Positions 1 through 64,000 of a DNA stretch of 64,000 nucleotides are shown here, piece by piece (position 1 is the first letter of the stretch; the number at the start of each line of letters is the position of its first letter). The DNA comes from Squalus acanthias (taxonomy: Eukaryota). The notes below the pieces were generated by a model. It searched no databases. It was given only the letters and a program-made list of their open reading frames with translations, and was not told the DNA's origin. The DNA is taken from NCBI GenBank assembly GCA_030390025.1, contig JASTWF010000070.1, positions 496,001 to 560,000 on the forward strand. Reading direction: 5' to 3'. The translations under genes and the position numbers were made by a program.

Positions 1-1129
1 GACGAAATCCCTGCTTCTGCCCTCCTGTGCATTGTGCAACCCGGCTGCGTTGGTCTCCTGGGTAGCTCTCTTTGGAAGGGAAAAGAACCTCCCTACGTGC
101 TCTGGAGGGAGGCATGGGATAGTCTGGGTGCAGCCGTGCGCCTCTGCGCAGTGCTTGTCACTGTTGTGGATCACTGACAGCACAACTGTCAAAGTAAATT
201 TGCGCACGGGCCCTTGAAGGATACCGGCGGATGACGCGTAGCATACGACGTCATCAGACCCGCTTCCTTCAATTGGCCGGGAAACTCGCCGGGCGTGCTT
301 AGGAAGCCCAATGAGGGGAATGTCATGTCGGAAGCCGGGATGGAGCCAGCAGCGACCCGCCACCGACATCGCCCGCCACGCACCCTCCCAGTCGGGGACA
401 TCCCGGATATCCACAAGGAGTCTTTTTCACCGATCTACGATACTCTGTGTGAAATGTTCAACTTTTCCTCTTTTGCTGCCCCGCGTGTAGTTCATTAGCT
501 ATCTTCCAGATGATGTCCCCTTTCAATACTTGATTGAGCAACGGAACCAGATTGAGTTTCAGCAATCTCTTTCGTAATCTAATCCCAGAATGATGCGTGG
601 CGCTCTTTAATGAATGGCCTGCAATGGAATAATTTCACTTTTGAAGCTAGGGCGCCAAAATGACACATGTGGTCTCAGCACCGATCTACAGAAGCTTAAA
701 GTTTGGAAATCAAATAGCCACGTGATGTGTGGTGTCAGAATAGTCCTTATCCCTCACTTTAATATAGGCTGGTGGATTCAAGAGATAGAGATATGAATAA
801 TCTTTATTTATCTGTACACTTATAGAAACTTAGCACCTCCAGTGCTATGAGAATGACTTTAATTGTACTCACAATCGCAGCTATTTAATTATGCAAGGTA
901 AGCACGGTGCTCGTAGGTCAGCACGTTCATTCTACGTGTGATTATTACGTACGCACGCAGGGTTAATATGTGAACTCGTTGGTGCTCACGCATGCTACTC
1001 GCAGGCCCGTATCCCCCTACCACCCTTGCTCATGCTCATTGGCGACACTCTCTGTCCAGTGTTCTCCGGACATTTCATATGTATGATTAACCATATTCAG
1101 AATCCTCACTTGCTGATCTAGGAGCACAG

Positions 1130-2345
1130 GAACAGGAGTAGATCCACAGTGGATTACCTCACACTCCCCCACATTGAGCGACATCTGTCATGTTTCACCC
1201 CCATCACAACCTGCACATATCCCCTTCCAAATTGTTGCTCCCATCTACAAAAGTTACTCTGCCTCCTAACTTAACACCAGCTGCAAACTTGGATATACAA
1301 CTCCCTATTCCTTCATCCAACTCATTAATATATGTGGTGGAAAGATTGAGGCCCCAGAACAGATCCCTGGGGAACACCACTTGTCACATCCTGCCAATCT
1401 GAGTACCTCCTCTTTATCCCGACTCTCTGTCTCCTACTTCCCATCCAAACTCCAACCCAAATCAAAAGGCTCCACCCAATTCCATGCGGTCTCAACGTGG
1501 CCATTAATCTTTAATGTGGAACCTTATTGAATACCTTCTGGGATTCCATATAGATAATATCCATAGACACTCCTTTGTCTATCTGATTAGTGGCCTCCTC
1601 AAGAAATGTAACTGGATAAGTCAGAAATGATTTACCTTTTACAAAGCCATGCTGGCCCCCTCTGATCAGCTCATATTTGCATAGGTGATCAATCACTCTA
1701 ACCTTAATGACAGATTCGATTAATTACCCCACGACTGACGTTAAACTGACAGGCCGGTGGTGACCTGGTTTCTCTCTCCCACCCTTCTTCAATAATACAG
1801 TATCTGGAGCACAGTGTACAGGTTCTGGGCACCGCATCTCAGAAAGGATATACTGGAGGGAGTTCAGCGCTGATTCACCAGAATGTTACCAGGGATGCAA
1901 GGGTTACATTACTAGAAGAGATTAGATAAACTAGGCCTGTATTCCCGGGAGTATAGAATGTGATTTGATTGAGGTTTTGGGGATTTTTTGAGGGATTGAT
2001 AGTTTAGATACAGCGAAACTACTCCTCTGGTGGGGGCGGAGAGAGGGAACGTCCTGAACAGAAGGGGTTAACCTTAAAAATAGAAGTCCAATAGGGAATT
2101 TAGGAGAAACTTTTTTACCCAGAGAGTGTGAAAATGTGGAACTTGCTGCCACGTAGAATATTTGAGGTGAATAGCACAGATGCATTTAAGGGGAAGCTAG
2201 ATAAGCTCATCAGGAAGAAAGGAATAGAAGGATATGTTAATGGAGTGAGGTGAATAGGGGTGGGAGGATGCTCGTGTGGAGCATAAACACCGGCATAGAC
2301 TGATTCGGCTGAATGGCCTGTTTGTGCTGTACATTCCATGTAATC
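1130..2345. mobile_element. Two decayed CR1-type LINE fragments in opposite orientation (copy at ~59300-60510)
   Basis: Minus-strand QHGFVKGKS...KVPH RT fragment and a plus-strand CR1 3' end (gagaaacttttttacccagagagtg). Confidence 0.75.
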
Positions 2346-2726
2346 CACTCAATGTCCCTTTAAGTGCTGAGTAAAGGCAGATCACTTTAAGTTGGTAGCA
2401 GCATTTCATGTTTATTAAGAGCTGTGTTACACAAGTTCCCAATCACAATACGGTCACAGACTAAAGGGAAATCTGTCCCTGTTCGACATACAGAGAAAGT
2501 TTACACTCATGATATTGGGGACAATTGTACAGAAACTTCCATCTCACAAAGCTGAACAATCATTTCACTCACATCAGATATTATTTAACATTCTGATTGT
2601 TTACCAAAAACTGAAATTGCTACAGAGATTACATTGCAAAAAAAGCTGGATTGCACACATCGAATGATCAGTTTCAGTATATTAAACACTAGCAAAAATC
2701 AACCTCCGCTGCCAGCGCGCACCGCC

Positions 2727-3055
2727 TCAGTCTGAACACGAGGAGGCGCTGATGGTCTTGAGAAGAGGTGAGCTCAGGGAGCCGTGGCTGACGCTGCAGG
2801 AATAGCTGGAGCCCTTGTTCCAGGCGGCGGCGGGGACTCTGAGGTAACTGCTCATGCTGTAGGTTTGATCGCTGTCCGGCGACACGGCGCCTGTCGACAC
2901 CCCGCTGTCTGTCTCTTGGCCATCCACGCTCCAGCGGAGCCGCACCAACCCTGGCTTGAAGCGACTCACCAGGCAGGACAGAGTGGCCGATCCCGAGCCG
3001 ATTTCTTCCGAAGATGGAGGGAGGAGAAGAACCGAGGGGCTTCGATCCTCGCTGC
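2727..3055 (-). CDS. Ig light chain constant exon, cluster 1 (type I / NS5 / sigma-cart-like)
   Basis: Acceptor catag|GC, phase 1. Encodes (S)SEDRSPSVLLLPPSSEEIGSGSATLSCLVSRFKPG...W...YSCSVSHGSLSSPLLKTISASSCSD*. C1-set Cys/Trp/Cys and a C-terminal Cys for heavy-chain linkage; resembles shark type I C regions as recalled. Confidence 0.95.
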
Positions 3056-4818
3056 CTATGTGTGCGGGGAGAGAAAATTCATTAGTTTATGGAATCCATC
3101 AGCAGTGTGACGCTCTGATCTGAAATCAAAGACGCCAAAGAACCCCGAACAACATTCACTTTAAAATAAATTACTGATTAATACAGGAGTTCCACTAAAT
3201 TCTTTCTTTCCATTCGTTTTCTTTCTTTCTATCTTTCCTTCTTTCTTTCTTTCGTGCAAAATAACAACAGAAAATGCAAGAAATGCAGACCGGGTCAGTC
3301 AGCATGTGTGAGGTGGAAAGATCAGTAACTGACCAGTTCAGGTGCAGGTTACACCCACGGAACCGCACTAACCTGTCTGTTCCCGTTACAGACACTGACC
3401 GACCGGCCGTGTATTCCCAGCATTTTTAGTTTTTATTTGATTTTCTATAATTGCAGTTCTTTCCCTTTTTACTTCAATATAATAAAGCGTTTGATTGTCT
3501 TAACACGTGGTTAGTGTTAACTTTAACTTTAACGGTGAAATTAAGGATCTCTGACCCGCTTTACACCGATGGTCCGCACTGTTTGATGAAGGGTTTACAC
3601 TGTTCGATATTTCTAGTGAAAGGGGGAATAATAATTTTAAAAGTTACTCGCTGCAGAGGTAAGTAAGGATTCCTCCCCGCGCGGGTGAACTGATTTCTAT
3701 CTCGGGATCAGGTCAGTCTCGCTCGTCCGGGAGCGATCCGTTCAACACTGGGCGGTAGAGGGACCCGACAGATCAACCCAGGAGAATCGGCGCTATCCCC
3801 GGGGGGACACTGGACAGTGAGAGTCAGCAGACATAGCCTAGGGGAGGGGAGAGGGTCAGCAGCGAGAGAATGAGATTGAGAGAAAGTTCCCTTCAACAAG
3901 CATCACCCAGTCTCAATCACACACACGGGGCTGGTCAGTAATTGTCACTGCGCCGCTCCATGGTAAAGCGGCGGTTCTGCTCCATAAACAGCGGGGACAT
4001 TGCGAATAATAAACTCAGACAGATTAAATATCGCAGCATGAAATTCAGATTAAAACCGGACTCGTCAAACGAATACAATCCGGACTCGTCCCGGTGTTGC
4101 TGGCCGCAGGGAGTCGATCCAACCGGTTGTGTGCTGGGACAGCGGGTCTCGGGAGGGACCTCTCTCTCCCAGCCCAGAGCCGGACACCCGACGGCTGCGG
4201 TCAGGGGGACAATACGCCACAGGAATAAAACCAGCAGCAACATTGAAAGTTGCAAATGACGGTCAATGGGTTGGGATTCCCCGGGGATCTCTCCCGCCGC
4301 CTCCGGGCTATCTATTTAAAATCGGGCGGTGCCGACTCTGGACAATAGGAATAATTCCACATACACTAAGGAAATAAGTAAGGAACAGCATAGAATCATA
4401 CAGCACAGAAGGAGGCCATTCAGCCCATCTTGCCTGTGCCGGCTCTTTGAAAGATCTCTCCAATCAGTCCCACTCCCCTGCTCTTTCCCCACAGCCCTGC
4501 AATTTTCTCCTGTTCAAGTCTCAGTGTAACATAGTGACATATTCAGTGTCCACTGTCAGAACTTCACAGTGTAGCTCACAACTTTCCTCTCTCTCTCTCT
4601 CTCTCTCTGTCCGCACCCGAATGATACGGGGCTTAGAAGTTCAAATTACGAGGACGGGTTGCGTAAACGTGGCTTGTATTCCTTTGAGTTTAGAAGAATC
4701 AGCTGTGATCTGTTCGAAGTGTTTAAAATGTGAAAAAGGATTCGCTCGGGTAAACACAGAGAAATGATTTCCTCTGGGCGGGGAATCAAGAACCAGGGGA
4801 CATCAACTTAAAATTAGA

Positions 4819-5189
4819 AATAATAACAGAAAAGGCTGGAAAAACTCAGCAGGCCAGGCAGCATCCGTGGAGAGAGAAACAGGGTTAACGTTTTAGGTCG
4901 AAGACCTTTCGTCAGAACTGGAAAAAAGCAGGAAATGGCATAGATTTTAAAGCAAGTTTAGGGGCTGAGAAAAGGGAAAGAACAAAAGGGAAGGTCAGTG
5001 ATAGGATCAAAAGCAGGAGAAGAGAGAGACATTGAGAGATATTAAGAGATATTCAAGGTAAGAGGAGGTGGTAATGGGACAGGTTAAGGAACAAAGGATG
5101 GATCGAGATGAAGTGTGAAATGAGCTGGCAGAATGAAGGACAGCTGCCAAGTGCGAGGGAAGAAAAAAAGGCCAAACAAAAAGTGGGGA
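4819..5189 (-). mobile_element. Penelope-like 3' fragment specific to cluster 1, with a 10-bp target-site duplication
   Basis: Reverse-complement similarity to 49910-50010. Flanked by TAAAATTAGA at 4809-4818 and 5190-5199. Absent at the equivalent sites of clusters 2 and 3. Confidence 0.7.
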
Positions 5190-5749
5190 TAAAATTAGAG
5201 CCCGGCCATTTAGGAGGGAAGCACTTTCTCACACAGGCTCGAGTCGCTGAATGGCCTCCTCCTGTTCCTATATCACTATTTTATCAATCAGTGCTCATGT
5301 GAGGGCATTTGACCCATCGTGCCTGTGCCAGCTCTTTGAAAGAGCTATCCAATCATTCTCACTCCTCTGCTCTTTCCCCGTGGCCATGCAGTTACCTTTT
5401 CAAGCATTTATCCAATTCACTTTTGAAAGTTACTATTGAATCTGCTTCCACCGCCCTTTCAGGCAGCGCGTTCCAGATCACAACAACTCGCTGATTAAAA
5501 AGAACACTTCTCCTCATCTCCCCTATTGAATGGGAGCAGGAAATGGTGTCAAACTTAATTTCAGCGCAGTATTATTCCCCGAGACGCTTCAATAATTCCA
5601 ATTCTGATCATCTTAAACTTTTTTGGGTATAAATAGATCCAACATCAAAATTCACTGAATCGAGATTTCTCTGGCGCCCGGGAATGAAAGCGACTGTAAA
5701 TTAATGATAATTGAAACAATGTAACTGATAGAATGAGAGAGTCACTTAC

Positions 5750-6112
5750 TCTTTATATTCAGGGCGGTTCCAGGTCCGAAGATGTGTGTGCTTGCTTTGT
5801 CATCCCATATCCGACAGTAATAGACGGCGGAGTCACCGGGCACCAGGGTTCCGATGGTCAGAATACAACTGTTACCGGAGGCATCCCTGGAAGGTTGAAA
5901 ACGGTCTGTGAAGCCGGTGCCTCGATTTATGGTGCCATCATGCTTGTGATATATCACCCAAACCGGAGCTTCCCCGGGTCGCTGTCGGTACCAGCTTACA
6001 GAGCAGCGAGTCACTTTGTCGTTCTCCAGGCCACAATTTAATACGGCGGTCTGACCCGCGGAGACTGGATCGGATATTGGGGACTGTTTGAGGACGGGAG
6101 CCGCCAGGACAC
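5750..6112 (-). CDS. Germline-joined VJ exon, IgL cluster 1
   Basis: ttgaag| acceptor, |GTAAGT donor, 363 nt, phase 1-1, open. Encodes (G)VLAAPVLKQSPISDPVSAGQTAVLNC...WYRQRPGEAP...DSAVYYCRIWDDKASTHIFGPGTALNIK. V runs directly into the J motif FGxG with no RSS. Confidence 0.95.
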
Positions 6113-6261
6113 CTTCAATAAAAGAACAAAATCAACCCATTCAGAGACTTGGAGCAAATAGGACGTTAATGCCTCAATAAACACGGAGAGAAAACCCGAT
6201 TCTCGGTATTGAACCGATTTACTTGCGGATAAACCCGTGACCAAAACCATCCGTCTCTCAC

Positions 6262-6310
6262 CTGTGAAATGGATCAGCAAAGCCCACAGGAGATGCATCG
6301 TTGGAGCCAT
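6262..6310 (-). CDS. Leader exon, IgL cluster 1
   Basis: ATG, MAPTMHLLWALLIHFT, then G|GTGAGA. 49 nt, phase 1, matching the VJ exon. Confidence 0.92.
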
Positions 6311-6427
6311 TACCTCCGGAGAAGCGCCAACAGCCACCGCTCAAATTTCCGCCTGAACCGTGTGCTGTTCCTGTAAACTCCGGGACCCGGTCTGGTTACA
6401 GTGTCTGCAAACCCGAGACTCCGGGTC

Positions 6428-6450
6428 TATTTATTACCCGGTATGCAAAT
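6428..6450 (-). promoter_or_regulatory. IgL promoter: octamer ATTTGCAT plus TATA-like TAATAAATA
   Basis: ATGCAAAT on + at 6443-6450 reads ATTTGCAT on the gene strand, the light-chain orientation. About 135 bp upstream of the ATG; same motif at 53188-53195. Confidence 0.85.
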
Positions 6451-7772
6451 GGCTGGGAGGGGCCAGGGAAAGGATGGAGGCAGATTTTCAGTTCGGGTAT
6501 TTTTTTAATCTATTTGTGGCTGATTAAGTTATTAAAATCTTAAACCTGTAATTTACAAATGTTTAATCTGCATTTGGAGTTTCTGTTAAGGGATGGGTTC
6601 CAAGATTTCGAATATTTTTGCGTTTCATGAATATTTAGTCTGTGTTCTACCCCAGAAAAATGAGGGGCGGATTGTAGAGATACGGATAAGCTGATGAACT
6701 TCGGCCGGAATCGTTCTGATATCGCGCTGTTACTCTCTGATATACTGTGTCAGATTTAAAATAATCTTTCCACCCTAAAATACATATTTCATAATAGACT
6801 GATGTCCCTTTCTCTAAATCAGCAGCAAGACAACCCTGGATTTGTCAATCCCTTTAAAATTGGTGTTTCAATTGACAAATATGATTTGGGCTTCAGTCTG
6901 AAAATACATTTCTGATGAGAATATATCTGAGGCTGAGTAAAGAGCGAATTAGATGAATGAGAAAGAGGGGACGAAAGCGGCATTTTACACCCTGCTGCGG
7001 ATTAAAGAGAAGTTTTTCTATTATACTCTGAGGCGCCCCATTTAAAACTCAGGAGGGCAAATAAAACTCGGCACAATATTAATAAAATGACACCTTGCCT
7101 TTAGTTTACTGCGAGTACGATTAATGCGCGCAGTTCCCGTTTTAAACCCTGTTCCAGTTGAATTATTAAGCAGCGGGGTCAGTTGTTTCTGGGGCTCTGT
7201 GATGTTGAACATTTCCCCTGTCTGGAGTCAATCCCTAACTACCACACTGAGTTTTGGTTCATGTTTTTAAAAGTCAGATTGAAACTGGTTAGTGTCAGTT
7301 ACTTGAGGGCGAAAGAAAATTCATTAAATTGTTAATAATTGGGTTGGCTCCAGATATTAGCGTCAAAGGAATAATATTTTTTTGTTTCATAAATAAATAT
7401 CTGAATTGTGTATCTGTGAAGTTAGATATTTCCCTGTTTCTTAGAAAAACACACAGAGCGGCCGGAGGGATTTCCGCCCCCTGGAGTAGCCGGCAATGAA
7501 TCCGGGCATGGACTGGTTCTCACGTGGACAAGGGGCTTTTCGGTGAAGCCCAGGCGCTTGGTTCTGTTTCTGCGCTTGAACTGATCACTGATTCCTCTGG
7601 TCTGTTAAAATTATTAAAGGGGCTTTTGTGCTTTGACTGGAGCTGCTCTCACAACCTTGCACAGGGACCAAGAGCTTTGTCACTGCTGACAGTGACACGG
7701 CTGACTGGAGAACCAATCATTGCAGAGCACTGGCCACACAGCGCACTGCACCTTGGGAACTGTAGTTCCACA

Positions 7773-9870
7773 TAGAATGCAACAGTTATACGTTCCTTTC
7801 TGGCGTAAAAACACAAAAGGAAAAGCGGCCCAACCATGGCTAACAAAATAAATTAAGGATAGTATTAGATCCAAAGAGGAGTCATATAAAGTTGCCAGAA
7901 AAAGTAGCAAGGCTGAGGATTGGGAACATTTTAGAATTCAGCAAAAAAGGACCAAGAGATTGATTAAGAGGGGAAAAATAGAGTATGAGAGCAAAATTGC
8001 AAGGAACATAAAAGCGGACCGTAAAAGCTTCTACAATTATGTAAAAATAAAAAAAGATTAGTGAAGACAAATTTAGGTCCCTTACAGTCAGAAACGGGAG
8101 AATTTATAATGAGTAACAAGGAAATGAAAAGCAATTAAACAAATACTTTTGTTCTGTCTTCACGGAAGAGGACACAAATAACTTCCCAGACATGCTAGGG
8201 AACGAAGGGTCTCGTCAGAAGGAGGAATTAAAGGAAGTTAGTATTCGTAAAATAATTGCGCTGGGGAAGTTAATGGGACTGAAAGCTGATAAATCCCCAG
8301 GGCCTTATAATTTGCATCCCAGAGTACTAAAAGAGGTAGCCATGGAAATAGTGGATGCATTGTTTGTCATCTTCCAAAATTCTATAGATTATGGAACAGT
8401 TCCTGCAGATTGGAGGGTGGCAAATGTAACCCCACTATTTAAAAAAGGAGGGAGAGAGAAAACAGGGAACTACAGGCCGGTTAGCCTAACATCAGTAGTA
8501 GGGAAAATGCTAGAGTCTATTATAAAGGATGTGATAACAGAACACTTAGAAAATATCAATGGGATTAGACAAAGTCAACATGGATTTATGAAAGGGAAAT
8601 CGTGTTTGAAAAACCTACTGGAGTTTTTGAGGATGTAACTGGTAAAATAGATTAGGGAAAACCATTGGATGTGGTGTATTTGGATTTTCAGAAGGCCTTT
8701 GATAAAGTCTCACATAAGAGCTAATGTGTGCAGAATTAAAGCTCGTGGGATTAGGGGTAACATACTGGCATGGATAGAAAATTGGTTAACAGAGCGGAAT
8801 CAGAGAGTAGGAATAAATGGGTCTTTTTCGGCGTGGCAGGCAGTGACTAGTGGGGTAACGCAGGGATCAGTTCTTGGGCCCCAGCTATTCACAATATATA
8901 TCAATGATTTGGATAAGGGAATCAAATGTAATATTTCCAATATGCTAACGACACGAAACTAGGTGGGATTGTGAGTTGTGAGGAGGATGCAAAGAGGCTT
9001 CAAGGCGATTTAGACAAGTTGAGTGAGTGGGCAAATACATGGCAGATGCAGGCGGATAAATGTGAAGTTATCCACTTCGGTAGGAAAAACAGAAAGGCAG
9101 AGTATTATTTAAATGGTGATAGATTGGGAAATGTCGATGTACAAATGGACCTGAATGTCCTTGTACACCAGTCACTGAAAGCAAACATGCAGGTGCAGCA
9201 AGCAGTTCGAAAGGGAAATGGTATGTTGGCCTTCATTGCAAGAGGATTTGAGTAAAGGAACAAGGATGTCTTACTACACTTATACAGGGCCTTGGTGAGA
9301 TCACACCTGGAGTACTGTGTGCAGTTTTGGTCTCCTTGTCTAAGAAAGGATATACTTGCCATAGAGGGAGTGCAGCGAAGGTTCACCAGACTGATTCCTG
9401 GGTTGGCAGGACTGTCGTATGAGAAGAGATTGGGTAGACTAGGCCTGTATTCACTAGAGTTTAGAAGAATGAGAGGGCATCTCATTGAAACGTATAAAAT
9501 TCTGACAGGGCTAGACAGGCTGGATGCAGGGAGGATGTTTCCCCTGGCTGGGAGGTCTGGAACGAGGGGTCACAGTCTCAGGATACGGGGTAGAACATTC
9601 AGGACTGAGATAAGGAGAAATTTCTTCACTCAGAGGGTGATGAACCTTTGGAATTCTCTACCACAGACAGCTGTGGAGGACAAGTCACTGAATATACTTA
9701 AGAAGGAAATAGATAGATATCTAGACACAAAAGGCATCAAGGGGTATGGGGTGAGAGCGGGAATATGGTATTGAGATGGAGGATCAGCCATGATCATATT
9801 GAATGGCAGAGCAGGCTCGAGAGGCCGAATGGCCTACTCCTGCTCTTTTTTCTATGTTCATACTTTCTAT
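7773..9870 (+). mobile_element. 5'-truncated CR1 LINE (ORF2 RT with frameshifts)
   Basis: KSPGP...NYRPVSLTS...QHGF...SGVTQGSVLGP...LEYCVQFWSP...RNFFTQRV. Absent upstream of cluster 2 (junction at ~54510). Confidence 0.92.
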
Positions 9871-9899
9871 GGCCAATAGCCAAGTCAGCGCATCTATTG

Positions 9900-10840
9900 A
9901 CACCACTGTGTCAGATCGACCTCGCGACCACCTCTCTCGACCCATCCACTGTCTCTAAATTGTCACACTGCTTGTCCAATATCCAGCACTGGATGAGCAG
10001 AAATTTACACCAAATAAATATTGGGAAGACCGAAGCCATGGTCTTTGGTCCCCGGCACAAATTCCGCTCCCTCGCCATGGACTCCATCCCTCTCCCTGGC
10101 AGAACCAGACTGTTCAGAACCTTGTTGTCATATCTGACCCTGAGATGATCTTCGGACCACATACCTGCACCATAACTAAGACTGCCTATTTCCACCTCTG
10201 TAACATCGCCCATCACCGGCCTTGCCTCAGCTCATCTACGGCTGAAACCCTCATCCGTGCCTTTGTGACCTCTAGACTTGAATATTCCAAAGCACTTCTG
10301 GCCGGCCTCCCACATTCCAGCCTACTTAAACTTGAGGTCATCAGAAACTCGGCTGCCCGTGTCCTAATTCTAAACAATACCTTTTCAATGATCACACCTG
10401 TGCTCGTTGAACTACATTGGCTCCCGTTTCGGCAACACCTCGAATTTAAATATCTCATCCTTGTTTTCAAATTCCTCCACGGCCTCACTATCCGTATCTC
10501 TGTAATTTCCTCCAGTCCCACAACCCTGCGAGATATCTGTGCTCCTCTAATTCTGGCCTATTGGACATCCCCAATTATAATCTCTCAAACATTGCTGGCT
10601 GTGCTTTCAGCTGCCTGGGCCCTAAGCTCTGGAAATCCCTCCCTGAACCTCGCCAACTCCCTATATTTCTCTCCTCCTCTAACACGCTCCTTAAAACCTA
10701 CCTCTTTGACCAACCTTTTGGTTATTTGCCCTAATATATCGTTAGTTCTTACGTGGCATGGAGTAATTTTTTTCTGAAAACGTTCTTGTGAAGCACCTTG
10801 CGACATTTACTACGTTAAAAGCGCTGTATAAATACCAGTT
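9900..10840 (+). mobile_element. L2-clade LINE 3' part (copy at ~54540-55410)
   Basis: Motifs AETLIRAFVTSRLEY, ITPVLVELHWLP and LKPTSL. Confidence 0.8.
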
Positions 10841-11849
10841 GTGGTTGGATTTGGATCGGGACTTAAGGCAGGACTCGCAGGAAACAGCCTATTTTACAGC
10901 AAACAAACCTTATTTGCTCAGCAAACAGAGTTTATTTAAGCAGCGCAGTATAGCAAACAGTCTACAGAGTCTATTTAAAAAGATTCTGTACGAACTACAG
11001 CAAATAGAATTCCTGACGCAAACTACAGCAACACTCCCTCTCTCACTGTGTCTCTCTGACTCTCTCTTTCTCTCTCTCTCTGTCTCTCTCTTTCTCTTTC
11101 TCTCTGATAGCTCAGCGAACATGCGCAGGAAGTACAATGAGACATAGTTTACAATTTTGCTTTGATATGTGATTCACACACATCTAAAAACTTAATCATG
11201 ATTCCAGAAACAAAACTTGGGGAATACACATCATTCAATCAAGAATGTTCGCGACAACAAATTTTTCAATTAAATGCAAGCAATGGTTACACACAAAACC
11301 ATCATGAATTAATAGAAATGTGTGTTTCGATCATCAGGTAATGCTAAGCAGATCCATTAGATGTAAACCTCCCTTTACAACTGCCAGTGATGCTAACTAA
11401 CACATTTCAGCAGAAAAGGTCTCTGGAAATTTCTCCTCAACTCCCTTACACAAGCAAGCTCCAGCAGTACATGGTTACCAACAATTCCAGTCATACTTAA
11501 AATACTTTCGACTGACTGCAATGTGTCATTACTGGATATTTCTTAAATTGTGGAATAGAATAGATTTCTGCAACACTTTCTATTGCACAAGGTGTAGGTT
11601 GTCTTTAAACACACGCGTACAGATACCGGTATGCATTCATTTATTGTGGATTGCATTTTAATCACAAGAACAATTTTTAGAAAACTTCTCCCAGGTATCA
11701 TCGGAGGGGTTCAGGCCTTCCCAAGTATTGCCGGGTGTTCGTCGGTTAAGTGGTGGATTTTCTGTCCACAAATGGCCTTGTGGTTGATATCTCTCTTTGG
11801 AGAGTGTGCAATTCAGCAGTTACAGAATATAACTACCTCTCCTGCCCGC

Positions 11850-12225
11850 GTCTGAGTCAGAAGGTAGTGGGTTCAAGTCCCACTCCACAGAACATAATCC
11901 AGGCTGATAACCCAGTGCCGGTACTGAGGGAGCGCCGCAATGTCGGAGGTGCCGCCTTTCGGATGAGACGTTAAGCCGAGGCCCGATCTGCCCTCTCAGG
12001 TTGACGTGAAAGATCCCACGGCCACTATTTCGAAGAAGAGCTGGGGTTCACCTGATTAAAATTTATCCCTCAACCAACATCACTAAAACAGATTATCTGG
12101 AAACCATAACGTTGCTGTTTGTGGGAGCTTGCTGTGCGCAATATGACTGCAAATTTTCCTATATTACAACAGTGACGACACTTTAAAAGTACAGCATTGT
12201 CTCCAAGCGTTTTGGGACATCCTGA
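11850..12225 (+). mobile_element. tRNA-derived SINE
   Basis: B-box-like gggttcaagtcccac and a body shared with copies at ~14830-15290, 25885-26580, 42150-42380 (-), 43295-43830 and 55420-55860. Confidence 0.75.
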
Positions 12226-12749
12226 AATCTGGACTGGGAGTTGGACCCACAAACTTTCAAGTCAAGAGGCGAGAGTGCTAGCAACTGCACCACTGCTAAC
12301 ACCTGAACATGCAGTGGTTTACTTATCCTACTTCAGTGTGAATCACGACTGTACACTGGGGAAGAACACGGTTTCCCAACCTTTATTTCAGAAATATAAC
12401 GGGCGTGAACAAAACCTCTCAAGAAATAAGCTAAATTAATATCCCGTTAATCAATCAGTCCCGTTTACATAATTAGCCTAAGGTAATTTGGTCAGAATGC
12501 AGAGTACTCTGAATGGTGGGCCCTGGTTTTAATATGCACTGAATGGAAACTCGCGACACAGCGCCCCTAGCGGCCAACATAAATATCTACTAAAATCAAG
12601 AAATTCTTTGAGGGACCTGCTGGCCAATTCGGAGGTAGGATGTTTGGACACATATTTATCATATCCAGCATCTCGCTGGGATAAATTCTCTTCTCATTCC
12701 TAAAAATCATGACAGAATCTAATTACAAAATAACAATTCATAAATTCCA

Positions 12750-14820
12750 GTGATGAGGGACTTCAGTTACATGGATGGACTGGAGAAGCTGGGCTTGTTC
12801 TCCTTAGAGCAGAGAAAGTTGAGAGGAGATTTGATAGAGCTGTTCAAAATCGTGAGGTGTCTAGACAGATGAGATAGAGAGAAACTGTTCCCATTGGCAG
12901 AAGGGCCGAGAACCAGAGGACACGGATTTAAGGTGATTGGCAAAAAACAGAGGCGACATGAGGAAAAACCTCTTTACGCAGCGAGTGGTTAGGATCTGGA
13001 ATGCACTGCCTGAAAGGGTGGTGGAGGCAGACCCAATCGTGGCTTTCAAAGGGGAATTGGAAAAGTATCTGAAGGAAAGAAATTTGCAGGGCTATCGGGA
13101 AAGGGCGCGGGGAGTGTGATTAGCAGAAGTGCTCTTGTGGAGAGCTGGCACGGGCTCGACGGGCCGAATGGACACCTTCTTTGCAGTAACCATTCTATGA
13201 TTCTATGATTTTAAACTTCTAGTGCATTGTTCTATTTCAGGAAAACTTTTTTTTAATTTGCTTGCGGGAAATTTCCAACAAACTGGTCACTAACTTGCTA
13301 CAGTGGCACCAGTCAAGGTACAAAGTACAGAAAAATGCGACACCAGAAAGTTCTCGTTGTTTAAAGTTAGTTGCACACCGCCATCGTACTGATACACTGG
13401 ATTATCTTTAGATTACGCTAAACGGTGTTTGAAAAAACAATACATTCTACGTAAATCCTGGCGAGTGCACAGAGATAGGAACATAGGAACAGGACGAGGC
13501 CATTCAGCTCCTCCAGCCTATTCCGCTATTCAATGAGATCACGGCTGATCTGTATCTTAACTCCATCTATACGCCCTGGTTCCGTAACCCTTAATACCCT
13601 TAACCAACAAAAATCTATCAATCTCAGAGTTGAAATTATCAACTGAGCCCCAACCTCATGGCTTTTGCGGGGAGAGAGTTCCAGATTTCCACTGCACTTT
13701 GAGTGAAGAAGTGCCTCCTGCCATCACCCCTGAACGGTCTGTCTCTCATTTTAAGGTCAGGATCCTGTTCTGGACTCCCCCCACCAGAGGAAATATTTTT
13801 TCACTCTCCAAAGGAGGTATTCTGAGTCAGACAGTGGTGGGATCAAGTTTCGCTCCAGAGACTTGAGCACACAAATCTAGGCTGACAATCCCAGTGCAGT
13901 ATTGAGGGAGCGCTGCACTGTCAGATCTGCCGACTTTAAGATCAACCACTACACTGTGCACAATTTTGGTCTGCTGTGCTAAGTTTTGGTCTCCTTATCT
14001 GAGGAAGGATATACTGGCCTGGGAGGCGGTGCAACGAAGGTTCACTAGATTGATTCCTGGGATGAGAGGGTTGTCCTATGAGGAGAGATTGAGTAGATTG
14101 GGCCCATACTCTCTGGAGTTTGGAAGAATGAGAGGGGATCTCATTGAAACATACAAGATTCTAAAGGGGATGGACAGGGTAGATGCTAAGAGCTTCCCCT
14201 GGCTAGAGTGTTAAGAACTAGGGGGCATAGTCTCAGGATAAGGGGTCGGCCATTTAAGACCGAGATGAGGAGGAATTTCTTCACTCAGAGGGTTGTGAAT
14301 CTTTGGAATTCTCTACCCGAGAGGGCTGTGAATGCTGAGTCTTTGAGTCTATTCAAGGCTGAGATAGATAGATTTTTGGACTCTAGGGGAATCAAAGGAT
14401 ATGGAGGAGGGCGGGAAAGTGGAGTTGAGGTCGATGATCAGACATGATCTTATTGAATGGAGGAGCAGGCTCGAGGGGCCGTATGGCCGACTCCTGCTCT
14501 TATTTCTTATGTTCTTATGAGGCCCAGGAGGAGGCCAATCAATGAGATCACGGCTGATCTGTACCTTGACTCCATCTACCCGCCCTGGTTCCTTAACCCT
14601 TAATACGCATACCCAATAAAAATCTATCAATCTCAGTTTTGAAATTTTCACTTGACCCCCAGCCGCAACGCTTTTTGGGAGAGAGAGTTCCAGGTTTCCA
14701 ATGCCCATTGTGTGAAGAACTGCTTCCTGATGTCACCCCTGAACGGCCTGGCTCTAATTTTAAGTTTATGCCCCCTTGTTCTGGACTCCTCCCACCAGAG
14801 GAATGTTTTTCTCTCTATTT
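12750..14820. mobile_element. Cluster of CR1 3' fragments on both strands plus a SINE piece
   Basis: Repeated RRNFFTQRVV and LEFRRMRGDLIE motifs and (ttctatga)n tails. Confidence 0.8.
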
Positions 14821-14829
14821 AAAGGAGAG

Positions 14830-15290
14830 ACAGCTGTGGCCGAGTTGGTAGCACCTTCGACTTTGAGTCAGAAGTTTGTGTGTTCAAGTCTCATTCTAGA
14901 GACTTGAGCACAAAAATCTAGGCCGACGCTCCCAGTGCAGTATTGAGGGAGTGCTGCACTTTCAGAGCACCCGTCTTTCAGATGAGGCATTAAACTGAGG
15001 CCGTGTCTGCCCTCTCAGGTTGACGTAAAAGATGCAATGGCAATATTTCAAGGAAACGCAGAGGAGTTCACCCTGGAGTCCTGGCCAATAGTTATCCCTC
15101 AAACAGCATCACTAGAAAACCAATGATCTGGTCATTATCACATTGCTCTTTGTGGGAGCTTGCTGTGTGCAAATTGGCCTCTGCGTTTCTTACACTGCAA
15201 CAGTGACCACACCACAGAAAGCACTTCATTGGCTGTATAGCGCTTTGGGACGTCCGGTGGTGGTGAAAGGCGCTATATAAATGCAAATCT
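14830..15290 (+). mobile_element. tRNA-derived SINE
   Basis: A-box-like tggccgagttgg, B-box-like gttcaagtc, and the shared SINE body. Confidence 0.75.
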
Positions 15291-16010
15291 GTCTATTTTC
15301 TATCAACTTTAATCATCTTAAGCTCCTTAGTTTGAGATAGATTAGGTGTTTGTTGAGAGTCTCTGTGGCTTTACATTGCAAGTTAAATTACAGTTTCCAC
15401 CTGCTGTGGATTCTTTCGTAAATCTGATAGAACCCATTCGAGTTCGCGTCTCTTTCCCGCCTTCTTTTTTGATGACATTTTCAATGCAGCAAAATCCAAC
15501 GATGTGTCGAGTCTGGTCACGCGGGCCGCCCCGAGCCTGGAAAACATCTTAAAACAGGGAAATATATTGATATTTAAATCATGTTTATATCAGCTTACTC
15601 GTTCTCCATAAGACACGGGACCGGCTTTCTGTTTATAGGCAACAGTAGACGGATATTACTCATAAATAATCTCAAATTAGAAACCAACAAGATTATTTTT
15701 AAAATCAAAGTATCCATTCAGACAACTGCACAGTTTGATTGGTTGACACGTCGAACCAATCCAATCAGCCGTTTCGTCATGCGCCATCTGCTAGGAGAAG
15801 TGTTTCCAAGGTCAAGGGGCATAGTTCCGAATAATGGCCCCAGGTCATTGTTTTAATAGAATGGAAACCGCTGCTATGGCGCCCCTACCGGCAAGCGAAG
15901 AGTCTGCCTGGGACCTCAATGAAAAAGCTGTTTGCCTGTTAGGAGGGCCAAGCTCGCTGCTTAGTGGTGTAGACAGATAGCAGCAGCGTCTCGTATAGCA
16001 CGTAGAAACG

Positions 16011-16555
16011 NNNNNNNNNNNNNNNNNNNNNNNNNNNNNNNNNNNNNNNNNNNNNNNNNNNNNNNNNNNNNNNNNNNNNNNNNNNNNNNNNNNNNNNNNN
16101 NNNNNNNNNNNNNNNNNNNNNNNNNNNNNNNNNNNNNNNNNNNNNNNNNNNNNNATGACAAGGGCAGCAGGCGCATGGAAACACCACCACCTCCAAGTTC
16201 CCCTCCAAGTCACACATCATCCTGACTTGGAAATATATCGGCCGTTCCTTCATTGTCGTTGGGTAAAAATCCTGGAACTCCCTCCCAAACAGCACCGTGG
16301 GAGCACCTTCACCACACGGGACAGCCGCGGTTCAAGAAGGCGGCTCACCACCACCTTCTCAAGGGCAACTGAGGATGGACAATAAATGCTGGCCTTGCCA
16401 GTGATGCCCACATCCCNNNNNNNNNNNNNNNNNNNNNNNNNNNNNNNNNNNNNNNNNNNNNNNNNNNNNNNNNNNNNNNNNNNNNNNNNNNNNNNNNNNN
16501 NNNNNNNNNNNNNNNNNNNNNNNNNNNNNNNNNNNNNNNNNNNNNNNNNNNNNNN
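16011..16555. other. Assembly gaps (16011-16154 and 16417-16555)
   Basis: N runs. Confidence 1.
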
Positions 16556-17849
16556 GACTCACCCACATATAAACACAGACAGACACACGCACATAAATGC
16601 ATTCTTAAGCCTTGTATATCGACTTAGCATGGAAGCCATTTAGCAACATAGTTTGAGTTATCTTCACAATTATCCAGGAATATCGTCGCATTTCTGCATC
16701 TCTATAATAATTGCTGTGGCCAAAGTATTAAAATCTGTTACCGCACCAGGGCGGGAGTGGGGGGCGACCTCGACTCCCTGTAGAAATAATAAATCTGGTT
16801 ATCTGAAATACAAACTAAAACTGCTGGAATGACACTGCGGATGATTATCTGTCGAGGGCATTATGCCCGAAACATTAACTGATCATTCCTGTCAGTAGAT
16901 ACCACTGCGGTTGATGGATTCGCTCTATTTCCATTCCGAGCGATAATGGGGATTGGATGGAAATTAAGCTAACGTAGACCGCGGTCTGCTCTCTGTTCTC
17001 GGGGCGAAACATTCCTTTGAAGCTAAAATTGTACGCGAACAAAATATGAAACAGGCATTAATTCTGGTAAATCCTTGGTCACGTGCCATAAATATTGAGA
17101 ATAGAATTGTGGGATGGTCTTTGAATCAATCTTAAAAGAACGTGGAAAATATAAAAAGTATACCATTGAAATCGGAGTTGGGGGTTGACTGGTTTTGGCA
17201 CAGTGTTAAATACAGTGTGACTCTTACTGAGGAAAAATGATTCAGTTACTTACTTTTCCTTGTGGGTCTCTTGACTCGTTCTTCTGAAACAATTAACTGT
17301 AATTCGCATTGAAAGATGCGAGAAGGGAATCACATTAAACAAACATTTATTAAAATAGTCCCGATCAACATCAAATCTCTTCTGATCTGCCGCTGTTATG
17401 GAAATGAGGATCAATACTCGAACCAGGATCACCGTGACAGTTATTGCAATGGGAAGGGTCGGAATGCACCACCCTACAGAGAGAAACACTTTGAAAATGC
17501 TGCTGGGTCAAGACATTATTTTCTGGGGTTCTCTGATGAGAAACTTGACCCAGTCACAATGGAGGAGCATTAAACCCGGGGTGTGAAAGGAGAAACCAGC
17601 CATTGCGATTAATATTGGACGAGTAAAAACACATAATGGAATAAACTGCGCTATGTTTGGTGTTTGGGACAAGTTGAAAGACAGGACTCAACAAATATAA
17701 TTCAGCCAGGAGATGCACTTACAGCGGAGAGTTGCTATCAACAGTATATTACGCGTAAACTGCTAGGCTTTATGTAAACACCCTGACAAAATTGTGTTTC
17801 AAAAATTAACAAATGAAGTAATTAGCATTAACATGTCAGACTGAGACGT

Positions 17850-18095
17850 CTCTCTCTATCTAGCTGTCTCCTTACCTATCTATCTATCTTTATCTTTCTA
17901 TCTCTAACTCTATCTATATATATCACCATCTCTATCTCTGTCTCTAACTCAATCTCTATCTCCATCTTCATCTCTATCTTTATATCTGTCTCAATCTCAA
18001 TCGCTATCTCCAGGCCTTTATCTCCATCTATCTCTATCTCTATATCTCGCTATTTTCATGATCTCTGTCTACATCTGTATCGCTATATCTAACCT
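17850..18095. repeat. Degenerate (TCTA/TATCTC)n microsatellite
   Basis: Visible low-complexity tract. Confidence 0.85.
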
Positions 18096-19319
18096 CGAAG
18101 AGTTTGCAATAACCCATTCTTTGTGAGGCCTCAAAAACAGAGCGTGATGTTGCAGCCAATTGGTGATCTCAACAATACAAACTGATTCAAATGAAAATAG
18201 CTCTCTTGAGCAAACTGAGCGGGGTTATAGTTTTACAACAGGAAAATTAAAGAAAGCGGGTGTAGTTGGGCCTCCTCCCATGCCAGTAGTCCCACACTAT
18301 CGATCAAGTCGAAGCATTTCCGAGCATTAACTCATTTCTGATCAGAAAATCAATATACTTATTTTTATGACAAACTTAAAATTAAGAAATCCAATCGGAA
18401 ATTCAGGAGAAACTTCTTTACCCAGAGAGTGGTGAGAATGTGGAACTCGCTACCACAGGGAGTGGTTGAGGCGAATAGTATAGATACATTTAAGAGGAAG
18501 CTAGATAAACACATGAGGTCGAAATGAATAGAAGGATAGGCTGATTGGGTGAGATGAAGAGGGGACGGAGGAGGCTCGTGTGGAGCAGAAACACCGGCAT
18601 GGATCAGTTCGGCCGAATGGCCTGTGTCTGTACTGCACATTCTGTGTAATTCTATGGAAGGCGCCTATGGAACCTACGTCAAGGGTGGCCATTTTCAGAA
18701 GAATGAAGCGGTATGGAAACGGGGAGCTAAGAGAAAGTTACATCAATTTTAATTTTAGAAATAATTTCTGGTAGAACTGGTTTTGAGTTGAGCAGGCCAT
18801 TTAGTACCTTACTGAATTTCTGAACAGTGATGCGGAAATGCCTGACCTCAACTGACAAAGAAGCGAGCCTGAGCTTGAAGCAGAGAGGGGGCAGCTCGTT
18901 GGCAGCGAAGAGGCGCTTTGGCTGTGACCGCGCCTGTTGCTCTGAATACCACAGATCACGCTGCTCGGGCCGCTTGCGAAGAGATGTGCAAAGTGCAGCG
19001 AGTTGCGGAAACGGCTGGCCGAGATTCTGACTTGAGCTGGAAAATAATGGCCGAGCTAGAAGCTCTCTGTGGTTTTCCTGTTTCTGCAGATTAGCCGCCC
19101 ACACACACAAAGGTCAAACAGTGAGGCACCATGTTCAACCGCACACAGAAGACAGTTGTCACTCAGGATCGATTCAACTGAACAGAGAGCAGACTCGAGT
19201 ACATTGACCACATTTACAGCCTCCCCTTCCACGTGACACCGCGTCCTGTTTATCTGCATTGCCCAGTGTTTGCCAAGGAGTAATTGATCCTATTCTGACC
19301 CTCAATATAATTCATGAAA

Positions 19320-20750
19320 TATCCACTCCTCCCACCACCGGCGAACCGTGGCTGCAGTGTGTACCATCTACAAGATGCACTGCAGCAACTCGCCAAGGCT
19401 TCGCCGACAGCACCTCCCAAACCCGCGACCTCCACCACCTAGAAGGACAAGGGCAGCAGACGCATGGGAACACCACCACCTCCAAGTTCCCCCTCCAAGT
19501 CACGCACACCAACCTGACTTGGACAAATGTCGGCCGTTCCTTCATCGTCGCTGGGTCAAAATCCTGGAACTTCCTCCCTAACACAGCTGTAGGAGCGCCT
19601 TCACCACACGGACTGCAGTAGGAAGTCCACCACCACCTTCTCAAGGACAATTAAGAGTGGGCAATAAATGCCAGTCTTGCCAGCGATGCCCACACCCCAC
19701 GAACGAACAAAAGTAAACAACAAGGCTCTTACTTTGATCAAAAGGTAAAGAAAAGTGTGTTTATACCAAATTGTTATAAACGTTCCACCCACCGTCCTTC
19801 GGTTTCATTCCTCTAAGGATTTTCCAAGTGCAGATTTTCGGAGATTTGCTCTGTAGGGCACCTGCTGAATTTCCTCTGATAATCATTTCCGGTGAAATCG
19901 CAAGCCATCTCTTTCTGGAATACCTTTACGGTCCAATACCAATAGCGACCATTAGACATCCTTATTCACGATGCTGCTAACAGATTGCAGCCAGGGTTCA
20001 ATGTCCTTCAATTATTCGGTGTATGGAAATGCTTCCGTGTCGTGACTAGTTTTGGATTACATTCTGAACTTCTGGCTTTCACCTCCCAACTCCGTGACCA
20101 CCACCACCTAGAAGGACAGGGGCAGCAGGTGAAGGGGATCAGCACCACCTCCAAGTTCCCCTCCAAGTCACACACACAGAATCATGGCATCATAGATTGT
20201 TTGCAGCACAGGAGGAGACCATTCGGCCCATCGAGCCCGTGCCGGCTCTCTGCAAGAGCACTTCAGCGAGTCCCACTCCCCCGCCCTTTCCCCGTAACCC
20301 TGAATTAGTTTCCCTACAGGTCCTTATCCAATTCCCTTTCGAAAGCCACGATTCAGTCTGCTTCCACCACCCATTCAAGCAGTGCATTCCAGATCCTAAA
20401 CAATTGCTGTGTGAAAAAGTTTTTCCTCATGTCGTCTTGGTTCTTCTCCTTAAATCTGTGTCCTCTAGTTCTCGGCCCTCCTGCCAATGGGAACAGTTTC
20501 TCTCTATCTACTCTGTCTGGACCCCTCTTGATTTTGAACCATCCTGACTTGGAAATATATCGGCCGTTCTTTCATCGTCGCTGGGTCAAAATCCTGGAAC
20601 TCCCTCCCGAACAGCACTGTGGGAGCACCTTCACAACACGGACTGCAGCGGTTCAAGAAGGTGGCTCACCACCACCTTCTCAAGGGCAACTAGGAATGGG
20701 CAATAAATGCCGGCTTTGCCAGCGACGCCCACATCCCGTGAATGAAGTAA
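19320..20750 (+). mobile_element. Non-LTR retrotransposon 3'-end fragments (also at 16155-16416), one interrupted by a CR1 piece
   Basis: The block aagggcagcag...caccaccacctccaagttcccctccaagtcacac...caataaatgc occurs three times in the window. Confidence 0.65.
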
Positions 20751-21106
20751 ATACAATTCTAAACTTTAACTGCCAAAATTAAAATTCAGAACAATGACAA
20801 ATGCGCACATCCATACTATAACCTTTCTGTCACCCTCTCCGAACTGTAATCGAAAGCTCTTTATGTCCACTCTGCAATTTGCATTAGACTGACCGCTGTG
20901 ACGCACAGACACTGCCCACATGTAAAATGCATCAGGCGTGGGATCTAACAAGATACTGCATCTAAAGGCTTAGCTCTTAATAGTTTCCACCGTATCTGAA
21001 GGGGGTGTAACCAACTGTGTGTGCGCTCGGGTCACTCGGCGCCCACTCCGACTGCAGAATGTTGAGAGCGAGCACGGGAATAACTGAGCGCGGTTCCGGC
21101 CTCAAG

Positions 21107-21161
21107 ATGTTCAAGGCAGCTTTTTCCCTGATCCTCATTGTCCACGTGTTCTCTTCTTACG
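21107..21161 (+). CDS. Gene A leader exon
   Basis: MFKAAFSLILIVHVFSSY then G|GTGAGT. Hydrophobic, phase 1. Confidence 0.85.
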
Positions 21162-21796
21162 GTGAGTGAGACACGGTTCCAAACTCCTAAATGGAATCAG
21201 CCAAAAACTGGAAACAATGGACTGTGTTTACTATGTTGAAAATGTGACCGAGCTGACTGCTTTTGGGCTGATATTTTCGCCCCCTCCCTATCTCTGTAAC
21301 CTCCTCCAGCCCTGCAACCCTCCGAGATCTCAGCGCTCCTCCAATTCTGCGCTCTTGCGCATCCCCCGATTTTAATTGCTCCAACATTGGTGGCGGTGCC
21401 GTCAGCTGCCTGGGCCCTCAGCTCTGGAATACCCTCCCTAAACCTCTCCGTCTCTCTCGCCTCCTTTAAGACTCTCCTTAAAACCTACCTCTTTGACCAA
21501 GCTTTTGGTCACCTGTCCTAATATCTCAGTTTGTGGCTCGGAGTCAAATTTCGGTAAAGCGCCTTGGGTCGTTTAATTACGTTAAAGGCGCTGTATCAAA
21601 GACAGTTGTTGTTGATGATGTTGGTTTACTTTCTGGTCCTTCTATAAGGCGAAGTAAAGGCAAACTAGAGAATGGATATAACAAGTAATAACTGAAGGCA
21701 ATAATGATGCTGTTCTTAAATTATAGGCGAGGTGATTCAACGCGGCTTCTTTCTATCGCTCAATAATCAGTTCTAATGTAACAATAATCCCTCTAG

Positions 21797-22129
21797 TTGC
21801 AGAATCCCAGCCCATCCTGTCTCGGAGCCCCTTCACAGTGACAGCCGGAGTCGGCCAGTCGGTTAAATTGGAATGTCACCAGATTTATGAAGTGTATTTG
21901 GTGAATAGTTATTTCTGGTACAAGCAGCATGTGGGTGAAGCACCGAGACTAATCGATATCCCATCATGTAATCGGACCGATTGCAAGTTTACTTCTAAAA
22001 AAGGACACACCAAATAAAAACTGATCCTGGAAATCCGCAATGTGCAGGTGGCTGACACCGGCTCCTATTACTGTGCTGATAGGGATGGCAATGCACCGCT
22101 CTGGAATGGATCCACACTGCTGGTTGGAG
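21797..22129 (+). pseudogene. Gene A VJ-type V exon with an internal stop
   Basis: VAESQPILSRSPFTVTAGVGQSVKLECHQIYEVYLVNSYFWYKQHVGEAPRLIDIPSCNRTDCKFTSKKGHTK*KLILEIRNVQVADTGSYYCADRDGNAPLWNGSTLLVG|GTAAGA. V-set Cys, WYKQ and DxGxYYC are present. Confidence 0.88.
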
Positions 22130-22219
22130 GTAAGAGCAAAACAAAATTGAATTCAGATCATGCACAGCAATATCATTCGGTGTAAAGTAAGAGTTAACTG
22201 TGTCCCAATCCCTGTCCAG

Positions 22220-22540
22220 ACAGTTCCACACCCAAGACGGCTGTGCTGGTGTTTGCTCCGCCGGGGGAGCCGCATTTAAGGGGCACCGTCCCCTTGGTGT
22301 GTTTGGTCACTGGCATCTCCTCGAACCAGATTGCTATTTACTGGAACGTTACCGGACAGTTGGCCGAGGGACCGAGCGATTCCGGTACACTGAACCCGGA
22401 CGGGACCTACAGCATCAGAAGCCATGTGATGGTCTCGGGGGAAGCCTGGAGAAGCGGCGGGGTCTGCACCTGTATTGTTGAGCTGGGTTCCAATGACAAA
22501 TCTTGGGCCAAGAGCGTGTCGCGCCCCAAAACAGTGGCAG
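22220..22540 (+). CDS. Gene A C1-set Ig exon
   Basis: DSSTPKTAVLVFAPP...VPLVCLVTGISSNQIAIYWNVTG...DGTYSIRSHVMVSGEAWRSGGVCTCIVELG...; 321 nt, phase 1-1, open. Confidence 0.9.
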
Positions 22541-24237
22541 GTGAGTCTGTGATCTGTATAGCGAAGGTCAGCATTTAGCTTTAGCGTCAGTTGGAGTATT
22601 TCACTCGCTCCTAAGCGCCTGAAGTCTGTAATTAAAGCAACACCACGGGATTAGCATGAATATCTATATATCAGGAGAATAGTGCTGTCAGTTTGTTATA
22701 AAACACATTGAAATAAGCTACGGTCACCCACCGTCCAAGGTCTTGTAAATACTTCCTCCGCTCTTGGCTGACTTTATATTTCTGCGGGTCATTTTAGAAT
22801 CATAGAATGATGCAGCACAGAAGGAGGCCATTCGGCCCATCGTGCCTGTGCCGGCTCTTTGAAAGAGCTCTCCAAATAATCCCACTCTCCAGTGCTCTTT
22901 CCCCATAGCCCTTGCAGAATTTTCCCCTTCAAGTATTTATCCGATTCCCTTTTGAAAGTTATTAGTGAATCAGCTTCCACCGCCCTTTCAGGCAGCGCAT
23001 CCTGGAATGGATTGGAGTGAACGCGCTTTCTGACCTGAAACTAGTCAAGAGATGCGGTGAAATAGTTGGCTGAACGCGTCTTCTGGCATCAGATGCTCGC
23101 TCATTTCCACCCGTTTATTTTCTCGTTTCCTGTTTTAAAGACCCGAACCCCACTTATCAACCCCACTTTCCCCGTGAAATATAATTTCATATAATCGGGT
23201 TATGAAGCTTCACTGAAATTGGGTAATCGTTCCAGTTTATCACTCATAAAACATGTGGGGTGTTTGTGCACAAATCTTTGAAGGTGGCAGGAGAAGTCGA
23301 GAAGACTGTTAAAAATACATATGGGGTGCTTGGTTTATTAATAGAGGAATAGAGTACAGAAGCAAGGAAGTTATGCTAAACATTTATAAAGCAATGGTTG
23401 GGCCACAGCTGGAGTATAGTGTCTAATTCTGGCCAAAACACTTTAGGAAGGATGTCAATTCCTTGGAGAGGGCAGAGAGGAGATTTCCTAGAATCGTAAC
23501 AGGGATGAGGGACTTCAGTTATGTGGAGAGACTGGAGAAGCTGGGATTGATTGTTCTCCTTAGATGAGAGAAGGTTAAGAGGAGATTTCATAGAGGTGTT
23601 CAATCATGAATCATGAATGGTTCTGATAGAATAAATAAGGAGAAACTTTTCCCATTGGCAGAAGGGTCGGTAACCAGATGACACGAATTTAAGGTGATTG
23701 GCAAAAGTACCAGAGACGACATGAGGCGACATTTTTTTACGCAGCGATTTGTTGTGATCTGGAACGCGCTGCCTGAAAGGGCGGTGGAAGCAGATTCAAT
23801 AGTAACCTTCAAAAGAGAATTGGATAAATACTTGAAGGGGTAACATTAACAGGGCTATGGGGAAAGAGAAGGGGGAGTGGGACTAATTGGGTAGCTCCAC
23901 CAAAGAGCCGGCACAGCCACGATGGGTTGAATGGTCTCCTTCTGTGCTGTAATCACTCTATGATTCAGTTCTCAAATAGGATGTTTTGATTGTGCGTTAT
24001 TAAAATTATGGGGCAATACTGAGATTAGCGTTTGTCAATTTACCAAAACCACCAAACTAGTGCAATTTATTCCATTTTGAGCTTTCAATTGACCAATATT
24101 AGTCGCATTGGCTGGTTTGTCCTTTCACACACCGGCTTTGATGCTCCTACATTGTAACTGGTTCAGGTTTCTCATCAGAGAATCCCAGAAAGTAATGAGT
24201 TGACCCAGCAGCATTTTCTAAGTGTTTCTCTCTGTAG

Positions 24238-24339
24238 GGTGGTGCATTCTGACCCTTCCCGTTGCAATAATTGTCTCGTTGAACCTGGTTCTGGTATTGA
24301 TCCTCATTTTCATTTGGAATCGTAAAAGCGGCAGATCAG
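24238..24339 (+). CDS. Gene A transmembrane exon
   Basis: tctgtag| then GWCILTLPVAIIVSLNLVLVLILIFIWNRKSGRS and G|GTGAGA. 102 nt, phase 1-1, hydrophobic span followed by basic residues. Confidence 0.88.
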
Positions 24340-24437
24340 GTGAGAATTTACGTTTATCAGGAATATTTTAATAAATGTTTGTTTAATGTGACTCCCTTCT
24401 CGAAGATTTCAATACTAATTACAGTTAACTGTTTCAG

Positions 24438-24468
24438 AAGAACGAGTCAAAATACCCCACAAGAAAAG
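24438..24468 (+). CDS. Gene A cytoplasmic micro-exon (31 nt, frameshifted relative to a 30-nt paralog)
   Basis: gtttcag|AAGAACGAG...AAAAG|GTGAGT. The paralogous exon at 17254-17283 (-) is 30 nt with intact splice sites. Confidence 0.65.
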
Positions 24469-25133
24469 GTGAGTAATTGATCCATTTACAAACTTCCTCA
24501 GTAATAGTCTCACTCTAATTAATACTGTGTCAGAACCAGTCAACCCCAACTCCAATTTCAATATTTTCCACGTTCTTTTAAGATTGATTCAAAGTCCATT
24601 CCACAATTCTGTTCTCGATATTTATGGCACGTGACCAAGGACTTACAAGAAGTAATGCTTGTTTCATATTTTTGTTCGCATACAGTTTTAGTTTGAGAGA
24701 GAGAACGATAAGAACAGGAAGAAATGAGCGACACTCAGGTGAGTTGGACTGAAATGTTGCTGCAGGTAGAACATCAATTGTGGGATATTTCAAAGATCAA
24801 TCAGTGCATTTCCCGCCATGCAAAAGTCCTGCCATCGTGCTCATGTCTGCCGGACCTACAGAAAGCCTAATTATTGGTTATTAATGCTGACAATTATGTA
24901 TCAGATCCACAATAGAGATAAGGCACCGGGGGTTTATCATCCATGTCCATCCATTGGCGTATTGGGATACCATTGGCATATTGGGGTATCATTAGCATAT
25001 TGCTGGACCATTGGCATATTGGTGGACCATGGGAATATTAGGGGGCCATTGGCGCATGGTGCCTCTATAATTAATTATACATTAGCCAGAATTGATAATA
25101 TTTAAATTCATATTCTTAACTGTTAATACACAG

Positions 25134-25183
25134 ATGACACCCGTCAAATGGAGGCGAAGCGGACACATCAGGGTGCAATACAT
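25134..25183 (+). CDS. Gene A cytoplasmic exon
   Basis: acacag|, DDTRQMEAKRTHQGAIH, |GTAAGT. Phase 1 to 0, bridging the TM and last exons. Confidence 0.7.
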
Positions 25184-25984
25184 GTAAGTAAGTTCATTGA
25201 ACCTGTTGCAATAATATACAGGAACTTGATGATTTCTGGGATGGGTCCAAAATGCGGGATATTTCACGCAGTTGGCATTGAGCAGGTCATTGTGCAGATC
25301 ATCTTAATTTGCAGCGAATCCCACTAGTTGCTCCAACTGGAAACAGAAAATACACCGCAGCCCTCTTCCCATCTGATAATAGGAAGGATGGGTTAATGTT
25401 CCGGGTAGAATGCCTTCACCAGACTGTACTGCGGATTTTCAGCAGTTTCTGTTTCTATTTCAGATTTCCAGCTTTTTGTTATTTTCTATTATTTTTTTCT
25501 CTACATTGAGTCCATGTCCACTCACCCCACAACCCCCAGCTCACCCCCACCCCCGCTCCCCGCACACCCCCACCCCGCCAATCCGGCGGAGATACTGTTT
25601 TTAATACATTAGCACAGTAATTATTATGAAGATTCAGAAATAAGACGACACTCAGGATAGTTTCACAGTTAAATCAAAATATGTTTCTATGGTAAGTCGG
25701 CAAAGAAGGAAACAGTTTGGATAGAAGGTGATTGTGTGTGTGTGCGTATGAGAGTGCGTGTGAGTGTGTAACTGTGAGTGGGTGTGTGTGCGTGTGACTG
25801 TGTGTGTACATGTGAGAGTGCATGAGTGTGGGAGTGTCTGTGAGTGTGAGCGTGTAAGTGAGTGTGCGTGCGTAAGATTGTCAACCTGGCTCATTGGGTA
25901 GCACTCTCGCCTTTGGGTCCGTAGGTCATGGGTTCAAGTCCCACTCCAAGAGACTTGCGCAAAAAAATCTAGGTTGATGCTCCC

Positions 25985-26290
25985 AGTGCGGAACTGAGAG
26001 AGTGCCGCACTGTCGGAGGGGCAGTACTTAGGGAGCGCCGCACTGTCGGAGGGGCAGTACTGAGGGAGCGCCGCACTGTCGGAGGGGCAGTACTGAGGGA
26101 GCACTGCACTGTTGGAGGGGCAGTACTGAGGGAGCGCCGCACTGTCGGAGGGGCAGTACTGAGGGAGCGCCGCACTGTCGGAGGGGCAGTACTGAGGGAG
26201 CGCCGCACTGTCGGAGGGGCGGTACTGAGGGAGCGCCGCACTGTTGGAGGGGCAGTACTGAGGGAGCGCTGCACTGTCGCAGGTGCCGTC
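25985..26290 (+). repeat. 33-bp minisatellite (~9 units) inside a SINE
   Basis: Unit gagggagcgccgcactgtcggaggggcagtact; produces spurious 11-aa repeat ORFs. Confidence 0.9.
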
Positions 26291-26994
26291 TTTCAGATGA
26301 GATGTTCAATTGAGGCCGGAATGTGGACGGAAAAGAACTCACGCCACTATCTCGAAGAAGAGCAGAGAGTTCTCCCTGGTGTCCTGGGCCATATTTATCC
26401 CTCAACCAACATCACTAAAAAACAGATGATCTGGTCATTATCCCATGGCTGTTTGAGGGAGCTTGCTGTGCGCAGTTTGGCTGCCACGTGTCCTACAGTG
26501 ACTACACTTCAAAAGTATGTATTTGGCTGTAAAGCGCTTTGGGAGGTGCTAAGGTCATGAAAGGTGCTGTAGAAATGAAAGTATTTCTTTCTTTATGATG
26601 TGTGATGGCGTGTGTGTGTGATACTGTATGGGTATGATTGATTGTGTGTGTGTCATTGAGTGTGAGTGTATTTGAGTGTGTTTAATTGAGTGTGTGTGTG
26701 TGATTCTGTGTGGGTATGATTGATTGTGTGTGTGTCTATGAGTGTGAGTGTATTTGAGTGTGTGTATCTGTGTGTAATTGAATGTGTGTGTGTGATTCTG
26801 CCTGGGCATGATTGATTGTGTGTGTGTGTGTGTGTGTGTGATTGAGTGACTGTGTGTGTAAATTTGTCTGGGTGTGATTGATTGTGTATGTGTGTGTGTG
26901 TGTGATTGAGTGTCTGTGTGTATGTGATTATGTCTGGGTATGAATGATTGTGTGTGTGTGTGTGAGTGATTGAGTGTCTGTGTGTGTGTTAGTA

Positions 26995-29900
26995 AGAACA
27001 CAAGAACATAAGAAATAGGAGCAGGAGTAGGCCAATTGGCCCCTCGAGCCTGCTCCGCCATTCAATAAGATCATGGCTGATCTGATCCCAACCGCCAATC
27101 TACTATCACAGAACCATCTCCTGAACCCAACAGAATTGGACACACGAAATAGGAGCAGGATCAGGCTACACGGCCCCTGGGCCCGCCACGCCACCCACAG
27201 GGCCATGACCGATCCGAACCCAGACTCATGTCCAAATTCCTACCCGCTCCCCGTAAACCTTAATTCCCTTTACTTCGAGGAAACTGTCTATTTCTGTTTT
27301 AAATTTATGTAATGATGTAGCTTCTTCAGCTTTTTGGGGCAGCATATTCCATGGACCTACCACCCTCTGAGTGAAGTAGTTCCTTCTCATCTCAGTTTTG
27401 AAAGAGCAGCCCCTTATTCTAAGACTATGCCCCCTAGTTCTAGTTTCACCCATCATCGGGAACATCCTCCCCGCATCCACCCGATCCAACACCTTCACAA
27501 TCTTATATGTTTCAATAAGATCGCCTCTCATTCTTCTGAACTCCAATGAGTAGAGTCCCAATCTACCCAAACTCTCCTCATATGTCCATCCCCTCATCCC
27601 CGGGATTAACCGAGTCAACATTCTTTGTACTGACTCGAGAGCAAGTATGTCTTTTCTTAAGTATGGACACCAAAACTGTATGCAGTATTCCAGGTGCGGT
27701 CTAACCAATACCCTGTACAACTGAAGCAATACCTCTCTATTTTTATATTCTATCCCCCTAGCAATGAAAGCCAACATTCCATTGGCCTTCTTGATCACTT
27801 GCTGCACCTGCATACTAACCTTTTGAGTTTCGTGCACCAGGACCCCCAGATCCCTTTGTACTTCAGTACTTTCCAGTTTCTTGCCATTAAGATAATAACT
27901 TGCTCTATTATTTTTCCTGCCAAAGTGCATAACCTCACACTTTCCAGTATTGTATTCCATCTGCCAAATCTCTGCCCACTTACTTAGCCTGTCTATGTCC
28001 CCTTGCAGATTTTTTATGTCCTCCTCACTCACTACTTTCCCTCCCATCTTTGTATCATCTGCAAACTTTGATATGTTACACTCGGTCCCCTCCTCCAAAT
28101 CGTTAATATAGATTGTAAAGAGTTGGGGACCCAGCACTGACCCCTGCGGAACACCACTAGTTACTGATTGCCAGTCTGAGAATGAACCATTTATCCCAAC
28201 TCGCTGCCTTCTGTTAGATAGCTAATCCTCTATCCATGCCAGAATATTACCCCCAATCCCGTGATTTTTTATCTTAAGCAATAATCTTTTGTGTGGCACC
28301 TTGTCAAATGCCCTTTGGAAGTCTAAATACACCACATCCACTGGTTCCCCTTTATCCACCCTGTATGTTACTTCCTCAAAGAACTCCAGCAAATTTGTCA
28401 AACATGACTTCCCCTTCATAAAACCATGCTGACTTTGTCCTATTAAATTATGATTATCCAAATGTCCCGTTACTGTCTCCTTAATAATGGACTCCAAAAT
28501 TTTACCTACCACAGATGTTAGGCTAACTGGTCTATAGTTTCCAGCCTTCTGTCTACTGCCCTTTTTAAATAAGGGTGTTACATTAGCAGTTTTCCAGTCT
28601 GCTGGGATCTTTGCTGAGTCCAGGGAGTTTTGGAAAATTATTACCAATGCATCCACAATCCCTACCGCCACTTCCCTCAAGACCCTAGGATGTAAGCCAT
28701 CAGGTCCAGGTGATTTATCCGCCTTGAGTCCCATTATTTTACCGAGTACCACTTCCTTAGTGATTTTGATCGTGTTTAGCTCCTCCCCCCTTATAGCCCC
28801 CTGTTTGTCCAGTGTTGGGATATTCTTAGTGTCATCTACTGTAAAGACTGATACAAAATATCCATTCAGTGTATTCGCCATCTCCATATTTCCCACCATT
28901 AATTTCCCGGTCTCATCCTCTAGACACCCTTTTTCTTTTTATATAACTATAAAAACTCTTACTATCTGTTTTTATATTTTTTGCTAATTTACTTTCATAA
29001 TCTATCTTCCCTTTCTTAATCAATCTTTTTGTTATTTTTTGCTGTCTTTTAAAGTTTTCCCAATCCTCTATCCTCCCACTAGATTCGGCTACCTTCTAGA
29101 CCCTTGTTTTTAGTCGAATACTATCCTTAATTTATTTACTTAGACACAGATGACTGTCTTTTCTTTTACACCCTTTTCTTCTCAGTGGAATATATATTTT
29201 TTGGAAGTTGTAATATAACTCCTTCAATGTACACCACTGATCATGTATCGTCTTACCCTTTAATCTATTTTCCCAATCCACTCTACTCAATACCGCTCGC
29301 ATACCTTCTTAGTCTCCTTTATTCAAGCATAGCACGCTTGTTTGAGATCCAACCTTCTCACCCTCTAATTGAATATGGAATTCAACCATGTTATGGTCAC
29401 TCATTCCAATGGGATCCTTTACTAGGACATTTTTTATTAATCCTGTCTCGTTACATAGGACCAGATCTAAGGTTGCTTGCCCCCTGGTCGCTTCAGTTAC
29501 ATTCTGCTCAAGAAACCCATCCTAATACACTCAATTAACTCATCCTCAAGGCAGCCCTGCCCAATTTGATTTGTCCAATTAATATGATAGTTAAAATCCC
29601 CCATAATTAAAGATGTTCCCTTATTACAAGCCTCAACTATTTCCTGATTGATACTCCGTCCAACAGAGTTGCAACTGTTCGGAGGCCTATAGACTACGCC
29701 CACTAGTGTTTTTTCCCCTTATTATTCCTTATCACCACCCAAACTGTTTCATTATCCTGATCTTTTGACCCAATATCATTTCTCTGTATTACAGTGATTC
29801 GTTCCTTTATTAACATAGCCACCCCACCTCCCCTTCCTTCCTGCCTGTCCTTCCTGATCGCTAAATAACCTGCTATGTTTAAGTCCCAGGCATTGTCACC

Positions 29901-30380
29901 CTGCAGCCATGTTTCCGTAATGGCCACAAGATCATACCCATATGTAATCATTTGTGCCATTAACTCGTCTATTTTGTTACGAATGCTACGTGCATTCAGA
30001 CAGAGAACTTTCAAATATGTTTTGTGACACTTAGTTCCTGCTTTTGCCATTTTTATTACTTTACCTTTTACTCCATATCTTCTGCCCCTTCCTGGCACAC
30101 TCTGGTTTTTAATTTCTCCACTGCTACCTAAGTCTATGACCTTCTCTGTTGTCATTTTTTATTATTTGCTCTCTAGGAACGTCTCCCCCACTAGTTAGTT
30201 TAAAGCCCTCTCTACAGCCCTAGTTATCTGATCCGCCAGGACTCTAGTCCCATCACTGGGCAAGTGAAGCCCGTCCCAATGGAACAGCTCCATCCTGCCC
30301 CAGTACTGGTGCCAGTGTCCCAGGAAGCAAAACCCATTTCTCCCACACCAGTCTTTGAGCCACTCATTTAACTCTCTATT
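26995..30380 (-). mobile_element. Long CR1 LINE (ORF1 C-terminus, endonuclease, RT) within a TG-rich tract in the last intron of gene A
   Basis: EN start LKVLCLNARSIRNK...AITETWL; GDFN; RT motifs NYRPVSLTS and KFADDTK; upstream LFHWDGLHL (esterase-like ORF1 end). Stops and frameshifts present; TG repeats at 26600-26990 and 30385-30550. Confidence 0.93.
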
Positions 30381-30399
30381 CTGTCTGGGTGTGATTGAT

Positions 30400-30445
<46 letters not shown>

Positions 30446-30889
30446 AGAGTGTTATTCTGTCTGGGTATTATTGATTGTGTGTGTGTGAGTGATTGAGTGT
30501 ATGTGTGTGTGTGATTCTGTCTGGGTATGATTGATTGTGTGTGAGTGATTGTGATCTATGTAACCTTGTAGATGGCGCATGGCAAAACATGACCGTCTGA
30601 TTGGATTGTTTTTGATGTGTCTATCCTATCAAACAGATAGACTCATCATCCCAGTTTCCTGATTAAATGTTGGTGATTTCTGGGTTCAGCTGCTTTAAGA
30701 GTTGTGCTCCTCTGTGTGTTAAAACATTAATTCAGACAGTTCTTGTGTGGACATATTAAGCAAATTCTCAAATTTAGAAAGCGGGTGATGGAAGCAGATT
30801 CAATGCTTAATTTCAAAAGCGAATTGGATAAATACTCGAAGGATAAAAATGTGCAAGTCTGTGGGGAAAAGCAGGGAGAGTGGGACTAA

Positions 30890-31820
30890 TTGGATAGAGT
30901 GGGCAGTAAGTTGGCAGATGAAGTATACTGTAGGGAAATGTGAGGTTATTCACTTTGGTAGGAAGAATCGAAAAACAGTATATTTTTTAAATGGTGAGAA
31001 ACTTTTAAATGTTTGTGTTGAGAGAGAATTGGATGTCCTCGTGCAAGAAACACAGAAAGCTAGCATGCAGGTATAGCATGTAATAAGGAAGGCAAATGGC
31101 ATGTTGTTTTTACTGCAAGGGAGTAGGAGTATAAGAGTAAGGAGGTCTTGCTACAATTATACAGGGCCTTCGTGAGACAACACCTGGAGTACTGTGCACA
31201 GTTTTGGTCTCCTTATCTTAGGAAAGATGTACTTGCCTTGGAGGCGGTGCAACAAAGGTTAACTAGATTGATTCCTGGGATGAGAGGGCTGTCTTATGAT
31301 GAGAGATTGTGTAGATTGGGCCTATTCTCTCTGGAGTTTAGAAGAAAGAGAGGTGATCTCATTGAAACATACAAGATACTGAAGGGGGTTGAAAGGGTAG
31401 ATGCTGAGAAGCTGTTTCCCCTGGCTGGCATGTCTAGAACTAGGGGACATAATCTCAGGATAAGGGGTAGGCCATTTAAGACGAAGATTAGGAGGAATTT
31501 CTTCACTCAGAGGGTTGAGAATCTTTGGAATTCTCTGCCCCAGAGGCCTGTGGATGCTCAGTCTTTGAGTATATTCAAGACTGAGATAGATAGATTTTTG
31601 GACTCTAGGGGAATCAAGGAATATGGCGATCGAGTAGGAAAGAGGAGTTGAAGTCGATGATCAGCCATGATCTTATTGAATGGCGGAGCAGGCTCGAGGG
31701 GCCGTATGGCATACTCCTGCTCCTAATTCCTATGTTCTTATGATCTTTCAAAGAGCCAGCACAGGCACGATGGACCGAATGGCCTGCTTCTGTGCTGCAT
31801 CGTTCTATGATTCCATGAAA
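30890..31820 (+). mobile_element. CR1 LINE 3' fragment
   Basis: LEYCAQFWSPYLRKD...RNFFTQRV. Confidence 0.88.
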
Positions 31821-31899
31821 CGCGACTGCAGGACGAGATAGTTTGAACTACCTTTAAATATCTTGAAATGTCAATGTTTAATATATTTTCCTGTCTCAG

Positions 31900-31986
31900 G
31901 GCGGCACTCGAGACCGGATACTTTACGCCTCTCTGGAATTTGCTGCCTCGGAAAAGTCATCAAAAAAGAAGGCGGGTCGCGGATGA
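31900..31986 (+). CDS. Gene A terminal exon with ITIM (ILYASL)
   Basis: ttttcctgtctcag| then GGTRDRILYASLEFAASEKSSKKKAGRG*. Phase 0; AATAAA near 32321. A decayed copy lies at ~15400-15545. Confidence 0.8.
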   Translation, partial: GGTRDRILYASLEFAASEKSSKKKAGRG

Positions 31987-34900
31987 GAACCCGGAGGGTT
32001 TCTATCGGATGGATGCGGGAGGAGATCAGGACTTACAAAAGAACCCACAGCCGGCGGGAAAAAGAATGGAGCCACGGAGACTCCCGTCAAACATCCAAAC
32101 TATCTCCCTGCACTCGCCAGAGTTTGCAAAGACTCTTTCTATTCAATGTAAACGAACGTGCTTTGAGTATTGTAAAGATATTCCATTGCTCAAGTGTAAT
32201 TCAAGTGTGAGACCAACATTAAGAGCAGGGACTTCTCGGTTTGGTCTTTCTCTGAACCTTTCCTGCTCATCCTGCAGCTCCAGTTAGTAACAAATTTTTT
32301 TTTCCAAATGCTTGTGTATAAATAAAATAAATTATTCTTCGAATGTAACGATGCACGAGAGGTTCCTATCGATCAATACTTCACTTATAATAAAATGTGA
32401 TCAGGATAAAACTTCAATGACTATTGAACTGACAATATCGGTCCTGAATTGAGATACTGTTAGTGGCGGTATCCTCTGTCTGAGAAGCCAGAGGCTTAAT
32501 CATTTACAGACTAAGAGCACCACAGGAGAGAATCGCGGGCAGAAATGCGGGAATTGTGCCTGGTTCCATTTTACCTTTGGGGTAGTGTGTTTTGCTGTGT
32601 GTAGTAATGTCAAAACTACATGTCAGAGACAGATGGTGAGTGTAGCGTGGATTGGGAGGAATGGGTGACTTTGGACCTGTGGTTTCCTAAAGCTCTCCAC
32701 CACTGGAGGTTTGCTCACGTCAGATCTGGGTCTCTTGTAGATTCGTGGATATGGATGGATTGCCATGACAACCGCATTATCATTGTATCATGCGATTACC
32801 AGGATGGTAGAAGGTATGGCAACTGGCATGTTGGCCTTTATTGCACGGGGGTTGGAGTATAAGAGTAAGGAAGGACCTTGGCCCTTTCTCGTCTAGCAAT
32901 TCCTATGTTCAAGATCCCAGGTTTGCACAATTTTGGGAGAAGATATTCAACCAGAGACAGGATTGCACCATAGGTGGTTATTTTGCTTTATCCATCAGGG
33001 TCAGATCAGTCTAAGTATTCCCCTTCTGATTACTTTGGAATCAGCATGTACAACCGAATGAGATTCAGGAGCAACAAAAACAGTTCCTGACAAAGACCCT
33101 TTCAAATCAATCTCTCAGAAACTGTCCAATAAATTACATGAGGATTTGAATAAATTCCTAACAACCGTTTTCTAATTAATGATAATTTATATTGTAGGGT
33201 TCTATAAAACTGATCTAAGTTCACCAGGACGATACTGGGGCAAAAATGGTAACATTCTAAGGGCAGGTTGCATAGACAAGCCTTATATTCTCCAGAGTTG
33301 AGAAGATTAAGGGGTGATCTATTTGAGGTGTTTAAGATGATTAAAGGATTCGATGGGGTAGATAGAGAGAAACTATTTCCTCTGGTGGGGGGAGTCCAGA
33401 ACAAGGGGCCGTCACCTTAAAAGTAGAGCCAGGCCATTCAGGGGTGATGTCAGGAAGCACTTCTTCACACAAAGGGTGGTGGAAATCTGGAATTCTCTCT
33501 CCATAAAAGGTATAGAGGCTGGGGGTCAATTGAAATTTTCAAAACTGAGGTTGATAGATTTTTGCTGGGCAAGGTTATTAAGCGTTATGCAACCAAGGCG
33601 GGTAGATAGAGTTAACCTACAGGTCAGCTTAAAGGCCTCTGTCAGGTCACCACTCTGTCTTCTCTTTTTAAGAGAAATGTGACTCTGCCTGTTCAATCTT
33701 TCCTGATGTGTATAACGCCTTAGTTCTGTATCATCCTTGTACAGCTTTTTTGCACCTTCTCCAGTGCCTCTATATCCTTTTTATAATATGGAGACCAGAA
33801 ATGTGCGCAGTGCTCCAAGTGTGGTCTAACCAAGGTTCAATACAAGTTCAACACAACTTCGCTGCTTTTCAATTCTATCCCTCCAGAAATTAACCCCAGT
33901 GCTTCTTTTGCTTGTTTTAATGGCCTTATTAACCTGTGTCGCTAATTTTAGTGATTTGTGTACCTGCACCCCAGATCCTCTACCCCATTTGAAAACTTAT
34001 TTTCTAAGAACTAACGGATACTAATTGTGGGCAAAAGCCACCATAAATTTGCTGAAGAAATCACTTAACTGCATTATTAAAAAAGAGCAGATGGATTTAA
34101 AATAATTTACTTTCAGCGGTAAATGTGACAGAGTTCTCTCCCAGATCAGAAACAGAGAAAGCTCGGGGTCCATTTACACAAGAACATAAGAAATAGGAGC
34201 AGGAGTCGGCCAAGCGGCCCTTCCAGCCGGCTTCGCCATTCAATATGATCATGGCTGATCTTCTACCTCATCTCCACTTTCCTGCACTATCCCCATATCC
34301 CTTGATTCCCTAGAGTACAAAAATCTATCGCTCTCTGTCTTGAATATACTCAACGACTGAGCCTCCACAACCCTCTGGGGTAGAGAATTCCAAAGATTCA
34401 TCACCCTCTGAGTGAAGAAGTTTCTCCTCATCCCAGTCCTAAATGGCCGACCCCTTATTCTGAGACTGTGACTCCTGGTTCTAGATTCCCCAGCCAGGGG
34501 AAACATGCTCCCTGCATCTAACCTGTCAAGCCCTGCAAGAATTTTGTATGTTTCAATGAGATCACCTCTCATTCTTCTAAACTCCAGCTTTAATATCAAT
34601 GCAGCCTAAATCCGGAGGCAGTGCCAAAGCTGCCCAGTCGGTCCTGAGCCCCACTTTTGAACGGCACACATTTACTCTATAAATGTGCATTGCAAAATGC
34701 CATTAAAGGAACACTGAGCGCATCTGGACTGAAGGATCAAAGGGCTGGAATCACAAACACAATGCTAGAGTTTGAAAACCTGTTTTATTGTATTTGTAAC
34801 TTGAACACTGATGCATTGTAAAGATTATTTGAATTATATCGTGCTCGCATACAAAGACGCGAAATAAATCTATAAACGTCAATACAAGAGAGGAGAAACA

Positions 34901-35506
34901 TGTCGAGATTGAACCGAAACTGCAGGCGGTGTGTCATCTTAAGAATAGCAGACGATGCGTAAGAGAGAATTTAAATATGTTTAGAATTTCCTCTTTGGGA
35001 CAAATTTCCCATTTGCAAAATGCGCTTGAAATTGCGCCGGTTACGTTCGGCGTTAAGACTCTCCAGTAGGCGATATGCCGCTTCTGCATTGGTCAGTCTC
35101 TCTTCCGAATGAGGGTTAATTATTGATAAATGCGCATCAAGTCGATAAGAGAACGTGAGATCGCCGCAGTGAGACGTCAACGAAGATAGCAGTTGAACCC
35201 TTTAGCTGCACGCCACTGCTTCCAATAGTCGCATTTCTGCGGTGCTTTGGGACTTGAACCCGGCGTATCAAAGTCTCTCGGAAGGGTTCACACCTCAGGG
35301 CTCTACTGCGCCGGTTGTTCTTCTGAATGAGATTGCCAATTTCCTGTCAATGGATCCCAAAAGCACGCGGAAGCGGCACACAATTGTGCAACAGGAGGCT
35401 TGAATTGTTACTGAGCAGCGGGTCTAACTGATCCCACAATGAGAGCAAAGCAGAGGGAACTTTCCACAACAGGTCATATCCGGCAGGCGCTCGCTTTCTT
35501 TTCCCG

Positions 35507-35551
35507 TCAGAGGGTCGGGACCGCATTAAACGCCAGGTGGGCGTAAAGAGT
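35507..35551 (-). CDS. Gene B terminal exon with tyrosine motif TLYAHL
   Basis: ttttctctcatag| then TLYAHLAFNAVPTL*. Phase 0; parallels the LYASLEF of gene A. Confidence 0.75.
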   Translation of the reverse strand, partial: TLYAHLAFNAVPTL

Positions 35552-36289
35552 CTATGAGAGAAAACAGAAACCATTATCATGGCCCACATCATCATCATAG
35601 GAACAGAGGGACAGGAGGAGGCTATTCAGCCCATCGAGCCTGTTCCGCCATTCAGTCAGATCATGGCTGATCTGTATCTTAACTCCATCTACCCGCCTTG
35701 GTTGCCTACCCCTTAATCCCCTTACCCAACAAGAATCTATCAAAATTCTCTCAGTTTTGTAATTTCCAATTGACCCCCCCAGCCTCAGCAGCCTTTGGGG
35801 GGAGAGAGTTCCAGATTTCCACCGCCCTTTGTGTGAAGAAGTGTTTCCTCACATCACCCCTGAACGGCCTGGCTCTAATTTTAAGGTGATGCCGCCCTTG
35901 TTCTGGACTCCCCCCACCAGAGGAAATTGTTTCTCTCTGTCTACCCCATCGAATCTTTAATCATCTTAAACACCACAATTAGATCACCGCTTAATATTCT
36001 ATACTTGAGGGAATACAGCCCGAGTCTGTGCAACCTGTCCTCGTAATTTAACCCTTTTAGTCCCGGGTATCATTCTGGTGAATCATTATTCTGCAATTTC
36101 AAATATCCAGATCTATATTTTTTTAATCTCCGTTCGCAGTTTTACATAAAAGGAAAACAGTGCTATTCTGTAGTTCTCACTATGCAATGTTTTATAGACT
36201 AGTTTACTAGGAATCTTAAACATTGGTTTAAAATAAGTGCAAGGTATCAACATTTAAAGATCGCATGGATGAACTACAGAATTTGTTCA

Positions 36290-38365
36290 TACCTGTCTGG
36301 CATAAAAATAAAACAAAACAGGTGGTGCACCGTGGCTAACAAGGGAAATTAGGGATAGCATAAGATCCAAGGAGAGGACATATAAATTGGCCAGAAAAAG
36401 CAGCAAAACTGAGGATTGGGAGCAGTTTAGGATTCAGCAAAGGAGGACAAAAGGATTAATTAAGAGGGGGAAAATAGAGTATGAGAGTAAGCTTTCTGGG
36501 AACATAAAAACTGACTGTAAAAGCTTCTATAGAAATGTGAAGAGAAAAAGATTGGTGAAGTCAAGCGTAGGTCCCTTGCAGTCAGAATCAGGGAAATTTA
36601 TAATGGGGAACAAAGAAATGGCTGACCAATTAAATACATACTTTGGTTCTGTCTTCACAAAGAAGGACACAAATAACCTCCCAGTGATGTCGGGGAACAT
36701 AGGATCTAATGAGAGGGAGGAACTGAATGAAATCAGTATTTGTAGGGAAATAGTGTTAGGGAAATTGACGGGATTAAAGGCCGATAAATCCCCAGGGCCT
36801 GATAATCTACATTCTAGGGTACTTCGGGAAGTGGCCCAAGAAATAGTAGATGCATTGCTGGTCATCTTCCAAAATTCTATAGACTCTGGCACAGTTCCCA
36901 TGGATTGGAGGGTAGCTAATGTAACCCCACTATTTAAAAAAGGTGGCAGAGAGAAACCGTGGAATGGTGAGCCTGACATCAGTAGTGGGGAAAATGCTAG
37001 CGTCCATTATAAAAGATGTAATAGCAGAGCACTTGGAAAACAGTGACAGGATCGGACAAATCAATATGGATTTACAAACGGTAAATTGTGCTTGGCTAAT
37101 CTACTGGAATTTTTTGAGGATGTAACTGGTAGGATAGATAAGGGAGAACCAGTGGATGTGGTGTATTTGGACTTTCAGAAGGCTTTCGATAACGTCCCGC
37201 ATAAGAGATTAGCGTGTAAAGTTAAAGCACATGGAATTGGGGGTAAGGTACTGATTGGATAGAGAACTGGTTGGCAGACAGGAAGCAAAGAGTTGGAATA
37301 AACGGGTCTTTTTCCGAGTGGCAGGCAGTGACTAGTGGGGTACCGCAGGGATCGGTGCTAGGACCCCAGCTATTCACAATATATATGAATGATCTAGACG
37401 AGGCAACTAGATGTAATATCTCCAAGTTTGCAGACGACACAAAGCTGGGTGGACGTGTGTGCTGTGAGGAGGATGCCGAGAAACTCCAGTATGATTTGGA
37501 CAGGTTGGGTGATTGGGCAGATGCATGGCAGATGCAGTATAATGTGGATAAATTCGAGGTTATCAACTTGTGGCAAAAACAGGAAGGCAGATTATTATCT
37601 GAACGGCAATAGATTGGGAGAAGGGGAAGTGCAATGAGACCTGCGTGTCCTTGTGCACCAGTCGCTGAAGGTAAGCATGAAGGTGCAGCAGGCAGTTCAG
37701 AAGGCAAATGGTATGTTGGCCTTCATCGCGAGAGGATTCGAGTACAGGAGCAAGGATGTCTTGCTGCAGTTGTACAGGGCCTTGGTGAGAGTACACCTTG
37801 AGTACTGTGTGCAGTTTTGGTCGCCGTATCTGAGAAAGGATGTTCTTGCCATGGAGGGAGTGCAGCGACGATTCACCAGACTGATCCCTGGGATGGCAGG
37901 AATGACGTATGAAGAGAGATTGGGTCGATTGGGCTTCTATTCGCTGGAGTTTAGAAGAATGAGAGGGGACCTCATTGAAACTTATAAAATTCTACCAGGA
38001 CTAGACAGACTAGATGCAGGAAGGATGTTCCCGATGGCGTGGGAGCCCAGAACCAAGGGTCACAGTCGAAAGATAAGGGGTAAGCCATTTAGGACAGAGA
38101 TGAGGAGGAATTTCTTCACCCAGAGAGTGGTGAACCTGTGGAATTCTCTATCACAAAAGGCGGTTGAGGCCAATTCATAAAATATATTCAAGAAGGAGTT
38201 AGATATATTTCTTAAGGCTAAAGGGATCGAGGGATATGGGGAGAAAGCAGGGACAGGGTACTGAATTTGGATGATCAGCCATGATCTCATTGAATGGTGG
38301 AGCAGGCTCGAGGGGCCGAATGGCCTACTCCTGCTCCTATCTTCTATGTTTCTATGTTTCTATGT
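36290..38365 (+). mobile_element. 5'-truncated CR1 LINE in the last intron of gene B
   Basis: RT ORF fragments (SGVPQGSVLGP, KFADDTKLGG) and a (tttctatg)n tail. Confidence 0.92.
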
Positions 38366-38394
38366 TAAGCAAAAACAATTCTTTTCATATCTAC

Positions 38395-38453
38395 CTCCTT
38401 GTCTTGTGCACGTGATCTCGAATCGGTCAATTTCTGATCGCTGTTCGTGTTCC
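38395..38453 (-). CDS. Gene B cytoplasmic exon
   Basis: tctctttatatcag|, GNTNSDQKLTDSRSRAQDKE, |GTAGAT. Phase 1 to 0. Confidence 0.75.
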
Positions 38454-38596
38454 CTGATATAAAGAGAAACTTAATCTAAGTCTAAATGCACACATTTCAC
38501 ACTGAACCGGCCCACTAACATGTAATGAGCCAATGAAACAATAAATGGATTGATTGGGAGCGCCGTGGAGTTGGAGCGTCTCCCAACAACCGCTAC

Positions 38597-38713
38597 CTGA
38601 CCGCCGGTTCCTGCAGCTCCTTCCCGCGGCGACAATAACCATCAGCAGAAGGAGAAGCGCCGCCGCCGAAGTCCCGTAAAGCAGTAATCTGCAGTTGGTT
38701 TGTAGCGGGGACA
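38597..38713 (-). CDS. Gene B stalk and transmembrane exon
   Basis: tttctttcttcag| then VSPLQTNCRLLLYGTSAAALLLLLMVIVAAGRSCRNRRS and G|GTAGCG. 117 nt, phase 1-1. Confidence 0.85.
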
Positions 38714-38904
38714 CTGAAGAAAGAAAAAAAACAACCTTTTATTTTTTTTAAATCACGTAACCCGAGCTTTCTGGTTCTCGCAGAAGGTTCAAAGAGGCCC
38801 AACACCACATTCTCAACCACTAGGGATGGCCAATCAATGCCAGACTTACCAGCGTCCCCCACATCACGAGAACAAATTAAAAATGTTGCTGGAAATCATT
38901 AGAT

Positions 38905-39090
38905 NNNNNNNNNNNNNNNNNNNNNNNNNNNNNNNNNNNNNNNNNNNNNNNNNNNNNNNNNNNNNNNNNNNNNNNNNNNNNNNNNNNNNNNNNNNNNNNN
39001 NNNNNNNNNNNNNNNNNNNNNNNNNNNNNNNNNNNNNNNNNNNNNNNNNNNNNNNNNNNNNNNNNNNNNNNNNNNNNNNNNNNNNNNNNN
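38905..39090. other. Assembly gap in the C1-TM intron of gene B
   Basis: N run. Confidence 1.
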
Positions 39091-41180
39091 AGACAAATAG
39101 ACAGACAGAACTATATAACCATGAACCTATCGAAGGGTAGTGCAGAGAAGGAGACTATGAGGCCCTCCATGTTTGTGCCGGCTCTATGCTAGATGGATCC
39201 AAAACTAATCCCATTACCCGGCTCTCTCTCCATATTCCTGTATCAATCCAAAACGAATCCCAAAGAACACTTATTCCCCTGTGATGCACCACTTCCAATC
39301 CTTCGCCAATCCGAGGAATACCCATTTACCCTATCTCCTTATGTTTTGAATGTCACCTAACTTTCCATCCATGCTGACACATCTCCTTCACACCAAACCC
39401 CTAAATTGTTTCCCAACAGCCTTCTTGTGCGACACTTTATCAAACGCCTCCTGGAATTCCATACACGTTACATCTACTGCAATCCCTTTAACTATCCAAT
39501 CGGTTCGTTCCACAAAAGCTCTTTTAAATTTGTTAAACACGACTCCACTTTCACAATTCGGTGCTGGTTGTCCTTAACTAGCCCAGCCATTTTTAACTGC
39601 TCACCACAGTCAGTTCAAATTACGGATTCTAAGTGTTTGTCCGCAACTCATCTGATATATGGTAGCCCAAGTGACACCTTTCTCCTCTCTTAGATGAAAC
39701 GTTAGATAGAAACCGTTTGGGTCGGAAGAATAAGGAGGTCACATACTCCTTGGAAAATAAGTATCTAAATGGAGCAGAGGAGCAGTGGGATCTGGAGGTA
39801 CAGATACACAAATCACTAAAAGTAGCGACGCAGGTTAATAAGGCCATAAAAGCAAACCAAGGACTGGGGTTCATTTCTAGAGGGCTAGAATTGAAAAGCA
39901 GAGAAGTTATGTTAGATTTCTGCAGAAACTTGGTTGGACCACACTTGGAATACTGTGAACATTTCTGGGTTCCATAATATAAAGAGGATATATAGACACT
40001 GGAGAAGATACAAAAAGATTTACTAGGATGATACCAGAATTGAGACGTTATGCCTATCAGGAAAAATTGAACAGGCTGGGCTCCTTTCTCGACAAAAGTG
40101 AGGACTGAGAGGTGACCTGATAGAGGACTTTAGATTATGAAAGGGTTTACATAGAATTACATAGGATATACGGCACAGAAACAGGCCATTCGGCCCAACC
40201 AATCCATTCCGGCGTTTATGCTCCACTCGAGCCTCCTCCCGTCTTTCCTCATCTAAATCAATCAGCTTATGCCTCTATTCCCGGCTCCCTCACATGCTTG
40301 TCCAGCCTCCCCCTTCAAATGCATCTATACTATTCGCTTCAACCACTCCCTGTGGTAGCGAGTTCCACATTCTCACCACTCCCCGTGTAAAAAGTTTTGT
40401 CCTGAATTCCCTATTGAATTTCTTGGTGACTATTTTATATTGATGGCCTCTAGTTATGCTCTACCCCACAAGTGGAAACATTCTCTCTCTATCTACACTG
40501 TCAAAACCTTTGATAGGGTCGACGTAGAGAAGATCTTTCCAATTGTGGGGGGGGGGGGGCGCTTGGGATCAGAACTAGGCGCCACAACTAAAAGATAGTT
40601 ACTATTAAAACCAATTGGGAATTCAGGAGAAACTTCTTTACCCAGAGAGCGGTGAGAATGTGGAACTCGCTACTACAGGGAGTGGTTGAGGCGAATAGTA
40701 TAGATGCATTTAAGGGGAAGCTGGATAAACACATGAGGGAGAAACGAATAGATGGATATTGATGGGTTTATAATGAAGTGGGATGGGTGGGGACTCGTGT
40801 GGAGCATAAACACCGGCACGGACCTGTTGGGCCGAATGGCCTGTCGCTGTGCTGTACATACTGTGTAATACAGATACCTACATGCAGGTATCGAGAGAGA
40901 AAGTGATAAACTGGAAATGGCAATTATATGTTCCAATTTTACGCATGGACAGCTCAGACAGATTCCTTCTCTCCCACCATATACGTATGGCCTAGCTAGT
41001 CAGATGGACTTTATAATTCAGAAAGCTCAACACTGCAACATTGAGAGGGGTAAATGATTGGGTAATTCTACATGGACACGCAGAAAGGGAGAGACTTTGA
41101 ATGTATAAAGTGATATTGCGAACAATTAACTCTTACATCAGCACGGAAGATATTAGTAAAGTGTCACTGCCAATAGTTAC

Positions 41181-41482
41181 CTCTCTGAGATGAGACACTT
41201 TCACTGATCAGATCCCCACTGGAGTTGATTGGAACGGCGCAAGTACAGACAGCGCCGCTGCTCCAAGTTTCCGCCGAGACGCTGATGTGATTCCTTACAC
41301 TGTAGGTCCCGCCGGGTCTATTGTCCCGGAATCGCTCGGTTCCTCGGTAATCTGTCCGGAAACATTCCAGCGAACGGGAAGGGAATCGAGAGACATGCTT
41401 TTCACCAAACACATCAATGGGACCCTTTCCAGCGAGGGAATTTCATCCGGCGGCGGAGCTAAGAGAAAGATTTCCGGAGACC
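41181..41482 (-). pseudogene. Gene B C1 exon with a frameshift
   Basis: GSPEIFLLAPPPDEIPSLERVPLMCLVKSMSLDSLPVRWNVSGQITEEPSDSGTIDP, then -1 bp at 41311/41312, then GTYSVRNHISVSAETWSSGAVCTCAVPINSSGDLISESVSSQR. 302 nt (303 expected); homologous to gene A C1. Confidence 0.88.
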
Positions 41483-41574
41483 CTGGCGAGTTTGGGGGGT
41501 TAAGATACCATTAATATTCGACGTAAATTGGTCGTTATTTATGATGAAATTAGTAAAACAATCGCAATTCTTAC

Positions 41575-41913
41575 CTGCAATGAGCAATTTCGTGCCGTTT
41601 CCGAATATCAAGGGCATTCCGCTATATTTCTTAGCTGCGCAGTAATAGACCCCCGAATCATTCCTCTGGACATCTTTCACAATCAGAGAGTAAATACTGG
41701 ATTCGTTGTTAACTTCTCCGGAAAATCTTCCTTCGGGAGGCATGTACTTACCCACGCTGTAAACTAGCTGTAGATGCTCTCGGTGCTGCTGCTTATACCA
41801 GTGTACAGCTTCTACTGCTAACCAACCCGTGTGACAATCCATCTTAAAGATACTTCCAACGGAGACAGTCAGAAACGGCGGATTCTGGCGGAAAACTTCC
41901 TGAGAGACAATAA
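41575..41913 (-). CDS. Gene B germline VJ exon (intact)
   Basis: VIVSQEVFRQNPPFLTVSVGSIFKMDCHTGWLAVEAVHWYKQ...RFSGEVNNESSIYSLIVKDVQRNDSGVYYCAAKKYSGMPLIFGNGTKLLIA, then G|GTAAGA. 339 nt. Confidence 0.93.
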
Positions 41914-42548
41914 CTGCGAGAACAACATATTCACAAGAGGGTCTGTTACACGGCAGAAAAAAACACCGCTTCCTATAAAGAAACGGGCACAGTAGTAAAC
42001 TGTGAATAGGACCATCCGATCATTAATGATCATGGATACCAATATCTAAATGAGTCAAATGATGGGGGTTAAAATTGAGTCTATAACAGGAGAAAGAATG
42101 AAAGGAAGAAAGAAAGAAAGAAAGAAAGGAAGAAAAATCTTTACAGCCAATGAATTACCTTTTGCAGTGTAGTCGCTATTGGAATGTAAGAAACGCGGCA
42201 GCCAAATTGCGCACAGCAAGCTCCCACAAACAGCAATATGATAATGACCAGGTAATCTGTGATGTTGATTGAGGGATATAATATTGGCCCCAGGATACCG
42301 GGCAGAACTCCCCTGCTCTCCTTCCAATAGTGGCCGTGGGATCTTTTCCCTACACCTGAGAGGGCAGACGGGACATCCAATAGATGGAAAATATTGACAT
42401 TTGGTCTAATTTCATTCGCCTGAGATAATCCAGTCCATCAACATGACACTAATATTACAGAATACAGCGCGCTATCTTCTACTTGTCTGACTAGCTCAAT
42501 GATCTTACGCTTGAACTCCGCCATGTATTAGAAGCACATAAGACTGAC

Positions 42549-42591
42549 CTGGAAAGAGATGGAACAGCGCGCAGGGAGTTAAGAAGCTCAT
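42549..42591 (-). CDS. Gene B leader exon
   Basis: MSFLTPCALFHLFP then G|GTCAGT, phase 1. Confidence 0.75.
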
Positions 42592-43399
42592 TGTCTGCGA
42601 CCGAGACGCTTGCTGTGAGCTGCACACTGAACACTTTGCTGGGATATCTTTGCGCTGGGCCCGGCTCGCAAGAGATGTGAAAGGCAGAGCTGCGGAAATT
42701 TCGTGCTTGCGTTTTAAAAAGAGCAAGGCTGGAAAATACAGCGCAATGTCAAGGCTCGCTGCGGGTTTCCTGTTGACACATTAAACGCCCACGCACAGGT
42801 CTGACTGCAAAGGGCAATGCATTCCAGCTCGTGTTGAACAGGCGTGAAAGGCGGCGAGCAGTGCAGGCTGATTAAACTGTGAACTGAAGGCAGGCACTGC
42901 AGAATTACATGCACCGGATTGGTTGTGTCACTCTTGTGGGCGCGAGGATATGATTCTATTCCGAGTGTTGCTTTTTATTGGTCCAGAACGCATTCATTCA
43001 TACACCCTTACTTGTACCAACAAAAATAGACCAGATTGAAGAAAGGTGCAATCATCTCTTATTATACCAGCCGCGGCTCAGTGGGCAGCACTCTCGCCTT
43101 CGAGTCAGAAGGTCGTGGGTTCATGATTCCACTCCAAAGACTTGAGCACAAAAATCTATGCCGACACGCCAGTGCCAGTATTGGGACGTGCTATAAGAGG
43201 TGACAGTCTTTCTTTCTTTAACTGTTTCACCCAGTATCTGAATGCCGCCTGTGTCTTTGTTGCAGGATTTGATTCTGTTACTCATCCTGTGTCAGCCGTG
43301 GCTCAGTGGGTAGCACTCTCGCTCTGAGGCAGAAGGTCAGACATTTGTTCAGGTCCCACCCCAGAGACTTCAACACATAATCCAAGCCGACACTCCCAG

Positions 43400-43635
43400 T
43401 GCGGTACTGAGGGAGTGCTGCACTGTCGGAGGGGCAGTACTGAGGGAGCGCCGCACTGTCGGAGGGGCAGTACTGAGAGTGCGCCGCACTGTCGGACGGG
43501 CAGAACTGAGGGAGCGCCGCACTGTCGGAGGGGCAGTACTGAGGGAGCACCACACTTTCGGTGGAGCAGTACTGAGGGAGCGCTGCACTGTCGGAGGAGC
43601 AGTACTAAGGAGGCGCTGTACTGTTGGAGGGGCCG
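43400..43635 (+). repeat. 33-bp minisatellite (~7 units) inside a SINE
   Basis: Same unit as 25985-26290. Confidence 0.88.
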
Positions 43636-46600
43636 ACTTTTGTATGCACCGTTAAACCGAGGCCCCGTCTTCTCTCTCAGGTAGCGGTGAAAGATCCCAG
43701 GGCCACTATTGGAAGAAGAGCAGGGGAGTTCTCCTCGGTGTCCTTGTCCAACATTTATACCTCAGTCAACATCAATAAAAGAGATGTCCTGATGATTATC
43801 ATACTGCTGTTTGTGGGAGCTTGATTGCATTCAATGTTTTGCAACACTTTCTTGTTGTATCAGATACTGTGTCTGAGCAATCAAACACTGCATTACTATA
43901 GAATACCTTAACTTTGATAAAGATTGAAGCAAAGTTGACAATATTATATTTGGTGTGTAAAACAATTTTGAGGTTTGACCCTTCGGTACTTTGCACATAG
44001 GTAGTTAATGATCATCCTCCTTCGAATGGGATGAATGGGAAAGGGTTCAGCCACTGGAATTGTGCAAAATGAGAATTAACTGAGAGTTTTTCCCGTTGCA
44101 TACAAAAGCATTCAATTAAAAAGACTTGCGTCCATCGGAGTTCCTTGTAATAGGAGTGAATGCGGGGAGGGGTCGCTCTCTTTGAATTCTATACATGTAA
44201 AATGAGCAGAAAGAGGGTTTCTGCATTCAGGTTCTATATAATTACAACGAATGGACAGTTTGTTAATTAAGTTAGAGTCAGGCCGTTCAGGAAGCACTTC
44301 TTCACACAAAGGGTAGTGAAAATCTGGAACTCTCTCCCCCAAAAAGCTGTCGAGGCTGGGAATCAATTGCAAATTTCAAAACTGAGATCGATAGATTTTT
44401 GTTGGGTGAGGGTATTCAGGGTCACAGAACCAAGGCAGTTAAATGGAGTTCAGATACAGATCAGCCATGATCTCATTGGGTTGTGAGACAGGCTCGAGGG
44501 GCTGAATGGCCTCCTGCTGTTCCTGACTTTAATCTTTGTATCGATATATTTTTTTAAAGAACAACTTATGCCAGAAAATAGCAGTAAGAGTGTATACCTC
44601 TTGGCTGGGGAGTCTAGAACCAGGGATCACAGTCTCAGAATAAGGGGTCGGCCATTTAGGACTGAGATGAGGAGAAGTTTCTTCACTCAGAGAGTGGTGA
44701 ATCTTTGGAATTCTCTACCCCAGAGGGCTGCGGAGGCTCGGTCGTTGAGTATATTCAAGATAGAGATCGACAGATTTGTGAATATTAAGGGGATCAAGGA
44801 ATATGGGGATAGTTCAGGAAAGTGGAGATGAGGTAGAAGATTAGCCATGATCTTATTGAATGGCGGAGCAGGCTCAAAGGGCGGACTGACCTACTCCTGT
44901 TCGTATTTCTTATGATCTTATGTACCACGCAATAATTCACAAACTCCCACCATCATTGTACTTGAATATTTCATAATAACAATGTGAAACAACATTCATT
45001 TTATCGCTCTGACATCCCATCGACTCATTAACTATTTCCAATCAATTAGTCTCAAAATAGATTAATGTTTCAATTTTTATATGGCTGAAACTTAAATCTG
45101 AATGGGGTCGTTCATTTAACCAAACGCCCCCTGGAGGCAACATGTGATCAGGGTGTGTGTGTCTGATGGCGTTTCTCTGTCACCCCCTGGCGAATCCTTT
45201 TCACACTTCAGAGCTGAGGTTTGGAAGCAGCGTGAGCACCACTTCCTTCCTGTGACTCCCAGATATATTGCAATGTTCAATGGACAATGATACCCACAAT
45301 GCACAATCAATTCACGACTTCAGTGGAGCCCGTAATGGTAGAGCGGTCGTTCGGGGTAAATTTGATTCTGGGATGCTGCTATCCCAGTCTCTGTAAAGGA
45401 GAATAATCAGGGGTGTAAACTCTGCTGGTCTGTGTCCCAACTCGCACCAAGTCCCGTTCACACATCACCCCCTGTGCTCGCTGACCTACATTGGCTCCCA
45501 GTCCGGCAAAACAGCACTCCTCTCAGGGGTCCGGTTCGGCCAGAATTCCCGATTAGTATTACACGTTACTGCGAGATGGATTTGTAGTCTGCCTAACTTT
45601 TGAGTATAGAAGCGCCCCATAACATGTGGGAGATATCCCAGCCCGAGGCCAGCTTCAGAGTAGAGTCACAAACCTACAGGAGATGGAATTAGCATTAAAG
45701 ACTGGAGAAATCTGGAGAGATTGGAGTAAAATCACTCACTGTTGACCATATGGAAGCAAATACACTAAACGGCACAAGAGACCAAACCGAACGCTACTGC
45801 GGACAAAAAGGTGAGATTTGCACAGACTAGCATAGAATCCCCTTGAGTATAGAAGATTAAGGGGTGATCTAATTGAGCTGCTTAAGATGATTAAAGGATT
45901 CGACAGGGTAGAGAGAGAGAAACTATTTCCTCTGGTGGGGGTTGTCCAGAACAAGGGGGCATCACCTTAAAATTAGAGCCAGGCCGTTCAGGGATGATGT
46001 CAGAAAGCACTTCTTCACACAATAGGTAGTGGAAATCGGGAACTCTCTCCCCCAAAAAGCTGTTGAGGCTGGGGGTCAATTGCAAATTTCAAAACTGAGA
46101 TTTGATGGATTTTAGTTGGGTAAGCGTATTAAGGGTTACGGAACCAAGACAATTAGATGGAGTTAAGATACAGATCAGCCATGATCTAATTGAATGGAGG
46201 AATAGGTTCGAGGGGCTGAATGGCCACTTCCTGTTCCTGTGTAACAGGCTCCAGGGGCTGAATGGTCTCTTCCTGTTCCTGTGATTCGAACTGGGAAAAT
46301 AAGATGCACGACTCTCTGCCTGAACTATGGGTTGTGTTGATTCTGAGGCAATCTCTTATGTAGCACTGTTACCGTCTGTCGTGCGGATTATCTCACTGAC
46401 CGTAACTGTACATGTACCGGTGGGAGGGGTGAGGTGGGAGGGGTATCGATTAGTAACGCCTCTACTGAGCTCTCCCCCAGACCGAATTAAAATAGCGCCA
46501 AACCGTGTGTAGCTGGGAAATGCCAGGATGACCCCTCTCTGCTGGCTCCAGATCTCATCTGGCTGAAGCTGACAACATCTGAAAGCGAGGTGGCGGAGCT

Positions 46601-48027
46601 GGTCACCTGTACCTGAATGTGCTCTCCATGTAGTGTTTTGGAACTTTATACTAGGAAATCTTTTCCCCGGGAGAGCACACTCTCTCTCGCCACAGACTCG
46701 CCACCCTCGACCCAGACTGTTCGCAATCTCAGGGCCCTATTCCACTCATATCTGAGTTTCTCGGCCCATGACCTGTCCGCCTCAAAGGTCACCTACATTC
46801 AACTAGCTTATCTTTCCTGCCTTCCCCGCTAACTCAGTCCACCTGCCGTTAAACCCTCAACGAAGCCTTTGTTACCTCCTAACGTGACTTGTCCAATGCT
46901 CGCGGCACCCCTACCTAAGACTCTTGGTAGTCTTGAGCTCATCCAAATCTCTTCCGCCCGTAGCCCATCCCCCACAAGTCCCACTCACTCACCATCCACG
47001 GTCTTGCTGAACTGCAGGGACTCCTCATCCCCCAAGGCCCCCAATTTAATATTGTCATCCCCTTGTTCAAATACGTTCATGGCTTCGCCCCTCCTTATCT
47101 CTGTAACACCCCCATCCCTATCTACCCCCAGCACTCTGTGCCCCCCGAATCTGGCACTAGAGAAGATGCAATGAAAGATTACAAGGATGATACAGAACTG
47201 AGAGGTTATAAATATCAGGAAAGATTGAAAAGGCTGGAGCTCTTTTGTATCGAAAAGAGAAGGCTGGGGGTGACCTGATAGAGGTCTTAAAGATTATGAA
47301 AGGGTTTGATAGGGTAGACGTAGAGAAGATGTTTCCACTTGTTGGGAATACCTAGAACTAGGGCCCATCAATATAAGATAGTCACTAATAAATCCAATGG
47401 CGAATTCAGGAGAAACTTCTTTACCCAGAGAGTGGTGAGAATGTGGAACTCGCTCCCACAGGGAGTGGTTGAGGCAAACAGTATAGATGCATTTAAGGGG
47501 AAGCTAGATAAACACATGAGGGAGAAGGGAATAGAGGTTTATGCTGATAGTGTTAGATGAGCAAGGATGGGAGGAGGCTCGAGTGGAGCATAAACACTGG
47601 CATGGGCCAGTTGGGCTGAAAGGCCTGATTGTGCTGTACATTCTATGTAATCCATTTAATGTCCCTTTATGTGCTGAGTAAAGACGGACCACTTTAAGCT
47701 CGTGGCAGCATTTCATGTTTATTAAGAGCTGTGTTACACAAGTTCCCAATCACAATATGGTCACCGAATAAAGGGAAATCTATTCTCATTCTACACACAG
47801 CGAAATTTTACACACAAGATATTGCGTACAATTGTTCAGAAAGGTCCATCTCACAAAGCTAGACAATCATTTCGTTCCCTTCTAATATTAGATAACCTTC
47901 GGATTGTTTGCCGAAATATGACATTGCTACAGCGATTACATTGCATAAAAAGGTGGATTGTATACATTGAATGATTTGTTTCATGACATTAAACACGAGC
48001 AAAAATCCGCTGACAACTTGCACCGCC

Positions 48028-48356
48028 TCAGTCGGAACACGAGGAGGCGCTGATGGTCTTGAGAAGAGGCGACCTCAGGGAGCCGTGGCTGACGCTGCAA
48101 GAATAGCTGGAGCCCTTGTTCCAGGCGGCGGCGGGGACTCTCAGGTAACTGCTCAGGCTGTAGGTTTGATCGCTGTCCGGGGACACGGCGCCTGTCGTCA
48201 CCCCGCTGTCTGTCTCATGGTCATCCACGCTCCAACGGAGCCGCACCAAGCCCGGCTTAAAGCGACTCACCAGGCAGGACAGAGTGGCCGATCCCGAGCC
48301 GATTTCTTCCGAGGAGGGAGGGAGGACAAGAACCGATGGGCTTCGATCCTCGCTGC
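48028..48356 (-). CDS. Ig light chain constant exon, cluster 2
   Basis: 329 nt, phase-1 acceptor cacag|GC, open. Nearly identical to the cluster 1 C exon. Confidence 0.95.
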
Positions 48357-48909
48357 CTGTGTGTGGGGGGGGAAGAAAATTCATTAGTTTATGGAATCCG
48401 TCAGCAGTGGGACGCTCTGATCTGAAATCAAAGACGACAAAGAACCCCGAACAACATTCACTTTAAAATAAATTACTGATTAATACAGGAGTTCCAATAA
48501 ATTCTTAAATCTTTAATTCCTCTGCTCCTCTGCCAATTCTTTTGCCGACATTCCAAAAGTGACTTGGTTCAAAAGTACTTCATTGGGTGTAAAGCGCTTT
48601 GGGACGTCCTGAGGTCGTGAAAGGAGCTGTAGAAATACAAGTCTTCCTTTAATCCTTTCTTTCTTTCTTTGTCACTTTCCTTCAACAGAAAATGCTGGAA
48701 ATACAGACCGGGTAAGTCAGCCTGTGAGAGGCGGAAAGATCAGTAACTGACCAGTTCAGGTGCAGGTTACACCCCCGGAACCGCACTACCCTGTCTGTTC
48801 CCGTTACAGACACTGACCGACCGGCCGTGTATTCCCAGCATTGTCTGTTTTTATTTGATTTCCTAAAATTGCAGTTTTTTCCTTTGTACTTGAACATAAT
48901 AAAGCGTTT

Positions 48910-50043
48910 TCTCAACCGAGGATTCCCCTCTACCGTGGTCGACACGGCCTTCGACCGTGTCCGTTCTATCTCCCGCACTTCTGCCCTCACCCCTGCCCCT
49001 CCCTCCCGGAACCACGATAGGGTTCCCCTTGTCCTCACCTTTCACCCCACAAGCCTCCACATTCAACGAATCATCCTCCACCATTTCCGCCACCTCCAGC
49101 GTGATCCCACCACCAAACACATTTTCCCCTCACCTCCCCTTTCAGCATTCCGTAGGGACCGCTCCCTCCGCGACACCCTGGTCCACTCCTCTACCACCCC
49201 CAGCACCCCTTCCCCTTCGCCCGGCACCTTCCCATGCACGCGCAGGAGATGCAACACATGCCCTTATACCTCCCCTCTTCCCACTGTCCAGGGCCCCAAA
49301 CACCCCTTCCAGGTGAAACAGCGATTTACTTGTACTTCCTACAATTTAGTATACTGTATTCGCTGCTCACGATGTGGACTCCTCTACATTGGGGAGACCA
49401 AACGCAGATTGGGTGACCGCTTTGCGGAACAGCTCCGTTCAGTCCGTAAGGGGGACCCCGAGCTCCCGGTGGCCTGTCACTTTAATTCACCGCTTCACTC
49501 CCACTCTGACCTCACCGTCCTCGGCCTATTACACTGTTCCACAGAAGCGCAGCGTAAGCTCGAGGAACAGCACCTCATCTTTCGTTTAGGCACGCTACAG
49601 CCCTCTGGACTCAATATCGAGTTCAACAATTTTAGATCATAACCTCAGCTCCAATCACATTTATATTTTATTTTTATTTGCCCCCCCCCCACCTTTTTTT
49701 TTCCTCCTAGAAGCTGGCAGCTGTCCTTCATTCTGCCAGTGGATTTCACACTTCATTCAGACTTAATCTGTCACATTAACACCACCTCTAGCCTTGCATA
49801 TCTCTTAATGTCTCTTAATGTCTCTTCATCTCCCCCTTTGTTCCTTTATCCCCTCCCCCTTTTCCCAGCTTTACCCTGGCCTTAAATCTATTTGATTTCC
49901 GGCTCTTCCCAGTTCTGATGAAAGGTCATCGACCTGAAACGTTAACTCTCTTTCTCTCTCCACGGATGCTGCCTGGTCTGCTGAGTTTTTCCAGCGTTTT
50001 CTGTTGTTATTTCGGATTTCCAGCATCCGCAGTATTTTGCTAT
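48910..50043 (+). mobile_element. Penelope-like retroelement (GIY-YIG C-terminus plus 3' UTR) in the J-C intron of cluster 2, with a 15-bp target-site duplication
   Basis: ORF contains CNTCPY...NLVYCIRCSRCGLLYIGETKRRLGDRFAE...GLNIEF. CATAATAAAGCGTTT occurs at 48895-48909 and 50044-50058; clusters 1 and 3 have a single copy of the site. Confidence 0.9.
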
Positions 50044-52498
50044 CATAATAAAGCGTTTGATTGTCTTAAAATGCGGTCGGTGTTAACTTTAAAGAGGGGA
50101 ATTCACGGAGCTGTGACCCGCTTTCCACCGAGAGTCCACATATGTTCTGATATCTCAAACTGATGCAGCCCTTTCAAAGAGCCGCCACAGGCACGATGGG
50201 CCGAATGGCCTCCTTCTGTGCTGTATCATTCCATAAGATTCCGGAAGGTATTTTTGGGATTCATATTATTTTAGAATTGCGAGTTAGAAACTGATCGGCT
50301 TTAAATGTTGCGGCGATAATGATTGAGCCGGGTCTGTTACCGGGTATTGAAGAGCTCACTGAATAAAGAGAGGACATTGTACAGGGGCTGGCAATTAATG
50401 TAGTGACTCTGCCTAGCAATATTGAAAATGCTTTACGTAGAATTACACAGAATATGCAGCACAGAAACAGACAATCGTCCCAACCAATCCATGTCGGCGT
50501 TTATGCTCCACTCCAGCCTCCTCCCATCCTTCCACATCTAACTCTATCAGCATATCCCTGTGTTCCCTTCTCCCTCATGTGCTTATCTAGCCTCCCCTTA
50601 AATCTATACTATTCGCCTCAATCAATCCGTGTTGTAGCCAATTCCACATTCTCACCACTCTCTGGGTAAAAAAATCCCTATTTGATTTCTTGGTGTTATC
50701 TTACATTGATGGCTCCTAGTTTTGATCTTCCGCACCAGTGGAAACATTCTCTTTGTGTCTACTCTATCAAAACGTTTCATAATTTTAAAGACCTGTATTC
50801 GGTCACCCTTCAGCCTTCTCTTTCCCCGGTTTGATGAAGGGTTTTCACTGTTCGATATTTCTAGTAAAAAGGGAACCAATGAATGTAAAAGATTCTCGCT
50901 ACAGAGGCAAGTAAGGATTCCTGCGGGTGAATTGATTTCTATGTCGGGATCACCTCAGTCTCGCTGATCCCAGAGCGATCCGTTCAACACTGGGCGGTAC
51001 CGGGACCCGACAGATCAACCCAGGAGAATCGGCGCTATCCCCGGGGGGACACTGGACAGGGAGAGTCTGCAGACACAGTCTGGGGGAGGGAGAGGGTCAG
51101 CAGCGAGAGAATCAGATGGAGAGAAAGTTCCCTTCAACAAGCATTACCCAGTCTCACTCACACACACAGGGCTGGTCAGTAATTGTCACTGCGCCTCTCC
51201 ATGGTAAAGCGCCGGTTCTGCTCTATAAACAGCGGGGAGATTGCAAATAATGATCTCAGACTGATTAAATATCGGAACAGGTAATTCAGAATTAAATCAG
51301 TCCCGTTAAACGAATACAATCCCGACTAGTCCCGGTGTTGCTGGCGACAGGGAGTCGATCCAACCGGTTGTGTGCTGGGACAGCGGGTCTCGGGAGGGTC
51401 CTCTCTCTCTCCCAACCCAGAGCCGGACACCCGACGGCTGCGATCAAGGGGACAATACACCACAGGAATAAAACCAGCAGCAACATTGAATGTTGTAAAT
51501 GAAGGTAATTGGTTTGGGATTCCCCCGGGGACTATCCCGCCGGCTACGGGCAATCTATTTCAAATCGGGCGGTGCCGACTCTTTGAAAGTGCTATCCAAT
51601 TAGTTCCACTCCACAGAGCCCTGCAATTTTCTCCCTTCAAGTCTCAGTGTAACATAGTGACATATTCAGTGTCCACTGTCAGAACTTCACAGTGCAGCTC
51701 ACAACTTTCCTCTCTCTCTCTCTCTCTTTATCTCTTGCTGCACCAGAATGATACCGGGGCTTAGAGGGTTAAATTGGGAGGACGGGTTGCATAAACTTGG
51801 CTTGTATTCCCTTGAGTTTAGAAGATTCAGGGGTGATCTGATCGAGGTGTTTAAAATGTGAAAAAGGATTCGATCGGGTAAACACAGAGAAACGATTTCC
51901 TCCGGTCGGGGAATCAAGAATCAGGGGAGATCAACTGAAAATTAGAGCCCGGCCATTTAGGAGGGAAGCACATTTTCACACAGGCTCGAGCGGCTGAATT
52001 ACCTCCTCCTGTTCCTCTGTCACTATTTTATCAATCAGTGCTCCTGTGAGGACATTCAGCCCATCGTGCTTGTGCCGGCTCTTTGAGTAGAGCTATACAA
52101 TTATTCCCACTCTCCTGCTCTTTCCACGCAGCCCTGCATTTATCCTTTTCATGTATTTATCCAATTCCCTTTTGAAAGTTACTATTGAATCTGCTTTCAC
52201 CGCCCTTTCAGGCAGCGCATTCCAGATCACAGCAACTCGCTGCGTAAAAAGAACAATTCTCCTCATCTGCCCGACTGAATGGAAGCAGGAAATGGTGTTA
52301 AACTTCATTTCAGCGCAGTATTATTCCCCGAGGCGCTTCAATAATTCCAATTCTGATCAGTTTAACATTTTCGGGGTATAAATAGATCCAACATCAAAAT
52401 TCACAGCATCGAGATTTCACTGGCGCCCGGGAATGAAAACGACTGTAAATTAATAATAATTGAAACAATGTGAATGACAGAATGAGAGAGTCACTTAC

Positions 52499-52852
52499 TC
52501 TTTATACTCAGGACGGTCCCCGGTCCGAAGATGAATCCCGAGTCCCACACAGCACAGTAATAGACGGCGGAGTCACCGGGCACCAGGGTTCCGATGGTCA
52601 GAATGTAACTGTTACCGGAGGCGTCTCTGGAAGGAAGAAAACGGCCTGTGAAGCCGGTGGCTCGGTATATCGATCCATCGGTGTTATATCTTAGCACCCA
52701 GACCGGAGCTTCCCCGGGTCGCTGTCGGAACCAGTTCATATCCTCGCTGCCCACAGCCCCGTTCTGCATCGCACATTGTAACCGGGCGGTCTGACCCGCG
52801 GAGACAGGATCGGATATTGGGAACTGATTGAGGACGGGAGCCGCCAGAACAC
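52499..52852 (-). CDS. Germline-joined VJ exon, IgL cluster 2
   Basis: 354 nt, phase 1-1, open. Encodes (G)VLAAPVLNQFPISDPVSAGQTARLQCAMQNGAVGSEDMNWFRQRPGEAP...YYCAVWDSGFIFGPGTVLSIK. Confidence 0.95.
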
Positions 52853-53006
52853 CTTCAATAAAAGAAAAAAAGACAACCCATTCAGAGACTTGGAGCAAAT
52901 AGGATGTTAATACGTCAATAAACACGGAAAGAAAACAGCCCGATTCTCGGTATTGAACCGATTTAGTTGCGGATAAAACCCTTGACTAAAACCATCCGTC
53001 TCTCAC

Positions 53007-53055
53007 CTGTTAAATGGATCAGCAGAACCCACAGGAGATGCATCGCTGGAGCCAT
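53007..53055 (-). CDS. Leader exon, IgL cluster 2
   Basis: MAPAMHLLWVLLIHLT then G|GTGAGA, 49 nt. Confidence 0.92.
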
Positions 53056-53172
53056 TTCCTCCGGAGATGCGCCAACAGCAACCGCTCAAATTTCCGACTG
53101 AACCGTGCGCTGTTCCTGTAAACTCCGGGACCTGGTCCGGTTACAGTGTCTGCAAACCCGAGTCTCCGGGTC

Positions 53173-53195
53173 TATTTATTACCCGGTATGCAAAT
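53173..53195 (-). promoter_or_regulatory. IgL promoter: octamer plus TATA-like element, cluster 2
   Basis: ATGCAAAT at 53188-53195 (ATTTGCAT on the gene strand) next to tatttatta. Confidence 0.85.
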
Positions 53196-56100
53196 GGCTG
53201 GGAGGGGCCAGGAAAAGGAAGGGGGCAGATTTTTAATTCGGGATTTTTATTTAAATCTATTTGTGTCTGATTAAATTATTACAATCTTAAACCTTTAATA
53301 TACAAATGTTTAAAGGCTAATTGGAGTTTCTGTACAGGGAAGGTTCCAAGATTCCGAAGATTTTTGCGATAATGAATATTTAGTCTGTGTTCTACCCCAG
53401 AAAAATGAGGGGCGGTATTTCGAGATACGGATCAGCTGTTGCAATTCGGCCGGAATCGTTCTGATAACGCGCTGTTACTCTCCGATATACTGCATCAGAT
53501 ATTAAAATAATATTTTCCCACTAAAATAAATATTTCATAATAGACTGCCGTCCGCTACTCTAAATGAGCAGCAAGACAACCCTGGATTCGTCAATCCCTT
53601 TAAAATTGCGGTTTCAATTGACAAATATGATTTGGGCTTCAGTCTTTAAAGAATTTCTGATGAGAATATTCCTGAGGCGGAGTAAAGAGCTAATTAGGTG
53701 AATGAGAAAGAGGGAAAGAAAGCGGCATTTTACACCCTGCCACAGATTAAAGAGAAGTTGTTCTGTTATAGTCTGAATCATCCCCTTTAAAACTAACGAG
53801 AGCAAATAAAACTCGGCACAATATTAATAAAATGACACCTTGCCTTTAATTTGCTGCGGGTCCGATGAATGCGCGCAGTTCCCGTTTTAAACCCTGTTCC
53901 AGTTGAATTATTAAGCGGCGGGGTCAGTTGTTTCTGGGGCTCTGTGATGTTGAACACTTCCCCTGTTTGGAGTCAATCCCTAACTCCCCACACTGAGTCT
54001 TGGTTCATATTTTTAAAAGTCAGATTGAAGCTGGTTGGTGTCAGTTACTTGAGGGCGAAAGAAAAATGTAGCAATTTGTTAATAAATGTGTTGGCTCCAG
54101 ATATTAGCGTGAATAATATTTTCTGTTTAATAAATATCTGAATTGTGTATCTGTGAAGTTAGGTATTCCCCTGTTTCTTAGAAAAACACACAGAGCGGCC
54201 GGAGGGATCCTCGTCCCCTGGAGTAGCCGGCATTGAATTCGGGCAGGGATTGGTTCTCACCTGGACAAGGGGCTTTTCATTAAAGCCCAGGTGCTTTGTT
54301 CTGTTTCTGCGCTTGAACTGATCACTGATTCCTCTGGTCTGTTAGAATTATTAAAGGGGCTTTGGTGCTGTGACTGGAGCTGCTCTCTCAACCTTGCACA
54401 GTTCCCAAGAGCTTTTTCACTGCTGGCCATGACACGGCTGACTGGAGAACCAATCATTGCAGTGCACTGGCCACACCGCGCACTGCACCTTGGGAACTGT
54501 AGTTCCACATTGGGCAATAGTCAAGATCAGCGTGTCTATTGACACCACTGTGTCAGCTCTACCTCACCACCACCTCCTTGACTCCTCCAATCTCTCCAAA
54601 TTGTCACACTGCCTGTCCAGCATCCAGTACTGGATGAGCAGAAATGTCCTCCATTGCCTTTGGTCCCCGCCACAAATTGCGGTCGCTCACCACTGACTCC
54701 ATCCCTCTCCCTGGTAAATCTCTGAGGCTGAACCAGACAGTTCGCAAACTTGATGTCATATCTGAGATGAGCTTCCGACCACATATCTGCGCCATCACTA
54801 AGACAGCATATTTCCACCTCCATAACATCGCCCAACTCCGTCCTGCCTCAGCTCACCTGCTGCTGAAAGCCTCATCCATGCCTTTGTTACTTCCAGACGT
54901 GACTATTCCAATGCACTCTTTGGACTCCTCCCACTTTCTACACTCCATCAACGTGAGGTCCTTCAAAACTCTGCTGCCAGTGTCTGAACTCGCACCAAGT
55001 CCCCTTCACCCATCATCCCTGTGCTCACTGCCCTACATTGGCTCCCGGATAAGCAACTTCTCAATTTTAAAAATCTGGTCTTTGTTTTCAAATCCCTCCA
55101 TGATCTCAACCCCCTCCCTAGCTCGGTAACCTCCTCCAGCACTACAACCCTCCGAGATCTCTGCACTCCTCCAATTCTCCCCAATTTTATTTGCTCCACC
55201 ATTGGCGGCCGAGTTTTCAGTTATCAATGCCCTAAGCTCTGGGACGTCTCTGCCCCTCTACCTGACTTTCCCCCTTTAAGAAGCTCCTCAAAACCTTTCT
55301 CCTTGACCAAGCTTTTGTTCACCTGTCCTAATGTCTCCTTATGTGGTTCAGTGTCCTATTAGATGATGTTCCTGTGAAGCACTTTGTCAAGTATTATGAA
55401 GTTAAAGGTGATCCGTTGACGCTGTGGCTCAGAGGGTCGCACCCTTGCCTCTGAGTCAAGAGAGTTGGGAGTTCAAGTGCTCACTCCGTGAGACTCGAGC
55501 ACAAAAATCCATGCTGACACTCCCAGTGCAATACTGAGGGAGCGCTGCACTGTCGGAGGTGCCGTCTTTTCGATGAAACGTTAAATCGAGGTGCCGTGGA
55601 TGTACAAGAACCCACAGCAACTTTTTCGAAGAAGAGCAGGGGATACCTCCCCGGTGTCCTGAGGCCAATATTTATCCCTCAATCAATATCACTAAAACAG
55701 ATGCTTTGGTCATTATCACATTGCTGTTTGTGGGAGCTTGCTCTGTGCAAATTGGCTAACGCAAATGCAACATTGCAACAGTGACTACACTTCAAAAAGT
55801 AATTAATTGGCTGTGAAGCGCGTTGGGATGTCCAGTGGTCGTTAAATGGGCTATATAAATAGAAGTTATTGTTGTTGTTGCTGTTGGAGGCAGGGTGGGG
55901 CTTAAGACAGGACTCACAGCAAACAGTCTATCTTACAGCAAACAAACTATATTTACTCAGCAAACAGATTCTATTTAAATAGCGCATTACACCAAACAGT
56001 CTACAGAGTCTATTTAAAAAGAGTTGCTTCGAACTACAGCAAACAGAACTCATGACCGAATCCACAGCAACCTCTTCCGGTAAAAGCTGGGTGATTTCTC

Positions 56101-57779
56101 CCGCAAAATGCAGTGATAGTGACACAATACAAATTATGTGAGTAAAAAAGGTTACTGTTACATATTCAGGTGTTACCCAGAGGAGTATTCCTTTTTTTAC
56201 ACTATTAGTGTTTGACAGTATTTATCAGACTACCCAGTGCCATATTTCAACTGAATGCATCACATCGACTCACATAGAAGTAAATTGTGCAGGAGAAATG
56301 TAGCAAAGGGGAAGTGGGCATGTACTAAATCATCACAACCGGAAATTAATATTGAAAGAAGGAAACTTGAAGAATTATTAATTATAACGAGTAAAGTGCG
56401 GCTTTCTGGAAACATGTTGACATTGTTTATAGCTCCATTTCAGTTAGTATAGTGGGGGCAGGAACAGAGACACCTGGGGTTCAGGGACACAAATCTTTGA
56501 AGGTCACAGGACTAGTTGCGAAAACATTTAAAATAGAGGCATAGGTAGCAAAAGCAAGGACGTTATGCTAAACCTTAATAAACACTGGTTAGGCCTCAGC
56601 TGGAGTATTGAGGCCATTTCTGAGCACCACACTTTAAGAAGGATGTCAAGGCCTTGGAGAGTGTGCAGAGGAGATTTACGAGAATGGTACCAGGAATGAG
56701 GGACTTCACTTATGTGGAGAGACTGGAGGGGCTGGGATTGTTCTCCTTAGAGCAGAGAAGGATAAGGGGAGATTTCGATGCTGGGTTTCCTGAGCAGCGC
56801 GAAACAAGGCTCGCAGCCGTTAAACATAAGTCAGGCTCCCAACTGCATTGTGGGAAACTGATTTAAATATCATAATGAGGTTTCCCGCCTGAGACCTTAA
56901 ATATGGCTGCAGGAGCTTTTTGCGGTGGGTTGGTGTGGCGTTACCCCATTGATATATTTAACCCCCCACTCGAATTTACCAGCTCGCCAACGGGGTCCAC
57001 GCTGCTGGGGCATCACGTCTGTTAAGCTGTGCTGGAGTTGAATGTCCATGGAATCATCTCATTACTTGTCATCTAGAAATGTGCCATAAAAGCACCCATC
57101 TCACAGCTGTTCACTTTCGAAGCACAAAAGCTGTTCCTTACTGTATTTGGAGGAGAGATTGAGCTTTATGCATGTTGCAAGTGTTTGGAGAAATCTCTCT
57201 ATCAAGTGTCACCTCATTAGAACAACCTCTTTCACCATTGACAGATTCCTTCTCTCATCTCAAGTTCACCTGCCAACTATTCCATCAGCATGGGTATGGT
57301 TTATATTCTCTCACCTTGATCCTCAGAATCTGAGCACGATCAGCCGCAACACCAGCATCACCAGGCACACCAGCAGCACCTACAACAACACCAACCTTCT
57401 GCACAATCACCTGGTGCTGCACAGGACAGAGGGCATCAGCACCCGACCACATTGCTGCGCGGGACACCAGGGATGTCCTCACTGTGGCCAGATTTACTTC
57501 ACTTCACGCTCCACACCCATATGGCTGCCACATGATGAGCCAGGTTGGCACCACCCCACACCAACAACATAAAGCATCCCTACAATGTACAAGCCATTCC
57601 TTTATCACTCATCAGAATTGCGGGGGTGCGATTATGTTTCACCATTCACTGCAACTCATTAAGCCACTTTCAAAGGTGCACACCAAACTGTCGAAGAACG
57701 TAAAGTGTTGGAAAAAAAGATTTCAATGTCTGACAGCACATTAGCAGATACTTCAAAAGAACATCAGCTAAAACACACA

Positions 57780-58280
57780 AGTTCCTAAACTTGTGTGTTG
57801 TTAGTTGGTATGACTGGACTGGGATAATGGTGAGTGTGACGGGTGGCTAGTGAGATGGGGAAGAGAGAATATAGATAGAGGAGGATGGGTGGAGGAGCAT
57901 GGGAAGTTGTTGTGTGTAAGGATATGCAGGAGTAGGATAGGAAAAACAGAGTCATGGGGATGTGATGAGTGGCACAGCAGGATGAGGTTGAGAGTGGCTT
58001 TGCATTAACGTTTCGTGTTCTACTGAGATCATTGAAACGTTTGCGCCACTGAAGCCTGGTCTTCTTGACGATATCCCTGCTTGGGACCTCCTGTGCATTG
58101 TGCAACCAGGCTGCGTTGGTCTCCTGGGGAGGTCTCTTTGGAAGGGAAATTAAGCTCCCTACGTGCTCTGGAGGGAGTCATGGGAGAGCCTGGGTGCAGC
58201 CGTGCACCTCTGTGAAGTGCTTGTCAATGTTTGCAGCACCTCAATGCTGTAGGACACGAACAGCACAAATTTCAAGGTAT
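57780..58280 (-). mobile_element. Possible PIF/Harbinger Myb/SANT-like remnant (partial copy at 1-160)
   Basis: The translated fragment TRLQWRKRFNDL resembles the QCRKRFNDL helix of Harbinger Myb proteins. No TIRs identified. Confidence 0.35.
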
Positions 58281-60893
58281 ATTTGCGCATGGTCCCTTTA
58301 AGAACACCGACGCAGCATCAAATGACGTAATCTGACTCGCTTTTTTCAATTGACCGGGAAACTCGATGCGCGGGCTCATTATCTGTGATTTTCCGACCTG
58401 GATGATGTCCCCTTTCAATACTTGATAGAACAACGGAACCAGACTGAGTTTTAGCAATCTCTTTCGTAATCTAATCTCAGAATCATGCGTGGCGCTCTTT
58501 AATGAATGGCCTGCAATGGATCAATTTTGCTTTTGAAGCTAAGCCGCCAAAGTGACACATCTGCTCTCACCACCGATCTACACAAGCTTATGGTTTGGAA
58601 TTCAAACCACGCGATGGGTGGTGTCGGAATAATCCTTATCCGTCACTTTAATATATGATGGTGGACCTAAGAGATAGAGAGATTAATAATCTTTATTTAT
58701 CAATACACTTATACAATCTTAGCACCTCCAGTGCTATGAGAATAACCTCAACTGTACTCATAAGTAGATCTATTTAATTATGCAAAATAAGCACGGTGCT
58801 CGTACGTTAGCACTTTCATAGTACGTGCGGTTATTACGTACACACGCAGGGTTAATATAGAGCCATAACGGCACAGAAGGAGGCCATTCGGCCCATCAAG
58901 TCCGTGCCGGCTCTCTGTAGAGCAATCCAGTCAGTCCCATTCCCCCGCTCTATCCCCGTAGCCCTGCAAGTTTATTTCTCTCAAGTGCCTATCCAGTCTC
59001 CCATTGAAAACATTGAGTGTGTCTGCTTCCACCAATTCCGTCGGCAGCGATTTCCACGTCCTCATCACTCGTTGCGTAAAAAACTTTTTCCTCACATTCC
59101 CCCTGAATTTCTTTTCCAAAACCTTAAAGCTGTGTCCCATATGTAAGCTCGTTGGTGCTGACGTATGCTACTCGCAGCCCCGCCTCCCCCACCAGCCTTG
59201 CACATGCTCATTGGCGACATTCTCTGTCCAGTGTTCTCTGGACATTTCACATGTATGATTAACCATATTCAGAATCCTTACTTGCTGATCTAGGAGCACA
59301 GGAACAGGATTAGATTCACAGTGGATTACCTCACACTCCCCCACATTGAGCGACATCTGTCATATTTCACGCCACTCACTGCCTGTACATATCCCCTTCC
59401 AAATTGTTGCTCCCATCTACATAAGTTACTGTGCCTCCTAATTTAACACCACCTGCAAACTTGGATACACAACTCTCTATTCCTTCATCCAACTCATTAA
59501 TATATACGGTGGAAAGCTGGAGGCCCCAGAACAGATCCCTGGGGAACACCACTTGTCACATCCCGCCAATCTGTGTACCTACTCTTTATCCCGACCCTCT
59601 GTCTGTTACTTTCCACCCAAACTCCAACCCAAATCAAAAGGCTCCACGCAATTCCATGTGTTCTCAACTTGTCCAATAATCTTTAACGTGGAACCTTATT
59701 GAATGCCTTTTGGGAGTCTATATATATAACATCCATAGACACTCCTTTCTCTATCTGATTAGTGACCTCCTCAAGAAATGCAACTGGATTAGTCAGACAT
59801 GATTTACCTTTAACAAAGCCATGCTGGCCCCCTCTGATCAGCTCATATTTGCTTCAGTGTGCATTCACTCTATCCTTAATGACAGATTCTATTAACTTCC
59901 CCACAACTGATGTTAAACTGACAGGCCGGTAATTACCTAGTTTATCTCTCCCACCCTTCTTCAATAATCCAGTATCTTGAGCACTGTGTACAGGTTCTGG
60001 ACACGCCATTTCAGAAAGGATATATTGGAAGGAGTTCAGCGCAGATTCACCAGAATGTTACCAGGGATCCAAGGTTTACAATACGAGGAGAGATTACAAA
60101 ACTAGGCTTGTAATCCCTGGAATGTCGAAAGTTAAACGGTGATTTGATTGAGGTTCTTAGGATTTTGAAAGAAATTAATAGGGTAGATGGAGAGACATTA
60201 CTCGTCCGTTGGGGGTCGTCCAGAACAATGGGGCATAATCTTAAAATTAAGAAATCCAGTAGTGAATTCAGGAGAAACCTATTATACCCAGAGAGTGGTG
60301 AGAATGTGGAACTCACGACCATATGCAATAGTTGACTCGAATAGCAGAGAAGTATTTAAGGGGAAGCTCGATAAGTACTTGAGGGACAAAGTAATAGAAA
60401 GATATGTTGATGGACTGACATGAAGTAGGATGGCAGGAGGCTCGTGTGGCGCATCAACAGCGCCATAAACCAGTTGGGCTGAATGGTCTGTTTGTGCTGT
60501 ACATTCTATGTAATCCACTCAATGTCCCTTTAAGTGCTGAGTAAAGACGGACCACTTTAAGCTCGTGGCAGCATTTCATGTTTATTAAGAGCTGTGTTAC
60601 ACAAGTTCCCAATCACAATATGGTCACAGACTAAAGGGAAATCTGTCCCCATTCTACACACAGCGAAAGTTTACACACAAGATATTGGGGACAGTTATAC
60701 TGATAGTTGCATCTCACAAAGCTGGACAATCATTTCAGTCACTTCTGATATTATTAAACATTCGGATTTTGCCAAAAACTGAAATTGCTACAGCGATTAC
60801 ATTGCAAAAAAGGCGGATTGCACACATCGAATGATCTGTTTCATTACATTAAACACAAGCAAAAATTAAACTCCACTGCCAACTCGCACCGCC

Positions 60894-61204
60894 TCAGTCG
60901 GAACACGAGGAGGCGCTGATGGTCTTGAGAAGAGGCGAGCTCAGGGAGCCGTGGCTGACGCTGCAGGAATAGCTGGAGCCCTTGTTCCAGGCGGCGGCGG
61001 GGACTCTCAGGTAACTGCTCAGGCTGTAGGTTTGATCGCTGTCCGGGGACACGGCGCCTGTCTCTTGGCCATCCACGCTCCAGCGGAGCCGCACCAAACC
61101 CGGCTTAAAGCGACTCAACAGGCAGGACAGAGTGGCCGATCCCGAGCCGATTTCTTCCGAGGAGGGAGGGAGGAGAAGAACCGAGGGGCTTCGATCCTCG
61201 CTGC
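60894..61204 (-). CDS. Ig light chain constant exon, cluster 3, with an 18-bp in-frame deletion; VJ lies outside the window
   Basis: 311 nt versus 329 in the other copies. Reads ...VDGQET-GAVSPD..., lacking DSGVST/DSGVTT. The flanking intron aligns with clusters 1 and 2 up to the window end. Confidence 0.9.
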
Positions 61205-64000
61205 CTATGTGTGGGGGGAGAGAAAATTCATTAGTTTATGGAATCCGTCAGCAGTGGGACGCTCTGATCTGAAATCAAAGACGACAAAGAAGCCCGAACA
61301 ACATTCACTTTAAAATAAATTACTGATTAATACAGGAGTTCCAATAAATTCTTAAATCTCTAAGTCCTCTGCTCCCCTGCCAATTCATCTGCCTACATTA
61401 CAACAGTGACTTGGTTCAAAAGTACTTCATTCGTTCTTTCTTTATTTCATTCTTCCTGAATTTTTTGGAAAATAAACAGAAAATGCTGGAAATACAGTCC
61501 GGGTCAGTCAGGATGTGTGAGGCGGAAAGAGCAGTAACTGACCAGTTCAGGTGCAGGTTACACCCCCGGAACCGCACTAACCTGTCTGTTCTCGTTCCAG
61601 AAACTAACAGACCGGCCGTGTATTCACAGCATTGTCTGTTTTTATTTAATTTCCTGTAAATGCAGTTTTTTTTGCTTTTTACTTCAATATAATAAAGCTT
61701 TTGATTGTCTTAAAATCCGTTCAGTGTTAACTTTAAAGAGGTGAATTCACGGAGCTGTGAGCCGCTTATCACCGAGAGTCCACATTATGTTCTGATATCT
61801 CAAACAGATGCAGACCTTTCAAAGAGCCGCCACAGGCACGATGGGCCGAATGACCTCCTTCCGTGCTGTATCATTCTATAAGAGCCCGGAAGTTTTTTTG
61901 CGATTCATATTATTTTAGAATTGCGAGTTAGAAACTGATCTGCTTTAAATTTTGCGGCGATGCTAATTAAGCCGGGTCTGTTACCGGCTATTGAAGAGCT
62001 CACTGAATAAAGAGTGGACATTGTACACGGGCTGGCAATTAATGTAGTGACTCTGCATAACAATATTCTAAATGCTTTACATGGAATTACACAGAATATG
62101 CAGCACATAAACAGACAATCGTCCCAACCAATCCATGTCGGCGTTTATGCTCCACCCCAGCCTCCTCCCAACCTTCCACATCGAACTGTATCAGCATATC
62201 CCTCTATTCCCTTCTCCCTCATGTGCTTATCTAGCCTCCCCTTAAATCTATACTATTCTCCTCAATCAATCCGTGTTGTAGCGAATTCCACATTCTCACC
62301 ACTCTCTGGGTAAAAAAATCTCTATTTGATTTCTTGGTGTTATCTTATATTGATGGCTCCTAGTTTTGATCTTCCCCACCAGTGGAAACATTCTCTCTGT
62401 GTCTACTCTGTCAAAATGTTTCATAATTTTAAAGACCTCTATTCGGTCACCCTTCAGCCTTCTCTTTCCCCGGTTTGATGAAAGGTTTTCACTCTTCGCT
62501 ATTTCTAGTAAAAATAGAACCAGGGAATGTAAAAGATTCTCGCTACAGAGGCAAGTACGGATTCCTGCGGGTGAACTGATTTCTATCTCGGGATCAGCTC
62601 AGTCTCGCTGGTCCCGGAGCGATCCGTTCAACACTGGGCGGTAGCGCGACCCGACAGATCAACCCAGGAGAATCGGCGCTATCACCGGGAGGACACTGGA
62701 CAGGGAGAGACAGCAGACACAGCCTGGGGGAGTGGAGAGGGTCAGCAGCGAGAGAATCAGATGGAGAGAAAGTTCCCTTTAACAAGCCTCACCCAATCTC
62801 ACTCACACACACGGGGCTGGTCAGTAATTGTCACTGCCCCGCTCCATGGTAAAGCGCCGGTTCTGCTCTATAAACAGCGGGGAGATTGCAAATAATGAGC
62901 TCAGACAGATTAAATATCGGAACAGGAAATTCAGAATAAAATCAATCCCGTTAAACGAATACAATCCCGATTAGTCCCGGTGTTGCTGGCGACAGGGAGT
63001 CGATCCAACTGGTTTTGTGCTGGAACAGCGGGTCTCGGGAGGGTTCTCTCTCTCCCAGCCCAGAGCCTGACACCCGACGGCTGCGGTCAGGGGGTAATAC
63101 GCCACAGCAATAAAACCAGCAGCAACATTGAAAATTGTAAATTACGGTAAATGGGTTGGGATTGCCCCGGGGTCTCTCCCGCCGGCTTCATGCAATCTAT
63201 TTAAAATCGGATGGTGCCGACTCTGGACAATAGGAATAATTCCGCATACACTAAGGGAAGAAGTAAGGAATAACATAGAATCATACAGCACAGAAGGAGG
63301 CCATTCGACCCATCGTGCCTGTGCCGGCTCTTTGAAGGAGCTCTCCAATTAGTCCCACTCCCCTGCTCTTTCCCCAGAGCCCTGCAATGTTCACCTGTTA
63401 AAGTCTCAGTGTAACATAGTGACATATTCAGTGTCCACTGTCAGAATTTCACAGTGTAGCTCACAACTTTCCGCTCTTTCTCTCTCTTTCTCTAGCCGCA
63501 CCCGAATGATACCGGGGCATAGAGGGTAAAATTACTTGGCCGGGTTGCATAAACTTGCCTTGTATTCCCTTGAGTTTAGAAGATTCAGGGGTGATCTGAT
63601 CAAGGAGTTTAAAATGTGAAAAAGAATTCGATCGGGTAAACACAGAGAAACGATTTCCTCCGGTCGGGGAATCAAAAACCAGGGGACATTAACTTAAAAT
63701 TAGAACCCGGCCATTTAGGAGGGAAGCACTTTTTCACACAGGCTCGCGAGGCTGACTGGCCTCCTCCTGTTCCTCTGTCACTATTTTATCAATCAATGCT
63801 CCTGTGAGGATATTCAGCCCATCGTGCTTGTGCCGGCTCTTTGAATAGAGCTATCCAATTATTCCCACTGACCTGCTCTTTCCCTAAAGACCTGCATTTA
63901 TCCTTTTCAAGTATTTATCCAATTCACTTTTGAAAGTTACTATTCACTCTGCTTCCACCGCCCTTTCAGGCAGCGCATTCCAGATCACAACAACTCGCTG

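Follow-up and report, generated by a model that had tools for sequence, protein, structure and literature searches.

Do two linked immunoglobulin-like genes of a shark encode the partner chains of a receptor that works without CD3? The question is raised by genes A (+ strand) and B (− strand), which stand tail to tail in a neighbourhood of light-chain genes already joined in the germline, within the 64,000 nucleotides of DNA analysed (the window) from the cartilaginous fish Squalus acanthias. In each gene V and J are already joined in one exon, followed by exons for C1 and for the membrane span and by a tail with a tyrosine motif (Table 1). The preliminary description proposed that A and B form an alpha/beta-like dimer that does not use CD3. 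For the family this is likely to be right: intact A and B chains would make a non-rearranging VJ-C1 heterodimer that is locked by cysteines and signals through tyrosine motifs of its own. It does not hold for the copies in the window, which are both broken.

Table 1. Coordinates of genes A and B and of neighbouring features in the window.
Feature	Position	Strand	Remarks
A leader exon	21107..21161	+	ATG, hydrophobic, GT donor, phase 1; 55 nt in 24/24 copies
A pre-joined VJ exon	21803..22129	+	light-chain-type Pro at Trp+9; in-frame TAA 22015-22017
A C1 exon	22220..22540	+	extra Cys two residues ahead of F-strand Cys
A membrane exon	24238..24339	+	Cys codon 24243-24245; Asn codon 24282-24284; uncharged span
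A tail exon 1	24438..24468	+	AG/GT, in frame; homolog tails match
A tail exon 2	24692..24738	+	homolog tails match
A tail exon 3	25134..25183	+	homolog tails match
A last coding exon	31900..31986	+	ITIM-type ILYASL 31918-31935; AATAAA at 32321 and 32389
B leader exon	42549..42591	-	–
B pre-joined VJ exon	41575..41913	-	FGNG; heavy-chain-type Leu at Trp+9
B C1 exon	41181..41482	-	302 nt vs 303 in most copies; frameshift near 41305-41318
B membrane exon	38597..38713	-	Cys codon 38693-38691; GTSAAA 38675-38658; inner-side Cys
B tail exon 1	38395..38453	-	59 nt, phase 1 to 0; homolog tails match
B last coding exon	35507..35551	-	ITSM-type TLYAHL 35551-35534; annotated homologs end in same motif
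Neighbouring germline-joined Ig light-chain gene	48028..52852	-	VJ 52852-52499; C 48356-48028; open frame
Inverted broken relic, A-type 3' half	15422..17486	-	membrane exon, tail exon, last exon

V and J share one exon in all copies of A and B, no consensus RSS was found in the window, and each gene has a single C1 exon. The membrane exons, whose first bases are 24238 (A) and 38713 (B), have AG/GT ends and are in phase 1; they translate as GWC-ILTLPVAIIVSLNLVLVLILIFIW-NRK and TNC-R-LLLYGTSAAALLLLLMVIVAAG-RSC, the Arg immediately past the stalk Cys of B lying at the outer edge of the span. Tails of A/B chains measure 40-75 residues, tyrosine motifs included. An earlier candidate for the B tail exon (35346-35423) was replaced by two exons with homolog matches. 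A and B are 35% identical to each other and 27-30% identical to the neighbouring light chain, which groups with light chains, apart from A and B, in the tree. The A-type relic carries a mid-span Arg in its membrane exon (17486-17373), and the Tyr is absent from its last exon. As read from the assembly sequence, from which tail splicing was also taken, A has an in-frame stop in its VJ exon and the C1 exon of B is one base short, which shifts the frame; as assembled, the window copies therefore cannot make the chains.

The gene pair is present about 20 times in the genome. A convergent B lies within 30 kb of 20 of the 24 A copies, and a whole partner gene nearby is missing for 4/24 A and 4/24 B copies, these being minimum counts, from 150 scored candidates out of 426 and from 858 kb of sequence. 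Both genes are intact in 8 of the 20 pairs. With one B copy re-scored as broken, the tendency of A and B to survive or be lost jointly fell short of significance (8/4/2/6, p=0.085), and the copies are not independent of one another. Some A copies may be assembly or haplotype duplicates, since three pairs of them are 99.3-100% identical. A and B homologs of a ray stand under consecutive accessions, and in three other sharks the two types are on equal-sized contigs, suggesting that A/B adjacency has been kept from rays to sharks. Among intact copies, pN/pS is 1.1-1.6 in the V, C1 and membrane exons of A and 0.5-0.9 in those of B. The ratio gives no clear signal; for intact A copies it shows no purifying selection, and some of the array may therefore be drifting. 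A search for RNA runs with the V-C1 stretch of B listed none. On a B paralog, RNA contigs from four runs of related species were swamped by repeats; the few exon-covering pieces included one that was unspliced across an intron, and no exon joint occurred among the matches listed.

Quick trees, one of which left out an out-of-frame light-chain row, place A in its own lineage reaching lungfish and turtle (support 91-94) and B in its own lineage from sturgeon to birds (77-90); a single B clade joining sharks and bony vertebrates received weak support (77) in the smaller tree. The B-derived family extends over sturgeon, bichir, lungfish, caecilian, newt, turtles, lizards, alligator and birds. The second domain of the bird proteins is shortened and altered and remains recognisable, with both Cys in 7 of 8 rows; no clear tail motif was seen in the eight aligned bird proteins.

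These features recall PRARP, reportedly a pair of non-rearranging VJ-joined genes of V-C1 layout, with ITIM- or ITSM-type tails, found in bony fish, amphibians, reptiles and birds. The PRARP chains are said to be disulphide-linked, to be surface proteins of B and T cells and to have a degenerate C1 in birds; the chicken form is reportedly a monomer, homodimer or heterodimer. A and B are likewise related and linked; each joins V to J within a single exon, with no consensus RSS found in the window, and has a V-C1-membrane layout ending in an ITIM or ITSM tail. Homologs reached from B fall in exactly the groups reported for PRARP. A and B differ in that cartilaginous fish lie outside the reported range, and in being amplified as about 20 pairs among light-chain genes, charged-membrane variants included. 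Judged by anatomy and taxonomic range, A and B are probably the shark members of the PRARP pair. No chicken match was among the 120 of 178 rows listed and no record name contained PRARP; no description of the shark pair was found in the literature searched, the key papers and supplements lying outside that search.

The proposed bond between the chains would use their stalk cysteines. Both chains have a Cys just outside the membrane, GWC in A and TNC in B, exactly as first described, and it is present in all copies with a readable membrane exon (23/23 A, 23/23 B). Since these copies are recent duplicates (pS about 0.03-0.17), homologs give the stronger test of conservation. From rays to birds, and with rows without a membrane span left out beforehand, the Cys is kept in 15/15 A-type and 101/103 B-type homologs (32/32 plus 69/71 further reptile, bird and amphibian proteins), so the orthologs that might have contradicted the proposal are in its favour. 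The comparison with the connecting-peptide Cys of TCR chains is not supported: the residue is on the membrane exon, at the start of the membrane helix, and no connecting peptide of the TCR type follows it. The spare C1 Cys kept by most sharks and turtles could in principle pair with the stalk Cys.

Interface residues in the V domains point to unlike partners. The residue at Trp+9 is Pro in 19/25 A-type homologs, aligning with the light-chain Pro, and Leu in 26/36 and 91/109 B-type homologs, aligning with the heavy-chain Leu; the V domains bear complementary interface residues, light-type in A and heavy-type in B. That the two were kept apart in both lineages through jawed-vertebrate evolution fits such partners. 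Of the multimer models suggested in the preliminary description, the A+B combination was run, with basking-shark proteins (P0021 20-266 and P0003 9-252) and three controls. The complex passed with a score of 0.61, against 0.01 for the best control, at least 81% of contacts agreeing between runs and partner pLDDT at least 78; the likeness of these chains to Fabs and TCRs means that memory of such structures may explain the pass. The pass mark was reached by 51/78 solved and 2/108 mismatched microbial pairs and by 39/65 solved and 2/126 mismatched eukaryotic pairs, a calibration that excludes antibodies and close relatives and is applied here to proteins of another shark in the A+B combination. 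In the model, Pro66 of A contacts the J-Phe110 of B, and stalk Cys 240 and 227 lie with the first membrane turns within the confident interface; a Cys-Cys pair was absent from the 25 best contacts. The fold of B matches light chains, and PDB sequence and fold searches with A and B returned generic Ig matches only.

Separate disulphide-linked homodimers of A and of B, or a mixture with a minor heterodimer, form the strongest competing explanation, which we consider unlikely. The C1 domains of A and B score best against CH3/C-mu type domains, which self-pair, and the chicken pair with its reported range of forms, together with the A and B copies that stand alone, would suit this arrangement. The shark molecules UrIg and UrIg2 are disulphide homodimers (PMC12227049). 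Against homodimers stand the Pro/Leu distinction between the lineages, the A/B adjacency from rays to sharks and the passing A+B model.

Among the membrane letters singled out at the start, only the Cys goes beyond a property of the window copy. The mid-membrane Asn of A and the GTSAAA face of B are present as described; as dimer signals they were rejected, since the Asn occurs in 1/23 A copies (that of the window) and 0/15 homologs and the AAA run in 1/31 B homologs, and letters that vary in this way carry no weight in the argument. Of the 31 B homologs, 25 have a Gly at Cys+6 or +7. The absence of Lys and Arg is true of both window spans and not of the whole family: Lys stands at Cys+9 in 4/23 A copies, and Arg at the same place in 2/15 A-type homologs (sawshark and horn-shark), both without an ITIM. 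Two of the four Lys-bearing copies have the ITIM Tyr changed to His, one is without the last exons and one retains an ITIM. Most of these few charged A chains have lost the ITIM, so part of the A/B family probably uses an adaptor.

That CD3, FcR-gamma or DAP12 is the main signalling mode, with the tails secondary, is very unlikely, although the charged copies and homologs and the Arg-bearing relic are in its favour. The span core is free of Lys and Arg in 19/23 A copies (the window's included) and in 103/103 B-type homologs with a span. Tyr-motif tails occur in most members, whereas TCR chains are without them; signalling through the chains' own tails, as first proposed, fits the motifs in both tails (ILYASL in A, TLYAHL in B) and stops short of the charged-span A minority. 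A single well-placed membrane Lys suffices for DAP12, but the TCR needs such a unit three times (PMC7582382).

Least probable of all is a bond within each chain that joins the stalk Cys to the additional Cys of the CxC in C1, giving monomers or non-covalent dimers: nearly all shark rows and most turtle rows do have both the CxC and the stalk Cys, and the stalk Cys lies about 10 residues past the last C1 strand, but it survives in 12 rows without the extra Cys, the only other spare extracellular C1 Cys (alignments A5, A7 and A3; 53 rows, three proteins counted twice), and both stalk Cys are inside the modelled A+B interface. In Ig C1 topology the CxC starts near the membrane-side end, which would help such a bond; the extra-Cys position is normally a buried aromatic residue, which speaks against it.

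In the favoured heterodimer, light-like A and heavy-like B would pair V-V and C1-C1, with the two juxtamembrane Cys locking them by an interchain bond, and the chains would be co-expressed on one cell, probably a lymphocyte. The ITIM of A would recruit SH2 phosphatases and the TxYxxL of B a phosphatase or SAP-type adaptors; the few A chains that combine a charged membrane residue (Lys/Arg) with loss of the ITIM may be activating counterparts that act via a shared adaptor.

Such a receptor would share with TCR alpha/beta and the Ig Fab its V-C1 chains, their predicted V-V and C1-C1 pairing, a Cys shortly past C1 and the Pro/Leu asymmetry. It differs from the TCR in having no rearrangement (no split V and J with RSS), no Cys-to-membrane connecting peptide and no basic membrane triad, the window copies being uncharged, and in its long tails with Tyr motifs; from Ig light chains A and B differ by their membrane exon and separate clades. 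CD8 alpha/beta likewise consists of non-rearranging VJ-type chains with a stalk Cys near the membrane and no CD3; in CD8, however, a long stalk replaces C1 and Lck is bound by a Cys motif, not Tyr motifs. Cross-linking of the CD8 stalk Cys is noted in PMC7582382. UrIg and UrIg2 (PMC12227049) are also shark single-exon VJ plus C1 molecules, disulphide-linked and near antigen-receptor genes, but have three or more C1 domains to the one of A and B, and UrIg is liver-secreted; the C1 of A matches UrIg2 weakly (E 1.7e-14 summed). SIRP, NITR, KIR and CD300 are similar as birth-and-death multigene clusters with ITIM forms and charged-membrane ITIM-less forms; they are mostly single-chain, whereas A and B are two ancient chain types side by side.

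The dimer itself has reportedly, and probably, already been demonstrated in the chicken pair, which makes a shark dimer less unexpected. A wider reading, which we regard as doubtful, is that A and B are a living, germline-fixed prototype of the two-chain antigen receptor. Light-type and heavy-type VJ-C1 partners would have taken on their separate roles before V was parted from J by the RAG transposon, and would have been kept beside the light-chain locus throughout jawed-vertebrate history. Expansion in sharks would then have produced paired receptors of inhibitory and activating kinds, and a single membrane residue of A may shift signalling from the dimer's tails onto an adaptor, a step that CD3-dependent TCRs would have completed. 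Single-exon VJ genes are sought as kin of the RAG-invaded gene, and among the shark candidates in print UrIg and UrIg2 are homodimers (PMC12227049). If real, a conserved heterodimeric VJ-C1 pair that is linked to light-chain genes and has light- and heavy-type interfaces would allow expression studies and mutagenesis to address how two-chain pairing and the use of adaptors arose.

A six-frame scan of the window (cartilaginous-fish DNA, C3553:496001-560000) revealed two V + C1 genes facing each other, with germline-joined Ig light-chain genes on either side. Gene A (+) comprises leader, VJ, C1, membrane and four tail exons, and gene B (-) follows the same order with two tail exons; V and J share a single exon in both, and a search for consensus RSS within the window found none. 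Exons have AG/GT ends throughout and consistent phases, and the models agree exon for exon, tails included, with annotated proteins of other sharks. As assembled, both window copies are broken, by an in-frame stop in A's VJ exon (see table) and a C1 exon of B that is one base short. The V domain of A carries an additional Cys pair in its C′-C″ region, and its J segment has LxNG in place of FGxG.

With A's C1 exon as query, at least roughly two dozen copies each of A and B type were found, mostly on the window's contig (C3553), with others on C24, C185 and C3349. In the 858 kb examined, 24 A and 24 B models were built, of which 12 and 10 are intact; a convergent B lies within 30 kb of 20 A copies, and in 8 pairs both genes are wholly intact, the nearest such pair being 97.4% identical to the window's A. 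Among intact copies, A varies mostly in its CDR1- and CDR3-like loops and B mostly around CDR1 and CDR2, a pattern that fits a germline repertoire of putative binding sites. Light-chain genes alternate with A/B pairs along C3553. These are probably of sigma-2 type, judging from the neighbourhood in sawfish, where the accession right after a B-type one is given as light chain sigma-2 by PMC12227049. Manta ray A and B homologs have consecutive accessions. Also observed were a divergent B subtype (V ~66% identical at the DNA level, ILYARL tail) and, upstream of A, the relic of an A-type 3′ half in inverted orientation, with Arg mid-span and a tail lacking Tyr; no V or C exon was seen accompanying the relic, and similar relics occur at seven further places on C3553.

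Positions of individual features (unprefixed positions, window; G000, this genome; C3553, the window's contig; C24, another contig)
Feature	Position	Strand	Remark
VJ exon of A	21803-22129	+	in-frame TAA at 22015-22017
Light-chain genes, germline-joined, around the A/B pair	48028-52852, 2719-6120, 60886-61213	-	
Membrane exon of B	38597-38713	-	contains the second Cys
Relic of A-type 3′ half	15422-17486	-	
Nearest intact A/B pair	C3553 693771/718737		
A copies with Lys at Cys+9	G000:C3553:1315686, 1199335, 1094998, 867983	+	
Divergent B subtype	C24:48880900-48888300	-	intact
Divergent B subtype	C3553:130260, 105169, 1068132, 1340413		

The preliminary description proposed a CD3-independent dimer linked through a juxtamembrane (stalk) Cys in each chain, and the two Cys, uncharged spans, Asn and GTSAAA that it cited are all present in the window copies. 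The stalk Cys is found in every copy with a readable membrane exon (23/23 A, 23/23 B). Since these are young duplicates, conservation was tested in more distant homologs, gathered by profile search with shark B proteins and look-ups. The layout recurs in proteins of rays, sturgeon, bichir, lungfish, coelacanth, amphibians, turtles and lizards and, from a later search, in those of alligators and birds. Lack of conservation in orthologs had been named as grounds for abandoning the dimer; the Cys lies just ahead of the span in 15/15 A-type and 32/32 B-type homologs and in 69/71 further B-type proteins, so that the proposal passes this first test. Two quick trees recovered, with support of 94 and 91, an A lineage comprising sharks, rays, lungfish and snapping turtle and, with 90 and 77, a separate B lineage, both distinct from light chains. 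B-type copies are numerous in turtles and alligators, and lungfish and coelacanth have a third related lineage.

Structure modelling of a B homolog puts the stalk Cys at the second position in the membrane helix, some ten residues past the last C1 strand; whereas TCR chains have a connecting peptide behind the Cys, the A/B type has none. In 22/23 B copies a second Cys lies immediately inside the membrane, a possible palmitoylation site. Annotated homolog isoforms P0004, P0016, P0018 and P0024 lack the membrane exon and, if real, would be secreted without the stalk Cys. Alternatively, the stalk Cys could pair within its own chain with the extra Cys of C1 (CxC motif). In 12 of 53 rows in three alignments, however, the extra Cys is replaced and the stalk Cys kept, so that the stalk Cys has no partner left in its own chain; as most sharks carry both, the intrachain bond becomes less probable but keeps some weight.

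Asymmetry at the V-V interface fits a heterodimer. Position Trp+9, counted from the conserved Trp, is Pro in 19/25 A-type proteins and in 21/24 A copies of this genome, the remaining three being frameshifted upstream, and Leu in 26/36 and 91/109 B-type proteins and 23/23 B copies. A's Pro aligns to the light-chain Pro and B's Leu to the heavy-chain Leu, residues that take part in VL-VH packing. Complex prediction for basking-shark A+B, the heterodimer being the one combination modelled, gave 0.61 against 0.01 for the best control (the mark was reached by 51/78 solved and 2/108 mismatched pairs; in eukaryotes, 39/65 and 2/126); runs agreed to 81% or more, and partner pLDDT was 78 or higher. In the model, A's Pro contacts B's J-Phe, the two C1 domains pair with each other, and the stalk Cys of each chain lies in the interface together with the first turns of the helices; a Cys-Cys pair is absent from the 25 contacts listed. 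Because Fab and TCR complexes are already solved, the pass may reflect likeness to these instead of binding.

Other membrane features fared less well. The mid-membrane Asn is private to the window copy (1/23 A copies; 0/15 homologs at that position), and AAA of the small-residue face occurs in 1/31 B homologs, Gly at Cys+6 or +7 (25/31) being its sole widespread part. Absence of Lys and Arg from the span describes the window copies but not the family: 4/23 A copies have Lys at Cys+9, of which two have His in place of the ITIM Tyr, one lacks the last exons and one keeps the ITIM, and 2/15 A-type homologs have Arg there and no ITIM. In the B partners of both ITIM-His copies, Phe replaces Tyr and an insertion interrupts the V exon; four B copies, either of the divergent subtype or broken, have Arg early in the span. 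As one membrane Lys suffices for DAP12 association (PMC7582382), the charged A chains look like an activating branch.

Assignments as TCR chains, Ig light chains or UrIg were each rejected on the defining features of the class. A/B probably represent a known kind of receptor: they resemble the chicken PRARP pair in anatomy, pairing, tails and range, the features by which they were compared, and PRARP chains reportedly form disulphide homo- and heterodimers. The dimer inference is sound, though its starting points were two dead copies and, in part, residues that are not conserved. Sequence and modelling make it fairly likely that intact A and B would pair in a light-chain/heavy-chain manner, be locked by a juxtamembrane disulphide, reach the surface independently of CD3 and, on binding a putative ligand, signal through the ITIM of A and the TxYxxL motif of B. 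What the analysis adds to the dimer proposal is the light/heavy interface asymmetry of A and B, together with the charged variants.

Follow-up and report, generated by a model that had tools for sequence, protein, structure and literature searches.

The exon at positions 31900-31986 on the + strand is, we believe, in all likelihood the final coding exon in a family of shark transmembrane receptors with a germline-joined VJ domain and a C1 domain, and it carries an ITIM in frame. In intact sister copies the receptor would be inhibitory, and the copy studied here is likely a pseudogene. The window, by which we mean the whole 64-kb stretch of DNA that was analysed, corresponds to C3553:496001-560000 of a 3.7-Gb genome, and we refer to the gene that ends with this exon as gene A. 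The exon itself is an ordinary exon and is correctly assigned to gene A. It matters because the last exon fixes the signalling class of the A/B family (B being the convergent partner gene of A), whose proteins, from sharks to alligators, carry the database labels "immunoglobulin kappa light chain-like" or "uncharacterized"; the family is interesting and poorly annotated.

The last exon and the gene it completes

Gene A comprises eight exons on the + strand: a leader (21107-21161), a single-exon VJ domain (21803-22129) with a degenerate J that has no FGxG, a C1 exon (22220-22540), a transmembrane (TM) exon (24238-24339), three short tail exons (cytoplasmic exon 1, 24438-24468, 31 nt; exon 2, 24692-24738, 47 nt; exon 3, 25134-25183, 50 nt), and the last exon with the ITIM. 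The leader and C1 exons were read from the window translation, and the domain calls derive from PDB matches, in which V and C1 match antibody and TCR chains, and from the precomputed Pfam assignments of homologues, which carry PF07654 (C1-set) and PF07686 (V-set). The TM exon encodes a membrane-proximal Cys, nearly invariant in alignment A2, and a span that has no charged residue and offers no adaptor-binding residue. No RSS-like site was found in the 64-kb window. Phases across the exon borders run 1,1,1,1,2,1,0 and the frame closes exactly over the eight exons; thus, the last exon is entered in the ILYASL frame. Skipping either cytoplasmic exon 1 or cytoplasmic exon 2 singly destroys that frame, whereas skipping both preserves it.

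The last exon consists of 28 codons, GGTRDRILYASLEFAASEKSSKKKAGRG in the window translation, followed by TGA at 31984-31986. Its acceptor, tttaatatattttcctgtctcAG before GGC at 31900, is 75% pyrimidine over 20 nt with an AG-free zone of 56 nt, and it ties for the best pyrimidine share among the seven acceptors of gene A. The donor GTAAGT follows the phase-0 end of cytoplasmic exon 3 at 25183, so that the joined message would read GCAATACAT followed directly by GGCGGCACT. The first AATAAA, a candidate poly(A) signal, lies at 32321-32326, 335 nt past the stop. The strong phase-0 acceptor, the motif, the stop, and the downstream AATAAA that had been read from the letters are all present as described in the first-pass annotation, as are the letters of the 25183/31900 junction and the 6.7-kb repeat-filled intron, which measures 6716 nt (25184-31899). 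In a self-comparison of the window, this intron contains simple repeats and an interspersed repeat at about 27140-29146, which resembles two other copies within the window at 68% and which we take to be a LINE.

The motif ILYASL (31918-31935) fits the ITIM consensus [I,V]xYxxL as a passage of PMC11599192 writes it. Because 2 of 210 acceptor-like sites of the window with a like pyrimidine share reach a strict ITIM in phase 0, the 31900 exon being one of the two, the motif alone is weak evidence for an exon, and it is homology that decides. We give almost no credence to the idea that the transcript ends or splices elsewhere, with the motif a chance match or read in another frame. The last intron does hold 15 acceptor-like sites whose pyrimidine share equals that of the 31900 acceptor, the Cetorhinus model P0010 reads the exon in a different frame, and the paralogues, as described below, show no purifying selection. 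However, there is no AATAAA on the + strand of the intron, the other acceptor-like sites sit in repeats that are missing from most short-intron copies, and the in-frame end peptide recurs in sharks from Heptranchias to Scyliorhinus and also in rays. Four runs of presumed RNA type were compared with positions 21000-32500; repeats swamp the result, and the 25183/31900 joint is absent among the matches listed. Based on the letters of the window and of its relatives, we regard the splicing of cytoplasmic exon 3 to position 31900 as very likely.

The cassette array and the state of the window copy

Searched with the C1 exon, the genome yielded 24 A-type copies, which are 84-100% identical to the query; contig C3553 carries 21. 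Two pairs of A copies are near-identical across contigs; since such copies may be haplotype duplicates, 24 is an upper bound. Exon mapping covered 80 stretches of 10 kb plus the window, and the DNA search used the last exon and UTR. Of the 24 A genes, 22 are followed on their own strand by a near-identical last exon (of the other two, one has lost the exon and one is truncated by the contig end), and all 22 last-exon copies retain the AG acceptor and the TGA. This recurrence, together with the end peptide that models from other sharks share, bears out the assignment of the exon to gene A. The first AATAAA sits +322 to +335 past the stop in 18 of the 22 copies. The motif reads ILYASL in 15 copies, IFYASL in one, HLYASL in two, and PLYASL in two, and two have no Tyr. 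An unbroken frame with GT-AG borders is found in 12 of the 24 copies.

Besides the window copy, 20 copies have a measurable last intron, which is 1.9-3.6 kb long in 16 and 6.5-10.2 kb long in four. All four of the latter are intact and their intron aligns to that of the window at 91-97%; thus, the extra length represents an insertion common to these copies, and we reject it as the cause of death of the window gene. The nearest sister cassette is the same for the V and C exons of the window as for its last exon, distances computed over V+C and over the last exon correlate (rho 0.37, Mantel p 0.007, n 22), and the distances of A, B, and an inverted relic of A correlate over cassettes in 9 of 10 Mantel tests at p<0.05.

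That relic, which represents the 3' half of A, lies on the - strand at 15422-17665 and comprises a TM exon without a donor, the first tail exon, and the last exon. Its last exon (15422-15578) aligns to 32010-31853 at 73.6% and follows the relic TM/tail block (17665-17020, 83%); it has lost the Tyr and suffered a 2-nt deletion. The decayed exon had been offered as independent support for the assignment to gene A. It is indeed present and shows the exon order, but the relic occurs in 22 of the 24 cassettes and is therefore one old inverted duplication carried along with the cassette rather than independent evidence. The relic TM exon does not belong to gene B, which has its own TM exon at 38713, and loss of the relic acceptor is likewise rejected, as an AG is kept 6 nt upstream of the acceptor position of A. 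Models from other sharks carry two extra residues (SQ or PQ) before GG, corresponding to the 6 nt before 31900 (31894-31899); the AG at that upstream site is absent in all 22 A copies and kept in the relic (15536, - strand). We infer that an in-frame 6-nt acceptor shift happened in this lineage.

The relic-A-B cassette is repeated over C3553:1-1.39 Mb, at C24:48.87 Mb, over C185:0.53-0.79 Mb, and on C3349, and its orientation on C3553 flips near 0.38 Mb. Exons of Ig light chains flank the A-B pair in the window, namely three C exons and two germline-joined VJ exons on the - strand (2727-3055, 5760-6100, 48031-48356, 52520-52865, and 60900-61204), and light-chain C exons of the same type recur along C3553; sigma-2 / sigma-cart is a candidate isotype, suggested by the C sequence. 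Among the light-chain clusters, the array evolves as relic-A-B cassettes duplicate and genes frequently die.

The window copy appears to be one such death. Its V exon has an in-frame TAA at 22015-22017, which is unique to this copy among 19 full-length V exons, the sister copies reading TAT, AAA, GAA, or TCT at that codon, and its leader-to-ITIM frame is accordingly broken. The C1 exon of its convergent partner B is 302 nt long versus 303 nt in intact copies, which shifts the frame. Given the stop in V and the frameshift in the partner, the ITIM is probably untranslated from the window copy, and the cassette is probably dead. A premature stop in the second of eight exons would direct a transcript to nonsense-mediated decay, and we consider it likely that any transcript of the window gene would be degraded in this way or would encode a truncated product.

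Two ways of rescuing the window copy deserve consideration. The exon might belong to a functional gene A, with the TAA either miscalled in the consensus of an A-rich run or confined to a single allele: the site is A-rich (AAATAAAAA), the remaining exons and splice sites are all sound, and the nearest sister is intact and only 2.5% different. We find this improbable, because the V exon is still 327 nt long, which argues for a substitution rather than a homopolymer slip, because partner B of the same cassette is broken independently, and because half of all A copies are broken, which makes gene death common. Alternatively, the copy might persist as a V-less isoform running from leader to C1, TM, and ITIM with the stop skipped in frame. 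The leader, V, and C1 exons are indeed all 1/1 in phase, the V-skipped model is open through the ITIM, and exon skipping is seen within the family in the Heterodontus models P0001 and P0007; V is present, however, in all 16 homologous models, the V splice sites of the window copy are intact, and the partner chain is broken, which leaves the isoform decidedly improbable. (In P0001 and P0007 it is the TM exon that is skipped in frame, with the tail retained, and these may be soluble isoforms.) We thus return to a pseudogene as the preferred reading of the window copy.

Purifying selection was not seen among the paralogues: the last exon has a pN/pS of 1.30 over all copies, and in intact copies pN is 0.065 versus a pS of 0.035. 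Together with one intact copy that has no Tyr, this speaks against strong constraint on the motif. The Tyr is lost in two A copies, at C3553 about 1.200 Mb and 1.317 Mb (TLHTVL and TVHTVL), the latter with its frame intact, and the B partners of both read TLFAHL and carry an insertion in V. Among 11 distinct intact V exons of A, variation concentrates in the CDR1- and CDR3-like loops (permutation p 0.0004; contiguous-window test p 0.011), which span 21 of 108 codons and account for 20 of the 49 extra amino-acid states; the test was run without the DE loop, which had been chosen after inspection of the data. Positive selection in these loops was not detected, the N:S ratio showing no significant difference from the rest of V (Fisher p 0.54), and the interval of the V pN/pS, 0.84-3.24, includes 1. 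In the V of B, a concentration in CDR-like loops was not significant (p 0.08).

Homologues, partner chain, and predicted signalling

The nearest homologues of the window gene are shark proteins. Of 16 homologous models from other sharks, all of them automatic gene models, 11 share a terminal xxYASL followed by a basic tail (seven from Heterodontus, two from Mustelus, and one each from Scyliorhinus and Heptranchias), and the tails map to 31894-31980 by tblastn; of the remaining five, P0010 uses another frame of the exon and four stop before the exon. The word "canonical" that had been applied to the ITIM holds for ILYASL in the window and for 16 of the 22 copies, but not for 10 of the 11 other-shark models, in which Pro occupies Y-2 (Heptranchias, the exception, reads VLYASL).

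Further afield, a profile search found the arrangement of V, C1, Cys, TM, and terminal Tyr motif in rays, bichir, sturgeon, paddlefish, lungfish, amphibians, turtles, squamates, and alligator, the taxon names covering 30 of 150 listed matches. The ectodomain tree had 61 rows, consisting of matches of 230-440 aa with a TM (long multi-domain matches being left out), and one Ig light chain, with no TCR, as outgroup. In this tree, shark A clusters with the ITIM-type proteins of rays, bony fish, lungfish, and tetrapods (94/86, slightly under the star threshold of the tree tool) and shark B with tetrapod TEYAxL-type proteins (97/84). A third V-C1-TM lineage forms a 20-row clade with tails that read VQYAxL or are short; the eight rows named belong to sturgeon, bichir, gar, bowfin, tarpon, char, lungfish, and coelacanth. 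The A-like lineage is multi-copy in turtles and crocodilians (P0226-P0341), and expansion is therefore no peculiarity of this shark. When tetrapod A-like proteins served as queries, the best 120 of 136 matches included turtle, alligator, squamate, caecilian, and lungfish proteins, and no bird or PRARP-named protein was among those 120. The J motif of the tetrapod A-like proteins is FGNG in Chelydra and degenerate in others.

Exon mapping placed the convergent partner, gene B, at 35507-42591 on the - strand, with a leader (42591-42549), a VJ exon with FGNG (41913-41575), the frameshifted C1 exon (41482-41181), a TM exon (38713-38597), a tail exon (38453-38395), and a last exon with TLYAHL (35551-35507). 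TLYAHL fits TxYxxL and is ITSM-like; the strict ITSM consensus, TxYxxV/I, does not cover it. B is open in 9 of the 22 blocks where a B TM or last exon was found, and A and B are both open in seven cassettes. For the B-like C1 exons at L047-L050 and L111 (C3553 about 0.106 and 0.132 Mb; C24 48.886 Mb), no B TM or last exon was matched at the level of 80% identity; they may be a diverged B subtype or fragments. Both chains have a membrane-proximal Cys, nearly invariant in alignment A2 and invariant in alignment A3, and an uncharged TM, and A- and B-like proteins appear to share contigs in Scyliorhinus, Cetorhinus, Stegostoma, Huso, Rhinatrema, and Hemicordylus. The conserved Cys, the uncharged TMs, the convergent linkage, the co-duplication, and the shared contigs in these six species suggest that A and B pair, and we lean, if slightly, toward a disulfide-linked A-B heterodimer, TCR- or Fab-shaped, that would combine one ITIM with one ITSM-like motif.

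In the model that we propose, an intact gene A would encode a type I membrane protein with an ITIM tail. ITIMs recruit SH2 phosphatases, and the phosphorylated ITIM of intact A would bind SHP-1/2 and thereby damp lymphocyte activation. By analogy with known ITIM receptors, we predict with fair assurance that intact copies signal inhibition via SHP-1/SHP-2. A different role for a real exon would be trafficking, with the Tyr motif serving YxxL endocytosis, or the binding of an adaptor rather than a phosphatase. YASL also fits the YxxPhi sorting consensus, most other-shark models have Pro at Y-2, and one intact copy has lost the Tyr; against this, Y-2 is I, V, L, or S in rays, bony fish, lungfish, and tetrapods, and the TM is uncharged, as in inhibitory receptors. 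We judge trafficking or adaptor binding rather unlikely and retain phosphatase recruitment as the predicted function.

More speculatively, sharks might keep a germline repertoire of TCR-shaped inhibitory A-B heterodimers, diversified in their CDRs and including natural Tyr-less variants, that is, a KIR-like polymorphic brake built on the antigen-receptor scaffold that predates RAG, and possibly related to the gene that RAG split. This idea is tentative, and we would not bet on it. In passages of PMC12227049 and PMC10751288, non-rearranging VJ-C1 genes are sought after as relatives of the gene that the RAG transposon split, and the A-B array would pose a testable question of ligand and signalling.

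Comparison with known systems

UrIg and UrIg2 resemble gene A in having a single-exon VJ followed by C1, in occurring in elasmobranchs, in being auto-annotated as Ig light chain, and in their linkage to antigen-receptor loci, as described in parts of PMC12227049. There, UrIg is a secreted protein with three C1 domains, UrIg2 contains nine, and the term ITIM does not occur in the paper. Gene A has one C1 and an ITIM tail, and we rule out its being UrIg or UrIg2 on the number of C1 exons, one versus three or nine. With TCR and Ig light chains, gene A shares the phase-1 leader, V, and C1 exons, the membrane-proximal Cys, and its PDB matches. It differs in that its V and J are joined in the germline, with no RSS-like site in the window, that its TM has no charged residue for CD3, and that its tail has 70 residues and an ITIM; these same features rule it out as a rearranging TCR or Ig.

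SIRP-alpha, NITR, and PD-1 are alike in their V-type ectodomain, uncharged TM, and Tyr-based inhibitory tail, and SIRP clusters occur among the Atlas feature neighbours of P0015. SIRP has the layout V-C1-C1 with several motifs. PD-1 and NITR have no C1, whereas A and B have one motif per chain, split over two partner genes. PD-1 is described in part of PMC11599192 as an ITIM-bearing joined-VJ receptor. The literature searched contained no description of this shark array, which may nevertheless already be in print.

The closest comparison is PRARP, reportedly two linked non-rearranging VJ genes, of V-C1 layout outside birds. Its products, found in bony fish, amphibians, and reptiles, are said to have ITIM or ITSM tails and to form disulfide-linked dimers. 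These homo- or heterodimers reportedly occur on the surface of B and T cells. A and B match PRARP in layout and taxonomic range: V and J are joined in the germline within a single exon and accompanied by C1, the window shows no RSS-like site, and the two genes form a linked pair with ITIM/ITSM tails, here the convergent ILYASL of A and TLYAHL of B. At the J motif, canonically FGxG, B has FGNGTKLLI and A has the degenerate LWNGSTLLV or LGNGSTLLV. A difference is that PRARP is one pair, whereas about two dozen cassettes are here interleaved with Ig light-chain clusters. PRARP is listed among joined-VJ IgSF genes in part of PMC11599192, and a passage of PMC10751288 locates it in the MHC. As far as sequence can tell, A (ITIM) and B (TxYxxL) are members of a pair found from sharks to reptiles, and that this pair is identical with PRARP (Fu et al. 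2019, J Immunol 202:1992, cited in PMC10751288) is a candidate relation that we think probable. With a two-chain, ITIM-bearing version amplified beside light-chain clusters, the range of the PRARP-type pair would come to include cartilaginous fish.
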